From a virus, in IMG/VR virus record IMGVR_UViG_3300029940_000031: DNA of 64,000 bases, one strand, 5' to 3'. This document shows positions 1 to 64,000 of this stretch, one piece after another. The position numbers and the translations under genes were made by a program. Numbering within the stretch: the stretch's first letter is position 1; every line of letters begins with the position of its first letter. Below the pieces are notes generated by a model, which saw nothing but the letters and a program-made list of their open reading frames with translations, did no database searches and was not told the origin of the DNA.

Positions 1-34
1 CGCAGCCTTCGCCACAACTACCACCATATCCCAT
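1..34 (-). CDS. 5' end of a small Gly/Cys-rich ORF running off the window (MGYGGSCGEGC...)
   Basis: Minus strand reads AGGAGG-N10-ATG GGA TAT GGT GGT AGT TGT...; only 11 codons are visible. Confidence 0.3.
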   Translation of the reverse strand, partial: MGYGGSCGEGC

Positions 35-153
35 AACAATAGTGCCTCCTTTAGATTAGAGGGTAAAACTAGGGTTCATTCCATGGATTTTAATGGGTTC
101 ACTTTACCTTATGTTTTCAAGAATGAATTGAGAAGGTCCTTTTGAAAATAGAG

Positions 154-178
154 AAAAGACGCCATAAGGCGCCTTCCT
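154..178 (-). terminator. Hairpin-only copy of the cassette 3' element
   Basis: Minus strand GGCGCC-TTAT-GGCGTC followed by a T-run; same hairpin type as the copies at 951, 1781, 6631 and 7543. Confidence 0.5.
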
Positions 179-234
179 TTTAGGTAGATAAGACTTTAGT
201 TTTCCAATAAAAAAGCCGTTAATTTGAGAATTAT

Positions 235-795
235 TTATTTTTGGATTATAAGAGTGCTCTCACATTTACGACAAGTAATCTTCTCTTCCTCAAAAATGAA
301 TAGATTTTCAGCATCACATTCTGGGCATACAACTGCAAATGGTGTTTTTATATTTTTATAGCATAGGAAAGAAAAGAATGCCATGATTAGAGCAGGTATA
401 ATAAGCATCATAATTAAGAATAGGCCCGCAAAAACGCCTGTAATTATGGAAAGTGGTTTCATTAGTTTTCTACCTACGGAGTTTACTTGATTATCCTTTT
501 TACGAAAAGCAGTAACAAGGTAAGTTTGGGTTTCTTTTACTGGCCTAAATGCATTTACCGTATTGCCATCTTGTTCATCCATAGTGGGATAGGAAGTGTT
601 TGGTCCTTGATATCCTCGTTGTATATAATAATTGTTTGACTCAGCTATTCGTGGTGTATACGAGATTCCAGTTCCAGGTACATAAGTTGTTGTTCTTGAT
701 TCAGGTGAAATAGAGTTCCCTCCCATACCTGTGTATGTAAAGTTAATTTTCACACCCGGAGAAAACTGGATAATTCTACGAAATTTATAACCCAT
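235..795 (-). CDS. Membrane protein with DUF4236-like N-terminus, one or two TM helices and a C-terminal CxxC...CxxC zinc ribbon
   Basis: RBS GGAGAGGA before ATG; N-terminus MGYKFRRIIQFSPGVKINFTYTGMGG resembles the DUF4236 signature; hydrophobic stretch; CPECD...CRKCES. Confidence 0.75.
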   Translation of the reverse strand: MGYKFRRIIQFSPGVKINFTYTGMGGNSISPESRTTTYVPGTGISYTPRIAESNNYYIQRGYQGPNTSYPTMDEQDGNTVNAFRPVKETQTYLVTAFRKKDNQVNSVGRKLMKPLSIITGVFAGLFLIMMLIIPALIMAFFSFLCYKNIKTPFAVVCPECDAENLFIFEEEKITCRKCESTLIIQK

Positions 796-950
796 AATAT
801 TGTATCCTCTCCATCTAATTAATATAATTATTTACTAATTATAACATTTTTTAACTTAATATTAATATATTAAGTTAAAACAGAATAATAAAAAAGAGTA
901 ATATTGAAGTTTACTAATTTAAGGCGTTTTAGAGTCCTTTTTTATAAAAA

Positions 951-1037
951 AAAAGACACCCAAAGGTGCCTTCCGACTTGAACCACTTTAATTTTAATAA
1001 TATGTATTGGACTCCCGTCCAAACATTATTTTACTAC
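951..1037 (-). repeat. Cassette 3' element, full-length copy (conserved ~65 nt plus terminator)
   Basis: Near-identical to 1781-1871, 6631-6719 and 7543-7633; lies 3' of CDS 1092..1610. Confidence 0.85.
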
Positions 1038-1091
1038 CTTAAGTAATGTCAGTTGTTAAGAAAAAAAGGCACTCTTTCGAGTACCTTTTTC

Positions 1092-1610
1092 CTATTCTAC
1101 TTTTAAATTAATTTCTTTACCTGTCATACCGCCACTAGCTTTTAAGAAAAGTCCTTCAGCATCTTTTGGTATATCAAATACAATTTTCCCTGTCTGTGTT
1201 AGACCAGGATTTAATTGTTTTAAGAAGAAGTCAGTTTTTCCACCGTTAGCTAAGTCAAAAGATGATTGACCTTGTACAGAAGATGTGAATTCACGACCTT
1301 TGTTATCTACCAATTTAAAGCTGTTAGTATCAACAGTGATAGCGTCTTTTTGATTATTAGTAAGTGTAACTTCTAAAATCTTAAAGACACCTTGTGCTTG
1401 TTCTTTTGAGTATTCATTACCCACAGAATCTACTGTTTCCATAGATCCTACAGAGATTTTCACATCAGAAGATACACCTTCTTTTGATACCGCTTTAGTG
1501 TCTGTTGAAGTTTGTTCTGTTGAATCTCCACCACCAGCAACCATAGCAATTATTCCGATTACAAATAAAGCTATAATGCCTAGGCATCCAAACTTAAATA
1601 TTTTTCCCAC
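1092..1610 (-). CDS. Membrane-anchored extracellular protein, DUF4352-like Ig-fold domain
   Basis: GTG start after GGAGG; N-terminal TM; pattern FKILEVTLTNN...NSFKLVDNKGREF...NPG...GKIVFDIP typical of DUF4352. Confidence 0.8.
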   Translation of the reverse strand: MGKIFKFGCLGIIALFVIGIIAMVAGGGDSTEQTSTDTKAVSKEGVSSDVKISVGSMETVDSVGNEYSKEQAQGVFKILEVTLTNNQKDAITVDTNSFKLVDNKGREFTSSVQGQSSFDLANGGKTDFFLKQLNPGLTQTGKIVFDIPKDAEGLFLKASGGMTGKEINLKVE

Positions 1611-1674
1611 GTTTGTTCCTCCAATTATGTAAAATGTAAGATTGCCACGTTAATAATAACAAATTAAATATCTT

Positions 1675-1696
1675 TATATTGTCATATTATGTCGAA
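1675..1696 (-). promoter_or_regulatory. Shared upstream motif (gene-sense TTCGACATAATATGACAATATA), copy 1
   Basis: Two 10-bp direct half-repeats (CGACAnAATA / TGACAATATA) about 65-85 nt upstream of the start of 1092..1610; followed by conserved GTTAT-N17/18-TACATT just before the RBS. Confidence 0.6.
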
Positions 1697-1780
1697 AGGA
1701 AATAAAAAGATAGTTTAGAAGTTTTAGACTATATTTCTGTCCTATAATTTATTTTTCCCATCTATCTCTTATTCATAAAG

Positions 1781-1871
1781 AAAAGACACCCTAAGGTGCC
1801 TTCCTCTGACTTGAACCATCTTAATTAAAATAATATGTATTGGACTCCCATCCAATTATTATTTTACCATG
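1781..1871 (-). repeat. Cassette 3' element, full-length copy
   Basis: Begins 25 nt after the stop of 1896..2531; same sequence as the other copies. Confidence 0.85.
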
Positions 1872-1895
1872 TTTATTATCTGTTTTATTAAATTA

Positions 1896-2531
1896 TTACT
1901 GGGCCTCTTGCTCACCTTTAGCTTTCATTTGTTTTTCATATACATATTTTGCTGTTGAAAAATCAGTAGGAAAATCACGTAGTGCCTTATTTATAATATT
2001 TAATTCTTCTTGCGACTTAATTTCAATGTTATTTAAATAGTCAAATGCTTTGGATTGTTTATTTGCAACATAATTTTGAGTAGAATAATCATCTGGGAAG
2101 TCTTTCTTAGCTTTTTCTTTAACCTTATTCATAGCTTCTGTTTTGTCGATGTTCTTTACTGGGTTCGCTAATGTTCCAGTAGTTTGTTCCGGTTTAGGTA
2201 CTTCTTTCTTTTCCGGTTGAGACTCCGGCTTTACGTCTTCTTTTTTAGGCTGTTCTTGTTCTTGCGGTTTAGGTGTTTCTTGACTCGGCTGTGTAGTTTG
2301 TTGAAGTGACCTAGTTTGCTCTTTTTCATAGGAGTCTACTTTAGATTTCAACTCTTTGATTTGTGTTTTTAATTCTTGCTGTTCATTAAAGTGTTGATCG
2401 ATAAGTTTATCCATATCTTTTTGTGAATACTTAGGTTTCATATCTTCTGATTTGGAATCTTTAAAAATAGCTACGGAAGCAATGATAGCTACTAGTACAG
2501 CGATAATTCCAATGATTAGTTTTTTGTTCAT
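1896..2531 (-). CDS. N-terminally anchored coiled-coil, Pro/Glu/Lys-rich surface protein with two C-terminal DFPxD(Y/F)ST..YV repeats
   Basis: RBS AGGAGG; TM IIGIIAVLVAIIASVAIF; low-complexity PKPQEQEQPKKE linker; internal repeats DFPDDYSTQNYV and DFPTDFSTAKYV. Confidence 0.8.
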   Translation of the reverse strand: MNKKLIIGIIAVLVAIIASVAIFKDSKSEDMKPKYSQKDMDKLIDQHFNEQQELKTQIKELKSKVDSYEKEQTRSLQQTTQPSQETPKPQEQEQPKKEDVKPESQPEKKEVPKPEQTTGTLANPVKNIDKTEAMNKVKEKAKKDFPDDYSTQNYVANKQSKAFDYLNNIEIKSQEELNIINKALRDFPTDFSTAKYVYEKQMKAKGEQEAQ

Positions 2532-2593
2532 TTATGTTCCTCCTAAAATACAATAATATTATTATATAACAATTAAATGATTGTAGGTAGAAA

Positions 2594-2641
2594 AAAAGAC
2601 ACCCAAAGGTGCCTTCCTCCGACTTGAACCATCTTAATTTT
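2594..2641 (-). repeat. Cassette 3' element, truncated copy (terminator half)
   Basis: AAAAGACACCCAAAGGTGCCTTCCTCCGACTTGAACCATCTTAATTT, then diverges. Confidence 0.75.
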
Positions 2642-2744
2642 GAAAAATGGCATTGAAGGAATTTCTTTATTTATAACTATATTAGGGATGTTAATAATGG
2701 TATTTTATAGTGATATGAAAAAATTAATTATTAATGAATTTAAA

Positions 2745-2796
2745 ATAAAAAGAAGACCGAACTAGAATAACAATCTAGTTCGGTCTTCTTTTTATT
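2745..2796. terminator. Bidirectional intrinsic terminator
   Basis: 16-bp stem AGAAGACCGAACTAGA / TCTAGTTCGGTCTTCT flanked by A- and T-runs; 3' of 2827..3120. Confidence 0.8.
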
Positions 2797-2826
2797 TGTT
2801 TACTTGGAAAACTTAATTAAAGTTTC

Positions 2827-3120
2827 TTAATTATTACTTGTTCGCCATCCTTCATAATGGCCTGTCCATGAATTTTTACTTACTTCAGTTGCTCCTTTTA
2901 AATACCAAGTCACTCCATCCCACTCTTTTACAGTAGGTATTTCCCCTTTTGATTTGTAACCAGGAAAGTCTTGTTTTTCTTTTTTCTTAACAAAACTTTT
3001 TTTATTATCAATCGTTTTTAATTTTACACCTGTATCAGTAGGTGTTTCCGCAAGTACTCCTCCAGCACCAGATAACATAATTCCAGTTGCTAATGTTCCA
3101 ATTATTACTTTCTTGAACAT
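2827..3120 (-). CDS. Small secreted protein (Sec signal peptide)
   Basis: RBS GGGGG; MFKKVIIGTLATGIMLSGAGGVLA signal, almost the same as that of 56283..56714. Confidence 0.75.
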   Translation of the reverse strand: MFKKVIIGTLATGIMLSGAGGVLAETPTDTGVKLKTIDNKKSFVKKKEKQDFPGYKSKGEIPTVKEWDGVTWYLKGATEVSKNSWTGHYEGWRTSNN

Positions 3121-3422
3121 GAAAAATCCCCCTTTTTTGGAATGAATATTACATAAATAACAATACCATATTATTTGTATTTTCTAACATTTGAATTTAT
3201 TTATAAATATTTAATTGAATATTCAAACTATACAATTAAAATGAAAAGATTTAAAAATAATTAGTTCTATTAGTAGTGAATCTCAAGTCAATGATTGGAA
3301 GAAAACTAAATTATTTATGGGGTAAGAAGTATAGAACTCAAACTTTTTTTTGAATTTATATTCAAAAGTTTACTTTCAAATTAGAAAAGGCTAGTCCCTC
3401 GATACCCTTTTTGGAAATAAAG

Positions 3423-3462
3423 AAAAGACACCCTAAGGCGCCTTCCTTCGACTTGAACCACC
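3423..3462 (-). repeat. Cassette 3' element, truncated copy
   Basis: AAAAGACACCCTAAGGCGCCTTCCTTCGACTTGAACCACC; no intact gene lies in front of it. Confidence 0.7.
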
Positions 3463-3927
3463 TCATATTAATGCAGTATAAATTAATAAAATAATTTATA
3501 TAAATATTTTGTTATACTTCCATGTCCCCTAGCTGATATAATGTATAAGGAAATTATTGGCTAATTAATAGTACATATATATTTGGTGTACTGCCAATAT
3601 CTTAACGAAAATACATACTAAGCAAGATTTGACATGAAAAAGCGTTGATTTTACTACTCTTAGCGATATCTCCAACAAATGCACTTTAATGTAAAAGATG
3701 CGCCTTCTCCAGTAATTATGGATGATATTTTACTGATTTTTATAAAGATGAATTATAAGAGGTTTACACTCTTATTTATAAGCATCTAATATTTTTGGAT
3801 ACACACACATTAGATAGATCTAAAAGGGCTGTTATAAACGAATATGAGAAGCCTTTTTAAAAGATATTTTCTGGTTTAATATTTTTATTAGAAATGAAAT
3901 GTTTGTTTTTTAAAGGGGGTAGCGATA

Positions 3928-5505
3928 TTGATAAGATTTATAATGCTTGATAATAAACAAAATGAATTTAATTTCAAAAATTATACAGATGAATTAATGC
4001 GTAAAGTTGAACAAACTTTAAATTTAACACACTTATCATTTAATCATACTGAGGAATCTAAACGTAGTTGTTCTCTAATCTTAGCTGAAAAAGAATATTT
4101 TGTTGACTTTAGCATTATGTTTAATCTGCTTGGGGCTGATCAACTAAGAGTAGATATTTCAACAAAAGAAAATACTGCTGTTGATAAGGATTTACATGAT
4201 TTGAAAATAATGTTGAAAGACCTAATGGTAGAAGAATGGATGCAATGTGTTTGGCTTGTAGATTATCAATCAGAAGAATTTGCTGAAGATCTATATAAAA
4301 ATATTCACTCTGTTGAAAATAGTTTACGACGTCTAATTAATGCTGTTTTATCTCATCATTTAGGAATTGAATGGTGGAGTTTCATGCCCACTCACTTAAC
4401 AAAAAAATATTCCCAAAGAATCAATGGTTATCGAGAGAAAGCACCAGGATTTAAAGATGTCTATGCAAATTTGTTATCCATTGATACTAGCGATTTGATT
4501 AGCATTCTAAAATTCAAGACATATAAGATAAAAAGTCAATCAATTTTTAACACACCTGACCCTTTTTCACCTGATTCATTGGTTCATAATCCAGCTCTTG
4601 TTCAATTTCAATATATTATGAGTGATATTATAAATAATGATAAATCAATAGAAGATCATAGAGCTGATTTGACTAAATTATTAGAGGAACAAATGGAAGT
4701 AGATATAGATTTTTGGGAAAGTTTTTTTTCTCCATTATTTTCTTGTACACTAAGGGAGTTTAGTGGGAAATGGGAGAATTTTAGTAAGGATAGGAATCAC
4801 GTAGCTCATAATAAGTTAATTGATGATAAGCTCTATCGAAAATTTAAGAGGGTTATGGATGATTTATTTGGGAAAATAACCGAAGCAGAGGAAAAGTTTG
4901 AGGAGGTTCTAAAAATAAAATCTGATGACTTCCTAGAATATATGAAGATGTACGAAGCTGAAAATCTTCATAGAGTCCAAATCGAATCTAGACAGGCCAT
5001 TGCAGAACAGGCAGGAATAGAGATTCTGAGTCAAGATCAAATCTTTTTCTTATTTCTAGAGCATGTTCATGAAACTTTTGGAAATATTAGCGATACAATT
5101 TACTATAGAACTGATATTGATGTGACTTATGATGAACCTGAAACATTAGAATCAGAAAAGATATTCGAGGTTAAAAATAATATTCTTGGAACAAGTATAC
5201 ATGTAGATGCGGATACACTAATAGACGAAGAAGTTGGATGCACTAGTACATTGAAACTATCAGTTTATTATAATGCTAATCTCAAGGAAAACTTTGAAAT
5301 TAGTTTTTTAAATGGTGAGGCAGAATATAATGATGATCAAGGTACTTATATGCCTAAAATAGCAGATGAGCTTGACGTTTCAGATTTAGAAAAAATAGAG
5401 AATTATATCTTTGGATTATTAGAAAAAGAGATGCCAGAGATTTCTGAGGATGATCTTGCTTCCTTTATTCGTGAAACTATAAAAAGAAATTCTGGAGATT
5501 TTTGA
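3928..5505 (+). CDS. HEPN-domain protein (predicted RNase) with unassigned N- and C-terminal regions
   Basis: TTG start 8 nt after GGGGG RBS; helix-1 ENSLRRLI (~aa 130) and DRNHVAHNK = R289-x4-H294, the Rx4H HEPN motif in its RNxxAH form (R codon at nt 4792-4794). Confidence 0.7.
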   Translation: MIRFIMLDNKQNEFNFKNYTDELMRKVEQTLNLTHLSFNHTEESKRSCSLILAEKEYFVDFSIMFNLLGADQLRVDISTKENTAVDKDLHDLKIMLKDLMVEEWMQCVWLVDYQSEEFAEDLYKNIHSVENSLRRLINAVLSHHLGIEWWSFMPTHLTKKYSQRINGYREKAPGFKDVYANLLSIDTSDLISILKFKTYKIKSQSIFNTPDPFSPDSLVHNPALVQFQYIMSDIINNDKSIEDHRADLTKLLEEQMEVDIDFWESFFSPLFSCTLREFSGKWENFSKDRNHVAHNKLIDDKLYRKFKRVMDDLFGKITEAEEKFEEVLKIKSDDFLEYMKMYEAENLHRVQIESRQAIAEQAGIEILSQDQIFFLFLEHVHETFGNISDTIYYRTDIDVTYDEPETLESEKIFEVKNNILGTSIHVDADTLIDEEVGCTSTLKLSVYYNANLKENFEISFLNGEAEYNDDQGTYMPKIADELDVSDLEKIENYIFGLLEKEMPEISEDDLASFIRETIKRNSGDF

Positions 5506-5617
5506 GAATAATCTTGCTTTGTTTGTGTGTGAAAGGTAGGGGGAATTAACTACTTTAAAATAACAGTTTTTAAAGTAGTTAATTTATGTTTAATAATATA
5601 TAGAAGGTGAGAACATA

Positions 5618-6448
5618 ATGAATTGCAACAATGGTAGTTTTACTAACTATGCCAAACAAGATAAAAGTGGGTGGTACTTGCTTGTATGGAATAAAGAAAC
5701 TAATAAAATCGAGAAAAATTTCGATTATAAAAATATACAGAAAATAAAAGGTGAGAATATCACTACAACAGCCTTAAATTATTTGAAAAAGGATGGGTTG
5801 TTTCATACTGTTGATACGAAAAATGTATTGAAATATGAGATAACTCTTCTTTTTTATCAAAAAAAGAAAGTCACAAGTCGCTATATCATGAAATATAAGG
5901 AAAAAATAAACGCTATAGATGGTTATTATGATGGATGGGAATATACAGTGAAAAATGAGAATGGAGTGTTTGGAACTTATGATAAAGATTATACTTTCTG
6001 GGAAGCACATAAAGTTCCGCTATCACTAACCTTATTTCAGATATTTTGCATATTATGCTTGTATATATTTCCAGAGCAAATAACTATTTTTATTAAAGAA
6101 ATAATGTATAAGGACTACAATTTGGAAACTTATGATAAATATTATAATTTGTTAAGTGGAGTAGTTGCTTTTGTACTGTTTATTGTAGCAATAATCAATT
6201 CTACTTTTACTATAATAATTAAAGATTTGATTAAGCTGCATTATTTAAAAGATAATCAAATAAGAATTATTTGGTCAATTGTTATTTTTGAAATGCCTGT
6301 CCTCATAGCTACACTCATAACAGCATGGAAAATAAGTCAGGTTGTAGGAGGAGCAACTTTTAACTCACTGTTAATCTTTAGTATTATATTTATGATTATG
6401 AAAACTGGATTTACATACTTCTTAGAAATAGAAAAAAGGCAGAAATAA
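5618..6448 (+). CDS. Membrane protein: soluble ~140-aa N-domain plus 4 TM helices
   Basis: RBS AAGGTGA; four hydrophobic helices in aa ~145-270; co-directional with 3928..5505 and shares its terminator. Confidence 0.75.
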   Translation: MNCNNGSFTNYAKQDKSGWYLLVWNKETNKIEKNFDYKNIQKIKGENITTTALNYLKKDGLFHTVDTKNVLKYEITLLFYQKKKVTSRYIMKYKEKINAIDGYYDGWEYTVKNENGVFGTYDKDYTFWEAHKVPLSLTLFQIFCILCLYIFPEQITIFIKEIMYKDYNLETYDKYYNLLSGVVAFVLFIVAIINSTFTIIIKDLIKLHYLKDNQIRIIWSIVIFEMPVLIATLITAWKISQVVGGATFNSLLIFSIIFMIMKTGFTYFLEIEKRQK

Positions 6449-6486
6449 TTAAAGGTAGTGTTTAGTGACAATAAAATTGTTTAAAA

Positions 6487-6524
6487 AGATGGTATGGAAT
6501 TTAGATTCTCATACCATCTTTTGT
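6487..6524 (+). terminator. Intrinsic terminator of the HEPN/TM pair
   Basis: AGATGGTATG ... CATACCATCT 10-bp stem followed by TTTTGTT. Confidence 0.85.
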
Positions 6525-6630
6525 TACTTCTCTGTATAATAAAAAATGAATATTTCAAGCTAACGAATTAGCAGTTTGCTATTTAATTTATATGAGTCGT
6601 GCATATTCTGCGGGGCTTTTTTTCATAAAG

Positions 6631-6719
6631 AAAAGACACCCAAAGGTGCCTTCCTCCGACTTGAACCACTTTAATTTTAATAATATGTTGGACGCCAATC
6701 CAAATATTATTTTACCATG
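6631..6719 (-). repeat. Cassette 3' element, full-length copy
   Basis: Begins 32 nt after the stop of 6751..7461. Confidence 0.85.
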
Positions 6720-6750
6720 TTAATAAATATTGGTCATTGAGAAATGACAG

Positions 6751-7461
6751 TTAGTGTTTTTTTACATCCGGTTTCTTTTGTTTTAAAAATGAAATTAGTA
6801 CGTATGCATTTTTAGAATCATCATAAGAAAAATGGCATATAACTTCTTCTGCGTAAAGGTCCCATTTAAAGGATTTACCTTTACCCCCGGATCCAGGGGC
6901 GCCATTACCTTTGTCTCCATCAAATGCAGCAACAACTTCATCATATGTCATGTACTGTTTCAATGAATTATATGACTTGAGTTTATCATAATAATTTTTA
7001 TTACCTTTAAACTCTTCGAGTTCCTTGATTTTATCGTTTAGTTCTTTTTCTTTTCTTGTGTTATCGGAAATAATTCTATCTACTTCTTCTTCGGAAAAAG
7101 TTTTACTTCCAGTTGTGGTATTCGCTCCTTGAATGTTTGGTGCTATCAATGCCATTCCAAAGAATAAGCTGATTGATACTAAAAATGTTAGACCAGTAAC
7201 AATAAAAGTCTTTTTAATAGGCTTTTTATTTATTAATTTAACAAGCGCAATAATAAAAGTAACGATGGTAACCAGTACGAATAAATAGAAAAACCATACT
7301 AATGTCTTAGTGAAAGAATAGGTAAGTATATCAGGATGATCGTATTCCAGTTCAGATACGATCGTGAATATGGTGAAAAATGTAATAACGAAAAATACTA
7401 TAATCCCCGTAATTATAGTTACCAGTGATTGTTTTCTTGTCAGGTTCATAAGTATCTTCAT
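6751..7461 (-). CDS. Polytopic membrane protein (about 4 TM) with coiled-coil and a C-terminal soluble domain
   Basis: Start moved to MKILMNL (ATG 7461) because GGAGTGA sits 5-6 nt upstream; the track ORF extends to 7485. Confidence 0.75.
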   Translation of the reverse strand: MKILMNLTRKQSLVTIITGIIVFFVITFFTIFTIVSELEYDHPDILTYSFTKTLVWFFYLFVLVTIVTFIIALVKLINKKPIKKTFIVTGLTFLVSISLFFGMALIAPNIQGANTTTGSKTFSEEEVDRIISDNTRKEKELNDKIKELEEFKGNKNYYDKLKSYNSLKQYMTYDEVVAAFDGDKGNGAPGSGGKGKSFKWDLYAEEVICHFSYDDSKNAYVLISFLKQKKPDVKKH

Positions 7462-7511
7462 CACTCCAAATGTAAGATTTCTCAACCAAGCATAACAAAT
7501 TCAGTTACAAC

Positions 7512-7533
7512 TATATTGTCAGATTATGTCGAA
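7512..7533 (-). promoter_or_regulatory. Shared upstream motif, copy 2
   Basis: Gene-sense TTCGACATAATCTGACAATATA, then TTGTTA-N18-TACATT, then RBS of 6751..7461. Confidence 0.6.
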
Positions 7534-7542
7534 AGGTAAGAA

Positions 7543-7633
7543 AAAAGACACCCTAAGGTGCCTTCCTCCGACTTGAACCATCTTAATTTTAATAATATGT
7601 ATTGGACGCCAATCCAAATGTTATTTTACCATG
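7543..7633 (-). repeat. Cassette 3' element, full-length copy
   Basis: Begins 44 nt after the stop of the FRG gene. Confidence 0.85.
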
Positions 7634-7677
7634 TTTAGTTGTTTCACACATTGAGAAATGTTATTCGAATCTATATT

Positions 7678-8847
7678 TTATTGAAATTTACTTGTTATGT
7701 ATTTCGCTATATTGTCATAATCTCCATAAATAAATTTACCATTAATCCCTATAAAATTAAGTTCATCAAGAATTTTTTCTTTATTGTTAATGACAACTAC
7801 TTTATCGGGCACAATTCTTTGTATACCTTCAATATAAGGATTATTTATAAATTGACCACTCTGAAGATAATTTTGATATATAAATAATCCTTGTTGGTTA
7901 CGTCCCCTTTCAAAAGTCAATATAGGAGCATATTTAAAATTAGGAAGTATATTTAACCATGCGTTCTTATTCCCTGGTCTGTAATGTATGCTATGTAATA
8001 CTTCTTGTAGATAGACAGTGTAGATGAATATTGTCCAAGAAGGATTTTGTATCTTTTCACTTAGGTTTTTAAATTTCTTTAATTCTAACAACTTCATACA
8101 AGGTTCAAAGAATGCCATTTCATATAGACCTTCATCGTAAGGAGGAAACTTATTTACATCTATGATTGGCATTTCTGATGATATAAAGAAAGATTCAATC
8201 TGTTCATGAAGATCAGCATTTTGTTTTTTTAAGCAATCATAAAATATTTCAGGATGTTCGGTTTCGAATCTTAAAAACGCACCATACATATCTAAGAATA
8301 TATCGTCATTATTAGATGCAAATATTTCTAATATATTCGCATCTTCAAATTTAGTTAAAATGTTTGTAATATCAATAAATTTATCTTTAAACAAATATAC
8401 GAATCCTCTTTCTTCATCTAGCTGTTCTTCATTTGTATCTTTCGGATTTTTATAATCTTGACACGCGAAATATAAGGCTACTAGGGGTGAGGTAGTTACA
8501 TCAATAAGGTTTGTTGGAATCCCATGATGTTGAGAAAAAGCCGAAAAATGAGTACGTTCATCAGGTGTTAATTTGTACCAAACTTCTTTTTTAAACTCTT
8601 TTTGCATATTAAGAAAGGTATTTGCGTTTTTAGTTCCTTGTTCTGATCTATAACCAGGGGGTGTTGTATTTCTTAATCCTGAAGAGAAAGTTTCATGATA
8701 ATTGGTTGGCTCTCCTCTAAATAAATAATTTGTAAATTCCCCACTAGAGAATAAATCTATATACTCAGCTAAGTTCTTTATTTTAGTTACAGCAGGTGTA
8801 TGAAGACCTGTTGTTTCACGGTGCAAATATTGATTTGTATTTGTCAT
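7678..8847 (-). CDS. FRG-domain protein
   Basis: Start set at MTNTNQY (ATG 8847, RBS GGAGGT); hallmark FTNYLFRGEPTNY plus HHGIPTNLIDVT, as in FRG-domain proteins. Confidence 0.75.
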   Translation of the reverse strand: MTNTNQYLHRETTGLHTPAVTKIKNLAEYIDLFSSGEFTNYLFRGEPTNYHETFSSGLRNTTPPGYRSEQGTKNANTFLNMQKEFKKEVWYKLTPDERTHFSAFSQHHGIPTNLIDVTTSPLVALYFACQDYKNPKDTNEEQLDEERGFVYLFKDKFIDITNILTKFEDANILEIFASNNDDIFLDMYGAFLRFETEHPEIFYDCLKKQNADLHEQIESFFISSEMPIIDVNKFPPYDEGLYEMAFFEPCMKLLELKKFKNLSEKIQNPSWTIFIYTVYLQEVLHSIHYRPGNKNAWLNILPNFKYAPILTFERGRNQQGLFIYQNYLQSGQFINNPYIEGIQRIVPDKVVVINNKEKILDELNFIGINGKFIYGDYDNIAKYITSKFQ

Positions 8848-8863
8848 GATAACCTCCAAAATC

Positions 8864-8891
8864 AAAATAATAAAAGCACTCTTCTGAGTGC
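8864..8891 (-). terminator. Terminator of the TM2 gene
   Basis: Minus strand GCACTC-AGAA-GAGTGC followed by TTTTATTATTTT. Confidence 0.75.
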
Positions 8892-8899
8892 CTAGACAA

Positions 8900-9235
8900 T
8901 TAATTCTTAGATAGATCCACACCGTCTGTTTTGTTTCCTAGTGTTGTAGCAGCAGGTTCATTTTGCATTGCCTTCAACATATTAGGATCAATATTAACTT
9001 GAACAGTGTTAACGTTATTTACATTGTTTGTTCCAGCAGTACGGGCCGCAAATAATGCATTCTTGTAATCCACACGTCCGCTTAATAAGAATAAATCAAT
9101 AAACCATAGAATCCCTAATCCTCCGCAAGTCAGAAGATTCAAGATACCCATGCCAATATCCCCAACATAAAATCTTCCTGCACCTAAGAATCCAAGGAAA
9201 ATATGTAATAAATACGCTATACCTTTAGATTTCAT
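8900..9235 (-). CDS. TM2-domain membrane protein
   Basis: GGAG-N8-ATG (M4 of the track ORF); GIAYLLHIFLGFLGAGRFYVGD...GLGILWFIDLF is the TM2-domain pattern. Confidence 0.8.
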   Translation of the reverse strand: MKSKGIAYLLHIFLGFLGAGRFYVGDIGMGILNLLTCGGLGILWFIDLFLLSGRVDYKNALFAARTAGTNNVNNVNTVQVNIDPNMLKAMQNEPAATTLGNKTDGVDLSKN

Positions 9236-9304
9236 CTTTTTCACTCCGTCCTAAAAATATAAAATGTAAGATTTCTAGAACATCATAACAGAAACAGTTA
9301 CAAC

Positions 9305-9326
9305 TATATTGTCATATTTTGTCGAA
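9305..9326 (-). promoter_or_regulatory. Shared upstream motif, copy 3
   Basis: Gene-sense TTCGACAAAATATGACAATATA, then GTTATG-N17-TACATT, then RBS of 8900..9235. Confidence 0.6.
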
Positions 9327-9330
9327 TGTA

Positions 9331-9360
9331 AAATAAAAAAGCACTCATAAGAGTGCTTTT
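9331..9360. terminator. Terminator 3' of the Excalibur lipoprotein gene
   Basis: GCACTC-ATAA-GAGTGC flanked by an A-run and a T-run. Confidence 0.75.
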
Positions 9361-9368
9361 CCATAAAT

Positions 9369-9932
9369 CTAATGTTTTTTACTAGATTTTTTATGTCCTT
9401 TATTTCGTTCACAAGCTACACCATCGCCATCACGATCTAAATGCGAAGCATAAGCTGGGCTATCTGGAGTTATATCATAGTAACCAGCATTATTTGCATC
9501 TGTACAGTTTGCAAAGTGAACTTTCTCTTGTTTAGGTGCAGCTTGTTGCTGAGGTGCTGTATTAGCTGCAGTTTTTTGTTGTTCCTGTTCTTTTGCTTGA
9601 GCTGCTTCTTGTTGTTTCTTTTGTTCTTCCTGTTGTCTTTGAGCCTCTTCTTGTTTGCGTTGTTCATCTAATCGCTTTTGTTCTTCAGCCTTTTTTTGTT
9701 CCTCAGCTTGCTTTTGCTCTTCAGCCTTTTTCTGTTCTTCTAACTTCTTTTGTTCCTCAGCTTGCTTTTGTTCTTCGGCCTTTTTCTGTTCTTCTATTTT
9801 CTTTTGTTCCTCTTCTTTTTTAGTTTCTTGTTTTGGTTCTTCTGATGTACTTGCTTTATCATTTGAACCACAAGCAGCCAATCCCATAAGTAACACGCTG
9901 CATGTTAAAGCCATTAATAATTTTTTGCTCAT
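9369..9932 (-). CDS. Lipoprotein with E/Q/K-rich tandem repeats and a C-terminal Excalibur Ca-binding domain
   Basis: Lipobox LMGLAAC; repeats EEQKKAEEQKQ; C-terminus HLDRDGDGVACE matches the Excalibur DxDxDGxxCE motif. Confidence 0.85.
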   Translation of the reverse strand: MSKKLLMALTCSVLLMGLAACGSNDKASTSEEPKQETKKEEEQKKIEEQKKAEEQKQAEEQKKLEEQKKAEEQKQAEEQKKAEEQKRLDEQRKQEEAQRQQEEQKKQQEAAQAKEQEQQKTAANTAPQQQAAPKQEKVHFANCTDANNAGYYDITPDSPAYASHLDRDGDGVACERNKGHKKSSKKH

Positions 9933-9998
9933 AATTTAATTCCTCCAAGATATATATAATGTAATATTTCTGGACAATCTTATCAAAATAAACATCTA

Positions 9999-10020
9999 TA
10001 TATTGTCATAATGTGTCGAA
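9999..10020 (-). promoter_or_regulatory. Shared upstream motif, copy 4
   Basis: Gene-sense TTCGACACATTATGACAATATA upstream of 9369..9932. Confidence 0.55.
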
Positions 10021-10164
10021 TTAAAACAAAAAAGAGAGAGCCATAACTCTCAATGGGAAAATGATAAGAATTTACCGATGGATATTAGAGCAATATCCTC
10101 TATTTTTTACTAATATTGAATAATGGGAAATCTTATTTTGATTGAACTTCATTTTTTTAAAAAA

Positions 10165-10220
10165 ACTTATAGTTATAAGTTTATTAAATAAGACTTTTAA
10201 TTATAAGTGGACTTATAATT
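10165..10220. promoter_or_regulatory. Two palindromic operator-like sites
   Basis: ACTTATA-GT-TATAAGT (10165-10180) and the perfect AATTATAAGT-GG-ACTTATAATT (10199-10220), 58-113 nt upstream of 10278. Confidence 0.6.
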
Positions 10221-10277
10221 ATTTTGATGTTATATTGAAATCAATAAAAGAAAACTTGGAAGTAGGAGGAAGATGAC

Positions 10278-10688
10278 ATGGCAGACACAGTAACAGTAAC
10301 TTTCGAGCACGCATTGAGAGCAATAAAAGAAAACCTAGAGGTAGGAAGAGGTTACAAGCAAAAGGATATTCGAGAAGTGTTAGAGAAGAACTTTCCGAAT
10401 ATTAACCCTAATCAGATCTCTGGTCTTATGACTCGCTTTATCAATAAATCGCTTTTCGATGTAAAGAGAGAAATAGGACATCGTAATACTTACGTCTTTA
10501 CAGGTGGGAAAGAGATGGCTGGTTTAGGAAATAATGGAATCACAGTGAGAGACTATGTGAAACATACGCTTCAAACGAGTATCGCAAGCCTAAAGACGAT
10601 ATCATTTGGGGATATCAAAAGTGCGGAAGACTTCAACTTACTGAAAAATACGGAAGAGAAGTTGCAGGAGATGTTAAAGGAACTGTAA
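10278..10688 (+). CDS. Small protein, possibly winged-helix DNA-binding (function unknown)
   Basis: RBS AGGAGGA; 136 aa; sits behind the palindromes; the wHTH assignment is only an impression. Confidence 0.6.
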   Translation: MADTVTVTFEHALRAIKENLEVGRGYKQKDIREVLEKNFPNINPNQISGLMTRFINKSLFDVKREIGHRNTYVFTGGKEMAGLGNNGITVRDYVKHTLQTSIASLKTISFGDIKSAEDFNLLKNTEEKLQEMLKEL

Positions 10689-10832
10689 GGCAGAGGTGCA
10701 TCCTCAACTTTTTCTTGCTACCCCCAGTGGTAGTAGTTGAAGGAAATCAGAAGCAAATCATTCGAGGTATTTACATTATGATTTGGAAAACGAAAAGATG
10801 CGACTTAAAACAAAAACTAGGGGGAAAATAGA

Positions 10833-11852
10833 ATGGGGCATGAAATAAACTATTGGATTTCAGAAATGAATAAGCAAGGGATTCCAAATCAACATATTGA
10901 ATTGATGAAAAATAGGGTTCTACAGGGAGAGTCCGAGTATCGTTTGTATTATGATGAAGTAGGCAAGGATACCAAACCGACTCTTGTTAAAGTTAGTAGG
11001 ATTAAAGGGATTAATACAGGATGGTGTACAGAAAACAGAGCAGTTTATGAATTATTTTTTTCTGCTACTGGTGAAATTACAACGAGTGTGCAAAATTTAA
11101 ATACTTTTCGTATTGAAGCAAACCTTAATTCGCTTATAGAGTTAGGCCGGGAAGAACAAAATGAATTTTATGCAAACGCTAAAGAAACCCATTTGAGGGA
11201 CGGTCTTCCTAATTTTAACTATTATCAAAATGATGAAATTTACTTTTCAGATGCGACGCATAGGACAGTCAGCGCTATAATGTTTGATGCTCCGAAGATG
11301 ATGGGATATGTTACTAACTATAGGAAGAATAGTGATAAATACAATAATTATTTAGTACATAAAAATTCTATGCAGAAATGGGAACAGCTAAATGCGGATT
11401 TTAAGTGCATTAATATAATTCGTATGGACAAAGATACGTATGATATATTGAATGGTAAAAAAGACGAGTATAAAATTCAATTGAAAGAGTTTCCTAATAA
11501 ACAGTTGTATTTCCGTTTTGATACACCTATTGTTGAAGTTAATAATCAAAATATGATAGATACAAAGAGAATTGAAGAAGAAAGAGACAGTATAGATGCT
11601 TTAATTCAAAAGTTACAACAAATAGATGATTATTTATTTGCAAATTCAAAAAAACTAGGGAAATTACCGTTATCATTACGTTTAATGAAGAAAATGAATT
11701 TCAACTTGGGATATTTCCTTTTCTATGAGTTATATAAAAAAGAAGTGTATTTGGATATAGATGATCCATCTGATGTTATAGGGTGGAAAATACAAAAGAG
11801 GATTCTTAACGATGTGATGGTTGACAATCAGCCGAAGAAACGGTGGACTTAG
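10833..11852 (+). CDS. 339-aa protein of unknown function with a possible ParB/Srx-like DxxHR motif
   Basis: RBS GGGGGAAA; EIYFSDATHRTVSAIMF resembles the DGxHRxxA core of ParB-like nuclease domains (weak). Confidence 0.65.
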   Translation: MGHEINYWISEMNKQGIPNQHIELMKNRVLQGESEYRLYYDEVGKDTKPTLVKVSRIKGINTGWCTENRAVYELFFSATGEITTSVQNLNTFRIEANLNSLIELGREEQNEFYANAKETHLRDGLPNFNYYQNDEIYFSDATHRTVSAIMFDAPKMMGYVTNYRKNSDKYNNYLVHKNSMQKWEQLNADFKCINIIRMDKDTYDILNGKKDEYKIQLKEFPNKQLYFRFDTPIVEVNNQNMIDTKRIEEERDSIDALIQKLQQIDDYLFANSKKLGKLPLSLRLMKKMNFNLGYFLFYELYKKEVYLDIDDPSDVIGWKIQKRILNDVMVDNQPKKRWT

Positions 11853-11894
11853 TGTTGTTATTATCTTAAAAAATACATTCATTTTTGATAATGC

Positions 11895-12075
11895 AATGGA
11901 ACTTTATTGCCGTTCTTGTTCCATGCTAGGGCTCAAATGTTTTGACACAGCTATATCCATTCTTTCTGGGGTAGAACCCATGCATATGATTAAAAAAGAA
12001 CAGCTTGATTTACGGGACCAGTCTGTCCAAAATCAGAAAGAATTCATCCATCAATTGTTTGAACTTGCACCATAA
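11895..12075 (+). pseudogene. IS6-family (IS240/IS257-like) transposase C-terminal remnant
   Basis: ...FDTAISILSGVEPMHMIKKEQL...IHQLFELAP* resembles the conserved IS6 transposase C-terminus; no N-terminal or DDE part; followed by an IS6-type terminal repeat. Confidence 0.6.
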
Positions 12076-12138
12076 GATACGATTCCGTTAGAGATATATG
12101 CGCTTTATTCTCTTTTATTTTATTTTTGCACCAGGACC
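11957..12138 (+). repeat. Tandem duplication unit 1 of the IS6 right end (ends in the IR ...TTTTTGCACCAGGACC)
   Basis: About 180 bp, highly similar to 12140-12316; reverse complement of the end is GGTCCTGGTGCAAAAA (compare IS257 GGTTCTGTTGCAAA). Confidence 0.7.
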
Positions 12139-12139
12139 T

Positions 12140-12316
12140 CCATTCTTACAGGAGTGGAAGCTATGCATATGATTAAAAAAGAGCAGCTTGATTTACGGGA
12201 TCAGTCTGCTCAAAATCAGGAAGAATTCATCCATCGATTGTTTGGGCTTGCAGCATAAGATACGATTCCGGTAGGAATATATGCGCCTTATTCTCTTTTA
12301 TTTTTGCACCAGAACC
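12140..12316 (+). repeat. Tandem duplication unit 2 of the IS6 right end
   Basis: Encodes ...EAMHMIKKEQLDLRDQSAQNQEEFIHRLFGLAA*, then the IR TTTTTGCACCAGAACC. Confidence 0.7.
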
Positions 12317-12319
12317 TTA

Positions 12320-12583
12320 TTACTCATTGTGCTGTTTGTATCTACGTCTTTCCAATTCTAACGCCTCTTCTTCTGTTAAATCCTTAAACAATTCTCTATA
12401 TCCTACATTGAACATGTCTTCAAGTTCCATCATTTTATCTGGTCTAGGATGTTTTTTGCCATTCTCCCAATTACTTACAGTAGTGTGGTTAACATCTAAA
12501 CGATCCGCTAAAGTATAAATAGTAAATCCTGCATCCATGCGATATTTTCTAAGCCTCTTTGGAAGTTTCTTATTTTTTTCCAT
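12320..12583 (-). CDS. XRE-family HTH protein
   Basis: AGAGGA-N8-ATG (M4 of the track ORF); FTIYTLADRLDVNHTTVSNWENGKKHP is a classic XRE HTH. Confidence 0.8.
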   Translation of the reverse strand: MEKNKKLPKRLRKYRMDAGFTIYTLADRLDVNHTTVSNWENGKKHPRPDKMMELEDMFNVGYRELFKDLTEEEALELERRRYKQHNE

Positions 12584-12702
12584 TAATATCATCCTCTTTA
12601 TCTAAATTATAGAATTTACCTAAACTTCTTTTGTAATAAATTAACCTTAACAAGGATAGATTTCCCATCATAATTGACAATTGTATGTTCCATATTTTTA
12701 CC

Positions 12703-13611
12703 TCACTGTTGATAAATCTCGTACTTTACCTGCGTCTCCTTCTCTAATTCTTGCTCATCAACACTTTCCTTTTCTAAGTCTTCTAATAAGAAATCTAATT
12801 CTACAATTGTAGATAGTGCATTAAACAATCTTAGGGCATCTACTTGCTTCCAATTAATTGGATAGTCACGCCCATGTAATACCCAATCTCGATTTATAAT
12901 TGGTAAACGATTTGAACGCTTATCAAAGTTGCCAGCTTTAAATACGCTATTTAAAAACTCTGCTACCGAAACATAAAATATTATATAGGTTCTATCAGTT
13001 TCTATTTCTTGTTGTACTTGTTTATATTGATTTCTTAATGCTGGCTTTCTTTCTCGTTTCTTTTTGTCAGGATTAATATATTTTTGAAACCTTGGTGTTA
13101 TAAGTATATGGGCAAGATTTTCAATTACAATGAATAAATTTGGAATTACAATTAAATAATTTCCCTTCTCATAGTTATCAAAACATTGTGCAAGAAGCTC
13201 TCTCCATTGCTCAATTAACCCATTTTCAAGTATCTGGGTCTTCATATTCTGATATTCTGTTCCACTTGAATAGAAAGTTTGAATTAATAAGTCCAACTTG
13301 TTTTGATCGTTGACTTCTGATAATTCACTTACTTCATGAAATGACATATGCATTGGAAAAGTCCATCCTTTTTGTCCCAACACCTCGGCTGCCTCTTTCT
13401 CTATTAGCCCAAAATCTCCCCAATCTATATTTCGCAAAGGTTCTAAGGATTTATTGATTGTCTCTCTTATATCGGCAACCAGTTCTGTAAAACCCTTAAG
13501 CACCTCTTGCGTACCCTTTGTTAATTCAAAAGCAGGGGTAGAATGATTTATTCCTTTATCCCGTTTGTCCAATTCTCCCATAACTTCCTTTTTCTTTGCT
13601 TCTATATCCAA
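12703..13611 (-). CDS. 302-aa protein with a C-terminal Rx4H (HEPN-like) motif
   Basis: NRDWVLHGRD = R241-x4-H246 followed by G, as in several HEPN families; TTG start after GGGAGA (start uncertain; ATG at 13581 is the alternative). Confidence 0.6.
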   Translation of the reverse strand: MDIEAKKKEVMGELDKRDKGINHSTPAFELTKGTQEVLKGFTELVADIRETINKSLEPLRNIDWGDFGLIEKEAAEVLGQKGWTFPMHMSFHEVSELSEVNDQNKLDLLIQTFYSSGTEYQNMKTQILENGLIEQWRELLAQCFDNYEKGNYLIVIPNLFIVIENLAHILITPRFQKYINPDKKKRERKPALRNQYKQVQQEIETDRTYIIFYVSVAEFLNSVFKAGNFDKRSNRLPIINRDWVLHGRDYPINWKQVDALRLFNALSTIVELDFLLEDLEKESVDEQELEKETQVKYEIYQQ

Positions 13612-13685
13612 TTTAGTTTTCTCCCATCTTTATAGAATTCTTAGTGTTTTCTAGTTTTATAAAAGAGAAGATAACGAGCCTTCTC

Positions 13686-13976
13686 TTAATCTTTTATTCT
13701 TGTAAGGTCGTCAATATTTATCCTAATCAGTCTTTCAAAATTCTCGTCTACTGCACATATCTCTTCAACTGTGTATATCCCAAAAATCTCTTGAAGTGAA
13801 CATATGTCATATTTAATATTGAATCTTATTAAGTTAGGGCTACTTCCATGCTTCACTTCTAATCAATCCATCTCTGCCTCTTCTTTGCTTGCAAACAATT
13901 TTTGAATTTCAATTTCTCCTTCTCGTTTGACTTCAATATTCCCGTATAAATGATAAAAATTTTTATATTTTTTCAT
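13686..13976 (-). pseudogene. 96-codon ORF interrupted by one in-frame TGA (or two mini-ORFs)
   Basis: RBS AAAGGGGA-N8-ATG at 13976; frame stays open to TAA 13688-13686 except for TGA at 13865-13863. Confidence 0.4.
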
Positions 13977-14018
13977 AGCTATATTCCCCTTTTTGATTAT
14001 TTTTATAAAATATAGTTT

Positions 14019-14459
14019 TTACTGATCATCACGTCTGTATCTTGGTTTAAGAACACATTGCAACACACCTTCTAAGGCTAATCGTCTATGATACCCTGTA
14101 CAAACAGTCCAGTATATTCTAATCCGACCTTGGATTGATTTGAAAAAAAGTATTCGTCTTGTCTGTTTGTTATCATATAGTTTTTCAATATGGCTGTGTA
14201 ATCGTCCTTGAATCCAACCTTCACCTACATATAATATTTCTTCAGTTATTAAATCAACAAACACATATACCCCTCTTTTATCATTAGATACAAATTCTTT
14301 TACTTTGTTTTTGAGCTCTAGACCTTTTCGAAGTTGATCCTCTTCGTTATATTTATATTCCAGAATAAAGTTAGACCACCCTTTAGGTATAAGCGGGAGT
14401 ATGGAATTCTCTAAAAGAAATTGTTCTAAGTTATTATCGAAATATCCATTATATATCAT
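14019..14459 (-). CDS. GIY-YIG-like small nuclease-fold protein
   Basis: KRGVYVFVD...EILYVGEG...GRLHSH...LALEGV fits the order GIY...YIG...R...E. Confidence 0.6.
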   Translation of the reverse strand: MIYNGYFDNNLEQFLLENSILPLIPKGWSNFILEYKYNEEDQLRKGLELKNKVKEFVSNDKRGVYVFVDLITEEILYVGEGWIQGRLHSHIEKLYDNKQTRRILFFKSIQGRIRIYWTVCTGYHRRLALEGVLQCVLKPRYRRDDQ

Positions 14460-14555
14460 TCAAAATACTCACTTTCACACGATTTAAAAACGAGTTTATT
14501 CTATATTTTTACTGTTAGATAATACCATACTTTTCTTAAATCATCTTAATCTATC

Positions 14556-14575
14556 TTTTATTTTTGCACCAGAAC
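14556..14575 (+). repeat. Solo IS6-type terminal inverted repeat (third copy)
   Basis: TTTTATTTTTGCACCAGAACC, same orientation as the copies ending at 12138 and 12316. Confidence 0.65.
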
Positions 14576-14998
14576 CACAAATAGTAATATCCACAGATTT
14601 TAATTTTGAAAATTATGTGAATTAACAAAACAGAACGGTTTATCATTTTTTTCTCCTAAAAAATCTATTTAGTTATTTCGTATAAATAACTTTAAATTAA
14701 CACTTACATCATAATAAATTAGTCAATATATAAATGTAAGTGAATAGAGAAGAAAAATGCACTATTGCATATTCTTATCCGTAAAGCGTAAAAAGCACTG
14801 ATATAAAGCTATTTTCAAATTTTCTCAATATTTTTCTGATAACCACAAGACTGAATTTTGGCAAAAATATGATATTATGAAAATAATAAAATAAACGGAA
14901 CGAAAAAAAGACTCACAGCGTGTGTAAGTAGTGTTCGCATCACTCTTATACCGTTCGCCCGACTCACCAGGGGAACATCTGCCATAAGTCTCTTTTCG

Positions 14999-15015
14999 GT
15001 TACTTCATGAGTAAC
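14999..15015. promoter_or_regulatory. Possible fourth GTTAC-N7-GTAAC operator, upstream of the aimR-like gene
   Basis: GTTACTTCATGAGTAAC has the same arms and spacing as the three operators of the CI/Cro region. Confidence 0.4.
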
Positions 15016-15125
15016 AATTACATTATAACATGCCGATATTACTAAAGCATTACTGTGGTATGAACTTCCTGTTTATAATTTGAGGAAAATAGCGAAGCGT
15101 CTTTGTTCCAAAAGGAGCAAATTTG

Positions 15126-16352
15126 ATGGATCATACACTTATACAAAAAAAAGAAGAGTTCAAAAGAAAAGCATTAATGAATTTCTTAAGTAGCATTATC
15201 GATGAAATTGATTTTCAAAGAAGGAATCAAGAAGACATCGCAAAAGAATTAGGTATTTCAGGAGGGGCACTCTCGAAAAACTTATCAGGTAAAAGTCAAT
15301 TTAATTTTTGGAATATGATTAAGTTACTTAATATCTTGTACGATGACAATGTCTTAAAGAAAAAAGAGATGATGCATAAGTTTTGCTCAGTTACAAAGAG
15401 CAAACAAAACTTGAGAATTGCTATGGAATATGCAAATTCAACAGGTGACTTAGAATTATTAAAATTAATTGTAGATATAGAAAAAACGTCATCGTTGGCT
15501 ATGAATAGAGAGTGGGCTTATGTATACGAATTGGTATGGATGCGAAGTAAAGGTGTCGTTAGTGGTAAAAACTTATTAGAGAAATTAGAAGATCGTAAGA
15601 AAAGTAAGGTAATTAGGACACAAGAAATGAAGGTTTTATACGGAATACTAACTTTTTATACGATGTATGATTTAGAGAAATTCAATTCATTGTTCGAATA
15701 CGCTGAAGTATTATTGCCTAAAGTCGAAGAAATTCAAGATGCTTTTATTAGAACAGCATATGCGGGTAGAATTAAAGAAGGCTTATCTTACGCCTATTTA
15801 ATGCAAGATAATGTTTATAGATCAAGAGAATTGTGTCATGAAATTATGCATTTAAAAGATGATAAAAATTGTTTTTCTCTTTTAAGGGTGTCAGCTTTGG
15901 TATACCTTGCAGAGTCTTATACATTCGAAAGTTACGAAAGAGCTTCTTGGTACATCAATAAATCGTTAGAAATGTTAGGTACATGCCATTTTGAGAGAGC
16001 GATTAAAAGAAAAGAAAATGTTATGAATACCTTTGCTTTTATTAAGCTTGTTTATAATAAAGAACTCGAGGAAATCGAAATATATAACGTATGCGAAGAA
16101 GCTTTTTATCAAGTGTTAATCGGTCATTCTGATGTGGCGGTAAAACTTTTAAAGGAAACTGAAAGAAAAGATGGGAAGTTGAGTCCTATGAAAAAATGCA
16201 TATTAGGATATGCGTTGAAAGACATTGATTTATTAAAAGAATCATTAGTAGATTTCGAGTGTGCAGGTAATAGGTTTTATAGCAAATTACCTAGAAAAAT
16301 GTTGGTAGAATTTTATAAAATTGGTATAATATATGAGGGTGATGCTAAATGA
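15126..16352 (+). CDS. aimR: AimR-like (RRNPP-type) peptide receptor and transcription regulator
   Basis: AAGGAG-N8-ATG; N-terminal HTH QEDIAKELGISGGALSKNLSG, then ~340 aa of helical TPR-like repeats; its stop overlaps (ATGA) a signal-peptide mini-ORF; sits next to the CI/Cro switch. Confidence 0.7.
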   Translation: MDHTLIQKKEEFKRKALMNFLSSIIDEIDFQRRNQEDIAKELGISGGALSKNLSGKSQFNFWNMIKLLNILYDDNVLKKKEMMHKFCSVTKSKQNLRIAMEYANSTGDLELLKLIVDIEKTSSLAMNREWAYVYELVWMRSKGVVSGKNLLEKLEDRKKSKVIRTQEMKVLYGILTFYTMYDLEKFNSLFEYAEVLLPKVEEIQDAFIRTAYAGRIKEGLSYAYLMQDNVYRSRELCHEIMHLKDDKNCFSLLRVSALVYLAESYTFESYERASWYINKSLEMLGTCHFERAIKRKENVMNTFAFIKLVYNKELEEIEIYNVCEEAFYQVLIGHSDVAVKLLKETERKDGKLSPMKKCILGYALKDIDLLKESLVDFECAGNRFYSKLPRKMLVEFYKIGIIYEGDAK

Positions 16353-16507
16353 AAAAATTATTAACTTTAGTAGTGACATTTGCTTTAGTTGGAGTACTAT
16401 ATATATCTCCTGCTAAAGAGCATAAAGAACAATCAGTACAAACAGCGAAGGTTTTTCAAGAAAATACGTATAGAATGATGGTTGATCCTGGAGGTGGAAT
16501 GGGATAA
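16349..16507 (+). CDS. aimP: AimP-like secreted pro-peptide (52 aa), below the ORF-track cutoff
   Basis: MKKLLTLVVTFALVGVLYISPAKEHKEQSVQTAKVFQENTYRMMVDPGGGMG*; Sec-type signal followed by a hydrophilic pro-region; frame checked codon by codon. Confidence 0.65.
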   Translation: MKKLLTLVVTFALVGVLYISPAKEHKEQSVQTAKVFQENTYRMMVDPGGGMG

Positions 16508-16585
16508 TATCCTATTCTATCAAGGATGTAATATAAATACTTAGAATGCGATTGTCTCAAATGAGGCAATCGCATTCGCTGTTTT
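16507..16585 (+). promoter_or_regulatory. Inverted repeat plus strong hairpin downstream of aimP (candidate AimR operator and terminator)
   Basis: ATATCCT-N9-AGGATGT (16507-16529); 11-bp stem GCGATTGTCTC-AAAT-GAGGCAATCGC (16548-16573), then TGTTTTT. Confidence 0.5.
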
Positions 16586-16674
16586 TAGAGGGATTTCCTA
16601 AATATCGGATTCTATATTCGAGAAAATATTGTGAATCGTTCACAAATTACATAGATAAACTGGGGGTTTTAGGG

Positions 16675-16806
16675 ATGAAAAAAGAAAGCTTAGCTGAGGT
16701 ATTATGGAAGACACTTGTAATGGGAGAAACCACAAGTGATGAGAGCAAAAAACAAGAAGTTTCTAATATAGAGTTACTTATTATGAATAAAAAGAATGAT
16801 TGTTAG
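16675..16806 (+). CDS. 43-aa ORF at the aimX position (MKKESLAEVLWK...)
   Basis: GGGGG-N8-ATG; the first 43 codons of the track ORF 16546..16806 run through the hairpin and are unlikely to be coding. Confidence 0.4.
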   Translation: MKKESLAEVLWKTLVMGETTSDESKKQEVSNIELLIMNKKNDC

Positions 16807-16824
16807 CATTTTGCTGACAATCAT

Positions 16825-17160
16825 TTAATCATCTGAACCAAGGGCTGCCTGCATCATTTTATAAAGCATCTCTTGTTCGTGTTTAGGTTTTTGTTCTAGT
16901 TTTTCAAGTAAAACGTCAAACTTCTTTCGTAGGTCAGAGTATTGTTCATTACTTAAATGTGGATCGTCAGATAGCCCTAACAAATAATCAGTAGTTACAT
17001 TTAGTACCTTAGATAATTTAGTTACAGACTCTCTAGATGGAGTTTTTTTATTACCTTCGAATCTTGAGATAGAAGCTTTAGTTAAATTAGTTAGTTCAGC
17101 TAATTCTTGCTGGGTTAAGTTTTTCTCTATCCTTAATTGTTTTAATCTCTCATTAAACAT
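16825..17160 (-). CDS. CI-like repressor (XRE HTH)
   Basis: RBS GGGAGGAAA; LKQLRIEKNLTQQELAELTNLTKASISRFEGNKK; divergent from a Cro-like gene. Confidence 0.85.
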   Translation of the reverse strand: MFNERLKQLRIEKNLTQQELAELTNLTKASISRFEGNKKTPSRESVTKLSKVLNVTTDYLLGLSDDPHLSNEQYSDLRKKFDVLLEKLEQKPKHEQEMLYKMMQAALGSDD

Positions 17161-17186
17161 TTATATTTTTCCTCCCCTAGAAAAAA

Positions 17187-17204
17187 GTTACCCGTAGGGT
17201 CAAC
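17187..17204. promoter_or_regulatory. Operator O1
   Basis: GTTACCCGTAGGGTCAAC, 27 nt upstream of the repressor start. Confidence 0.65.
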
Positions 17205-17345
17205 CTTTAATTATATATTAATACGAATGTTTCTCATAAGTAAACATTAAAAAGGGAATAAAAAGTAAAGCTTTTTATATTTTTCACTGTTTTTTGTCCT
17301 TATATAACATGATTGAAATTTAATTTTATATTTTTTACAAAAAAT

Positions 17346-17362
17346 GTTGTCCTTAGGGTAAC
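17346..17362. promoter_or_regulatory. Operator O2 overlapping the Cro promoter
   Basis: GTTGTCCTTAGGGTAAC; TTGTCC (-35-like) lies 17 nt before TATAAT at 17370-17375. Confidence 0.65.
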
Positions 17363-17401
17363 TTTTGTATATAATAAAAATTGTAAACGAGGTGATCATA
17401 A

Positions 17402-17611
17402 ATGAAAGTTAACCATCAATTACTTTTAAGACTCCGCCGTAAACATAATATGACACAACGAGAACTTGGCGAACGACTTAATAAGGCTAAAGAAACGATC
17501 TCTAGATATGAAAATGGAGTGAAGAATCCTAGCTTACAAACTTTATGTTCTTATGCAGAAGTTTTTGGTGTAACAATAGACGAATTAATGGAAAAGAAAT
17601 TGAAAGTCTAA
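17402..17611 (+). CDS. Cro-like XRE HTH protein
   Basis: RBS GAGGTGA; LRRKHNMTQRELGERLNKAKETISRYENG. Confidence 0.85.
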   Translation: MKVNHQLLLRLRRKHNMTQRELGERLNKAKETISRYENGVKNPSLQTLCSYAEVFGVTIDELMEKKLKV

Positions 17612-17626
17612 TTTTTTTAACTATAA

Positions 17627-17643
17627 GTTACCTTCAGGGTAAC
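17627..17643. promoter_or_regulatory. Operator O3 (perfect palindrome)
   Basis: GTTACC-TTCAG-GGTAAC, 16 nt after the cro stop. Confidence 0.6.
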
Positions 17644-17703
17644 TAAAGCGATTAATTAAAAATAATCGGAAAGCAAAATCCCTTAGAACAGGAGGCGGTT
17701 TAA

Positions 17704-17820
17704 ATGTTAGAAGAAAGCATATTCTCACATTTAATGATATTAGTGGGTGTTACCTTGCTTGCAGGATTCATTCAACTTATGGAATTCATAAACAAACGTT
17801 TGATTGAGGATGAAAAGTGA
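17704..17820 (+). CDS. 38-aa single-TM peptide
   Basis: RBS AGGAGG; MLEESIFSHLMILVGVTLLAGFIQLMEFINKRLIEDEK*. Confidence 0.5.
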   Translation: MLEESIFSHLMILVGVTLLAGFIQLMEFINKRLIEDEK

Positions 17821-17957
17821 TGGGGAAACAACAGCGAGATGAATACGAACGAAAGAAAATATTGTGGATCATAAAGGATTTAAGAGCTAGAGGGATACAT
17901 AACAGCGCAGATAAGGTTGAGGAAATGTATAAGAAGTTTATCACTCTAGCTAAATGA
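17820..17957 (+). CDS. 45-aa basic protein
   Basis: TGATG overlap with the previous ORF; MGKQQRDEYERKKILWIIKDL... Confidence 0.5.
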   Translation: MGKQQRDEYERKKILWIIKDLRARGIHNSADKVEEMYKKFITLAK

Positions 17958-18219
17958 TAAAAGCCCTGCAAGGGGATGCAGGGCAAGACTAAGGGTATTG
18001 AAGAATTGTCGATTCTAAAAGTAAAGGACTTCTTGGAATGTAATAAGTTTAACACGTAGTTCATTAAATTTTTATATAAAGATTTTACAGATTTATGAAC
18101 ACAATAAAATTTGATAAAAGGAGTGATTCATGTGGAAGAAAACAAGAATCAAGCCCCTGCGGTAACAGAGGCTGTTGTAGAAGTGAAAATTCTATTAAAT
18201 AATAAGCAAATTTGTGAAT

Positions 18220-18468
18220 CTAACGTTGTACTTCAACTTGACCAGAAATAGTAGCACTATATCGTTCATGCATACGTTTTCTTAAGTTATCTTCATAAGC
18301 TTTTGTCGCTTCTTTTATAACCATTTCTAGACTGCTCTCTGGAGTTAAATCATTATACTGGTGCGATTGTTCATGGACGTATTTTAAAACACCGTCAACA
18401 ATTTCATGATGAGATAGTTTGAAAATATCATCTAAGTCAACACGAATATTTATAGTAGTTGGTTTCAT
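18220..18468 (-). CDS. 82-aa protein, unknown function
   Basis: RBS GGAAGGAAG; the only minus-strand gene in the early region. Confidence 0.65.
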   Translation of the reverse strand: MKPTTINIRVDLDDIFKLSHHEIVDGVLKYVHEQSHQYNDLTPESSLEMVIKEATKAYEDNLRKRMHERYSATISGQVEVQR

Positions 18469-18817
18469 AAAAACACTTCCTTCCGTCTGATTAATTCGAC
18501 AAAAAGGAGGAAAATCCTACAAGGATAAGACGCGTATTCACTTGTCGTAATATTCAGGGATTTAATGGTGTTCCCCATCTAGTAAAAGGATTCCTGGATA
18601 TTTCGATGTGTGAAAGCATCAAAAAAGCCCGTACAGAAGCACAGGCCAGTTGTTACACATATCGGTAACTAAATTTTAACAAACTTTCAGAAAGTTAGCT
18701 ATTAAAAAATAAAAAACGCTCGATAGCAACGAGCGTTGTAGAGAAAACATTCCCTAAAATTAGCTACCTATATTATACCATAAGTTTTCTCTCAGTAAAT
18801 AAGGAGGAATTCAAAAA

Positions 18818-19018
18818 ATGATTGAAAATCCAATTACTTACGGAAATCATCACGATTCATCAGCAAGAGACTTTATGGATTATTGCCAAGGGTGTGGTGG
18901 AGAAATCTTCTACGGAGAAGGGTACCTTGATTTTAGTGGTGATCCGATCCATACCGAATCCGAATGCATCAAACAGTACGTTGAAGAACATTCAATGAAG
19001 AAAGTAGCGGGTAAATAA
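18818..19018 (+). CDS. 66-aa protein with a CxxC...C motif
   Basis: RBS AAGGAGGAA; CQGCGGEIFYGE. Confidence 0.7.
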   Translation: MIENPITYGNHHDSSARDFMDYCQGCGGEIFYGEGYLDFSGDPIHTESECIKQYVEEHSMKKVAGK

Positions 19019-19019
19019 G

Positions 19020-19196
19020 GTGGTCCTACAAAACAAAATTGAAGCTGAAATTCAAATTATGAAGAGTCTAGTTGAACGATACAAGCAAAGCAAAGAGCCT
19101 GACGCTGCATCAATGGTTGTAGCTTACGAATATGGATTACAAGCACTTATGGAAGTGTATGAAGCTAGTAAACAAACGGAAATAGCACCATTTTAA
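19020..19196 (+). CDS. 58-aa ORF, unknown function
   Basis: GTG start with a weak RBS; fills the gap between two genes. Confidence 0.35.
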   Translation: MVLQNKIEAEIQIMKSLVERYKQSKEPDAASMVVAYEYGLQALMEVYEASKQTEIAPF

Positions 19197-19213
19197 AAGA
19201 AGGGGAGATTCAT

Positions 19214-19846
19214 ATGATAACTGAAAATTACTTTTCTAAATTGGCTCAAATAGATTGTTCGGGACATGTTGAGAAGAAAGGGCGTTTTAATTACTTATCG
19301 TGGGCATGGGCAGTTAAAAAGCTTCGTGAAGTAGATCCAACAGCCACATGGGAAGTAAAACGATTTGATGGAGTGCCTTACCTCAAAACAGATTGTGGTT
19401 ACTTTGTAGAAGTTGAAGTAACTGTACAAGGAATACCACTAAGTCAAATTCACCCGATACTTAACAATCAAAACAAGCCGATTGCAGAGCCTAACAGCTT
19501 TGACATTAACACAAGTATCCAACGTTGCTTAGTAAAGGCAATTGCACTTCACGGATTAGGATTGTACATCTATGCAGGTGAAGATTTACCAGAGATCCAA
19601 GAGGAAATGATTACTGCTCAACAAGTTGGTGCAATTAAATTAAACATAAAAAAATTAGCTACCCTTCGAAAAGTGGATGAAGACACGATTAAAGGATACT
19701 TAGGTATTAAAGAGGTTGGCGAATTGACATTAAAACAAGCTGGAGAAGTACTTAAGAAATTAACAAAGTGGGTTAAACAGGCTGAAAAAGAAACTTCTGA
19801 AACTGAAGAGCAAGAACAAGTAGAAAAAATAGAACAAACAAACTAA
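19214..19846 (+). CDS. Rad52-like single-strand annealing protein (Sak/DUF1071 type)
   Basis: RFNYLSWAWAVKKL and ALHGLGLYIYAGEDLP are typical of the DUF1071/Sak family; early-region position. Confidence 0.7.
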   Translation: MITENYFSKLAQIDCSGHVEKKGRFNYLSWAWAVKKLREVDPTATWEVKRFDGVPYLKTDCGYFVEVEVTVQGIPLSQIHPILNNQNKPIAEPNSFDINTSIQRCLVKAIALHGLGLYIYAGEDLPEIQEEMITAQQVGAIKLNIKKLATLRKVDEDTIKGYLGIKEVGELTLKQAGEVLKKLTKWVKQAEKETSETEEQEQVEKIEQTN

Positions 19847-19861
19847 GGAGATGCTAAACCT

Positions 19862-20038
19862 ATGTTAGACAAAAATCAATCTAAATTCGTCCTTCCGAAG
19901 TGGGTGTGGAAGGGCGCATGGAATGAAAAAGAAGCAAGAGTAAAGGCGATTGAGTACATCACCCCTGATCGCTACCCAGGATATAAAATAATCAAAATTC
20001 AAGGCGACATAGCGGTATGCGAAAGGGCGAATGCGTGA
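19862..20038 (+). CDS. 58-aa ORF, unknown function
   Basis: RBS AAGGAGA; ATGA overlap with the next gene. Confidence 0.55.
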   Translation: MLDKNQSKFVLPKWVWKGAWNEKEARVKAIEYITPDRYPGYKIIKIQGDIAVCERANA

Positions 20039-20259
20039 TGTTTAAGATACCTGTAAGGCGTGGATCGATGAAAGAGATGTTAACAGCAGTTCGGGATTTA
20101 GAAAAACGAGGTTATGACTATGTAACGCCAATTAAACGAATATATAGGGCAGAAAGAACTTTTTATCATGAAGGTAAATTTAGGGGGAGAGAAAAGGTTC
20201 GGTTTACTGGCATGGAAGACAATGTGAGCTATGAATGTTGGATGAAGAAGGTGGACTAA
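20038..20259 (+). CDS. 73-aa protein, unknown function
   Basis: Start moved to M8 of the track ORF because of the TGATG coupling. Confidence 0.6.
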   Translation: MFKIPVRRGSMKEMLTAVRDLEKRGYDYVTPIKRIYRAERTFYHEGKFRGREKVRFTGMEDNVSYECWMKKVD

Positions 20260-21138
20260 ATGGCAAAATACAGACACGTTCAAACTTCATTTTGGTCAGA
20301 TGCAAAAGTTTCAGAAGAGATGACGCCAGAGGATAAATACTTTTACCTCTATCTAATGACTAATGAGCATACAAACCAAATTGGAGTTTATCAGATAACT
20401 AGAAAACAAATGGCTTTTGAATTGGGTTACTCAATTGAAAGTGCAAAAGCTTTATTGGATCGCTTTATTAATCATCATGATTTGGTAGTTTATAACGAAG
20501 AAACTAGAGAACTTTGCATACTTAACTGGGGGAAATACAACCTTAACAAAGGTGGCAAGCCGATTGAGGATTGCATAAAGAAAGAGCTTAAAAGTATTAA
20601 AGATTTATCGTTAGTACGACTGGTGCTAGAACGAACAGAAAACATCTCGTTAGTACAAAAAGTCAGTGTTTATGCGGGTCTTGACGATACGTCACACGAT
20701 ACGTCCACGATACGGGGACAAAAAGAAAAAGAAAAAGAAAAAGAAAAAGAAAAAGAAAAAGAAAAAGAAAAAGAAAAAAAGACTCCTCGTCACAAGTTTG
20801 AAACTTGCGACACCAATGGGGCTAAGTATCTATTTGAAAAAATTAAGGGGAACAATCCTAAGCAAAAAGAACCTAACTTCAATAATTGGGCAAATGAATT
20901 TAGATTAATGCGAGAACGTGACAACAGAGAACCACAAGAGATTAAGGATGTTATTGATTGGTGCCAAGCTGATCCATTCTGGCAGGGGAACATTTTATCT
21001 CCTAAAAAGCTACGGGAAAAGTTCGATCAACTAACTATTCAAATGAAATCTAAAAAGGGAGCGAAGAACAATGCAGAGAGCAGCGGCAGCAATACCAACC
21101 GATATAGCCAAAAAGGTGAATATGATTATGGATTCTGA
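20260..21138 (+). CDS. Phage replisome organizer / DnaD-like replication protein
   Basis: N-terminus YRHVQTSFWSDAKV...EDKYFYLYLMTN... is the replisome-organizer N-domain pattern; (KE)n linker; followed by a DnaC-like loader. Confidence 0.75.
   Translation: MAKYRHVQTSFWSDAKVSEEMTPEDKYFYLYLMTNEHTNQIGVYQITRKQMAFELGYSIESAKALLDRFINHHDLVVYNEETRELCILNWGKYNLNKGGKPIEDCIKKELKSIKDLSLVRLVLERTENISLVQKVSVYAGLDDTSHDTSTIRGQKEKEKEKEKEKEKEKEKEKKTPRHKFETCDTNGAKYLFEKIKGNNPKQKEPNFNNWANEFRLMRERDNREPQEIKDVIDWCQADPFWQGNILSPKKLREKFDQLTIQMKSKKGAKNNAESSGSNTNRYSQKGEYDYGF
20719..20780 (+). repeat. (GAAAAA)n hexanucleotide microsatellite, about 10 units
   Basis: Encodes KEKEKEKEKE... inside 20260..21138. Confidence 0.9.
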
Positions 21139-21880
21139 TGTGTGTGATACACATGGCATGAATAAGATGAAGTTCGGTGGACAAGTTGTTTGCCCTCGAT
21201 GCTTCCTTGAAAACGATAGTAAGAAGCTTCAGCAACAGGAGCAAGCGAAATACGATGCGGATAAAGCAAACGAGAAGAAATTCATGTTTCACCAACAAAG
21301 CATGATCGCAGATAGCAATATTAAACAAGCAAATTTTGATAATTATAAACCTACTAGCAAGGAAGGAGCGAAGAACCTTGAACTTGCAAAGGTCATCGCT
21401 ACGGATTATCTCAATGGTAAAGTATTTAACACGATTATGGCCGGAAATTGCGGGGCAGGGAAAACACATCTTGCTTACGCTATAGCGGATCAGCTTGCAG
21501 GAGCAGGGAAGTCAGTTGTTTTCGTTACAGTTGGCGAATTGCTACGGAAGATTAAAAGTACATTCAGTAAAGATTCTACATTAACAGAGGATGCAATTAT
21601 AAGAAGTTTAGTAAGAGCAGAAGTATTAATAGTCGATGATTTAGGAGCGGAGTTAGGCGCATTAGATGCCAATACAAAAGCGACAAATTTTATTAATAGG
21701 GTGCTATTCGATGTTTTCGATGGTAGGCAAGGTAAATCTACTATCTTCACGACAAACCTCACAGGGAAGCGTTTAGACGAGGCATACGATGAACGAATTG
21801 TATCGCGGATTCTCAATGATTTCAGAACGATTACTTTCAAAGAAACAAAGGATTACAGAAGAAAGGCATTGCCATTTTAA
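21122..21880 (+). CDS. DnaC/IstB-like AAA+ helicase loader
   Basis: Walker A GNCGAGKTHLA, Walker B VLIVDDLG; start set at ATG 21122 behind AAAAGGTGA (the track ORF starts at 21071). Confidence 0.8.
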   Translation: MIMDSDVCDTHGMNKMKFGGQVVCPRCFLENDSKKLQQQEQAKYDADKANEKKFMFHQQSMIADSNIKQANFDNYKPTSKEGAKNLELAKVIATDYLNGKVFNTIMAGNCGAGKTHLAYAIADQLAGAGKSVVFVTVGELLRKIKSTFSKDSTLTEDAIIRSLVRAEVLIVDDLGAELGALDANTKATNFINRVLFDVFDGRQGKSTIFTTNLTGKRLDEAYDERIVSRILNDFRTITFKETKDYRRKALPF

Positions 21881-21895
21881 AAGGGGGAATAAACG

Positions 21896-22159
21896 ATGTG
21901 TGTATGCGAAGGAACGGGAGTAATTAAGAACGATATGGGGAATGGCTGCTATCAATTTGCACCGTGTATTTGCGAAGCAGGGAATCGCAGTCCTGAAGAA
22001 GTGGATAGAAGACGTCATGCCGTTATGGCGGAGTTACGAGAAATTCATCAATTACAACTGGAGGGGAAATGGGATGCCACGACTTGGAACGGATTTGGAA
22101 AAGGAGAATTACACAATGGCGTTGCAGCAGGGAAAGTACATGAAGAAGTCGCGTCGTAA
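21896..22159 (+). CDS. 87-aa Cys-rich protein
   Basis: RBS AAGGGGGAA; CVCEGTG...CYQFAPCIC. Confidence 0.55.
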   Translation: MCVCEGTGVIKNDMGNGCYQFAPCICEAGNRSPEEVDRRRHAVMAELREIHQLQLEGKWDATTWNGFGKGELHNGVAAGKVHEEVAS

Positions 22160-22361
22160 CTTATATATCGCTTTAGAAGAGTTGGATTTAGTGTTTGATG
22201 AAAGCGAAGTGATTCAATTAAGAGAAATGTGGGATGAGGATAAAGATATTCTTGAAATAGCAAAAGAGCTAGGAAGGCATCAACTAGAAATCGCCGCATT
22301 AATTATGGATCAGGCAGATAAGAATAAAATCAAATCGCGTCCAATGGGGTTAGGGGCATGA
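22116..22361 (+). CDS. 81-aa protein with a possible HTH (IAKELGRHQLEIAALI)
   Basis: AAGGAG-N9-ATG inside the track ORF 21942..22361; overlaps the 3' end of 21896..22159. Confidence 0.5.
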   Translation: MALQQGKYMKKSRRNLYIALEELDLVFDESEVIQLREMWDEDKDILEIAKELGRHQLEIAALIMDQADKNKIKSRPMGLGA

Positions 22362-22621
22362 AACAACTAACACTGGAGGATGTAGTCGGAAGTTTTGATT
22401 ATACCGCAACAAGTACCGTGGACAAATTCTTGAAGTGTAATAGCGTTATGACGTACTCAGTAGAGTTTTACGATATAGATGAGAAGTGGAAGCTTCGTTG
22501 GTTTGAGGCGAAGTCCGAGAGCGAAGCTATAGAAATGGCTAAAAAGAAATATGGAAAGATACAGATTATCACCACGTATATTTCCGATAGAACCTTAGAA
22601 GAGATAATGAATTTAGAGTAG
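22358..22621 (+). CDS. 87-aa protein, unknown function
   Basis: ATGA coupling to the previous ORF. Confidence 0.65.
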   Translation: MKQLTLEDVVGSFDYTATSTVDKFLKCNSVMTYSVEFYDIDEKWKLRWFEAKSESEAIEMAKKKYGKIQIITTYISDRTLEEIMNLE

Positions 22622-22893
22622 GAGACATAGCGTTATGACGTATTTAAAGGACAGAAACTCATTTGATTGAACGAGGCACCAGTAGGCGTCATAGCGTCAG
22701 TAGAAACGTTGGGATTATTGGAATCAGAAAGAAATATGGGCCTCGGATTTACTGGCTATGGGCACTAAATAAAAAAATGGTCCTTACTATTACGTAAGAA
22801 CCCCATAATCGAAGAAAAAAAGTCGTATGTGAAACCAGGTGGGAATCACAATAATATTTTAACATCTAAATATATAGTTGTCTATACAACAAA

Positions 22894-22912
22894 GTGAACA
22901 AAATAGTTATTT
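22894..22912 (+). repeat. GTGAACAAAATAGTTATTT repeat, copy 1
   Basis: Followed by the hairpin AGCCCTAG...CTAGGGCT (22922-22948). Confidence 0.8.
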
Positions 22913-23036
22913 AAACGAAGGAGCCCTAGATTTAGGGATCTAGGGCTTCTTGTGTCGGTATAACTCACACAATTTTATGAAAAGAAAAGAACTTACTGAA
23001 GATAACACATAAATGTTTCGTAAATGTATCAAAAAA

Positions 23037-23055
23037 GTGAACAAAATAGTTATTT
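23037..23055 (+). repeat. GTGAACAAAATAGTTATTT repeat, copy 2
   Basis: Identical 19-mer; followed by the hairpin AACCCGTTT...AAACGGATT. Confidence 0.8.
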
Positions 23056-23203
23056 TATGATGAATAAATAAAAGAACCCGTTTGTTATAAACGGATTCTT
23101 CCCACAAGATTTGCAAGAAATTCAAGATAACTAGACCGGAGCACTTATTGAATTTCTTGTGATAATACTGTATGTAAAGGAATCAATAAGGTTAATGAAA
23201 TTT

Positions 23204-23220
23204 AAACAAAATAGTTATTT
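23204..23220 (+). repeat. AAACAAAATAGTTATTT repeat, copy 3
   Basis: 17 of 19 nt identical; followed by the GC-rich hairpin GCCCCA...TGGGG. Confidence 0.75.
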
Positions 23221-23765
23221 GAATAAAAGGAGCCCCATTTGTCTGGGGAGCCCCTAAGGGTAATCGTCAAGTAATGACGTACTCGACTAATTAACAATAT
23301 CATGAATTTTTTGGTAAAAATACTGGTAAATGTGCCCAAATGAGCAGGGCATCAATTTGAATAAAAAAACGCTATTTTAGTAGAAAACGTTGAAAAAGGA
23401 CCCGGAAAAGGGGGAGGGGTCCTTTTTAATGAAACAATAGAACTTTATGGGATTACCAATATATTACCATAAAAGGTAATTTATTTCCAGGTTGTAGATA
23501 TTGAGAAAACTTTATATAAAAACTTCATTTTGTATTAGGTTGGAATATAAAAAGAGCACTTAGTAAAGTGCTCTCGTGACGAGTCTCATTTTATAACGAC
23601 TATTTTATAGAGAAAGGAAATCAGAATATTATATGTGATTCCAGTTAATTGAGTGCTTCTTACAAATTAAAAGCAGCTAGCAAAAGCTAACTGCTCGGTT
23701 CTCCAAGGGGGAACAAGGAGAAAATCTGATGTCATATACAGTATTGACGGAATATTGAATTTTAT

Positions 23766-23954
23766 TCACGAGAGATTATATTCTGAAATTTGGATTATGA
23801 TAGTCGATATTCTCCATATTGACCAGAAAAGAATTAAAAGTTCTAGTGAAATTCCAAGGGTTCTTTTCTTAGTTTTTTGAGATTCTTTTATCAAATAGCC
23901 AACAGCACTAATTGCTATAAGAATGAAAAGAATAAGTTCAAGTGTAACTGGCAT
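23766..23954 (-). CDS. 62-aa two-TM membrane protein
   Basis: RBS TAGGAG; two hydrophobic helices separated by KESQKTKKR. Confidence 0.6.
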   Translation of the reverse strand: MPVTLELILFILIAISAVGYLIKESQKTKKRTLGISLELLILFWSIWRISTIIIQISEYNLS

Positions 23955-24065
23955 TCTATCTACTCCTAAAAATAAGTTTGTATATAACGATTATAAGATA
24001 TTTTCGGTGATTGGTAGTAAAAAATTCAACAAAATAATCCTTTTAATAGAAAGTGGGGAATAACA

Positions 24066-24695
24066 ATGGGGCTAGGAAACCGTGGGATGGCATTTGAAAT
24101 GCTTATCAATCTAGCGAATGAAATGTATCAAAGAGGGGGAGTGGCGCTTATAAACAAGCGTCCGACTCCTGTGAAGGTGTTAAAGAGCAAAAGTGGTCGT
24201 GTACTAAATGGATTCTATGAAGCAAAGAGCACAGTAGACTATGACGGCGTGTATAAGGGACGAGCTATCGCATTTGAAGCGAAGTCTACAGAGAAAGATA
24301 CACGTTTTGATTTAAAGAACATTGCACAGCATCAATTGGATTACTTGGAGAAAGCGGAGAAGATGGGAGCGATATGCTTCTTCCTTATAGAATTCAGTAA
24401 GGATAGGTCAGTATTCGCAGTGCCACTATCAGTCATTCAATCTTATATAAGGATGTCTCATCAACCGAAGGGCAAGAAGTCTATACCAAGAGCAGACTTT
24501 GATATTTATGGGTATTTAGTAGAACAGACAGAACGAGCGCCGATTGATTACTTGCAATATGTTGACGAAGTAGTAGCACCAGTCATGTTTGATGGAATGA
24601 TTCAATTTGATCAGGACTATCAAAAGGTAGCGAATAATATTGAAGCAGCAAAAGAGAAGATGGCCAACAAGAAATGTAAATTATTAAGAGTTTAA
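24066..24695 (+). CDS. recU: RecU-type Holliday junction resolvase
   Basis: NRGMAFEMLINLANEMY...INKRPTPVKV...STVDYDGVYKGRAIAFEAKST...QHQLDYL match RecU conserved blocks. Confidence 0.8.
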   Translation: MGLGNRGMAFEMLINLANEMYQRGGVALINKRPTPVKVLKSKSGRVLNGFYEAKSTVDYDGVYKGRAIAFEAKSTEKDTRFDLKNIAQHQLDYLEKAEKMGAICFFLIEFSKDRSVFAVPLSVIQSYIRMSHQPKGKKSIPRADFDIYGYLVEQTERAPIDYLQYVDEVVAPVMFDGMIQFDQDYQKVANNIEAAKEKMANKKCKLLRV

Positions 24696-24833
24696 TGGAT
24701 AACGGAACCTTGCAAGGTGGATGGTGGGGACTATTCGCTATGCATGTTTCCCTTATTCAACAAAGAGATAGTAAAATTTCACGTACCTGATGTGAATGTA
24801 AAAAGACAAATTCAGAAATAGGGGGATTCCTTC

Positions 24834-25220
24834 ATGGAGAGACAATTAACATTATTACCGACTATTGATAGAGAGACAGAAAAACAGGTTCAGAAAGAAG
24901 TAGTGAAAATACTAAAGGAATACCGCGCATTGAAAACGCGTTTTGAGAATGAAGTGGAGTTAAAACACGAAGGAATCAGTTTGTTCCCGGAGATTAGAGA
25001 CACGAGATATATTAGCAATATCAAGTTCAAGCAGATCGATAAGGCTTTAGGGTACGTTTTAGACTATGACGAGGCAGAAATCATCAAGAAGAAATACTTA
25101 AATGCAGATAAGCCGAAAGACAGCTTTATTTACACTGAATTATCGATGAAGAAAGATCACTTCTATTATAAGAAGAAAAATGCAATTCGATTGATCGCTA
25201 CATCTTTAGGGATGATTTAA
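24834..25220 (+). CDS. ArpU-family late transcription regulator
   Basis: 128 aa; LPTIDRETEKQVQKEVVKILKEYRALK start is typical of ArpU-like proteins; last gene before the packaging side of the genome. Confidence 0.65.
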   Translation: MERQLTLLPTIDRETEKQVQKEVVKILKEYRALKTRFENEVELKHEGISLFPEIRDTRYISNIKFKQIDKALGYVLDYDEAEIIKKKYLNADKPKDSFIYTELSMKKDHFYYKKKNAIRLIATSLGMI

Positions 25221-25230
25221 TAATAAAAAA

Positions 25231-25270
25231 AGCCAAATTAACAGTTTTTAATTAACTATCCATTTGGCTT
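25231..25270. terminator. Bidirectional terminator between convergent genes
   Basis: AGCCAAAT...ATTTGGCT stem with A and T runs. Confidence 0.75.
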
Positions 25271-25278
25271 TTTATGTT

Positions 25279-25617
25279 TTATTTTTTAGGCATCCATGTA
25301 TGTCCGCAATTCATGCAACCATTAACAATATTTTTTCTACCAACAAATCCACTGAATAAAATTATCGGTGGTCCTAGAAGTACAATAAGAAGACCAACAA
25401 TTGCAGAAAGTCCAACAACTCCATCCATAGAATTTCGAGGAACTATAACATATAAAAAATTAGAAACTATTCCAATAGTTATAAGTGTACCTAACAGAAG
25501 AAACAGAATAAAAAACGCCCTTTTGAAATTATAACCACGCTTATTACCGACTATTTGATCTGATTTGCATTTCCTACAAACCACGCGCTTTGTTACTTTT
25601 TCTTGTTGTACCGTCAT
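25279..25617 (-). CDS. Membrane protein with zinc-ribbon motifs at both ends
   Basis: CRKCKS ... three hydrophobic helices ... CMNCGH. Confidence 0.7.
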   Translation of the reverse strand: MTVQQEKVTKRVVCRKCKSDQIVGNKRGYNFKRAFFILFLLLGTLITIGIVSNFLYVIVPRNSMDGVVGLSAIVGLLIVLLGPPIILFSGFVGRKNIVNGCMNCGHTWMPKK

Positions 25618-25745
25618 GTCTAACCATCCTTGCTTTTATAAAATTATAATAGCTTAATTATATGATATTATCACCTGAACTGGATACAAATATTATCAAA
25701 AAAAGAAAAAATATAATAAATTGGAATGTTTATGTTTTTTAAAAC

Positions 25746-25768
25746 TTCGACAAAATACCGACAAAAAT
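25746..25768 (+). promoter_or_regulatory. Shared upstream motif, plus-strand copy
   Basis: TTCGACAAAATACCGACAAAAAT (CGACAAAATA / CGACAAAAAT direct half-repeats), then TTGATA about 20 nt downstream. Confidence 0.5.
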
Positions 25769-25799
25769 GGGGACTAAATAGGGGGAATTTTGATAATGA

Positions 25800-26617
25800 A
25801 ATCAACGGTATTCTTAATGTACAAGCCCTTTGACAACCGCATATCGAAGAGGATTAGTACACCTATAAGTGAAACGTTCTTATGCGAGAATGTCACGTTA
25901 ACGTATACCGCATGGTAGGGCGGGCAAGGCGGTAAGAACCCGCGTTAAGACGAAAAGACCAATGAATGTATAACAATGACATATTTCAGTATGGCGGGTG
26001 TGAGATAACTCGCATTTGTCATGCTGTTTCTATTGTATTTATCAATCAGCTCAGAATGCGTCCTCTGGGTTGATAATAAATATAAGTCTATTTCTCTCTA
26101 ATATGTCGGTTCTTGAAAATGAAATGGGGGTGGTTGCTCATGATTGAGTGACACTTGCATTCTAAAAAGCTAAAAAGTATACGTATCTCGTACATTAGTA
26201 ATTACTCAAGATTCTTATTAATGACCAAAACGAGGGCAAAGAGTTCCACTCTTTGTTTGAGCCAATACAGCGGAAACATTCCCCTTCCGTCCCTCTAGTG
26301 TATTGGTTCAAACAAGGCGTCGGAAGAAACATATACGTCTTGGATATAAATTATTGTATAAACGATTTAATCAGCTAAGGCCATGCGACAGCCGATATAT
26401 TGACCAGCTCTACGGAGTATAAACGAGAAGATTCTTAGTCTTTTCCTAGCCACCGAACGTAAAGCGCGTAGCTAATAAGAGCTAAAAAATTACATGATGC
26501 GGTGGCTTGGAGAAGGTTGAGAGTAATCAGCCTTAAAATGATTGCGAAATTTCCCTTTCGTAAATGTTTCTTCCATCCCCTTGAAAGAAAGCTGTCACTC
26601 CGGTGATGGCTTTTTTT
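25800..26617 (+). ncRNA. Candidate long structured non-coding RNA (family unknown)
   Basis: About 0.8 kb with no ORF of 60 aa or more that has an RBS; visibly more G+C than its flanks; helices 26237-44/26248-55, 26259-69/26299-309, 26448-55/26500-07; ends in terminator 26590-26617. Confidence 0.4.
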
Positions 26618-26626
26618 ATAAAAGGA

Positions 26627-26646
26627 TATTGTTGTCAATTGTCGAA
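26627..26646 (-). promoter_or_regulatory. Shared motif, inverted copy upstream of 26691
   Basis: TATTGTTGTCAATTGTCGAA; together with the upstream AGGATAT it also fits AGGAnnT-N14-GAAT (sigma-H-like). Confidence 0.4.
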
Positions 26647-26690
26647 TAAATAAAGGTGGTTAGCACAAATATCCAAAGGGGGAATGTAGT

Positions 26691-27146
26691 ATGAAAAGCG
26701 TAGAAGTTAATGATTCTTTTACTATTGAAACTTGTATTGGTCAAGCAATGATAAAGGACCGAGAAGCAGAACTTAGAGATATTCTAAAAGGCGTGTCTCA
26801 ATTTCATGATTATGATAAGGAATTTCATGTATTCTATCCACAAAACATGTACGATCAAGAAAAAACTTACAAATTGTACTTCTTCTTCAAAAATGAAGTT
26901 GTTATCGGAGAAAGTGTTAAGGATGAAAATAAAAAAGAATTCGTCACGATTACTAGAATGAAGTACCAAAATATAAACGAAATTAAGATTTTACACCTAG
27001 ATGATACATATTTTCTGCATGCGAAAGCAATTGAAATTGGATTTAATAATGGAAAAAGAATCAAACTGGATAGCTTAGAAGATTCTAAAGCCGGCAAGGT
27101 AGATTCCTTTACAAATAAAATTGAACGTATATACACAATGCTATAA
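26691..27146 (+). CDS. 151-aa protein, unknown function
   Basis: RBS AAGGGGGAA; own terminator. Confidence 0.7.
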   Translation: MKSVEVNDSFTIETCIGQAMIKDREAELRDILKGVSQFHDYDKEFHVFYPQNMYDQEKTYKLYFFFKNEVVIGESVKDENKKEFVTITRMKYQNINEIKILHLDDTYFLHAKAIEIGFNNGKRIKLDSLEDSKAGKVDSFTNKIERIYTML

Positions 27147-27152
27147 ATAAAG

Positions 27153-27183
27153 AAAAGTGCATCCATAATGGGTGCACTTTTCT
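27153..27183 (+). terminator. Intrinsic terminator
   Basis: AAAAGTGCA-TCCATAATGG-TGCACTTTT followed by CTTTG. Confidence 0.8.
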
Positions 27184-27310
27184 TTGTTATATATAAATTA
27201 CACATTAAATGTGAATTTGAACAAAATGGACATTTGGTTAGGAGGATTCTATATAAATAGGTAGAATCTAATTACTTGGTTTACATTTTAATCCAAGGGG
27301 TACAAATTCG

Positions 27311-27502
27311 ATGCGACGTGAAAAGGATTTGTTGAAACAATGGAAGGCGGATTTGCAAGCTGTTCAAGAAGAGAAAAGGATGAAGAAGAAGGCTAAGAAA
27401 AAGAATAAGAAATATAGTATTCCAGGTAATACAGCTGACTTCATGGATGGCAAGAATACTTATCGTAAAGAAAATGGGGTATGGAAGCAAAGAAATAAAT
27501 AA
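27311..27502 (+). CDS. 63-aa highly basic protein
   Basis: RBS AAGGGG; KKKAKKKNKK tract. Confidence 0.55.
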   Translation: MRREKDLLKQWKADLQAVQEEKRMKKKAKKKNKKYSIPGNTADFMDGKNTYRKENGVWKQRNK

Positions 27503-27513
27503 TGTGAGGATAA

Positions 27514-27603
27514 ATGATTTTGATTAAGTGTATAGCAATTATCGTAGGCGCTGCCGTGATCTGGGTGGCGTCTTGTTTGCTGTTAAGGAAAGATAAGACG
27601 TGA
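27514..27603 (+). CDS. 29-aa hydrophobic peptide (MILIKCIAIIVGAAVIWVASCLLLRKDKT)
   Basis: RBS GTGAGGA-N5-ATG; single TM plus a basic tail; below the track cutoff. Confidence 0.45.
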   Translation: MILIKCIAIIVGAAVIWVASCLLLRKDKT

Positions 27604-27720
27604 GATAGACTTGCAAATTGAAATATTATTATTTTGAAACATAGACTAGTAAACAAACTATTTCTACCTTTTAATCATAGAATATGATGAATTCTATTTT
27701 TAGAGGAGGGAATCATATCT

Positions 27721-27933
27721 ATGGGATGGGATAATAATTTTGGACATTCTCGAGATTGTAATAGATTTTGGGATGATTTAGTATTTTGCGGTTGCGGCCG
27801 TAGACGAAGAAGAAACGATTTTAACGACTGTCATTGTAGACGTGACTGCGATTGTGATGAGTGTCGTCGTAGACGTAATCATGACCGCGATCGTGAGCAT
27901 GAACATGGACATGGTGAGCATCAAGATTGGTAA
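27721..27933 (+). CDS. 70-aa Cys/Arg/Asp/His-rich protein
   Basis: RBS AGAGGAGGGAA; CGCGRRRRRNDFNDCHCRRDCDCDECRRRRNHDRDREHEHGHGEH; own terminator. Confidence 0.7.
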   Translation: MGWDNNFGHSRDCNRFWDDLVFCGCGRRRRRNDFNDCHCRRDCDCDECRRRRNHDRDREHEHGHGEHQDW

Positions 27934-27943
27934 AGCCTTTTGA

Positions 27944-27975
27944 AAGAGTGCGATGAAAAAACGCACTCTTTTTTG
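27944..27975 (+). terminator. Intrinsic terminator
   Basis: AAGAGTGCG-ATGAAAAAA-CGCACTCTT followed by TTTTG. Confidence 0.85.
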
Positions 27976-28083
27976 TTATGTTTTTAATTAGTACTTATTA
28001 ACCCGAAGGATGCAGTTTCAATTGGATTTAACATTTTACAAAACAAGCGAACACAACGAACGAAAATAAATGTCCTACTTAAC

Positions 28084-28208
28084 TGTCTAAAAGTTGACCC
28101 TTTTGTACAGTAGAAATGTATAGGGTAAAAACTTTGTAAACAGATAGTTGTTAATGTCTAAAAGATAGTCTAAAATAAAAGTATATAATTCTTAAGACTT
28201 TTAGACTA
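28084..28208. promoter_or_regulatory. res-like cluster of resolvase binding sites
   Basis: TGTCTAAAAG at 28084 and 28155; perfect 10-bp inverted repeat TAGTCTAAAA (28166-75) / TTTTAGACTA (28199-208) enclosing TATATAAT. Confidence 0.6.
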
Positions 28209-28224
28209 TTTTGAGGTGATTTGG

Positions 28225-28800
28225 ATGGCTATCGTTGGTTATGCAAGGGTGAGTACAAAAGATCAAAACTTAGATGCACAAATTGAAAGGTTAACAGAAT
28301 ATGGATGTGAAAAAATATATTCTGAAAAGTACAGTGGAGCTAATAGTGATCGGGAAGAATTACAAAAGGCATTAGAGTATATGAGAGAAGGGGATAAATT
28401 TGTTGTTTGTAAAATAGATCGTTTAGCTAGATCGATATTTGATTTGCATAAGATTGTAAATCAATTAGCTGATAGAGGAATAGCGGTGGTATTTCTTAAA
28501 GAACAAATTGATTTTTCTACACCAGCAGGTAAATTGATGTTTACTATGTTAGGGGCTATTGCTGAGTTTGAAAGGGATTTAATTAACGAAAGAACAGCTG
28601 AAGGAAGAGAAAGAGCTAAAGCAATGGGCAAACATATGGGGCGTAAGGGGCAGGATGAAAAACAGGTGAAGCAGGCTATGAACTTATTCTTTAATAGGAA
28701 AGAGAATGGTTTGAGTGTAAATGATATTTCAAAAATGACGGGAGTTCCGCGTTCTACTCTTTATGCTAAAGCGAAAGAATTAAAAGAGGAGGAATTATGA
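28225..28800 (+). CDS. Small serine recombinase (resolvase/invertase family)
   Basis: MAIVGYARVSTKDQNLDAQ with the catalytic Ser context; C-terminal HTH SVNDISKMTGVPRSTLY; start at ATG 28225 behind GAGGTGA. Confidence 0.9.
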   Translation: MAIVGYARVSTKDQNLDAQIERLTEYGCEKIYSEKYSGANSDREELQKALEYMREGDKFVVCKIDRLARSIFDLHKIVNQLADRGIAVVFLKEQIDFSTPAGKLMFTMLGAIAEFERDLINERTAEGRERAKAMGKHMGRKGQDEKQVKQAMNLFFNRKENGLSVNDISKMTGVPRSTLYAKAKELKEEEL

Positions 28801-28971
28801 TGGAGGAATATGAACAGCTACGGCAGGAATTTTGAAATATAAGTAATCAGTTAAAGTAGCGAATCCGCTGCTTTTTTATTTTATAAAGAATTCACTTTAA
28901 ACATTTTTCATAGTTAAGAATACTTATGTAAATATGGTAACAGATTTGATTCTTGGAATGAGGGGATCGAT

Positions 28972-29247
28972 GTGGATATAACGAAAAGTATGGCAAGAAT
29001 AGTTGTTAATGGGATAAATCTTCCGTTTACTTCAGTTAGGACAACTGCATGGATTAATGGACCTGCAAATGATTTAATTGTTACGACTAGGCAAAGAGTG
29101 AATGAGCTTTATCGTGTTATGTGGTCGCGGGTGCCAGTCATGCTAACAATGTATTTCATTCAGGGGGCGGACATGGTGAGATTTGCTAGGGTTGCAGGAG
29201 TTGATGAAAGTATAACGGGAGAATATATATATCATTTTATTTGGTGA
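28972..29247 (+). CDS. 91-aa protein, unknown function
   Basis: GTG start after GAGGGGA. Confidence 0.55.
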   Translation: MDITKSMARIVVNGINLPFTSVRTTAWINGPANDLIVTTRQRVNELYRVMWSRVPVMLTMYFIQGADMVRFARVAGVDESITGEYIYHFIW

Positions 29248-29292
29248 TAAGAAGAACTTTAAGTAGCCTAACAGCTGCTTTTTTATTTTATA

Positions 29293-29365
29293 AAAAAAGA
29301 ACCTGCAAACCTGCAGATTCTCCTGATAATGATTTATATAAATAAGATTCGAAAATGAGTTCAAG
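29293..29365. repeat. Direct repeat R1 flanking the 2-TM gene pair
   Basis: AAAAAAGAACCTGCAAACCTGCAGATTCTCCTGATAATGATTTAT...CGAAAATGAGTTCAAG. Confidence 0.85.
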
Positions 29366-29378
29366 AACGCTTGTTGAT

Positions 29379-29600
29379 TCAGTCTGTTCTGTAATCGTTG
29401 TTTCTAATTTTCTTTTTTATATCTAAAAATCCTATAAGCATAATTGCTATAAATATTAATTTAGTCCAATAAAATTCTTGATGGAACATTAGCCCATAGA
29501 AGAAATCAAAAGCATATATTAGACCGATGATGGGGAATAGCCAAATCATAAATTTCAAATCTTTTAAATGATATTTGTAATTATTGATTTTTTTCCACAT
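29379..29600 (-). CDS. 73-aa two-TM protein (paralog of 29619..29816)
   Basis: TAGGAG-N9-ATG; ends KKKIRNNDYRTD. Confidence 0.65.
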   Translation of the reverse strand: MWKKINNYKYHLKDLKFMIWLFPIIGLIYAFDFFYGLMFHQEFYWTKLIFIAIMLIGFLDIKKKIRNNDYRTD

Positions 29601-29618
29601 ATGTATCAACTCCTAATG

Positions 29619-29816
29619 TTATGAGGTTCTGTAGTTTTTCTTTTTAAAATCGCGCATGTTGAGGATAAAGAATAGAAGGAAGATAACAGCTCCGATGCCA
29701 TTAATCCAGTAGTATGTGCGCCCTGTTGTGAATCCGTTATAGAATTCATAGGCATTCCAAATTACAAGAAGTACTGAACAGACAGTGGAGATCATTAATG
29801 AGCCAAAACTTCTCAT
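29619..29816 (-). CDS. 65-aa two-TM protein
   Basis: GAGGTGA-N5-ATG; ends FKKKNYRTS. Confidence 0.65.
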   Translation of the reverse strand: MRSFGSLMISTVCSVLLVIWNAYEFYNGFTTGRTYYWINGIGAVIFLLFFILNMRDFKKKNYRTS

Positions 29817-29894
29817 GATTTTCACCTCAATTCAAAATGTTAGAACTTATTTACAATTTTACATTTAAATAAATAGATTTACAAGAAGAGGAAT

Positions 29895-29988
29895 AAAAAA
29901 AGAACCTGCAAACCTGCAGATTCTCCTGATAATGATTTATGGAGCAAGACCCGAAAATATAATACAACAATTCAAAAATGAGTTCAAG
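29895..29988. repeat. Direct repeat R2
   Basis: Same 45-nt core as R1, then a 21-nt insertion, then ...GAGTTCAAG. Confidence 0.85.
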
Positions 29989-30181
29989 TAAATAAAAAGA
30001 ACCCGCTGGAGTTCGGGTCCTTTCAGAAGTGATGATGTATTCTCGGCTCGAGAACTGAGAAAAACACAAAAATATAATACATCGAGTTTTAGAGAATTTC
30101 AATACTAAATTTGGGATTACCATGAGGAGGAGTTATGACGAGTTTCATCCTATTAATATAGAAGGTGGTGGGTGATATGAA

Positions 30182-30940
30182 GTGAAACAAAAACATGAGT
30201 TAGCTCAAGAAGATTACATGCAAGGTATGAAGTATAAGGAACTGGCTGAGAAATATGAGGTTAGTGTTAATACAATTAAGTCCTGGAGAAAAAGGCATGG
30301 TTGGAATCGAAAGAGGGTGCACCAAAAAGATGAAAAAGGGTGCACCCAAACCAAGAAAACAGGTGCACCCTTTGGCAATAAGAATGCGGTGGGTAATTCG
30401 GGTAACAAGAACCCTAAATGGGGTAATAAGAATGCTGTGGGTCATGGCGCTCCAAAAGGGAACCATAACGCTATGACGCATGGATTTTTCCGCAAACACT
30501 TTCCAGAAGATGTGGCGGATTTAGCTGCTGAAATCATGGAGAAGCATCCAATTGATATGTTATGGGAAAACATAACGATTCAATACACAGCTATTATTAG
30601 AGCACAACGATTGATGTTTGTTAGATACCAAGAAGATACGACGAAGGAACTACGCAAGAATAAAGTTACAGAGGGTGGATTTGAAGAAGAATGGGAAATC
30701 CAATTCGCTTGGGACAAACATGCCACATTCCTAAACGCTCAATCCAGAGCAATGAGCACTTTGTCTTCGCTTATTCGAGACTTTGATAAGTTAGCTAATA
30801 TAGATGATGAAAGACGTGCTAAATTGAGCCTGATGAATGCTCAAATAGACAAGATTAGAAATGAATTAAAAGACGAAAATCCAGCAGAAGACAAAATCGG
30901 TCAATACTTGGATAAGTTAGAAGGTGCGTTTAAGAAATGA
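30182..30940 (+). CDS. terS: Terminase small subunit
   Basis: HTH YKELAEKYEVSVNTIKSWRKRHGW, then GNKNAVG-type repeats; ATGA overlap with terL. Confidence 0.8.
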   Translation: MKQKHELAQEDYMQGMKYKELAEKYEVSVNTIKSWRKRHGWNRKRVHQKDEKGCTQTKKTGAPFGNKNAVGNSGNKNPKWGNKNAVGHGAPKGNHNAMTHGFFRKHFPEDVADLAAEIMEKHPIDMLWENITIQYTAIIRAQRLMFVRYQEDTTKELRKNKVTEGGFEEEWEIQFAWDKHATFLNAQSRAMSTLSSLIRDFDKLANIDDERRAKLSLMNAQIDKIRNELKDENPAEDKIGQYLDKLEGAFKK

Positions 30941-32166
30941 GCATGAACGAGCTATATAACAAAAAGCAACAACAAGTATTGAATTACGTTTATAACAATG
31001 ACTACTTCATGTTAATACAGCATGGAGCTAAACGTACTGGTAAAACAATCTTAAACAATGATTTGTTCCTTGCTGAGTTAAGACGAGTAAGAAGAATTGC
31101 TGATAATGAAGGTGTAGATTTACCACAGTATATATTGGCTGGCGCATCATTAGGTACATTAGCAAAGAACGTACTCATTGAACTTACAAATAAGTATGGA
31201 CTTGATTTTCAAATGGATAAATACAATCGTTTTAAATTATTTGGCGTTCTTGTTTGTTGCACGGGTCATTCTAAGATAAGCCATTTAGATACTATTCGTG
31301 GTATGACTGCTTACGGCGCTTATGTGAATGAAGGTTCTCTTGCTAATAAAGATGTATTCGATGAGATTAAATCACGTTGTAGTGGTGAAGGTGCTCGTAT
31401 ATTAGTCGATACGAACCCAGATCATCCGGAACATTGGCTTAAAGTCGATTACATTGATAAAGACGACAACGTAACAATCAAAGCATTTCAATACGAATTA
31501 GATGATAATACATTCTTAAACGAAAGATACAGAGAGCGTATTAAAGCTTCTACTCCTGAAGGAATGTTTTATGACCGTAACATAAAGGGATTATGGTGCA
31601 GTGCTGATGGAGTTGTATATAAAGACTTTAATAAGGATGTACATTATATAGAAGAAACTGATCTAAAAGATATTAAATTCACGAAATACTTCGCTGGTGT
31701 CGATTGGGGTTACGAGCATTTTGGCTCCATTGTTGTTATTGGTGAAGATGATGAAGAGAATCTATACCTTTTAGAAGAACATGCAAAACAACATGAAGAA
31801 ATAGATTTCTGGGTAGGTGTCGCTAAAGACGTAAAATCACGCTATGGTAACATCTTTTTTTATTGTGACAGTGCAAGGCCTGAACATATAAAACGATTCA
31901 AACGAGAGGGATTACGAGCAAGAAACGCTGATAAATCTGTCTTATCTGGTATAGAAATGGTTGCAAAGTACATCAAAACAGAAAGCTTCAAGGCTGTATC
32001 TGAGCGTGTGGAGCGATTTAAGAAAGAAGTATTCATGTATGTTTGGAATGAGAAAACAGGTGAACCAGTGAAGGAATGGGACGATGTATTAGATGCTGTA
32101 CGATATGCTATTTATACAGAGAAAAGTGAAAATAGAAAAGCAAGAGCTGTTAAATCAATTTATTAA
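30937..32166 (+). CDS. terL: Terminase large subunit
   Basis: Walker A HGAKRTGKT; size and position before the portal gene. Confidence 0.85.
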   Translation: MSMNELYNKKQQQVLNYVYNNDYFMLIQHGAKRTGKTILNNDLFLAELRRVRRIADNEGVDLPQYILAGASLGTLAKNVLIELTNKYGLDFQMDKYNRFKLFGVLVCCTGHSKISHLDTIRGMTAYGAYVNEGSLANKDVFDEIKSRCSGEGARILVDTNPDHPEHWLKVDYIDKDDNVTIKAFQYELDDNTFLNERYRERIKASTPEGMFYDRNIKGLWCSADGVVYKDFNKDVHYIEETDLKDIKFTKYFAGVDWGYEHFGSIVVIGEDDEENLYLLEEHAKQHEEIDFWVGVAKDVKSRYGNIFFYCDSARPEHIKRFKREGLRARNADKSVLSGIEMVAKYIKTESFKAVSERVERFKKEVFMYVWNEKTGEPVKEWDDVLDAVRYAIYTEKSENRKARAVKSIY

Positions 32167-32178
32167 GGAGGTGAGACG

Positions 32179-33603
32179 ATGTTTGAACACTATATTCCGT
32201 TGCTGGATGAACAGAATGGCGAGCCTACCTCAAAGTTACTAAAAAAAATTATTGATGAGTTTGAACCATTAAAACAACGTATGATTAACAGGTACGAGCG
32301 ATACAAAGCAAGTGAAAAGGGAGTGCCTATCTTTACTCGCGAGTTTAAAGGTGATGGTAATAAAGACAAGGTTAACAATAAGCTAAACAATGACTTCTTT
32401 TCTGAAATTATCGATACAAAAATCGGTTATATGTTTGGGTTGCCTATCTCATACAGCTTAGATCATGAAGATGATGAAGTATTGAAACGTATTCAGGACT
32501 TTTTAAAAGCGAATCATACTGAGGATGCTGACGCAGAAACAGGGAAGTTCGCTTCTATTTGTGGATACGGAGCGAGACTACTGTATCACGATAAAGAAGG
32601 CATCGAAAAGGTTATGAATATCAAACCTTACGAAGCTATATTTCTTACGAATTCAAGCATTGCAGAACCTAAATACGCTATACGCTGCTATCCAATCAAA
32701 GTAATTGATGGTGATGATTTCAAGGATGGTTACAAAGTAGAGTTTTACAATGAAACAAACATTATTGAGTACACTGGTGAAGATTTAGATAAGTTAACAG
32801 AGACTGACCGTATTCCTAACTTATTTAAAGGTGTGCCACTTATTGGGTTTCCTAATAATGAAGAATTACAAGGCGATGTAGATAAAGCTATTTCCCTTAT
32901 TGAAGGTTATGACCGTTCGTTTTCCGATGTAAACAGTGAGATTGAACAGTTTCGTCTGGCTTATATGATCTTTAAAGGCGTTGATATAGATGATGATACT
33001 ATCGAGAAGCTAAGAAAAACTGGTGCTCTTGATGTAGGTGAAGATGGTGAGGCTTCTTTCTTAACTAAGGACCTTAATGACAACATCTTAGAACACCATC
33101 TTGACAGATTAGAAAAGAATATATGCCGTTTCACAAAGCATGTGAACCTTTCTGATGAATCATTTGGTGGTAATCTTACTGGTGTTGCTATTCGTTACAA
33201 GTTATTAGCTTTAGAAACTAAATCAGGAACATTAGAAATGAAGTTTACTAAGTCATTGCGACAACAATTTAAGTTATTGTTTGATGCTTGGAACTTACGC
33301 TCAAATAAAAGAGAACTAGACTACCTTTGTATGACGTTTCAATTTACGCGAAACCTTCCAGCCAACTTAGCTGATGAAGCTGATGTGCAGTCTAAACTAC
33401 AAGGTTTAGTAAGTGAAGAAACACGATTATCTATGTTATCTGTTGTTTCTGATCCGAAAGCGGAAATACAGAAGATGCAGGAAGAAGAAGCGGATTCCAT
33501 GAATCTCGACAAGGTAGGTGAGCCTAATGGAATGGGACAAGAAGCAGAAACACCTCCAAAAGATAGAGGACGAACTGGAAAAGGCGATTCTCTACCTGTA
33601 TAA
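32179..33603 (+). CDS. Portal protein (SPP1 gp6-like)
   Basis: 474 aa directly after terL; acidic C-terminus. Confidence 0.85.
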   Translation: MFEHYIPLLDEQNGEPTSKLLKKIIDEFEPLKQRMINRYERYKASEKGVPIFTREFKGDGNKDKVNNKLNNDFFSEIIDTKIGYMFGLPISYSLDHEDDEVLKRIQDFLKANHTEDADAETGKFASICGYGARLLYHDKEGIEKVMNIKPYEAIFLTNSSIAEPKYAIRCYPIKVIDGDDFKDGYKVEFYNETNIIEYTGEDLDKLTETDRIPNLFKGVPLIGFPNNEELQGDVDKAISLIEGYDRSFSDVNSEIEQFRLAYMIFKGVDIDDDTIEKLRKTGALDVGEDGEASFLTKDLNDNILEHHLDRLEKNICRFTKHVNLSDESFGGNLTGVAIRYKLLALETKSGTLEMKFTKSLRQQFKLLFDAWNLRSNKRELDYLCMTFQFTRNLPANLADEADVQSKLQGLVSEETRLSMLSVVSDPKAEIQKMQEEEADSMNLDKVGEPNGMGQEAETPPKDRGRTGKGDSLPV

Positions 33604-34444
33604 AGATGCTTTAGAAGAAGTCAGAGGAATACTGGCTTTTTATTATGCCAAATATGCCGTAAATGAGCAGTTGAGTATGCAGGAAATGCGCCGATTCAAT
33701 CGATATAAGAGCATGCAAAGTGAACTGCAACAAGTAATTAATGAAATAACATATGAGAAAAAGAAAACTCTCAATGAAACGCTCTCCAATCAGTATGGAG
33801 AGTCTTTTTATTATACGAGTTATCTCATCGAGAAAGAAGTCGGCGTGGCTCTTTCGTATGGTCTTATTGACCCGAATGTCATTAAACGAGCGGTACAAAT
33901 GCCAATCGATAAAATGACACTCAATCAAAGGTTAAGTACACATCGAGTACAGATAGTTAACCGAATACGCAGGGAGTTATCTATCGGTCTTAGAAAAGGC
34001 GAAGGATATGCAACAATGGCAAATCGGATTAAGCCGATACTTGATGGTGATGCGAAGAAAGCCCAAATGGTCGCTTGGACAGAAAGTGCTAGGGTGCAAA
34101 ACTTAGGTACTTATGACAGTGCTTCTCACGCTTTTGATGAAGGTGTATCAATGAAGAAGATTTGGATTGCTACATTAGATAAACGTACGCGTCCCACTCA
34201 CCAAGCAGCAGATCATCAAAAAGTACCGTTTAAAGGATTATTTAAAGTCGGTGGTTATAGTTGCGAATATCCACATGATAGTAATTTACCTGCTAAAGAA
34301 GTTGTACGATGCCGCTGTACTTTCATTACTGAGGTAGCGGATGTTAGCCCATTTATTGAGAGAAGGGCCAGAAACCCAACTACAGGTAAGAATGAGGTTA
34401 TTACCGCAGTTAGTTATGAAGAATGGAAAGACTCTCTTGAATAA
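33527..34444 (+). CDS. Minor head / head morphogenesis protein (SPP1 gp7 / Mu F-like)
   Basis: WIATLDKRTRPTHQAADHQKV motif; start at ATG 33527 (the track starts at GTG 33518). Confidence 0.8.
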   Translation: MEWDKKQKHLQKIEDELEKAILYLYKDALEEVRGILAFYYAKYAVNEQLSMQEMRRFNRYKSMQSELQQVINEITYEKKKTLNETLSNQYGESFYYTSYLIEKEVGVALSYGLIDPNVIKRAVQMPIDKMTLNQRLSTHRVQIVNRIRRELSIGLRKGEGYATMANRIKPILDGDAKKAQMVAWTESARVQNLGTYDSASHAFDEGVSMKKIWIATLDKRTRPTHQAADHQKVPFKGLFKVGGYSCEYPHDSNLPAKEVVRCRCTFITEVADVSPFIERRARNPTTGKNEVITAVSYEEWKDSLE

Positions 34445-34518
34445 TAAAAAACACTTGAGGGCTTATAGATTACGAACTTAATAGGGCGCAATTATAGGAA
34501 CTCAGAGGAGGAATAATA

Positions 34519-35250
34519 ATGAAACAATTACAAAAGCAAGCGGAAGTACAGTTTTTAAAAGAAAGAGAACTAACAAAGTTACCGTTTCGTTTATCAAATC
34601 TGCAATTCTTTTCTGATCCTGTAATACCTGCAGATGAGACACTACAGAATGAACAAACATCACCTGCGGATGATATAAAAGATTCACTAGTTGAAGAGCA
34701 AAAAGAACCGCCAGTTGGTGAACAAAAAGAACCGAAATTAGATGATGCAACAAAAACATTTATTGAGAAGATGGTACAATCAGCGGAAGATAGAGTGCGC
34801 TCTAAATATTCGAAAGAACTGAATGCAACAAAGAAGGAATTAGAGAACTATAAAACCGCGTCTATGACTGCCCAAGAGAAAGCTGAATATGAGATGAAGC
34901 AACTTCAGGAACAACTAGAAGAGCGAGAAAGAGTACTTCATCAGAAAGAAATGCAGAGTGTTGCATCAGATGGTTTATCAGCGGTTGGATTGGATCTTAA
35001 ATTTGTAGATTTTGTTATTGGTTCAGATGTAGAAGATACAAAAGTTAGGGTGTCAAAGTTTAATGATTTATTCTCTAGTGCATTAGAAGTAAAAGTGGCT
35101 GAAAAGTTTAAAGCTGCTGGCCGAGAAATCCATGTTAGTGGCGGAACTGGAGGGGGATTTACGAGAGAACAAGTAAATTCAATGAGTCAAGCTGAAATTA
35201 ATGCGAACTGGCCACAAATTCAGAAGGATATGCGCAATTGGGGTAAGTAG
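34519..35250 (+). CDS. Scaffolding protein
   Basis: Acidic and coiled-coil; lies between the morphogenesis and capsid genes. Confidence 0.7.
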   Translation: MKQLQKQAEVQFLKERELTKLPFRLSNLQFFSDPVIPADETLQNEQTSPADDIKDSLVEEQKEPPVGEQKEPKLDDATKTFIEKMVQSAEDRVRSKYSKELNATKKELENYKTASMTAQEKAEYEMKQLQEQLEERERVLHQKEMQSVASDGLSAVGLDLKFVDFVIGSDVEDTKVRVSKFNDLFSSALEVKVAEKFKAAGREIHVSGGTGGGFTREQVNSMSQAEINANWPQIQKDMRNWGK

Positions 35251-35367
35251 CACTAGGAAAGTTAAGTGATTTGAATGGTACAGTCAAAAAAATATAAAAC
35301 GAACAAAAGAGATTGCTAGTTTAGTAATCTCTTTTGTTATGGAAAAACATTAAGGAGGAATTAATAT

Positions 35368-36213
35368 ATGTCAGTATCAACTTTTATTCCAACAATTTGG
35401 GAAGCGCGCTTGATGGCGAACTTTCACAAGCGTTCTATTGCGGATTTAATTACAACAACGCCAACGAAAATCGAAGGTAATAAGATTATCTTTAATCGTG
35501 TAGGCGCAGTAAATGTAAAAGATTATAATGGTACAATCGAATGGGATGATACTAACCCTTCTAAAGTAGAAATTAATATGGATCAACAAAAGTATTTTGC
35601 TTTCAAAGTTGATGATGTAGATGCAGTTCAGGCTGCTGGAGATTTAATCGACCCACATACACAAGAGGCAGGAGCGGTACTTCAGGAAACCGTTGATACA
35701 TTCGTATTAGGGCTTTATAAAGGCGCTCATAAAACTCATACAATTGGGAGTGACTCTAGTCCAATTGAGTTATCACCTAAAAATGCATATGATTACATTG
35801 TAGACTTAAATACGATTTTAAATATTAAAAAGGTTCCTAAAACTGAACGATTCACAATCATCAATTCTCAGGTTTTAGGTTTATTATCTAAAGATGATCG
35901 CTTTACTAAGCAACCTGTTGTTTTAGAAAATGGTATTGTTGAAGGACAGATTATTAATGGATCACAAATCGTTGTATCAGAAGAAATTCACGGTACTAGT
36001 GGTAAGTATAAAATTTTAGGTCTTCATAAGTCTGCCATTGGATACGGGACACAGTTAACTGAAACAGAGGCACAACGTCTGCAAAATTCCTTTGCAGATG
36101 GTATTCGTGGTCTTATGGTTTATGGTGGAGATATCCTTCGTCAAGAGTCAATAGCGGTACTTACAGCTACAGTTACATCAATTACTCCGGAAAAACCAGG
36201 TGGAGGGGCTTAA
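35368..36213 (+). CDS. Major capsid protein
   Basis: Strong RBS AAGGAGGAA; position and size. Confidence 0.8.
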   Translation: MSVSTFIPTIWEARLMANFHKRSIADLITTTPTKIEGNKIIFNRVGAVNVKDYNGTIEWDDTNPSKVEINMDQQKYFAFKVDDVDAVQAAGDLIDPHTQEAGAVLQETVDTFVLGLYKGAHKTHTIGSDSSPIELSPKNAYDYIVDLNTILNIKKVPKTERFTIINSQVLGLLSKDDRFTKQPVVLENGIVEGQIINGSQIVVSEEIHGTSGKYKILGLHKSAIGYGTQLTETEAQRLQNSFADGIRGLMVYGGDILRQESIAVLTATVTSITPEKPGGGA

Positions 36214-36256
36214 TAAGCCTTCTCCATTTTTTTCTTTTACGTAAGTAGGTGATTAG

Positions 36257-36568
36257 ATGAAAGATATGAAAGCAGAAATTTTAAAACGTGTAAAACTGCA
36301 AGTACCTAATATAAGTGATGAAAATTTATTAATAAGCATTGAAGATACAATGTTAATGGTTGCTGAGTACACCAATAGAACTATTCCTGAATTCCCTCCT
36401 GCTTATATTGGTATCATCGCTAAAATGGTGGTTCATCAGTATATGGAGCACGAGAGAGAAGGAAAGAAAAGTGAATCGTTAGGTAACTATTCTGTTACTT
36501 ATGATGATGTGGGAGATTATCCAGCAAGCGTCACAAAGGGGCTGAAAGTGAGGTTACGTGTTCGATGA
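36257..36568 (+). CDS. Head-tail connector (gp6-like)
   Basis: Synteny; 103 aa. Confidence 0.65.
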   Translation: MKDMKAEILKRVKLQVPNISDENLLISIEDTMLMVAEYTNRTIPEFPPAYIGIIAKMVVHQYMEHEREGKKSESLGNYSVTYDDVGDYPASVTKGLKVRLRVR

Positions 36569-36909
36569 TTCAGTCAATGATACGCAAGTTTGGAAAAGAT
36601 GCTACAGTACTTCGCAACGCTGGTTCTGATGATGGACCATATCCAACAGAAGAATGGAAAGAAATCAATACTGTTAAAGGTGTATTGGATGCTATCCAAG
36701 GGACAAAGGATGCTCGCAATAAAAAAATAGAAGAGAAAAGCACACATTTCTTTTACTGCATGCTTTTCGACGTAACTATTCAAGATAGATTAGTTATCGA
36801 TAAGAAGGTATACAGCGTTACTTATCCGGGCGATCCAATGAATGCGGGTAGATTCTTTCAAATAGAATTGGAGATGTTGCCATATGAGCATGAAATTCCA
36901 ATCCAATAG
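36565..36909 (+). CDS. Head closure / head-tail adaptor
   Basis: ATGA coupling; synteny. Confidence 0.65.
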   Translation: MIQSMIRKFGKDATVLRNAGSDDGPYPTEEWKEINTVKGVLDAIQGTKDARNKKIEEKSTHFFYCMLFDVTIQDRLVIDKKVYSVTYPGDPMNAGRFFQIELEMLPYEHEIPIQ

Positions 36910-37291
36910 AGCCGCTGTTATGGCGAGACATTTGGCTGCAAAGAAAGCAGCTCATACTGCTATTGGTAAATTTGTATCTTCTAAAGCTAAATTACTTGCT
37001 GCTGTCGACACTGGCAATTTAAGAAGAAGCATTAGTTCTAAAGCAGAGCAAGAAAAAGTTGTTATCGGTACTTCTGCTGATCATGGTATTTATGTTGAGA
37101 AGGGAACAGGAATCTATGCTGTAGACGGTGATGGGCGTAAAACTCCTTGGATGTACCGTGACCCTAAAACAGGGAAGATGGTTAAAACTCAAGGGCAACA
37201 TGCACAGCCTTTTCTTAGACCAGCAGCAGAGAGCAATAAACCGCAAATTACACAAGTTGGCACGCGAACCTATTCGTCGTTAATGAGGTAG
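36884..37291 (+). CDS. HK97 gp10-family neck protein
   Basis: DTGNLRRSIS...IGTSADHGIYVEKGTG motif. Confidence 0.7.
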   Translation: MSMKFQSNRAAVMARHLAAKKAAHTAIGKFVSSKAKLLAAVDTGNLRRSISSKAEQEKVVIGTSADHGIYVEKGTGIYAVDGDGRKTPWMYRDPKTGKMVKTQGQHAQPFLRPAAESNKPQITQVGTRTYSSLMR

Positions 37292-37296
37292 ATAGC

Positions 37297-37659
37297 ATGA
37301 ATGACTTTATAAATATATTACACAGTGAATTAAAACAGATTCATAAAGAAACGTATTATGAAATCGCTAAAACAACCGCTGTAATGCCTTATTTGGTGTA
37401 CATGGTTAATGATGATAAAGAACCATGGGGAAGAAAAAATATCATGCTTACAATTGATATTTACGGTACTTCTGCTCATCTTGCTCAAATAGATGAACTG
37501 ATTACGAAACTAGAAAGCAATCTTCATAGAAAAAGATTAAGCAGCGCTGAATTTGGTGCTGCTATTTCTTATCTTTCGAGTCAGAAAGTACCTGATTCAG
37601 ACCCAAATATCATACGCAAAGAAGTGCGGTTCATTTTAAGAACTTATTTTAAACAATAG
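37297..37659 (+). CDS. Tail completion protein
   Basis: Synteny. Confidence 0.55.
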   Translation: MNDFINILHSELKQIHKETYYEIAKTTAVMPYLVYMVNDDKEPWGRKNIMLTIDIYGTSAHLAQIDELITKLESNLHRKRLSSAEFGAAISYLSSQKVPDSDPNIIRKEVRFILRTYFKQ

Positions 37660-37673
37660 AAAGGGTTGATTAT

Positions 37674-38267
37674 ATGGCAGCTCCACAACCAAAACCAGAA
37701 AATGTTCTCTTCGGAGACTGGGGGGCATTCTTCTTTAATTACGGGGAAAAAGATGAACTACCAGTAGGTGCCACACAAGGTGGCGGTTCTTTTAAGTATG
37801 AACCAGAGTTTAAAGAAATTGAATATGATGGTTCTCCTGGTGACACTATGGGGATGAAACGTATTACGAAATCAAAAACTCAAATCAGTTTTAAAACACT
37901 TGAATTCCTTGATAAAGATAAAATTAAAAACTTTATTGCTGGATTAAAAGTATCAGAAGAGACTGTTACGAAAGATGGAAAAACCCTCAAATACGATGTA
38001 ATTGAAGCAACGGAACGTCTTACGAAAGAAAGCTATCTTAAAAATGTAGCATGGGTTGGCGAAACTTTAGGTGGCGATATTGTTGAAATTATCGTATATA
38101 ACGCATTATCTGACGGTTCATTAGAACTAGGATTTGAAAATGAGAGTGAAGTTGTTCCAGAAGTAACATTCACAGGACATCGTGATCCAGAAAACATTCG
38201 AAAAGTACCATGGAAAAAACGTATTTTAACAGCGACAGAAGCAGCAAAATTAATACCGGCAGGTTAA
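37674..38267 (+). CDS. Major tail protein
   Basis: Synteny; followed by a terminator-like hairpin and then the chaperone pair. Confidence 0.75.
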   Translation: MAAPQPKPENVLFGDWGAFFFNYGEKDELPVGATQGGGSFKYEPEFKEIEYDGSPGDTMGMKRITKSKTQISFKTLEFLDKDKIKNFIAGLKVSEETVTKDGKTLKYDVIEATERLTKESYLKNVAWVGETLGGDIVEIIVYNALSDGSLELGFENESEVVPEVTFTGHRDPENIRKVPWKKRILTATEAAKLIPAG

Positions 38268-38313
38268 AAAGTAGGGGAAATCCCTGCTCTTTTTATTTTA
38301 AGGAGGAATAAAT

Positions 38314-38742
38314 GTGACTATTGCAATTCAAGAAAAAGAATACAAAGTGAGACAAATTCATGGCGGAGATTTATTTTCCGTAGTTCGTATTTTGAAGAAA
38401 TCAAAATTCAAGGTTGATATTAACTTGCTTAAAGATTTAATGATGGGTGTACGAAGTAAAGAAGGTGCAACACAAGCAGATGTATTAGCTGCACAAGAGA
38501 TGTTCGGTTACGACATCATTATGAAGTTTATCTTTGGATTAGAAGAAGCTGAGCAAGAATTTTTCGAGTTTATTTCTGATCTATTAGTGTGTGAAGATGA
38601 AAACGGTAAAAAAACATCCCCAGATTGGGAAACAATACGAACTTTAAATCTAGAAGAGTTAGCGAAGTTGTTTACTGCAATTAAAAACTCAGAAGTTGGA
38701 CTGGTTAAGCTTTTTTCCAATGCGGTGAACTTGATGAAATAG
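38314..38742 (+). CDS. Tail assembly chaperone (gpG-like)
   Basis: GTG after AAGGAGGAA; directly upstream of the tape measure gene. Confidence 0.75.
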   Translation: MTIAIQEKEYKVRQIHGGDLFSVVRILKKSKFKVDINLLKDLMMGVRSKEGATQADVLAAQEMFGYDIIMKFIFGLEEAEQEFFEFISDLLVCEDENGKKTSPDWETIRTLNLEELAKLFTAIKNSEVGLVKLFSNAVNLMK

Positions 38743-39053
38743 ACTTCATCGATACGTTAGCTTCTCGTTATCCGAACATGGAGTACATACGTGGTTTGGA
38801 TGCCGAGATAGTTATTAATTTGTATCTCACCGCAAAGAAAAAAGAGATGGACCGCATGTTATGGGAAGAATGGTGCGCCCTACAACCATACTGCGATGAA
38901 ACATTTCCTCAATTTAAACATAAGCGTGAAAATCCAACGCAAGAACAGGTACAACAATACAATGATTTAATCGAACAACTACCGAAACAGAAACTCACGA
39001 AAAAAGAAGTGTTCGCTCGAGTTGCGAAAATCCGCGGAAAGGCGGGTGAATAG
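38709..39053 (+). CDS. -1 frame extension of the chaperone (gpGT-like)
   Basis: The -1 frame is open from 38709 to the TAG just before the tape-measure ATG; T6 run at 38711-38716 in the overlap. Confidence 0.6.
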   Translation, partial: AFFQCGELDEIDFIDTLASRYPNMEYIRGLDAEIVINLYLTAKKKEMDRMLWEEWCALQPYCDETFPQFKHKRENPTQEQVQQYNDLIEQLPKQKLTKKEVFARVAKIRGKAGE

Positions 39054-41993
39054 ATGGAATTATTTAAGATGTTTGGATCAATCTTCTTAAAGGACGATCA
39101 GCTACAAAGAGGATTGGCTAACGCTGAAAGAAGTGGACAACGAACAACTGGTATTTTAGGTCGTGGATTCGGACAAGTCGGGCAAGCAGCAGTAGGATTA
39201 GGTTCTTCTGTTGGCGGTGCTGCTATAGCTATGGGTGGATTAGTCGGTGTTACAGTAGGGGTAGGAGCTGCGATTGCTGGTGTAGTAAAAGTCGGTTCTG
39301 AATATACCCAACAGATGTCAAAAGTAGAAGCTCTCTCTGGTTCTAATGCTTTACAAATGGCTGAACTGGGAGCGAACGCACGTAAATTAGGTGCTGAAAC
39401 ACGTTGGTCAGCTACAAACGTAGCTCAAGCCTATGAATATATGGCCCTTGCAGGTTGGGACTCCAACCAAATGATTGCAGCTAGTAAACCGCTACTTGAC
39501 TTAGCGACAGCTGGTGCATTAGACCTTGCAAAAGCTTCAGATATAGTAACCGATACAATGACTCCATTTGGTATGAAAGCTTCAGAAGCAGGAAGAGCTG
39601 CTGACGTATTCGCGCTGGCCCAAGCGACTGCCAATTTAAACGTTGAGCAGCTGGGCGAAACCATGAAATACGCTGCTCCAGTAGCGGCTACATTTGGTTT
39701 GAATATTGAAGAAACTGCCGCAATTGCTCAGATATTTGCAAATAACGGTATTAAAGCTTCAATGGCTGGTACGGCATTACGTGCTGGTTTATCTCGGTTA
39801 GCAGCACCACCAAAAGAGGCTGCTAAATCATTATCTGCATTAAATGTAACTGTTAAAGATTCTGAAGGTAACATGAAACCAATGAATGAAATCATCGGAC
39901 AGTTACATGACGGATTTGGAAAGTTATCTGAATCTCAACAAATTGCCGCTGCAAAAGCAATATTCGGTGAGGAAGCCTATGCAGGGTGGATTCAAGTTAT
40001 CAAGGGTGGACAACCTGCATTTGATGATATGGTAAATACACTAGAAACTTCTGAAGGTTCTGCCAAAGTTATGGCTGAAACAATGGCCAACAACTTATCG
40101 GGTGCAGTTGACGGAGTTAAATCTAGATTAGAGAATTTGGGACTTGTTGTATTTTCTCATGTTGAACCTGCACTTGTTGCTATGACTAATGGAACAAATA
40201 GCGCAGTGAAATCTCTTACTGACTGGCTTGATCCATCTGGTAAAGCGGTCGAAGCAGCTAAATTAATGCAACAAACTGATCAGCAGTTAGCTCAATCTAA
40301 AGCTGTTCTTGATATGAATCTCAAAAAGGGGAAAATAACGCAAGAAGAGTATAACGAAAAGTTAGCTCTATCTAAGAAGCATGCCGAAGATATGATGAAC
40401 GCTGATGGTATGTTAGCTCAGAAAAAAGAAGAGTTAAAAATGAAGGTTGAAGAAGGGAAAATGACTCAGGAAGAAGCTAATAAAATTCTTGATGAGTCTG
40501 AGGTTGAATATCAAAAACTTCAACAAGGTATTGAACAAACACGTCAACGGCAAGAAGCTATGAATAAGGTATTCGAACCACTTCGTAATGCCATTGGTAT
40601 CATCCAACAAGTAGGCGCTGCGATTGAGCAGTTCTGGATTGCTGCAACTGGAGATAGAGATGCGCTAGTTGAAGGGTATGACATCCTTACTAAACTAGGT
40701 TTTTCATCTAATGCAATTCAGTTTATACAAGAAACTACCGCCGCTGTACAGTATGGTATAGAAACGATGAAAGCTCTCGTATCTGGCGATTGGGGATCTG
40801 CTAGTAACTTCTTAGATAAGTTAGGTTTTTCACCTGAACAAAAAGCAGATATTATTATGTTCGTTCAGGATGTGCACGCTCAATTGAGTAGTTTCATAGA
40901 AAATGTACAAGCTTTGATAGCAGCGCAAGCACCAGTAATTATGGGAATAATCGGCGCTACTTGGGACTTTATTAAAGGTGTATTCAATACAATAGCTCCT
41001 TACTTAATGCCTTTACTGACAGATGTAATGTCGTTTGTAAATGGGATTATATCTCAAATCACTTCGTTTTGGAAAGAAAACGGAAATCAAATTGTACAAG
41101 CTGTAAAAAATGCCTTCTCAATCATTCAATCTATTATAGCTTTTGTAATGCCAGCTGTAATGATGATTGTAAAAAGTGCATGGGACGCTATAAAAGATAT
41201 TATCCAGGGTGCTGTTAATCTCATTATGGGAATTATTAAATTTTTCGCATCTGTTTTAACTGGTGATTTCTCTGGAATGTGGGCAGGGATAAAACAAATC
41301 TTCAGCGGTGCAATCCAGTTAATCTGGGGGCTTATCCAATTTTCGTTTGTTAAACAAATTTTTGGTGCAGTGAAAGGGCTCGCATCTTCTTTTGGCTCTA
41401 CGATTAGTAGCATGTGGTCTACTGTTGTTGGATATTTCAAGACATTTATTAAGGAACCAATCGCTTCTGTAGTTCGTATGGCAATTGATATAGGTGAAGC
41501 TGCTATGAAAATTAAAGACAAACTGATTAATCCTATTAAAGAAGCTTGGAGTGGAATTATGGGCTGGATTGATAAAATTAAAAACGGTGTAGCGAATATG
41601 TTTAGTGGCGTTCACATTCCTGTTCCGAAGATTAGTGTAAATGGATCATTAAACCCGATAAATTGGGCAAGTGAGGGGCTTCCTTCATTTAGTGTCAAAT
41701 GGGCAGCAAACGGCGCTTTAATCAAGCCTGGTAATCCTACATTGATTGGTGTCGGCGACGCGAGAGGATATGACGAAACTGTTTTGCCTCTCCGTAAACA
41801 AACATTCGATGCGATTGCCAATGGAATAATGGGATCGCTACCATTAGTACAACAAGCTGGGGCACAACAATACGCATCACAAAGCCCAACTGTTTTGCAA
41901 ATCAATCTAAACGGACGAGAAATAGCGAAGGAAATTTACTCAGATGTTAATGAATTTCAAGAACAAGAAAAAGAAAGACGTAAAGTATTTTAG
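39054..41993 (+). CDS. Tail tape measure protein
   Basis: 979 aa; conserved core MSKVEALSGSN...ATNVAQAYEYMALAGW; hydrophobic C-terminal half. Confidence 0.9.
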   Translation: MELFKMFGSIFLKDDQLQRGLANAERSGQRTTGILGRGFGQVGQAAVGLGSSVGGAAIAMGGLVGVTVGVGAAIAGVVKVGSEYTQQMSKVEALSGSNALQMAELGANARKLGAETRWSATNVAQAYEYMALAGWDSNQMIAASKPLLDLATAGALDLAKASDIVTDTMTPFGMKASEAGRAADVFALAQATANLNVEQLGETMKYAAPVAATFGLNIEETAAIAQIFANNGIKASMAGTALRAGLSRLAAPPKEAAKSLSALNVTVKDSEGNMKPMNEIIGQLHDGFGKLSESQQIAAAKAIFGEEAYAGWIQVIKGGQPAFDDMVNTLETSEGSAKVMAETMANNLSGAVDGVKSRLENLGLVVFSHVEPALVAMTNGTNSAVKSLTDWLDPSGKAVEAAKLMQQTDQQLAQSKAVLDMNLKKGKITQEEYNEKLALSKKHAEDMMNADGMLAQKKEELKMKVEEGKMTQEEANKILDESEVEYQKLQQGIEQTRQRQEAMNKVFEPLRNAIGIIQQVGAAIEQFWIAATGDRDALVEGYDILTKLGFSSNAIQFIQETTAAVQYGIETMKALVSGDWGSASNFLDKLGFSPEQKADIIMFVQDVHAQLSSFIENVQALIAAQAPVIMGIIGATWDFIKGVFNTIAPYLMPLLTDVMSFVNGIISQITSFWKENGNQIVQAVKNAFSIIQSIIAFVMPAVMMIVKSAWDAIKDIIQGAVNLIMGIIKFFASVLTGDFSGMWAGIKQIFSGAIQLIWGLIQFSFVKQIFGAVKGLASSFGSTISSMWSTVVGYFKTFIKEPIASVVRMAIDIGEAAMKIKDKLINPIKEAWSGIMGWIDKIKNGVANMFSGVHIPVPKISVNGSLNPINWASEGLPSFSVKWAANGALIKPGNPTLIGVGDARGYDETVLPLRKQTFDAIANGIMGSLPLVQQAGAQQYASQSPTVLQINLNGREIAKEIYSDVNEFQEQEKERRKVF

Positions 41994-42005
41994 GCAGGTG
42001 ATGGT

Positions 42006-43478
42006 ATGACGGGAATTAGTTTCTTTAGTTTTAATGGGGAGAGGAATCCGAATGTAATACCATTGCAGGGTAAAAAACGCCCTGCATGGGCTCCTTTGGA
42101 ACGTACATTTCTTGAAGTTCCCCACTATCCAGGTGGGCGTTTGATAAGAACACAAACAAAAATGAGGAAAATAATTGTACCAGTTTCATTATTTTATGAA
42201 TCTATGGAAGAAGCCGAAAAGTTAAAGGAAGAAATAGCTAATTGGCTTATTACAGACCAACCTCAAGAACTGATCTTTGATGATGAAAAAGATCGTACGT
42301 ATTTGGCCGTTATTGATGAATCTTTTGACCCACAGCAATTAGTGAATTTAGGAGAAGGAGTACTTACTTTTATTTGTGAAATGCCATATAAATTAGGTCC
42401 TACAAGAATCGTAGAATTTCAAGCTAATGAGCGTGGGCTAGTGGCGAATATTCAAAACAAAGGAAGTCTTGAATCTAACCCAATTATTAAAATTGAGGTA
42501 ACGAAACCCTCAACTTTTCTTGATGTATGGAATGGAGATAATTACTTTCGTATTGGATGGCCGCTTAGAATGGATCAGGTACCTGTTGAGAGAAATCAGC
42601 GTGTTATGTGGGATGAAATGTCTACCACTATAGGATGGACGGATGTTCCGAATGCAGAAGATATGGTAGGGGGAGGAGCTTTCAAAGTGGATGCAGGCTC
42701 ACGCCTAGTTCCGGTTTATTTAGGTGAAACAAACATAAAAGGATGGCATGGTTGCATAGCCAAAAAGAACATTCCGCAAGGGCCACTGCAAGACTTTATT
42801 ATGCAGGCGTATGTTGGGGTAAGAAGCTCGCATCCAGATCAAATGGGACGCGTTGAAATAGGTTTATTGGATGAAAACAGCGACTATGTAGCGCGTATTT
42901 CTATGAATGATGTCCATTGGCAAGCTGAACAAAATACAGGGTTCGCTAAGCTTGGCAACAAAAAGAAACCAGCTGGTGAGCAAGTACTTATAAATGAACC
43001 AGGGGACCATCCTACTACATGGAATCAATATCGTGGTCGCTTGTGGTTAGCACGTACCGGTAATAGGTGGGAAGCGTATATTTCTAAGTTTTTATGGAAT
43101 ACCGAAAAGGATGACTCGGAACGCTTTGTTGTGTGGGAAGATGAAAACAATGTGAATATGGACAAAGTGGCACAAGTTCAAATTAGCATCAGTCAATTTT
43201 CGGATAACATGTTCTGTACAGACATGAGCATTGATGATTTGAAAATCTGGAAGGTCAATATGAATACACAAGATAATCCACCTTACATTTTTGATGTTGG
43301 AGATAAGGTAGTTATTGACACCGAGCGAAGCCTTGTATCGATTAATGGTAAAAAAGTTATAAATTTAAAAGATATATTCAGTGATTATCCAGTTGTTAGC
43401 AAAGGATCAAACAAGCTTGAAATTATGCCTTCCGATGTGGGAATAGCCAAAGTAACATATAGGGAGAGATATCGATGA
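42006..43478 (+). CDS. Distal tail protein (Dit)
   Basis: Synteny after the tape measure gene. Confidence 0.75.
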   Translation: MTGISFFSFNGERNPNVIPLQGKKRPAWAPLERTFLEVPHYPGGRLIRTQTKMRKIIVPVSLFYESMEEAEKLKEEIANWLITDQPQELIFDDEKDRTYLAVIDESFDPQQLVNLGEGVLTFICEMPYKLGPTRIVEFQANERGLVANIQNKGSLESNPIIKIEVTKPSTFLDVWNGDNYFRIGWPLRMDQVPVERNQRVMWDEMSTTIGWTDVPNAEDMVGGGAFKVDAGSRLVPVYLGETNIKGWHGCIAKKNIPQGPLQDFIMQAYVGVRSSHPDQMGRVEIGLLDENSDYVARISMNDVHWQAEQNTGFAKLGNKKKPAGEQVLINEPGDHPTTWNQYRGRLWLARTGNRWEAYISKFLWNTEKDDSERFVVWEDENNVNMDKVAQVQISISQFSDNMFCTDMSIDDLKIWKVNMNTQDNPPYIFDVGDKVVIDTERSLVSINGKKVINLKDIFSDYPVVSKGSNKLEIMPSDVGIAKVTYRERYR

Positions 43479-46400
43479 GAGCACCTAGCGGCACACTTCA
43501 TGTCATTGATTTTAAAACGGACCAAATTGTTGCTAATATCCAGCCACAAAATTATTGGGATGATATACGTCATTGGGAGATTAAGAACAATATCGATACT
43601 TTAGAGTTTAAAGTGTTTGATAATACAGAGCATGCAGTGACACTTATGCAGCAAAATTTAGTATTAAAAGAAGTACGTGATGGACGGATTGTTCCTTATG
43701 TTATAAATAATGAAGTTGAAAAGGATTCAAGAGATAGATCACTTACTGTACGTACTTCGGGTGCATGGGTTCAGATAGCAAAAGACGGTTATATCATGCC
43801 GCAACGTATAGAAGGTAAAACAGTAAATCAATTCATGGATATGGCTCTTGTAGGTACGAAGTGGAAACGCGGAAAAACTGAGTATGCAGGTTTCCATACA
43901 ATGACCATCGATACCATTATAGATCCTCTTACCTTTTTAAAGAAGATAGCTGCTTTATTCGATTTAGAGGTTCAATACCGTGTGGAAGTAGTCGGTTCAC
44001 AGATTGTAGGTTGGTACGTGGATATGGTGAAAAAACGTGGTAGAGACACTGGTAAGGAAGTCACTTTAGGTAAAGATTTAGTCGGTGTTAGACGTATTGA
44101 GCACTCTCGGGATGTCTGTACTGCCTTAGTCGGATTCGTCCAGGGCGAAGGGGATACCATTATTACAGTTGAAAGCATTAATGATGGTTTACCTTATATT
44201 ACTGATAGCGATGCCTATCAACGCTGGAATGAGAACGGTAAACATAAATTTGGTTTCTATTCTCCGGAGACAGAAGAACAAAATATGACACCAAAGCGTC
44301 TCCTTACTCTTATGAAAACAGAGTTCGCAAAACGCGTTAATACTTCTGTTGTTTACGATGTAGAAGCAGCGGCTATAGGGCGTGTATTCGGATTATCTCA
44401 CGAGCTAATTAATGAAGGCGATACAATTCGAATTAAAGATACTGGATTTACACCGAAACTTTATTTAGAAGCACGGGTAATCGGTGGTGATGAATCATTT
44501 ACAGACCCTTCACAAGATAAATATGTATTTGGTGATTATCGCGAAATTACCGATCCGAATGAAGAAATGCGGAAATTATACAATAGGCTTCTTGGGCAAT
44601 TAACTGGTAAGGCAAACAAAGAATTGTTGGATCAGCTAGAAAAATTGGTAGAAGAGAACGGAAAAACAATTGAAACCATACGAGAAGAGTCTAAAGCCGT
44701 TAAAGAGTTAGCACAAAAAGTTCAAGAAAATTTGAAGAATAATACCGTTAATATCATTGAATCTAAGCAGCCACCCACAGAGAATCTTCAAATTGGTAAA
44801 ACGATATGGCGAGATATTAGTACCGGTAAGCCTGGTTTTTTAAAAGTGTGGAACGGTAAGGATTGGGAACTTCTTATTCCTGATGTAGAGTCAGTAAAGG
44901 AAGAAACACTGAAACAAGTTAATAAAGATATTCAGCTTACAAAAGAAGAATTAAACAAAAAAGTAGAAGAAGCGCAAAGTGAAACCAATGGACAATTTAA
45001 GGAAGTTAAAAACAGTCTCCAAGGAGTTTCACAAACTATTAAAAATGTACAAAACTCTCAAGGTGAAATTAATAAAACTGTTTCTGAAATGAAACAAACT
45101 AACGAGGGTTTTACTAAATCTATTGAATCGTTAACAAAAAAAGATGGTGAAATCGCTGAAAAATTAAATAAAGTGGTAGAGACTGCTGAAGTTACGAAAA
45201 AGACCATCTCTGAGGTGCAGCAAACAACTAATAATCTAAAGAAAACCACAACTGAAATTACAGAAAAAGCTGGCCAGGTTAGTGAGAAGTTGGAGAGCGT
45301 AGAAAAGAAAGTTAATAATGATAAAGCTGGAGGACGTAATCTTTTATTAGATTCAAATGTTAAATACGAAAAAACAGATTATCTAATCAATCCATATTCT
45401 TTAACTGAAAATTTTGTTGCAGGCGAGGAATACACTTTTGTAATTAAAGGAAGTGTCCCGCAAGGCCAACAATTTGGAATTTGGCAGAATGGTGGTTCAA
45501 ATAATGTTGGATATGCAACAAGTGCCTATGCTAACGGAATAACTTATGTAACTTTCAAAGCTGTTGCAACTACAAGTGGGAATGAACGGAGATTAAACTT
45601 ATATAATTATCCAAATAATGCTACAAAGGCAATTGTAGAATGGGTTGCTTTATATAAAGGGAATAAGCCGCAGGATTGGACACCAGCTCCAGAAAATCAA
45701 GTAACGAATGATGAATTCACTAAAAAAACAACCGAGATTGAAAAAAGTGTGAATGGTATTAAAGAAAGTATTAAAACGGTAGAAAAAACACAAGTCGATT
45801 TTAGCGAGCGTGTGACTACTGTAGAGAAAACAGCAGACGGTATTAAAGAAAAAGTTACTAGTTTACAAGAGATACAAACTAAACAAGGTACGCAGTTACA
45901 GGAGGCTAAAGCAGGTTGGGAAACTACTGCAAAAGCTTTGGAAGGAAAAGTTGAAATAAAAGATGTTGAAGATTATGTTGGTGGGATCGGTAATCAAACT
46001 GTATTACGGAATGTTCTTTGGAAGAATGACACAAAATATTGGGTTCTTCAATCAGGTGCAACAAGAGATACACAAGTCACTTATAAGGGATGCAATTCAC
46101 TTAGTGTTATTACTGCAGGTAATGCGAGCAATTTGTATAAAGGTGCATCGCACGAGTATATAAATGCGGGGCCTGGATGGAATTATGTTTTCTCTGCTTA
46201 CTTTTATACAGATAACAAAGCTAGTATAGATGCCGGAGCTGCTATCGAGCTCCAATGTTACGATGTAAACAATAAAATGATTAAAAGTTACTTGCAAGAA
46301 ATAACTATTTCACAAGGAACATGGATTCGTACACATGTGGCAGGGCTATTAATCGAAGGCACAAAAAAAGTTAAAGTGCTGTTTTGGGTTCGTAAAAATG

Positions 46401-47791
46401 GTCGTCTATGGATGGCACAACCCATGCTACAAATTGGTGATAAACCTTCTTCGTTTATGGAGAACCCTGTTGATATTGTAGATAAAGATAAAATCATGGA
46501 AGAATTGGCCGATAAGATAGCAACTAAAGATTACGATAGAAAAGTAACCGAATTAGAAAGAGGTATTAGCGCTACTGCAGAAGGCGTCGAAATAACATCG
46601 AAGAAACAAGAAAAGTTTATTAATGAGACTTACGCCGTTTATGTAAAAGAAACGGGTTCTAAACTTAAAGTTCTTGATGAAGGAATCCTTGCAGAAGTTA
46701 AAAAAGGTAATATCATCGCAGCTATTAACTTTTCATCGGAAAAATTAGAAATTGATGTTTCAAAGGTAGCCATTAATGCCGATACAATGGTGAAATGGTT
46801 AACCGCAAAGGGTATTGATACAAATATCATCAAAGTTAATGGCGATAAAATTACCATCGATAAAAACGGCGTTACTATTAAAATGTTAGACTTCCTTTTT
46901 GAAGATGAATGGGGAACGAAAACAACTGTTATGCCAAAACGAAATTTAATAGCCGATCATGATTTTTCTAGTGTTCCAAAATTGAACATAGGTAACCCAA
47001 ATTATCAGGGGTTTGGTGCTGGATATGGTCTACCTTGGAAAGTACAAGGAAACGGTGTAGTGATAGAAAATAACACTTTTATATTTAACTATGAACAAAT
47101 GGTAAATGCAGTCCGTGTCGACACGTATAATTATCCAGAAACAAAGGTTCAAAACGGGATTCATCCAGGAAACTCTTATACATTGTCAGCACATTATAGA
47201 ACCGCACAGATTAACGGTGTGCGTACAACTGCAAAACCACGATTGCAGGTATGTTTTGTTACGCCATTGGATGAAGTGAGTTATAAAATTTGGCATGAAA
47301 TATATAAAGATTTTCCAGAGCCATCTACATTTTATGGTGAAATTAGAAGGTATAATTTCACATTTACCGTTCCTAACAATTACAATCCACAAGAACATAT
47401 GATTGTAGTTAAAGTTACAGCTGCAAATGCGCAAGTTTCTGCGGGGAGGGCTGTTTGTGTTTCAGGGATAACATTGGTTAGTGGTAACTATGCTTGCATG
47501 TATAACTGGGATCGTGCGGCAGCAGAAAGGGCCGATGGTCTTCAACCGTTTAATAGAATTGCTATAGGCAGCGTAAATAACAACATAGGTCCAGCTGCTC
47601 ATGGGCAGACCTTTGATATAAGTACAGAAAAGGATGTATTCATAAATCAACCTATTCTAACGCAGGGAATAAATTTAGGGCGTAATAAAATGGGCCAAGC
47701 TGGGTCCATTCGTTTCTTTGATGGCGGTCAAGGCTATGGGTTTTATTTTATGGGAATGGGAGGACAATGGTACAAGCTACCTAACGTTTAG
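43475..47791 (+). CDS. Tail-associated protein / receptor-binding fibre (Tal-type N-terminus, coiled-coil middle, beta-rich C-terminal modules)
   Basis: 1438 aa; ATGA coupling to Dit; long heptad-like region at aa ~380-620. Confidence 0.8.
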   Translation: MRAPSGTLHVIDFKTDQIVANIQPQNYWDDIRHWEIKNNIDTLEFKVFDNTEHAVTLMQQNLVLKEVRDGRIVPYVINNEVEKDSRDRSLTVRTSGAWVQIAKDGYIMPQRIEGKTVNQFMDMALVGTKWKRGKTEYAGFHTMTIDTIIDPLTFLKKIAALFDLEVQYRVEVVGSQIVGWYVDMVKKRGRDTGKEVTLGKDLVGVRRIEHSRDVCTALVGFVQGEGDTIITVESINDGLPYITDSDAYQRWNENGKHKFGFYSPETEEQNMTPKRLLTLMKTEFAKRVNTSVVYDVEAAAIGRVFGLSHELINEGDTIRIKDTGFTPKLYLEARVIGGDESFTDPSQDKYVFGDYREITDPNEEMRKLYNRLLGQLTGKANKELLDQLEKLVEENGKTIETIREESKAVKELAQKVQENLKNNTVNIIESKQPPTENLQIGKTIWRDISTGKPGFLKVWNGKDWELLIPDVESVKEETLKQVNKDIQLTKEELNKKVEEAQSETNGQFKEVKNSLQGVSQTIKNVQNSQGEINKTVSEMKQTNEGFTKSIESLTKKDGEIAEKLNKVVETAEVTKKTISEVQQTTNNLKKTTTEITEKAGQVSEKLESVEKKVNNDKAGGRNLLLDSNVKYEKTDYLINPYSLTENFVAGEEYTFVIKGSVPQGQQFGIWQNGGSNNVGYATSAYANGITYVTFKAVATTSGNERRLNLYNYPNNATKAIVEWVALYKGNKPQDWTPAPENQVTNDEFTKKTTEIEKSVNGIKESIKTVEKTQVDFSERVTTVEKTADGIKEKVTSLQEIQTKQGTQLQEAKAGWETTAKALEGKVEIKDVEDYVGGIGNQTVLRNVLWKNDTKYWVLQSGATRDTQVTYKGCNSLSVITAGNASNLYKGASHEYINAGPGWNYVFSAYFYTDNKASIDAGAAIELQCYDVNNKMIKSYLQEITISQGTWIRTHVAGLLIEGTKKVKVLFWVRKNGRLWMAQPMLQIGDKPSSFMENPVDIVDKDKIMEELADKIATKDYDRKVTELERGISATAEGVEITSKKQEKFINETYAVYVKETGSKLKVLDEGILAEVKKGNIIAAINFSSEKLEIDVSKVAINADTMVKWLTAKGIDTNIIKVNGDKITIDKNGVTIKMLDFLFEDEWGTKTTVMPKRNLIADHDFSSVPKLNIGNPNYQGFGAGYGLPWKVQGNGVVIENNTFIFNYEQMVNAVRVDTYNYPETKVQNGIHPGNSYTLSAHYRTAQINGVRTTAKPRLQVCFVTPLDEVSYKIWHEIYKDFPEPSTFYGEIRRYNFTFTVPNNYNPQEHMIVVKVTAANAQVSAGRAVCVSGITLVSGNYACMYNWDRAAAERADGLQPFNRIAIGSVNNNIGPAAHGQTFDISTEKDVFINQPILTQGINLGRNKMGQAGSIRFFDGGQGYGFYFMGMGGQWYKLPNV

Positions 47792-47802
47792 GAGGAAAAT
47801 AT

Positions 47803-48171
47803 ATGAATGATTACAAAGATTTACAAGGTTACCCCTTACAAGCAGGGCAAGGTGCTCCGTTTGCTGGTAGGTTAGTAGATTCAGAAAGAAACGAAAACGG
47901 AGTATTTGTGCGAATTCCTTTTGATATGCTAAACAATGCCGGTTTATATGGTGCGAATAAAGTAGAGGTGTGGGGAGAAACAGATGGAACGATATATTTC
48001 CGTATTGCAACAAGATGCGAAATATGTAAACGTGGCGCGCGTTTGTATGAATTAGAAACGGGTTTTGGGAAAAAGAGACTTTGTTCTGATGATTATTTTT
48101 CATTTACTGGTCAACGCCCTCCGCAAGAGACACAAAAAACTGAAAATAAAACGCGAATAGAGCAGCCATAA
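47803..48171 (+). CDS. 122-aa protein: AbrB/SpoVT-like N-terminus (?) plus a CxxC...C motif
   Basis: FVRIPFDMLNNAGLYGANKVEVWGE; CEICKRG...LCSDD; lies between the fibre and holin genes. Confidence 0.6.
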   Translation: MNDYKDLQGYPLQAGQGAPFAGRLVDSERNENGVFVRIPFDMLNNAGLYGANKVEVWGETDGTIYFRIATRCEICKRGARLYELETGFGKKRLCSDDYFSFTGQRPPQETQKTENKTRIEQP

Positions 48172-48210
48172 GCTGGTCTTTATTTATTATCTAAAAAAGG
48201 AGAGGAAAAG

Positions 48211-48636
48211 ATGGATCGTATTGATGTATTATTAAAAACCTTTATTGCCACTTTTGGTGGCTTCTGTGGGTATTTCTTGGGAGGATGGGATGCAACATTG
48301 AAAGTTCTAGTAATCATGGCAGCTATCGACTATATCACAGGAGTAGTTGCAGCAGGATATAACGGAGAATTAAAAAGTAAAGTTGGTTTCAAAGGCATCG
48401 CCAAAAAGGTGGTGCTTTTTCTTTTGGTCGGAGCGGCTGCACAACTAGATTCAGCACTTGGAAGTAACAGTGCAATTCGTGAAGCGACTATCTTCTTCTT
48501 CATGGGTAATGAGCTACTTTCACTTTTAGAAAATGCTGGTCGAATGGGTATTCCGTTGCCACAAGCTTTAACAAATGCAGTTGAAATTTTAGGTGGTAAA
48601 CAAAAACAAGAAGAGAAAAAGGGAGATGTTCAATAA
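48211..48636 (+). CDS. Holin (holin_4_1 / toxin-secretion holin family)
   Basis: Three TM helices; AIDYITGVVAAGYNGELKSKVGFKGIAKKV signature. Confidence 0.85.
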   Translation: MDRIDVLLKTFIATFGGFCGYFLGGWDATLKVLVIMAAIDYITGVVAAGYNGELKSKVGFKGIAKKVVLFLLVGAAAQLDSALGSNSAIREATIFFFMGNELLSLLENAGRMGIPLPQALTNAVEILGGKQKQEEKKGDVQ

Positions 48637-49571
48637 TGGAAATCAGAAAAAAATTAGTTGACCCAAGTAAATATGGTACAAAGTGTCCGTATACAATGAA
48701 CCCTGAATTAATCACGGTCCACAATACTTACAACGATGCTACAGCAGAAAACGAAGTGGCTTATATGATTCGTAACGATAATCAGGTTTCGTTTCATATC
48801 GCGGTAGATGATAAGGAAGCTGTACAAGGAATTCCTTTAGAGCGTAACGCGTGGCATTGTGGCGATGGTGGCGGAAATGGTAATAGAAAGTCTATCGGGG
48901 TTGAGATTTGCTACTCTTTAAACGGTGGAGATCGATATTATAAAGCTGAAGATAATGCAGCCATCATTGTAGCTCAACTGATGAAACAGTACAATATTCC
49001 GATTAGCAAAGTTCGTACACACCAATCGTGGAGTGGGAAATATTGTCCGCATCGAATGTTAGCAGAAGGACGTTGGGATAACTTTATCGAAAGAGTCCGA
49101 AACGCATATTACGGTGGTGAAAATAACGTATCCCCAACCCCTACACCGCCTTCAAATAGTGAGACAGGCATTGCATATATTGAAGGGAATAATGTTAATC
49201 TTCGTAAAGGTCCAGGTACAGGATATGGAGTTATTCGCCAATTAGGTAAAGGTGAGTCCTACCAAGTATGGGGCGATTCAAATGGGTGGCTAAACTTAGG
49301 CGGCGATCAGTGGGTATATAATGATTCATCATATATTCGTTATACAGGAGGGGATACACCGGAATCTTCTAAACCTACAAATGATGGCATTGGTGTAGTG
49401 ACCATTACAGCTGATGTATTACGTGTTCGTACTGGTCCGAGAACTAACTATGGCGTCGTGAAGAATGTGTATCAAGGTGAAAAATATCAAACGTGGGGAT
49501 ATAGAGACGGTTGGTATAATGTTGGTGGCGACCAATGGGTTTCTGGTGAATATGTAAAGTTTGAAAAGTAA
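48636..49571 (+). CDS. Endolysin: N-acetylmuramoyl-L-alanine amidase (Amidase_2/PGRP) plus two SH3b-like repeats
   Basis: ITVHNTYNDATAENEVAYM...FHIAVDD...NAWHCGDG; duplicated C-terminal GW(L/Y)N(L/V)GGDQWV modules. Confidence 0.9.
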   Translation: MEIRKKLVDPSKYGTKCPYTMNPELITVHNTYNDATAENEVAYMIRNDNQVSFHIAVDDKEAVQGIPLERNAWHCGDGGGNGNRKSIGVEICYSLNGGDRYYKAEDNAAIIVAQLMKQYNIPISKVRTHQSWSGKYCPHRMLAEGRWDNFIERVRNAYYGGENNVSPTPTPPSNSETGIAYIEGNNVNLRKGPGTGYGVIRQLGKGESYQVWGDSNGWLNLGGDQWVYNDSSYIRYTGGDTPESSKPTNDGIGVVTITADVLRVRTGPRTNYGVVKNVYQGEKYQTWGYRDGWYNVGGDQWVSGEYVKFEK

Positions 49572-49737
49572 AATATATTACTATGCAAAAGAATAGTTTG
49601 GTAAAAAACAAAGGCTGTCCTTAATGGGGAGTCTTTTTTGTCAATGGATCACCACAATATAAAGTTCACAATAGCAAAGGGAAAACATACTATATTACTG
49701 CAAATGAAGCCTATGTGTATGTGAAGTGAGAAGAAAA

Positions 49738-49767
49738 AGACCGCCCTTTTTTTGGGAAGGGCGGTCT
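49738..49767. terminator. Bidirectional terminator
   Basis: AGACCGCCCTT / AAGGGCGGTCT 11-bp stem. Confidence 0.85.
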
Positions 49768-49771
49768 AATA

Positions 49772-50074
49772 TTATTTACTTTCGTTTAATATACTTTGAA
49801 GTGATTGTTCTACCTTATGCATTTCACCTAATACAGGGTTGTCATAGTCACTTGAACAATCAAGATATGCTCTTACTCCACCAAAAATTTTGAAATCCAC
49901 TCTAGATAGTGAAGTATGTTCTTTAGTTTCTAAAATGGTTACAGCTGATTTATAGCGTTTAATTATATCATCAATCATTCTTTTGCCTTTTACTTGATTT
50001 TCTTTTTCAAGAGTTTGAATGATGTTATTCATTTGTTTTTTTAATTCAGTAATATTTTGGTCCTGTGTAAGCAT
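49772..50074 (-). CDS. Putative immunity protein for the LXG toxin
   Basis: 100 aa, acidic, immediately 3' of the toxin gene (25-nt gap). Confidence 0.6.
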   Translation of the reverse strand: MLTQDQNITELKKQMNNIIQTLEKENQVKGKRMIDDIIKRYKSAVTILETKEHTSLSRVDFKIFGGVRAYLDCSSDYDNPVLGEMHKVEQSLQSILNESK

Positions 50075-50099
50075 TTAAATACCTCCATTTTCATTTCAA

Positions 50100-51470
50100 T
50101 TACTTATTTGGTACTTTTCGTACATCTGAAATCCATTCTAAAGGCCAGTTTTGTGGAAGTAAAACTTGATCTCCACCACCTTTCAACGTAGTCCCGCTCA
50201 TTGTGTATTGTTCAGCTACTTTTCCAAGATTAAGAGTTTCGCCTTCCGGAACTTTAATCGTAGCCTCATACATTCTACTATTTTTCCATTCCGGTAAAAG
50301 AGCTGTATCTAGTTTCGCTTGTATTCGATTTTGAGCGGGGACAGTTGTAGCGAAACCACCGCCTGCATCAGCACTATGCCCAAATGTACGATATAATGTT
50401 ACCTCTTCATTAGTTTTTACAGTTCTAAATACTCCATCTGTAAATGAATCTCCAATCCAAGGTGGTAAATTCGCTTTTTCTATTTCAGTTACTTGATGAT
50501 CGATACTTGTAGCATATTTTTTTATGTCTGAGGCACGATCAGCTTTTTTAATAGTATTAGCAGCTTCAACTGCATTCGCAGTCATTTTTACCCCTTTGCC
50601 AACTTTGGCAATTTTTCCGACTGGTGTAAGACCAGCTACAGCCATTCCTCCAGCAAAAACCCTTTCCCAAGTGGAAAGTTTTTCGCCAGTAGATGGATCG
50701 ATACCGTCCCAAGCACGACGAACATCGTATTCACCACTTATTTCACCAGCAATATCTCTAGCTAATTTTTTACCATCAAATCCTTTTTCCTCCGAAGAAA
50801 GTTTACCACACATTGCACCTTCTTCGATTGATTTATCAGCCTGACGCTTCCTATCTTCTTCAATCGCTTGAATAGAAGTAGTCCACTCCATATTCAACAC
50901 TTGCGTACTAAATGTTCCGCTTGCAGGACTAAATCCTTTGCCACTTTGCACTTCCGCAAGACCTTGTGCGATACTCGCAGCTAGTTGAAGTGCTGTAGCA
51001 TAGTTATTGCTAGACGCTTGATTAAATTCATATAGGTGATTTAACTTTTCTTGAAGTTTGTGTCTCATGACAGTAAAAAGATTCGCCATAGCGTCCATAC
51101 TTGGCATCGGCATAGCTTGACTGATAGCTTCCATACTTGCCTTCATTCGGTCAATTTCTCGAATTTGTTCTAATATTTCTTGTTCAATTACATCAGTTGA
51201 AGCGACCTGTGATTGAAATTGACTTGGAAAGGCATCATTCTGATGAATTAGTTCTTCACACAAGTAAATAATCCCTTGGGCTAAGGGACGGAAGGTTTGT
51301 ACAAAAAATGCTTTGGCACTACTATATGTTTGTCCTTGTAGAACAGTATCAATTGCAAAAGCATCAATCGACTGAATAACTTGTTCCATACCTTGAATGG
51401 TAGCGGTACATACAGCATTCATATCTTGTGTTTGTGTATGCACTTCCCCTAAATACATATTTAAACTCAA
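50100..51470 (-). CDS. LXG-domain polymorphic toxin (T7SSb substrate type) with a TNT/NADase-like C-terminal domain
   Basis: N-terminus IDAFAIDTVLQGQTYSSAKAFF (LxG); C-terminus LYRTFG...GGGFATT...ALLPEW...GKVAEQ...LKGGGDQVLLP resembles the TNT-type pattern (tentative). Confidence 0.7.
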   Translation of the reverse strand: MSLNMYLGEVHTQTQDMNAVCTATIQGMEQVIQSIDAFAIDTVLQGQTYSSAKAFFVQTFRPLAQGIIYLCEELIHQNDAFPSQFQSQVASTDVIEQEILEQIREIDRMKASMEAISQAMPMPSMDAMANLFTVMRHKLQEKLNHLYEFNQASSNNYATALQLAASIAQGLAEVQSGKGFSPASGTFSTQVLNMEWTTSIQAIEEDRKRQADKSIEEGAMCGKLSSEEKGFDGKKLARDIAGEISGEYDVRRAWDGIDPSTGEKLSTWERVFAGGMAVAGLTPVGKIAKVGKGVKMTANAVEAANTIKKADRASDIKKYATSIDHQVTEIEKANLPPWIGDSFTDGVFRTVKTNEEVTLYRTFGHSADAGGGFATTVPAQNRIQAKLDTALLPEWKNSRMYEATIKVPEGETLNLGKVAEQYTMSGTTLKGGGDQVLLPQNWPLEWISDVRKVPNK

Positions 51471-51539
51471 AAATCTCCCCCCCCTTTTTTAAACAAGTAA
51501 ATCATACCAATTTAAGGAGGAAAATGTAAAAATATTTTT

Positions 51540-51881
51540 TTATTTAGCATCAATAATATCAATAAATTTCAACGTTATTTTATTATAAAATGCATCCGTA
51601 CAAATTATAGATTTATTCAACGGATCAATATCAATGACGGTCATATAGCTAGTAAGTAAAAATCCATCTTCATAATATGTAATCAATATTTCTTCTTCAG
51701 AAAGCAGCGAACATAATAGTGTATTCTCAATAAGTTCTTGTTCATCCTGGGTTAATGTAGGGCGTTCTACTTTTGTCTTGTTTTTAATAATCTCACAGAT
51801 ACCTACGAATTGTTCTGGCATCGCTGCGAATGGAGTCCATTTAACCATTCCTCTTCCTTTTGGCATATTAGCGTTGTTCAT
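51540..51881 (-). CDS. yolD: YolD-like protein
   Basis: MPKGRGMVKWTPFAAMPEQF motif; overlaps the polymerase stop. Confidence 0.8.
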   Translation of the reverse strand: MNNANMPKGRGMVKWTPFAAMPEQFVGICEIIKNKTKVERPTLTQDEQELIENTLLCSLLSEEEILITYYEDGFLLTSYMTVIDIDPLNKSIICTDAFYNKITLKFIDIIDAK

Positions 51882-53143
51882 GATTTATGTCCCCCTAACA
51901 ATGTGTTTCTGTATCTTGCTGTTGCACTATTTGTATACGAAATTCCTCTTAATATGCTGTTCTTACCAAATTTAGTGCGTATTTCGTCCATTACTTTCGT
52001 TAGTTTCATTTCTTTTTCTCGTTGTATTACATTATAGAATAGTGAGATTTGTTCTTCGCCTTCATGGATTAAGTTAGTTAAAGAAACATTTATGGATCTA
52101 ATGGGCTCCCCAGTGTAAAACTTGTGTAAAAAATATGTACAAATCTTATATATATCCATTGTTAAATTGGTCGGTCGGTTCATAGTGTGAGTTTTTCTGA
52201 AGCCACCAGAGTAATTTCTGCTATAACCAATGGAAAAATGAACAGTTTGAGCTAGTTTGTTTTGCCTTCGCATTCGATAACAAACTTCTTCTATATGCTC
52301 CAGTAGAATAATTGGAAACTCTTCTATGGTGTAATCGCGCATAAGTATTTGGCTTTTACCAATAGAAGTTGTTGCTGGAACATATTTTTCTGATATACGG
52401 CTAAAATCTATGCCGTTGCTATGTAAGTGCAATTCTTCGCCAATGACCCCGAAGCTTTGTTTTAAGTATTTAAGTGGGTATTGCGCTAAGTCTCCGATTG
52501 AATGAATTCCTTTTCGGTTTAACTTCGCTTCTGTTTTACCCGAAATCCCCCAAAACTTACTAAGTGGTTGTATTGGCCATAATTTTATGGGTACATTTTC
52601 GTACTTCCAGTATGCTATGCAATCTTTCGTTTTCTTCGCTTCTACATCTAAGGCAACCTTGCTCATTAAAGGGTTTGGACCAATTCCTATCGTGCATTCA
52701 ATTCGCGTCTTAGCATATATCTCTCGTTTGAATTTCAATGCAAATTCATATGGATCATTAGCAAATAAATGAATACTATCCGTAATGTCCATAAAGAACT
52801 CATCGATGGAATATTGGTGAAAATCCTCAATTGGCACGTATTGTAGGGCCAACTTAGTAATGAAATTAGAACATTTTATGTAAGTACTCATAATTGGATT
52901 TATCACAAGGATATCTTTACGACGTGGTATCTCATACAATCTCGCCATTTTCTTAACGCCTAATGCTTTTAATGGTGGAGTTGCAGCCAAAACAATTGAA
53001 CCACTCCTATTCACATCACCAACTACAGCCAATTTAGTATGAAGTGGGTCTAATCCCATTTTGATGCACGATACACTGGCATAGAACGAACGAAGATCTA
53101 CACATAAAACAATTCGATTTGGCAATATTGAATAGTCATACAC
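51878..53143 (-). CDS. Y-family (UmuC/UvrX-like) translesion DNA polymerase
   Basis: VLCVDLRSFYASVSC... N-terminal motif; 421 aa; GTG after GGGGG. Confidence 0.85.
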   Translation of the reverse strand: MYDYSILPNRIVLCVDLRSFYASVSCIKMGLDPLHTKLAVVGDVNRSGSIVLAATPPLKALGVKKMARLYEIPRRKDILVINPIMSTYIKCSNFITKLALQYVPIEDFHQYSIDEFFMDITDSIHLFANDPYEFALKFKREIYAKTRIECTIGIGPNPLMSKVALDVEAKKTKDCIAYWKYENVPIKLWPIQPLSKFWGISGKTEAKLNRKGIHSIGDLAQYPLKYLKQSFGVIGEELHLHSNGIDFSRISEKYVPATTSIGKSQILMRDYTIEEFPIILLEHIEEVCYRMRRQNKLAQTVHFSIGYSRNYSGGFRKTHTMNRPTNLTMDIYKICTYFLHKFYTGEPIRSINVSLTNLIHEGEEQISLFYNVIQREKEMKLTKVMDEIRTKFGKNSILRGISYTNSATARYRNTLLGGHKS

Positions 53144-53163
53144 CGTTATTCCCCCTAAATAAC

Positions 53164-53200
53164 AGAACGTTAGTTCTTATTATATACGAATGTATGTTCT
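53164..53200 (-). promoter_or_regulatory. Two LexA (Cheo) boxes flanking a TATAAT -10 element
   Basis: AGAACGTTAGTTCT (53164-77) and CGAATGTATGTTCT (53187-200) match GAAC-N4-GTTC; minus-strand TATAAT at 53184-53179. Confidence 0.75.
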
Positions 53201-53255
53201 TTTATGAAGAGGTTTTTATAAAAAAATAAAAATAGCCCCACCGGTTTTAGTGAAG

Positions 53256-53486
53256 CTACATCCAAAATTCATTTTCATTTATGTTTTTCCCTAACTTCTT
53301 CAATCCCCTTGTTATTTGGGATATAGTCGAAAATTTAGGTGTGTATTCTTTATCATTACAAACTTTTGAAATAGTACCCCTACTCAACTTAGCAGCCTTC
53401 TCTAATTCCCCTTGTGTGATTCCTTGTTTATCTAACCACTTACCAAATTTACTACGTTTTTTGCCTAATCCAAACACCTTTACCAC
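53256..53486 (-). CDS. XRE-family HTH protein
   Basis: GITQGELEKAAKLSRGTISKVCND; start codon uncertain. Confidence 0.7.
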   Translation of the reverse strand: MVKVFGLGKKRSKFGKWLDKQGITQGELEKAAKLSRGTISKVCNDKEYTPKFSTISQITRGLKKLGKNINENEFWM

Positions 53487-53776
53487 CTCATGAATAGCTT
53501 GCCCTTTTCGTCATTTTTTTAAACACGAGAAAAAAACTGACATAAAGACCAAACAGTACACAATACTCTTTACCATACCAAACAAATTACGATTCTCAGT
53601 TCCGATTTGATAGCCTGTTAAAACTTCGTTTCACCTATTCCGAATAGAATACGGTCACAGAATAATACTTTAGACATTGAAAGATTAGTATTTTCAATGA
53701 TTCATAGCTGTTTTTATCTCTTCTAATCTTCAGGGACTATTCTTGCAGAATACAGAAAGAACGGTGGTGTGAGTTT

Positions 53777-55072
53777 GTGATATTTGAGTTAGTTAGTTCA
53801 GCTGCTGTCGGTGGTGTAGTCTTTCTATCAAAAATGCATCAAAAAGGAGCAACAAATGATGCATCCAAGATTCAAAGGATCTGCGCGAACTGCGGATTAA
53901 AAGTAAAAGAAGGGAAAGAGACTAGGACTATACAGCTGCTTCGCAAAACGAGGAATAATTGGGGAGTTGAATATGCGTATAGAATACCGCTTGGTCTTAG
54001 CTTCTCCGATTTCGAACAAAAAATACAACATTTAGAGGATGGATTAAATCACAAGAGCAAGGTTTATGATTTCAAACTACAAGACTTCAAATCTCTTCGA
54101 CTGCGAAAAGATATCTTAAAACAAATACAAAACATCATAAATAAGAAAAAACTCGTTAGAAAGGAAATTGAGCTGTCTTACGATGGTTTATTAAAAATAC
54201 GCGTTTATGAGAAAGGAATACCTAATTTCGTTAAATTTGTAGAGGATATGATGAGGCAATGTAGAGGTTGGGAGGTTCCGATTGGTTATACGAGGGATGG
54301 ATTGATAAAACATGATTTTGATCAACTAGCGCACATGATATCAGCCGGCATGACGGATATGGGTAAATCAAATGTATTAAAACTTATAATTACATCCCTG
54401 GTACGCAACCAACCAGAAAATACAAAGCTATTCCTTATAGATTTGAAGGGTGGTCTCTCTTTTAACCGTTACAGATTCTTAAACCAGGTCGAATCAATTG
54501 CGAAGAATCCAGAGGAAGCCCTAGAGACTCTAAGGGAATTGCAAGATAAACTGAATGCTAGAAACGAATACTTACTAGAAAAAGGATACGAAGATATAAA
54601 AGAAGCTGGGGATCCAGTACGTTACTTTGTAATTGTTGATGAAGCAGCCGACATAGCGCCATATCAGGAGTGCAGGGACATCATTGTTGATATAGGGCGT
54701 CGTGGCAGGGCAGCGGGATTTCGCTTGGTGTATGCGACACAGTACCCAACAAACGAAGCGTTACCATCGCAGCTACGACAAAACATTGGCGCTCGTGTTT
54801 GTTTTAGATTACAGACAGAGGCAGGGAGCCGTGCTGTACTTGATGAGGGCGGCGCAGAAATGCTTCCTAACATAAAGGGGAGAGCGATATACCAAACAAA
54901 TGAGAAGAAGGTCCTACAGACGGTTTATATCGATAATAAGCAAATAGATAACATCATAAAGCCACACATTAACATCAGAGCGAGGAAGGAGCATGAAGAT
55001 GCAAAAACTAGCCATGAAGGAAGCGAGAACGGAAAGTATACTCTTGAGCTTGAAGAAACTCGGCTTTCTTAG
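53777..55072 (+). CDS. FtsK/SpoIIIE-family DNA translocase
   Basis: N-terminal TM; Walker A GMTDMGKSN; Walker B YFVIVDEAAD. Confidence 0.85.
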   Translation: MIFELVSSAAVGGVVFLSKMHQKGATNDASKIQRICANCGLKVKEGKETRTIQLLRKTRNNWGVEYAYRIPLGLSFSDFEQKIQHLEDGLNHKSKVYDFKLQDFKSLRLRKDILKQIQNIINKKKLVRKEIELSYDGLLKIRVYEKGIPNFVKFVEDMMRQCRGWEVPIGYTRDGLIKHDFDQLAHMISAGMTDMGKSNVLKLIITSLVRNQPENTKLFLIDLKGGLSFNRYRFLNQVESIAKNPEEALETLRELQDKLNARNEYLLEKGYEDIKEAGDPVRYFVIVDEAADIAPYQECRDIIVDIGRRGRAAGFRLVYATQYPTNEALPSQLRQNIGARVCFRLQTEAGSRAVLDEGGAEMLPNIKGRAIYQTNEKKVLQTVYIDNKQIDNIIKPHINIRARKEHEDAKTSHEGSENGKYTLELEETRLS

Positions 55073-55589
55073 CAGGAAGCAAATCCAAGTACTCCATGAC
55101 CTTGGTGGTGACAGGAATGCTTCCCGTGTAATGAAGTCTCTTGAAGAATATGTTTCTAGCTTTAGGGATGGAGAGAAGGTGTATTATCTCAACAAAGAAG
55201 GGCGCGAACGTATCGGAAGCAAGAAAATACTCAAGCGTTCGAATCAATTTCGCCATTACATTATGAGGAATGATATCTACATCGCTTATGAATGCCCGAA
55301 AACGTGGAAGCAGGAAGTGAAAATGAATGTGAAAGGTATCGTTTCCATAATTGCAGATGCACTATTCACTGATAATGGCCGTTATCACATTGTAGAAGTG
55401 GATCATGAGCAAAAGATGAGCGCAAACCGTATCAAGATGCAGAAGTATCGTAAATTGATTGAATGCAATGTGTTTGAGAAGCCACCTAAATTTATTTGGT
55501 ACACCACAACGGAATATCGCAGAAAACAACTCCAGAAGCTTTGTGAGGGATTGGATTGCAACATCTTTACAGTTACTGATTTCCATTAA
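54993..55589 (+). CDS. Replication-relaxation family protein
   Basis: RBS AGGAAGGAG; wHTH-like ILLSLKKLGFLSRKQIQ; partnered with the FtsK-like gene. Confidence 0.65.
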   Translation: MKMQKLAMKEARTESILLSLKKLGFLSRKQIQVLHDLGGDRNASRVMKSLEEYVSSFRDGEKVYYLNKEGRERIGSKKILKRSNQFRHYIMRNDIYIAYECPKTWKQEVKMNVKGIVSIIADALFTDNGRYHIVEVDHEQKMSANRIKMQKYRKLIECNVFEKPPKFIWYTTTEYRRKQLQKLCEGLDCNIFTVTDFH

Positions 55590-55608
55590 AAATAGGGAGA
55601 TGGTCCAT

Positions 55609-56097
55609 ATGGCAGCAGAGACAATGAGCATCAAAGATTTTATGGATGGCAACTATGGGGCAAAGAAAAAGTGGAGCTTGTTCAAAAAGAAAGCAAAAAA
55701 ATACGTACCCGTGGCGGCGCGAATAAGTATTGTGATCGGTAGTGCTATTATATTCAGCAATATTATAGATATTCCGCATGTATTTGCTGACGGTAATAAC
55801 CCAGACGTGAATGAAGTATTTAAAGATGTGCAGTCAAACGATGGGAAGATAAAAAATTATATAGATGGCCAACTGTACAATCGTATTGTGAATGCATTTG
55901 AACCAGTCATTTTCTTAATTAAAGCAGTGTCATATCCGATAGCATCCGTTGTAGCGTTATGCGGCGGTCTATTCATTATGGTTGGTAGCCAGGAACGGGG
56001 ATTCTCTCTTATATCAAGGGCAGGGATCGGATATATAGTAGTCCAAATGATTCCGTTGTTTATGAGATTGCTTGTTGAGATCGCTAAGGCTATCTAG
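55609..56097 (+). CDS. 162-aa membrane protein (about 3 TM)
   Basis: ATG 55609 behind GGGAGA (M51 of the track ORF). Confidence 0.65.
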   Translation: MAAETMSIKDFMDGNYGAKKKWSLFKKKAKKYVPVAARISIVIGSAIIFSNIIDIPHVFADGNNPDVNEVFKDVQSNDGKIKNYIDGQLYNRIVNAFEPVIFLIKAVSYPIASVVALCGGLFIMVGSQERGFSLISRAGIGYIVVQMIPLFMRLLVEIAKAI

Positions 56098-56282
56098 TCC
56101 TACTTAATGTAGGACTTTTTCATATGATAATAACCATCTATCGTTATTATCAGACAACATATCTTAACTCAACATTCGCAATAAATAGTTTTATGTTTCT
56201 AAAATTGTAATATATTTACATTTACGAAAATCGAAAGTATGATGAAGGTGCAAGCTATAAAACTATTAAAGGGGGATTTTTT

Positions 56283-56714
56283 ATGTTAAAGAAACTAGCA
56301 ATTGGGGCATTAGCAACTGGGATTGCTTTATCTGGGGCCGGAGGAGCATTTGCAGCCGAACAACCTAAGGTAGTTGATAAAAAGGTTTCATCCAATTCCA
56401 TAGCATCGGTTGATGTAGGTAATGGGCAAACTGACGGAACACTTTATTCTATTAGTGCTTATCGTTTAATTCCAGTAAAAGCTTCGAGTTTAAGTCAAAA
56501 ATCACTTTCTGTGGATTTATGGGGACACTCAGATACTAAAATTTCTATTTATGAAGATAGCGAGTATGGTAGACTTTTAGGTTCATGGACAATGTCTGAA
56601 ACACCAAAGACTGTAAGCATTAACCCTAGTAAAACTTATTATTTACGTATTGGTGTAATGCCATATAGCCAAAATAGTCCGTGGAACTATGTGGTAAATT
56701 GGCAATTTAAATAA
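56283..56714 (+). CDS. Secreted 143-aa protein
   Basis: Signal MLKKLAIGALATGIALSGAGGAFA; terminator at 56724-56750. Confidence 0.75.
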   Translation: MLKKLAIGALATGIALSGAGGAFAAEQPKVVDKKVSSNSIASVDVGNGQTDGTLYSISAYRLIPVKASSLSQKSLSVDLWGHSDTKISIYEDSEYGRLLGSWTMSETPKTVSINPSKTYYLRIGVMPYSQNSPWNYVVNWQFK

Positions 56715-56806
56715 TTAAGAAAAAGTCCTGTTTATACAGGGCTTTTTTCTTTGCAGGAATTTGCTACTCATCATGGAATACTCTCACTAGGAGGTGTTGT
56801 GACGTT

Positions 56807-57394
56807 ATGACGGACGAAATTGTTTATTCTGCTAGTGAAGTATACAAAAGACTAGGAATAAGTGATAGCACCCTTAGAAAGTACATGGAAGTATTACAGC
56901 GCGAGGGATTCGCAGTAAAGAAAGATAACCGTGGCAGACGCCAATACACAGACAATGACATTATGGTGATTGAGAAATTAATTGAACTGAGTAAGCATGA
57001 CGGTATGACGCTAGAGAAAGCAGCGAAGATGATTGCGCAGCAAATAGAGAAAGTTAATCCGGATCTGATTCAAGAAGAGGCTGAAGAAACGGATTTAGTG
57101 CCATTCCACATTAAACAGCAATTACAGGAACAGTACAGCGTTATGGCGCAAGAAATGAATCAGAGTATGTTAGCGATGGAGAAACGATTAAGTGAGCAGG
57201 CGAAGCAAAGTAACGAGGAAATCAAAGCAAGCGTAGAAGCACATAATGAACGAGTGGAAAAACGATTGGAAGCGCGTGATGAGACTTTGATGAAGACATT
57301 ACGAGAAATGCAGGAAACGAAGAGAGTGATGCAAGAATTTCGAAATGAGGTTGCTGCAGCGAAAGAGAGGAAGCCGTGGTGGAAGTTCTGGTGA
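56807..57394 (+). CDS. MerR-family HTH protein with a long coiled-coil
   Basis: YSASEVYKRLGISDSTLRKYMEVL; ends KPWWKFW*. Confidence 0.75.
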   Translation: MTDEIVYSASEVYKRLGISDSTLRKYMEVLQREGFAVKKDNRGRRQYTDNDIMVIEKLIELSKHDGMTLEKAAKMIAQQIEKVNPDLIQEEAEETDLVPFHIKQQLQEQYSVMAQEMNQSMLAMEKRLSEQAKQSNEEIKASVEAHNERVEKRLEARDETLMKTLREMQETKRVMQEFRNEVAAAKERKPWWKFW

Positions 57395-57502
57395 AAACAA
57401 GGCGGTTCCCTTGTGAGAGTAGGGTTCCTCTTTGTCTTCGCTACGGATAATGATGCGCTTTGTTAAAATCAATTTAAATAAAACATTTGGAGGAATGGAC
57501 TT

Positions 57503-58003
57503 ATGTCTAATGAAGTTTTGCCTTTCACAGTAAGACTAGCTACTCCAGAAGATTTTTGGAATATATCAAATATAAACAAGCAAGTTCAACAGTTACATAT
57601 AGAGGGAAGACCAGATATTTACTCTGATACTTCAGCTTCTTTGGATCACAATGCATACGAAGAGTGGCTTAATGATAAAACCATAGAGATATTTGTAGTA
57701 GAGGCCAATAATAAAGAGATTCTTGCTTATTTAATCTTAGATATTAAAGAACCAGCCGAAAATCCAAAGTTAGTTGAGCGAAAAGTACTCTTTATCCGCA
57801 ATATTGGTGTAAGTGAAATATGTCAAGGAACAGGAATAGGAAAAATATTAGTACAAAAAGCATTTGAGTATGCTAAAGAAATACAAGCAACAAGTGTAGA
57901 ATTAAATGTTTTAGAATTTAACAAGAAGGCTATACAATTCTATGAAAAACTTGGATTTAAAACACAGAGTCGGCAAATGGAATTTGTATTACCTGATGCT
58001 TAA
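57503..58003 (+). CDS. GNAT N-acetyltransferase
   Basis: IRNIGVSEICQGTGIGKILV...FYEKLGF (motif A). Confidence 0.85.
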   Translation: MSNEVLPFTVRLATPEDFWNISNINKQVQQLHIEGRPDIYSDTSASLDHNAYEEWLNDKTIEIFVVEANNKEILAYLILDIKEPAENPKLVERKVLFIRNIGVSEICQGTGIGKILVQKAFEYAKEIQATSVELNVLEFNKKAIQFYEKLGFKTQSRQMEFVLPDA

Positions 58004-58028
58004 AACTATTTCCTATATCGATAAGGGA

Positions 58029-58060
58029 AAAGCCCGATTAAATTAACCGGGCTTTTTTTG
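58029..58060. terminator. Bidirectional terminator
   Basis: AGCCCG...CGGGCT followed by TTTTTTT. Confidence 0.8.
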
Positions 58061-58065
58061 ATGAC

Positions 58066-59004
58066 TTATTTCGTTATATCAATAGCCTTCATTAGTGGTA
58101 CGGATATATTCCAACCTGCTTGTGATGTATAAGAATAACTTCCTTCAATATTTCCTGTTACTGTAACTATATCTTTTTCAACAAATTCTGTTGGTTTATC
58201 GAAGGTTACATAGACAATGTCGTTGGTGTTATATCCATATGACCTTTTTGTAACAGCTAATCTAATATCAGTTGAACCGCCACTTTCTATGATCTGAACA
58301 ATTTCACCAGTATATTTCACTAATTCGTCCTTGTGTCCATCCGGATTTTTCTTTAATTCAGGATAAGAAAGATCTTTTGCTAGTTTCTTTTTTTCTTCAA
58401 TTTTTACTTTTTCGGCTTCTTCTGCTGATAGAGCATTTTCAATATTTACTTTTCCAGCATTAATTCCTCTAACTTTAAATCCATTTTCTATCTCTTCTAA
58501 TTCCCCATTAGATTTATAGTTTTTTTCGAAATTGTCATAGTCTTTGAATGCATCTAATGCAGCTTTGTTTTCGGCATCAACAGTAAAAGTCATTTTAAAA
58601 TCATAGTTTCCATTTTTAACAACTTCACGTCCTGACGTTTCGGATACATGGTCACCAAATTCAAAATGAAAATTCCCATCATGAACAGTGCTCTCTTTTG
58701 ACATTACTGCTATATATTCTTTTTCTGGCTCTTTGATAACACCTTTTGCTTTTGATCCTTCCGGCATATTTGTTTTTACATTTACCGTTAACATTTTAGT
58801 TTCTGGATTATAAGAGTATTCGCCTACTTCAAAATTAATTGCTTCTTTTTGTGCTTCTTTTTCGGCTTGTTCTTTTTCTAATCTTTGCTCATGTTCTGTC
58901 CAAGATTCCCTTTTTTTCTCTTCTGCTTTTTCTCCATTCCCACAGCCGCTAGCGAAGAGCGATGCAGCAAGAATAATTCCGCCAATTTTATAATGTCTTT
59001 TCAA
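58066..59004 (-). CDS. Lipoprotein
   Basis: GGAGGA-N7-TTG gives MKRHYKIGGIILAASLFASGC (lipobox); the track ORF starts 15 nt upstream. Confidence 0.75.
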   Translation of the reverse strand: MKRHYKIGGIILAASLFASGCGNGEKAEEKKRESWTEHEQRLEKEQAEKEAQKEAINFEVGEYSYNPETKMLTVNVKTNMPEGSKAKGVIKEPEKEYIAVMSKESTVHDGNFHFEFGDHVSETSGREVVKNGNYDFKMTFTVDAENKAALDAFKDYDNFEKNYKSNGELEEIENGFKVRGINAGKVNIENALSAEEAEKVKIEEKKKLAKDLSYPELKKNPDGHKDELVKYTGEIVQIIESGGSTDIRLAVTKRSYGYNTNDIVYVTFDKPTEFVEKDIVTVTGNIEGSYSYTSQAGWNISVPLMKAIDITK

Positions 59005-59297
59005 TGCACGATCCTCCAAGATGTTTTGTAATAAGCTTTTTGTCGTATTATATTATAACAGAAATGTAATATTGTTCAATTTTGTTACTGAGATTCCATT
59101 TTTAAGGTGATTAACTTTTCTTTTATAGGTAGTCCATCGCTAAATGTCTTCTATTAATGATAATTATTTAAATGAACTAGTGGTGGAAGTTCTGGTGAGG
59201 GTAAGGAGACCAGGTTAGTTGAATAAGGAATAATACCATTTTCTTCTATTTGGATATATAATTAATTTGTATTTTATATATAAGTGGGAGGAAATTT

Positions 59298-59768
59298 ATG
59301 ACTACAAATAAGGACTACATTCGTTATATTCGGGAAAAAGTAGGGCACGATTTAATATTTCTTAATTTTGCTGGAGGTATTGTTTATAACGAACGAAATG
59401 AAATCCTTTTACAAAAGAGGGGAGATAGAAATGAGTGGGGTCTTCCAGGTGGTGCTATGGAACTTGGAGAATCTCTTGAAGAAACCGCTAAACGAGAAAT
59501 ACTTGAGGAGACAGGATTAAATGTTGAAGTTGAACATCTTATAGGTGTCTACTCTAAATACTCTGGTGAGTTTCCGAACGGAGATAAAGCTCAGACTATC
59601 GTTCATTGTTTTCAATGCAAGCCAATTGATGGGGAACTTACTACAGACGGTATTGAAACTTTAGATTTAAAATACTTCCCAATAGACCAAATACCGAAAT
59701 TATTTACAAAACTACACGAAGATGCCTTAGAAGATTGGCTTTCAAAAAGAAAAGGTGTATTTAGATAA
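59298..59768 (+). CDS. NUDIX hydrolase
   Basis: Nudix box GGAMELGESLEETAKREILEETGL. Confidence 0.9.
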   Translation: MTTNKDYIRYIREKVGHDLIFLNFAGGIVYNERNEILLQKRGDRNEWGLPGGAMELGESLEETAKREILEETGLNVEVEHLIGVYSKYSGEFPNGDKAQTIVHCFQCKPIDGELTTDGIETLDLKYFPIDQIPKLFTKLHEDALEDWLSKRKGVFR

Positions 59769-60095
59769 AAAGACTTTCAAATTAATTATTCATAATATTT
59801 AACCAACTGGCGCTTTAATTGAACAAGAAAATAAAAACTTTTAACTTCCCCTAAAGATAATTAAGTTAATGATCTAGTGGTGGAGGTTCCTGTAAGGATA
59901 AGAAGAGGAACGTATAAAAATAGAGTTGTAGAAATAGAAAGAGTGGATTCCTTCTAAGAGTAAGGATTCCCCTTTTTCATTGCTACTGATAATGATGCGT
60001 TATGTTAACTGCATATGTATAGAGTATACAGTCAAAAAAGCACAATACATCGCTTCTTCTAAATGGTACAATTAGGGAAAGAGGGGTGGAAGAAT

Positions 60096-60284
60096 ATGTA
60101 TGATTACAAATTTGTGAAAGTCGAAATGGATGGATGGAAAGGGCAACCCAAAGAAGATTATAAGCGTATTATTATAGAACATGCTGAAGATGGTTGGGAA
60201 TTTGTTCAAGTCCTTACTCTAACACTTGCAGGATATACGACTTCTTTGGAGATTATCTTCAAACGAACCAAAGAACTTCTTTAA
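60096..60284 (+). CDS. DUF4177-like small protein
   Basis: MYDYKFVKVEM...EDGWEFVQV pattern; RBS GAGGGGTGG. Confidence 0.65.
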   Translation: MYDYKFVKVEMDGWKGQPKEDYKRIIIEHAEDGWEFVQVLTLTLAGYTTSLEIIFKRTKELL

Positions 60285-60478
60285 AAAACGAAAGAAGTTT
60301 GCCTTAAATAACATACAAAAAGAACTGGAGTATTTTGGAATCTAATAGTTCTCGATTTAACTTATAAGACAAATAAGCTAATATTAATCAACTCCCAATA
60401 ACGAAAGTTATGTACATAAGATAGTGATTGTAGTAAGAGTATAACTACATAAAAAATAAGCCCTACAAAAAGTAGGGA

Positions 60479-60745
60479 TTATTTTTTATCAGAAACTATG
60501 TCATTTAGAATGTTCTGCTCATGTGCATTCAATTTATTAGCAATGTAGTAATCCAATATTTCATCAATAAGCTCATAATTTTTCATGTCTTTCATTGTGC
60601 AAATGGTCTTTATTTTATTAAGTGTTTCAGGCGATACTTTTATATTTTTTCTGTCTGCTGCTGACAATGAATTCTTTTTCTTTGTCGCAGGATTATCTTG
60701 AACAGGTGTCACAGTCACTAAGTATTTTTTATCCAAATTGACCAC
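60479..60745 (-). CDS. Second RHH-like small DNA-binding protein (paralog of 60859..61233)
   Basis: C-terminus IKVSPETLNKIKTI...YELIDEILDYYI parallels the ParB-like gene; start codon uncertain. Confidence 0.65.
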   Translation of the reverse strand: MVNLDKKYLVTVTPVQDNPATKKKNSLSAADRKNIKVSPETLNKIKTICTMKDMKNYELIDEILDYYIANKLNAHEQNILNDIVSDKK

Positions 60746-60805
60746 TCCTATTTAGTATATTATCCCAAACTATTAAAACTAATTTGCGTATCTTATGTAG
60801 AGAGA

Positions 60806-60860
60806 AAAGTGGAAATATAGAAATATCCCTATTTCTAAATAGGGATATTTCTATATTTTT
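60806..60860. repeat. Iteron/palindrome cluster
   Basis: TAGAAATATCCCTATTTCTA followed by AATAGGGATATTTCTA. Confidence 0.8.
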
Positions 60861-61233
60861 AAATCTCTGTTAATAGCTTGAATTTTCTTTTCTGTTCAGG
60901 CGTTAGCTCATTTTCTACATAGCGATCTATAAGTAAATCGATGATTTCATAAGCGAATTTTGTGTTTGTAAGTTTCATTAATACTTCTAGTTCTTCTTTT
61001 GATTGATTAGAAATTTTAATGCTGCCTTGCTGATTTTTAAATTTCTTTTTTGATTCAGTTTTTTCGTTTCTTTTTTCTTTTCGAGTTACTTGTTTTTCTT
61101 CAGACTTAGGTTGAGAAGGAGTAACTGGAACCTCGTTATTTTCCACCGTAGCTTGTCCTTGCTCTGGTACATAAGGCTCAGTAGGTTCAAAGTTACTTTT
61201 CTTTCTACCTAATAAACCAGGAGTTCTCGCCAT
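60859..61233 (-). CDS. Centromere-binding protein (ParG/omega-like RHH, type Ib ParB analogue)
   Basis: ATG one nt after the parA stop; disordered basic N-terminus; C-terminus IKISNQSKEELEVLMKL...YEIIDLLIDRYV. Confidence 0.7.
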   Translation of the reverse strand: MARTPGLLGRKKSNFEPTEPYVPEQGQATVENNEVPVTPSQPKSEEKQVTRKEKRNEKTESKKKFKNQQGSIKISNQSKEELEVLMKLTNTKFAYEIIDLLIDRYVENELTPEQKRKFKLLTEI

Positions 61234-61234
61234 T

Positions 61235-62056
61235 TTAAACACCAACCTTCATTTTTTCAAACATATCAATACGAGATAATAATTCATCACTAATTGTTTC
61301 GTATAGTTCAATTACATTCATATCATGTCTATCTTTTTCAGTGATACCATTAACATCAAATCGTTTAATACGCTCCATTTGAGGAACGATGTTTTTGAAT
61401 AGGTTTTCTTCACCGAAAATTTCACGTGCATTTTCCATGATATATTCGTCAACCTTACCGTTATTTTTTAATAGAACAGGAAGAATACCGACTACTTCAA
61501 TATCAAGATCATATTGTTCTTTTAACTTGATAAGCTCATTAACATAATTCTCAGCGCCAGTAAGAGAACGTTCTTGTGTTTGTAGAGCGATTAGAACATA
61601 ATCAGAAGCTACAACGGCGTTCTTTGTAACTTCTAATGACATTGGAGGAACATCGATAAATATGTAGTCGTATTTATGCTTTATCTTTTCAAGCAATCCT
61701 CGGAAGTAATGATCTTCTTCAGCTTCCGAAGAACAATTTTTATAAAGGAATTTTGCGAAGTCCTGGAAATCAACGTAAGAAGGAATTAAATATAAGTTAT
61801 CCGTAATTTCTACTTCTAAGCCATCCAAGTTCCCCTCTTGTATCCCTTTCATTAATGTTTTTTCAACAGTAACGATTTCATCAGGGTTAAGGATTGATTT
61901 TGTTAACATTAAAGATTTTGTTGCGTTACTTTGTGGATCAAGATCAACGAGTAATGTACGCTTACCTTTTTTAGCAAATTCATAAGAGTTCAATACAGCA
62001 TTTGTGGTTTTACCGACTCCACCTTTGTAATTACCTACAGTAATTGTAATGGCCAT
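61235..62056 (-). CDS. parA: ParA partition ATPase
   Basis: Deviant Walker A NYKGGVGKTT; start at ATG 62056 behind GGAGTG. Confidence 0.9.
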   Translation of the reverse strand: MAITITVGNYKGGVGKTTNAVLNSYEFAKKGKRTLLVDLDPQSNATKSLMLTKSILNPDEIVTVEKTLMKGIQEGNLDGLEVEITDNLYLIPSYVDFQDFAKFLYKNCSSEAEEDHYFRGLLEKIKHKYDYIFIDVPPMSLEVTKNAVVASDYVLIALQTQERSLTGAENYVNELIKLKEQYDLDIEVVGILPVLLKNNGKVDEYIMENAREIFGEENLFKNIVPQMERIKRFDVNGITEKDRHDMNVIELYETISDELLSRIDMFEKMKVGV

Positions 62057-62086
62057 TTTTAACACTCCAGTTATAGTTTTTGAAAT

Positions 62087-62175
62087 TTCCCTATATCCCT
62101 TTATAGAAATAGGGAAAAATAGAAATAGGGAAATAGGGATATTTCTAACTATAGAAATAGGGATATTTCTATATC
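62087..62175. repeat. Iteron array upstream of parA
   Basis: Repeated (T)AGAAATAGGGA(A/T)A units, including TAGAAATAGGGATATTTCTA twice. Confidence 0.85.
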
Positions 62176-62338
62176 TTTATGAAAATTATAACAATGATGT
62201 TTGGGTTATGCAATAGAATCATAGAGTTAGTAATTAATAACAGAAACGTTGATATTAAAAGATTTTTCAGTTGTATGAAGTATAGAAATTTAAGTAATAA
62301 ATCTGAATTTTTTTATAGGAGATAGTAGACGCAAAAAT

Positions 62339-62430
62339 AATAAAAATAGGGAAATATAGATATAGGGAAAAGGGGAAATATCCCTATATCTATAAGTGGA
62401 AATAGGGAAATAGGGAAATAGGGATATTAT
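62339..62430. repeat. Second iteron array
   Basis: AATAGGGAAAT in multiple direct and inverted copies; GGAAATATCCC palindrome. Confidence 0.85.
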
Positions 62431-62853
62431 TCAGAAAGTGTGCAAATTCACTGTTTACAAAGGATAATGCTTGTTGTAACGTAGTAAACAACAAGCACCA
62501 TTCTACAAAACAAAACATAATTTGATATTTTACATAAATGAAGATCATGAAGATTGAACGAGATAAATTAAAGACAATTGAATATGAACACAAAACAAAA
62601 AGCCACTCCCGTATGCTAATGGCTACCAACCTTTAGCGGGAATGACTTGCTCTAGCAAGTGTACCACCACTTGACTAGAAATTAGCTGTATTAACCCACA
62701 GTGTTAACGTTTAAGAAGTGTACCACCACTAACCTTAAACAACTATGCCTTTTCACGAGGCTTCTTTGATATACCCATTTTATCTATTGTTTGACTAAAA
62801 TTCAACTAGTAAATGCTAGAATTGTATTTTTTGTAGTCAAAAGATATATAGCG

Positions 62854-62926
62854 GGCATCTCTAAACCTAGAAGTCTTGTGAATCTACAGGCCATTTAGGA
62901 ATTGGAGATGCCTTTTTGTTTTTTGT
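62854..62926 (+). terminator. Long hairpin with T-run (end of a plus-strand small RNA?)
   Basis: GGCATCTC (62854-61) pairs with GAGATGCC (62905-12), then TTTTTGTTTTTTG. Confidence 0.6.
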
Positions 62927-63696
62927 TCGCGTGGAATTGCCTGATACCACGTAAATAAAAACTGATAAGCCGTAATTTCGTGCTTCTATATAGAGGGAAC
63001 GTGTTACGTGCGTGGCTAGCTGTTGGTCGTGCAGGGGGTACAGAGTATGCGCCTACAAAAACAGCACCCCTCATTAGAATCCTGTTCTTCTGGTGAGGGA
63101 GGGCGAGAACTTGCCCAGGGACGATTCCCTAAAAGGTTCGGGAGGTTATCGTTAGCATTACGGTGCTAGGGAGTACATTCAGTTTGTCGTGTAGGGACGA
63201 TATTACAAGGACAAGCCATAGAAAAAGGATGTATGCGGTGAAAATCGCTGAGTGAACAGGGTCTATACATACGGATACCTTATAAGTGACCGCATGGCGA
63301 AAACAAGACGCTTATCCATCTATTTTGATCGATTACTTTTTTGTGATCTTTCAAAGTAGGGGATAAATTTGCCTTCCAGCCGTGTTCCATAATCGTTCCC
63401 ACATGATAAAAACCCTCAAGACCTTCAGTCAAGCTTAATTACGAAGAAAAGCAGAAAAATATGAGAGTGTTTAACTCATGGGGGAATGAATCACTAAGAT
63501 AGAGGAATAAATATAGGATTTACTACTTTTTTGGTTAGAGGATAAGGGGACGGATGGTAGAATAGGTTTTATTGCAAGATTTGGTTTTACACATCGGATA
63601 TAGTACGTGAAATTTATAAGGTTAATTTCTTGTTTATAGAAATTAATTATTATTTTACAATTGATTAGAAGGATAAAATTTAAGGGGAATATTTTA

Positions 63697-64000
63697 TGAC
63701 TAATAATCTTATAGAGAAGAATTGGATAGATGATTTTATTAAAACAGATGTATTTTCAGAGGCTTTAGGTATGGTATGGCGTAATGGTTATGAATCAGGA
63801 GGTTATTTTCAATTCACTCATAAGTCACAAGTGATAGTAAAAAAGTTTGCTGATTTCTTTGGGAAAGAAACAAGATCAAGATATTGTGAAGATAAAGGGT
63901 ATGTGGAATGGTATATGTCTATGAATAGTGACCATCCATTTATTACAAAGGTAAAAGAATTTGGTTGGACACCGATACGAGGAAAATCTAGGTTATTTCC
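63697..64000 (+). CDS. Partial CDS (runs off the window), unknown function; faint LAGLIDADG-like look
   Basis: AAGGGGAA-N6-ATG; MTNNLIEKNWIDDF...ALGMVWRNGYESGGYFQF...VKEFGWTPIRGKSRLFP. Confidence 0.6.

What the first reader, a model, noticed from the sequence alone, without database searches (positions are those of the whole stretch)
49772..51530. LXG polymorphic toxin with a TNT/NADase-like C-terminus and cognate immunity gene carried as a phage moron next to the lysis cassette
The 456-aa protein has a clear LXG N-terminal domain (...DTVLQGQTYSSAKAFF...), the targeting domain of T7SSb-secreted antibacterial toxins. Its C-terminal ~150 aa (LYRTFG..GGGFATT...ALLPEW...GKVAEQ...KGGGDQVLLP) resembles the TNT-type NAD+ glycohydrolase pattern. 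A 100-aa acidic ORF follows at 25 nt, in the immunity position. The toxin has its own promoter-like TTTACA-N18-TATGAT (51530-51501, minus strand). No Lap/WXG helper genes are adjacent, so secretion would depend on host esx genes. Alternatively, the toxin could be released at lysis. A temperate phage-plasmid would thus arm its host for interbacterial competition, or use the pair for addiction.
Basis: partly seen in the sequence, partly recalled or inferred. Interest (0 to 1): 0.65.

Follow-up and report, generated by a model that had tools for sequence, protein, structure and literature searches.

The report
Phage-plasmid LXG toxin with NADase-like tip
A Bacillus cereus-group phage-plasmid carries a two-gene bacterial weapon: a secreted toxin whose tip has the fold of enzymes that destroy the cofactor NAD+, and a small antidote protein. 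It is a real but fairly ordinary example of a known kind, built from a widespread toxin/antidote family that nobody has tested.

Summary
ORFs of 456 aa (50100-51470, minus) and 100 aa (49772-50074, minus) lie 25 nt apart between the phage lysis cassette and a yolD/Y-family polymerase operon. The element matches a ~72-kb B. thuringiensis/B. cereus phage-plasmid at 100% identity.

- **Toxin architecture:** LXG (aa 9-176) and PT-TG (aa 237-295) both pass Pfam thresholds. The C-terminal tip has no Pfam or PDB sequence match.
- **Fold:** a confident AlphaFold2 model (pLDDT 89) matches only TNT-type NAD(P)+ glycohydrolases (Tne2, Serratia Rhs1-CT, AfNADase, Tse6). The family keeps an invariant Arg (R361), an aromatic residue (F373) and an invariant Gln (Q435), spaced as in those enzymes.
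- **Distribution:** the tip family has at least 1,433 clusters at 50% identity and sits on LXG, Rhs, CdiA and eCIS scaffolds across phyla.
- **Immunity:** 48 of the 60 genes recovered directly downstream of homologous tips are homologues of the 100-aa ORF, so cognate immunity is strongly supported. It models as a four-helix bundle with one invariant Arg and resembles no known NADase immunity protein.
- **Cargo slot:** sibling phage-plasmids hold other toxins or a PP2C phosphatase in the same position.

NADase activity, secretion and promoter use remain inferred. No Lap or WXG helper genes are present. Verdict: a new member of a known kind, of moderate interest.

The parts
50100..51470 (-). Toxin gene, 456 aa, TTG start. 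It is a mosaic of LXG, PT-TG and an NADase-like tip.
   Evidence: ORF listing. Pfam calls LXG and PT-TG. RefSeq annotates the same start and names it 'pre-toxin TG domain-containing protein', WP_000056021.1. It matches phrog_24213 over its full length.
50877..51470 (-). LXG trafficking domain (aa 1-198), the T7SSb targeting module.
   Evidence: Pfam LXG covers aa 9-176. Residues 1-224 are 86% identical to a B. toyonensis p246 LXG toxin that has a different (RNase A-like) tip and its own Lap1/Lap2-type genes.
50583..50876 (-). Linker plus PT-TG pre-toxin domain (aa 199-296).
   Evidence: Pfam PT-TG covers aa 237-295, E 4.8e-16. This segment alone is shared (71% identity) with the WXG100-type toxin of HD1011 plasmid 3, which marks recombination junctions near aa 198 and 296.
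50100..50582 (-). Toxin tip (aa 297-456 plus stop). The folded domain is about aa 332-456. It is predicted to be a TNT-type NAD(P)+ glycohydrolase with R361, F373, W395, N397, D434 and Q435 conserved.
   Evidence: AlphaFold2 model with pLDDT 89.2 and pTM 0.81. Foldseek top hits are Tne2, Serratia Rhs1-CT, AfNADase and Tse6. Family conservation is shown. At least 1,433 homologous clusters exist.
49772..50074 (-). Cognate immunity gene, 100 aa, four-helix bundle, invariant Arg68 (Pfam PF27174 'YeeD').
   Evidence: It starts 25 nt after the toxin stop and has its own GGAGG RBS. Of the 60 ORFs recovered directly downstream of homologous tips, 48 are homologues of it. R68 is the only invariant residue. 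AlphaFold2 gives pLDDT 80.6, all helical.
51501..51530 (-). Promoter-like site TTTACA-N18-(TG)gTATGAT, upstream of the toxin.
   Evidence: The consensus scan gives 10 of 12 matches with an extended -10 TG and the sequence is. It is not above chance by count. It is not positionally conserved in sibling elements, which carry their own TTTACA elements.
51475..51484 (-). Shine-Dalgarno-like G-rich RBS (GGGGGGGGAG) just upstream of the TTG start.
   Evidence: Read directly from the sequence.
49738..49767 (.). Bidirectional intrinsic terminator closing the toxin-immunity pair. It faces the converging endolysin gene.
   Evidence: Terminator scan: 11-13 bp stem with 7 GC pairs and T-runs on both strands. 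Sequence.
51540..53143 (-). Upstream, co-oriented yolD (51540-51881) and Y-family DNA polymerase (51878-53143) genes. No terminator separates them from the toxin gene.
   Evidence: Pfam calls YolD at 1e-24 and IMS, IMS_C and IMS_HHH. The terminator scan finds none in the 69-nt gap.
53164..53208 (-). Promoter-like TTCATA-N18-TATAAT overlapped by two LexA (Cheo)-like boxes. It is the probable SOS-controlled start of the Y-polymerase/yolD (and possibly toxin) transcription unit.
   Evidence: The only perfect GAAC-N4-GTTC core in the 64-kb window lies here. One such site is about what chance predicts, so only its position is suggestive.

Best explanation
The locus is a two-gene polymorphic toxin-immunity cassette carried as accessory cargo by a temperate siphovirus-type phage-plasmid of the Bacillus cereus group.

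**The toxin (456 aa) is a three-part mosaic.**
- An N-terminal LXG domain targets it to the host type VIIb secretion system.
- A PT-TG pre-toxin linker follows.
- The ~125-residue C-terminal tip has the palm fold of TNT-type NAD(P)+ glycohydrolases, closest to Tne2.

**How it most likely works.**
- In the lysogen, the 100-aa four-helix immunity protein binds the tip and blocks its active-site cleft. Its single invariant arginine (R68) probably does this.
- When the toxin is exported and enters a neighbouring cell that lacks the immunity gene, the tip hydrolyses NAD+/NADP+ and stops growth.
- Predicted active-site residues are R361, the aromatic F373 and the invariant Q435.
- Carrying the element therefore arms and protects its host in contact-dependent competition among kin.

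**Shown:** gene structure, domain architecture, fold class, conservation of the toxin-immunity adjacency, the mosaic junctions, and the variable cargo slot.

**Inferred:** NADase chemistry, the inhibition mechanism, T7SS export using host-supplied Lap/WXG helpers, and expression in the lysogen from its own promoter and/or by read-through from the SOS-type yolD/polymerase operon.
For: **Architecture and fold**
- LXG and PT-TG pass Pfam's curated cut-offs.
- The tip model is confident: pLDDT 89.2, pTM 0.81.
- Foldseek against the PDB returns, in order, Tne2 6b12 (E 1.3e-3, probability 1.00, target-normalised TM 0.77), Serratia Db10 Rhs1-CT 6xtd (probability 1.00, TM 0.67), AfNADase 8pmr and Tse6 4zv4/4zv0. 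The next hit has probability 0.18.
- 6xtd is an experimentally shown NAD(P)+ glycohydrolase of the 'TNT-like family' (PMC10539506).

**Active-site motif**
- These enzymes share an essential aromatic residue and a strictly conserved Gln: Tne2 F330/Q387, Tse6 W344/Q413, Rhs1-CT F1386/Q1452, TNT F727/Q822 (PMC6398120).
- Our family has G-x-[FY] at 371-373 and an invariant Q435, 62 residues apart. The solved enzymes have spacings of 57 to 69.
- R361 is invariant. No Glu is invariant.

**Polymorphic-toxin behaviour**
- There are 1,433 clusters and the domain is always C-terminal. It occurs on LXG, PT-TG, Rhs, CdiA-type and eCIS scaffolds.
- 63 loci come from Bacillota, Gammaproteobacteria and Actinomycetota.

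**Immunity**
- An 84-101 aa ORF starts 2-25 nt after the toxin stop in nearly all loci. Of the 60 downstream ORFs recovered, 48 cluster with the window's ORF, with phmmer E-values down to 1e-18.
- R68 is the only invariant residue. Unrelated NADase immunity proteins each insert a basic residue into the active site.

**Context**
- The window carries terminase, SPP1-type portal, tape measure, Dit, holin, amidase, ParA, Replic_Relax and AimR.
- Sibling plasmids of rep_cluster_1698 hold other T7SS toxins, a PP2C phosphatase or a hypothetical gene in the same slot.
- The same tip and immunity gene are fused to a WXG100-type N-terminus on a B. tropicus megaplasmid.

**Precedent**
- Prophage-borne B. 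subtilis LXG toxins have no helper genes in their operons, yet are delivered in a YukE- and T7SS-dependent manner (PMC8321402).
- TelB is an LXG NADase exported by Esx (PMC5555719).
Against: - There is no sequence-level link to any characterised NADase. Pfam TNT gives nothing at E<=10. Two profile searches of all PDB sequences give nothing.
- Foldseek E-values are modest (1e-3 to 1e-1), with 12-19% identity.
- Residue equivalences (F373, Q435) come from spacing and conservation, not from a structural superposition.
- The same fold class includes true ADP-ribosyltransferases.
- No Lap1/Lap2, WXG100 or DUF4176 helper is encoded on the element. The nearest LXG relative does have them, so export competence is uncertain.
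- I did not check that the host has a T7SSb.
- The promoter is only a consensus match.
- The immunity protein resembles no known NADase immunity protein.
Confidence: 0.6

Rival explanations
1. The tip is an ADP-ribosyltransferase. It would modify a macromolecule (protein, rRNA or tRNA), as the Tre-type Rhs toxins do, instead of hydrolysing NAD+ to nicotinamide and ADP-ribose.
For: TNT-type NADases belong to the ART-fold superclass, and ART-fold polymorphic toxins with macromolecular targets are common (titles and abstracts). The family has an invariant Arg on a beta-strand and a G-x-F-[AST]-T-T motif that recalls the R and S-T-S motifs of R-S-E ARTs. Tne5 shows that fold alone does not predict chemistry.
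Against: No ART with a macromolecular target appears among the Foldseek hits. Every confident hit is a glycohydrolase. The position expected for the catalytic Glu carries an invariant Gln (Q435), and no Glu is invariant in the family. A conserved Gln paired with an aromatic residue is the signature of the NADase group.
Confidence: 0.13
2. The pair serves mainly the mobile element. It could act as a post-segregational killing (addiction) module that stabilises the phage-plasmid, or as a toxin-antitoxin-like abortive-infection module against competing phages. Secretion would then be irrelevant.
For: The element replicates as a low-copy plasmid with ParA partitioning, so stability modules would be useful to it. 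No secretion helpers are encoded. NAD+ depletion is a common abortive-infection mechanism (general knowledge).
Against: The toxin keeps complete LXG and PT-TG trafficking modules, and its LXG domain is 86% identical to one from a canonical Lap-LXG operon. The same tip and immunity gene travel on Rhs, CdiA and eCIS delivery scaffolds, which makes sense only for exported toxins. The pair matches no PADLOC defence model. Sibling plasmids do without it.
Confidence: 0.08
3. The toxin is released by phage-induced lysis, not by T7SS, and acts on bystander cells during induction.
For: The pair sits next to the holin-endolysin cassette. It lies downstream of an SOS-type promoter with Cheo-like boxes and no intervening terminator, so expression could rise on induction. 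No helper genes are present.
Against: It is transcribed convergently to the lysis genes, not with them, and a bidirectional terminator separates the two. Known LXG toxins require cell contact and T7SS and do not act from supernatants (PMC5555719; PMC8321402). The protein has no evident module for entering cells from solution.
Confidence: 0.07
4. The gene is an export-incompetent remnant. The LXG module was grafted without its Lap1/Lap2 partners, so the toxin is made but not delivered, and only the immunity gene matters, by protecting against the same toxin from competitors.
For: The graft junction lies exactly at the start codon. B. toyonensis has ATGAGTTTAAATATG overlapping its DUF3958 gene, whereas the window has TTGAGTTTAAATATG preceded by unrelated sequence. 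Lap proteins are reported to be needed for LXG export in Lactobacillales (PMC13492133).
Against: The ORF is intact and identical across at least 23 contigs read, and the index lists it in 71 blocks of the collection. It has a strong RBS. B. subtilis LXG operons also lack helper genes and are still delivered. B. cereus-group genomes carry other Lap-LXG loci that could supply helpers in trans.
Confidence: 0.1

Closest known systems
TelB/TipB of Streptococcus intermedius (LXG NADase exported by the Esx/T7SSb pathway; PMC5555719)
   Same: An N-terminal LXG domain, a central region and a C-terminal NAD+-degrading tip of the TNT structural class. The immunity gene lies immediately downstream. It mediates contact-dependent interbacterial antagonism.
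   Different: TelB's tip is a recognisable sequence homologue of M. tuberculosis TNT, with predicted catalytic residues R626 and H661. Ours gives no TNT match by HMMER. TelB's operon includes WXG100-like (Lap) helpers, and ours has none. TelB is chromosomal, and ours is on a phage-plasmid. The activity of ours is untested.
Tne2/Tni2 of Pseudomonas protegens (T6SS PAAR NADase; PDB 6B12)
   Same: It is the best structural match (target-normalised TM 0.77, probability 1.0). The spacing of the aromatic residue and conserved Gln is similar (F330/Q387 against F373/Q435). 'Tne2-like' tips were predicted on T7SS and Rhs proteins by Tang et al. 2018, as cited in PMC10539506.
   Different: No sequence similarity is detectable with two profiles, and structural identity is 15%. 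Tni2 (153 aa, inserting its C-terminal Arg153) is unrelated to our 100-aa four-helix immunity protein. The delivery system also differs (T6SS against T7SSb).
Serratia marcescens Db10 Rhs1-CT/RhsI1 (PDB 6XTD; PMC10539506)
   Same: It is the second-best structural match. It has an S-G-F motif (ours is G-G-F), and its essential Phe, Arg and strictly conserved Gln were shown by mutagenesis. The paper also demonstrates exchange of toxin-tip and immunity units by recombination.
   Different: It is encapsulated in an Rhs shell and delivered by T6SS. Its immunity protein has a different, mostly beta fold and inserts His131. There is no detectable sequence similarity to our tip.
B. subtilis prophage-borne LXG toxins YokI/YokJ (SPbeta), YobL/YobK (prophage 6), YqcG/YqcF (skin), and the LXG toxin of plasmid pBS32 (PMC8321402)
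   Same: LXG toxin-immunity pairs carried by temperate-phage-derived elements. Their operons lack WXG or Lap helper genes and depend on the host T7SS (the yukE operon). They act in kin competition.
   Different: Their tips are nucleases, not NADase-like. They sit on integrated prophages, not an extrachromosomal phage-plasmid. They belong to a different species group.
MuF polymorphic toxins of temperate phages (PMC5576092) and Tne5 (PMC13285283)
   Same: MuF toxins are polymorphic toxins carried by temperate phages. Tne5 is an ART-fold NAD(P)+ glycohydrolase tip found on Rhs, PAAR, CDI and LXG scaffolds, which is the same range of scaffolds as our family.
   Different: MuF toxins use a phage head-protein domain, not LXG. 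Peptides around Tne5's key residues (AQFDGGVS-K-IAWGVNR and VIDQTPVT-E-AVISKLPNSNI) do not resemble our motifs.

Membership tests
LXG polymorphic toxins (Pfam PF04740; T7SSb substrates) | An N-terminal LXG domain scoring above the curated threshold. | tested here: met
   46 bits against a cut-off of 26.5, aa 9-176. Residues 1-224 are 86% identical to an annotated LXG toxin in a Lap1-Lap2-LXG-immunity operon.
LXG polymorphic toxins (Pfam PF04740; T7SSb substrates) | Adjacent Lap1 (DUF3130/TIGR04197) and Lap2 (DUF3958) or WXG100-like targeting partners. | tested here: not met
   None is found in the window by tblastn or in the plasmid annotation. This is not a universal feature, because B. subtilis LXG operons also lack them.
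LXG polymorphic toxins (Pfam PF04740; T7SSb substrates) | EssC/T7SSb-dependent export and contact-dependent killing. | not testable with these tools
   This requires secretion and competition assays. I did not check for an ess locus in the host chromosome. B. cereus ATCC 14579 is reported to have a T7SS (cited in PMC13492133).
Polymorphic toxin-immunity cassette | A variable C-terminal toxin module shared between unrelated delivery scaffolds. | tested here: met
   The tip occurs on LXG, PT-TG, Rhs, CdiA-type (TPS/PT-VENN) and eCIS_core proteins. Junctions near aa 198 and 296 are seen against sibling toxins.
Polymorphic toxin-immunity cassette | A cognate immunity gene immediately downstream that travels with the toxin tip. 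| tested here: met
   Of the 60 downstream ORFs recovered, 48 are homologues of the window's 100-aa ORF, at gaps of 2-25 nt, across phyla.
TNT family (Pfam PF14021, tuberculosis necrotizing toxin) | A sequence match to the TNT profile or to TNT, AfNADase or TelB-type sequences. | tested here: not met
   No Pfam hit at E<=10 on the isolated tip. No PDB sequence hit with profiles A1 or A5.
TNT-type NAD(P)+ glycohydrolase structural class (TNT, Tse6/Tne1, Tne2, Rhs1-CT, AfNADase) | The palm-domain fold. | tested here: met
   Foldseek top hits are exclusively members of this class, with probability 0.90-1.00 and target-normalised TM up to 0.77, from a model with pLDDT 89.
TNT-type NAD(P)+ glycohydrolase structural class (TNT, Tse6/Tne1, Tne2, Rhs1-CT, AfNADase) | An essential aromatic residue and a strictly conserved Gln in the cleft. 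| tested here: inconclusive
   Aromatic F/Y373 and invariant Q435 are present with compatible spacing of 62, against 57-69 in solved enzymes. No residue-level superposition was available to confirm the equivalence.
TNT-type NAD(P)+ glycohydrolase structural class (TNT, Tse6/Tne1, Tne2, Rhs1-CT, AfNADase) | NAD(P)+ hydrolysis to nicotinamide and ADP-ribose. | not testable with these tools
   This needs a biochemical assay.
Tne2/Tni2 family | Sequence homology of the toxin to Tne2 and of the immunity protein to Tni2. | tested here: not met
   No HMMER hit to 6B12 chains. The immunity model has no PDB match better than E 0.32, and the matches are generic helical bundles.
Tne5 family (P. gergoviae Rhs-CT) | Similarity around key residues K1392 and E1482. 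| tested here: not met
   Primer-derived Tne5 peptides have no counterpart in our motifs.
R-S-E / H-Y-E ADP-ribosyltransferases | An invariant catalytic Glu on the beta-5-equivalent strand. | tested here: not met
   No Glu is invariant. The conserved residue in the GG-x-[DE]-Q-[IV]-L-L-P strand is Gln.
Phage-plasmid | A complete phage morphogenesis and lysis module together with plasmid partition and replication functions on one extrachromosomal replicon. | tested here: met
   The window carries terminase, SPP1-type portal, tape measure, Dit, holin, amidase, ParA, Replic_Relax, FtsK and AimR. It is 100% identical over the locus to the circular 71.8-kb plasmid pBTHD521-3.

The most novel reading that the evidence does not exclude
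The tip and its ~90-aa four-helix, Arg-bearing immunity protein define a new, very large, cross-phylum family of NAD(P)+-degrading polymorphic toxins. It would be a further 'Tne'-type family, distinct in sequence from TNT, Tne1, Tne2, Rhs1-CT and Tne5, and paired with a new immunity fold. In addition, B. cereus-group phage-plasmids keep a dedicated cargo slot directly downstream of an SOS-controlled yolD/Y-polymerase operon. T7SS toxins with either LXG or WXG100 heads are swapped in this slot, so toxin expression and spread are coupled to DNA damage and prophage induction.
Probability: 0.3. Interest if true: 0.55.

Novelty: new member of a known kind. Interest (0 to 1): 0.4.

Why it matters
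If the prediction holds, this locus gives a tractable example of a toxin/immunity family that is abundant but has no Pfam model for the toxin and no experimental study. The family has at least 1,433 clusters at 50% identity and occurs in streptococci, enterococci, Listeria, Bacillus, Xenorhabdus, Photorhabdus, Vibrio and Pseudomonas. The locus also shows that extrachromosomal phage-plasmids of the B. cereus group move T7SS weapons between strains through a defined variable slot. That is relevant to kin discrimination, strain replacement in soil, food and insect niches, and lysogenic conversion. It does not change the current picture, because LXG NADases and prophage-borne LXG toxins are already established.

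Tried and rejected
- **Sequence-level assignment of the tip failed.** Pfam at E<=10 on two tip fragments, NCBIfam, phmmer of the full protein against PDB sequences, and profile searches of PDB sequences with A1 and the more divergent A5 all returned nothing relevant.
- **BFVD viral structure search:** no meaningful match.
- **PADLOC:** no defence-system match for toxin or immunity.
- **PHROGs:** only unknown-function families.
- **6xtd was first suspected to be the Photorhabdus ADP-ribosyltransferase Tre23.** This was rejected. The paper's data-availability statement shows it is the Serratia Db10 NADase.
- **Identity with Tne5 was considered** because of the shared range of scaffolds. It was rejected on residue spacing and primer-derived peptides.
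- **Q421 as the catalytic Gln was rejected** in favour of Q435, because Q421 is replaced (W, V or Y) in divergent members.
- **Similarity of the immunity protein to Tsi6, Tni2 or RhsI1** was not found.
- **Tang et al. 2018 (the Tne2 paper)** could not be retrieved.
- **The Cheo-box count across the window is not above chance**. Only the position of the boxes is suggestive.
- **The FtsK/SpoIIIE gene at 53777-55072 was considered as a possible EssC.** It was rejected because it is 431 aa and paired with a replication-relaxation gene, which is a plasmid DNA-handling arrangement.
Full report
**1. What is in the sequence**

On the minus strand there is a 456-aa ORF (50100-51470, TTG start behind a G-rich RBS). 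After a 25-nt gap containing a GGAGG RBS, a 100-aa ORF follows (49772-50074). A strong bidirectional hairpin terminator (49738-49767) closes the pair and faces the converging endolysin gene.

It matches 10 of 12 positions and has an extended -10 TG. Such matches are no more frequent here than in shuffled sequence (12 found, 16.8 expected), so it is a plausible promoter and not a demonstrated one.

Its pI is 6.7, so this is wrong.

**2. Context**

The locus is 100% identical to the circular plasmids pBTHD521-3 (B. thuringiensis HD521, 71.8 kb) and NZ_CP016597 (B. cereus).

The window encodes a full siphovirus module: terminase, SPP1-type portal, tape measure, Dit, a 1,438-aa tail fibre, holin and amidase. 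It also encodes ParA, FtsK/SpoIIIE with Replic_Relax, and an AimR arbitrium receptor. The plasmid annotation agrees. The element is therefore a temperate phage-plasmid.

The toxin pair sits between the endolysin (plus strand) and a co-oriented yolD/Y-family polymerase operon. No T7SS core, WXG100 or Lap gene is on the element.

**3. The toxin is a three-part mosaic**

Pfam calls LXG (aa 9-176) and PT-TG (aa 237-295), both above the curated cut-offs.

- Residues 1-224 are 86% identical to a B. toyonensis p246 toxin. That toxin has an RNase A-like tip and lies in a canonical TIGR04197 (Lap1-type) - DUF3958 (Lap2-type) - LXG - immunity operon.
- The similarity begins exactly at the start codon, which is ATG there and TTG here.
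- Residues 199-456 are 87.6% identical to a 334-aa protein on a B. tropicus megaplasmid whose N-terminus is a short WXG100-type domain. Its downstream gene is 82% identical to our 100-aa ORF.
- Residues 198-296 alone are shared (71%) with a third toxin that has yet another tip.

The junctions therefore lie near aa 198 and aa 296. Both the head and the tip are exchanged, as expected for a polymorphic toxin.

**4. The tip**

The last ~160 residues have no hit in Pfam at E<=10, in NCBIfam or in PDB sequences. Homologues returned with precomputed annotation from a newer Pfam release also carry no domain on this region.

The family is nevertheless large. A profile search of 1.84 billion representatives gave 1,433 clusters at E<=1e-3 and 747 at E<=1e-10. 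The domain is always at the extreme C-terminus of proteins of roughly 150 to 2,963 aa. A sample of 55 carriers shows LXG, PT-TG, Rhs, CdiA-type (TPS, Fil_haemagg, DUF637, PT-VENN) and eCIS_core scaffolds.

An AlphaFold2 model built on 51 sequences is confident (pLDDT 89.2, pTM 0.81). Foldseek against the PDB returned the following:

| Structure | Protein | E-value | Probability | TM (target-normalised) |
|---|---|---|---|---|
| 6b12 | Tne2 | 1.3e-3 | 1.00 | 0.77 |
| 6xtd | Serratia Db10 Rhs1-CT | 6.6e-3 | 1.00 | 0.67 |
| 8pmr / 8pms | Aspergillus NADase | 1.2e-2 to 4.8e-2 | 0.90-0.97 | 0.33-0.38 |
| 4zv4 / 4zv0 | Tse6 | 1.6e-2 to 9.5e-2 | 0.92-0.99 | 0.44-0.50 |

The next hit has probability 0.18. 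6XTD is the Serratia marcescens Db10 Rhs1-CT, which was shown experimentally to be an NAD(P)+ glycohydrolase of the 'TNT-like family' (PMC10539506).

These enzymes share little sequence. They do share an essential aromatic residue and a strictly conserved Gln: Tne2 F330/Q387, Tse6 W344/Q413, Rhs1-CT F1386/Q1452 and TNT F727/Q822.

In our family:
- The invariant or near-invariant residues are R361, G364, G371, aromatic F/Y373, W395, N397, P408, G431, D/E434, Q435 and W446.
- F373 and Q435 are 62 residues apart. The T6SS enzymes have spacings of 57-69.
- G-G-F373 mirrors S-G-F1386 of Rhs1-CT.
- Q421 is not conserved in divergent members.
- No Glu is invariant, which argues against a classical transferase.

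The family is not Tne5. Peptides deduced from the Tne5 mutagenesis primers do not resemble our motifs.

**5. The immunity gene**

I fetched 63 loci encoding the tip from reference genomes. They include Streptococcus oralis and S. mitis, Enterococcus, Listeria, Paenibacillus, Bacillus, Xenorhabdus, Photorhabdus, Vibrio, Pseudomonas and Microbacterium.

In almost all of them an ORF of 84-101 aa starts 2-25 nt after the toxin stop. Of the 60 downstream ORFs recovered, 48 form one homology cluster with the window's ORF, with phmmer E-values down to 1e-18. This linkage holds whatever delivery scaffold the toxin uses. That is the expected signature of a cognate immunity protein.

Microbacterium loci and a few divergent loci use other downstream genes.

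- The family alignment has a single invariant residue, R68, in a G-x-x-R-x-Y-x-D...D-Y motif.
- Hagan et al. found that three unrelated NADase immunity proteins each place a basic residue (Lys62, Arg153, His131) in the catalytic site. A similar role for R68 is an inference.
- The protein models as a four-helix bundle (pLDDT 80.6).
- It has no significant PDB match and does not resemble Tni2, Tsi6 or RhsI1.
- The B. cereus-group members carry the recent Pfam family PF27174 'YeeD'. All other members are unannotated.

**6. The slot is a cargo site**

Sibling plasmids of the same replicon type (rep_cluster_1698) share the lysis cassette and the yolD/polymerase genes. They differ in what lies between:

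| Plasmid | Cargo in the slot |
|---|---|
| HD1011 plasmid 3 | WXG100-type toxin with a different tip, plus a 166-aa gene |
| pBTBD59S1 | 472-aa toxin plus a CdiI-type immunity gene |
| NR1 plasmid | PP2C phosphatase |
| GSICC 30237 plasmid | hypothetical gene |

The exact 456-aa protein is indexed in 71 blocks of the public collection, mostly on 50-200 kb contigs. In every place shown it sits in the yolD...endolysin slot, although the endolysin type, holin and tail fibre vary around it.

**7. Expression and delivery (inferred)**

The pair is convergent to the late lysis genes and co-oriented with yolD and the polymerase gene. No terminator lies in the 69-nt gap between yolD and the toxin gene.

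The polymerase promoter (TTCATA-N18-TATAAT, 53208-53179) is overlapped by two LexA-like boxes. One of them contains the only perfect GAAC-N4-GTTC core in the window. One such site is roughly what chance predicts, so only its position is suggestive. Expression from the toxin's own promoter in the lysogen, boosted by SOS read-through, is therefore plausible.

Export would need the host T7SSb and trans-encoded helpers. The precedent is strong: B. subtilis LXG operons contain no WXG100 genes, three of them are on prophage elements, and all six tested toxins are delivered in a YukE- and T7SS-dependent manner (PMC8321402). By contrast, Lap proteins are reported to be required in Lactobacillales, so export competence remains the weakest link.

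**8. Comparison and verdict**

The locus works like TelB/TipB (an LXG NADase) and like the prophage-borne B. subtilis LXG toxins.

- By membership it is an LXG/PT-TG polymorphic toxin.
- By fold its tip belongs to the TNT-type NADase class, nearest to Tne2.
- By sequence its tip belongs to none of TNT, Tne1, Tne2, Rhs1-CT(Db10) or Tne5, and its immunity protein is a separate family.

The finding is a new member of a known kind. Its main value is as an entry point to a large, uncharacterised toxin/immunity family and to cargo exchange in B. cereus-group phage-plasmids.

My confidence is about 0.95 that this is a genuine toxin-immunity pair. It is about 0.65-0.7 that the chemistry is NAD(P)+ hydrolysis, and about 0.6 for the whole mechanism as stated.

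Noticed in passing
window 53164-53208 (minus strand): Two LexA/Cheo-like boxes (AGAACATACATTCG and AGAACTAACGTTCT) overlap the -35/-10 of the promoter-like site in front of the Y-family polymerase/yolD operon. The second contains the only perfect GAAC-N4-GTTC core in the 64-kb window. No terminator separates this operon from the toxin gene, so SOS-coupled read-through is possible.
   Followed up: partly
L002 6009-7341 (B. tropicus pBEMB20-1, NZ_CP078082.1): The same PT-TG, tip and immunity cassette (87.6% and 82% identity) is fused to a short WXG100-type N-terminus instead of LXG. It again lies downstream of yolD and the Y-polymerase gene, but on a 404-kb megaplasmid with no phage genes nearby. 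The yolD-polymerase-toxin block seems to move as a unit.
   Followed up: partly
window 49772-50074; L074-L081 (gene at 8397-8699): The immunity protein hits the recent Pfam family PF27174, named 'YeeD' after a B. subtilis gene. From memory, B. subtilis yeeD lies close to the yeeF LXG toxin locus, so it may be an orphan immunity gene of this NADase-like toxin family.
   Followed up: no
window 59298-59768 (+) and 57503-58003 (+): A NUDIX hydrolase (Pfam E 4e-22; it also matches the PADLOC candidate family PDC-S07 at 1.7e-11) and a GNAT acetyltransferase sit on the same element as a predicted NADase. A NUDIX enzyme could process ADP-ribose or NAD-derived nucleotides. No link was tested.
   Followed up: no
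window 15123-16352 (+): An AimR-family arbitrium receptor (Pfam E 1e-40) is present, so this phage-plasmid probably uses peptide signalling for its lysis-lysogeny decision.
   Followed up: no
window 51455-51470 versus L072 4088-4140: The start of the toxin gene reads TTGAGTTTAAATATG. In the B. toyonensis Lap-LXG operon it reads ATGAGTTTAAATATG and overlaps the DUF3958 gene. Similarity ends exactly at the start codon, which pinpoints where the LXG module was grafted without its helper genes.
   Followed up: partly
L033, L035, L036, L041 (Microbacterium); L055, L056, L064-L066: Homologous toxin tips in Microbacterium are followed by an unrelated ~300-aa ORF that overlaps the toxin stop. A divergent subgroup is followed by a distinct 104-123-aa family. 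These are alternative immunity solutions for one toxin fold.
   Followed up: no
window 43475-47791 (+) versus NZ_CP010109.1 27337-31655: The tail-fibre gene is one 1,438-aa ORF in the window. In pBTHD521-3 it is annotated as two overlapping CDSs, which suggests a frameshift or sequencing difference in that record. Across contigs carrying the identical toxin, the tail fibre, holin and endolysin types vary, so the element is extensively mosaic around a constant toxin slot.
   Followed up: no
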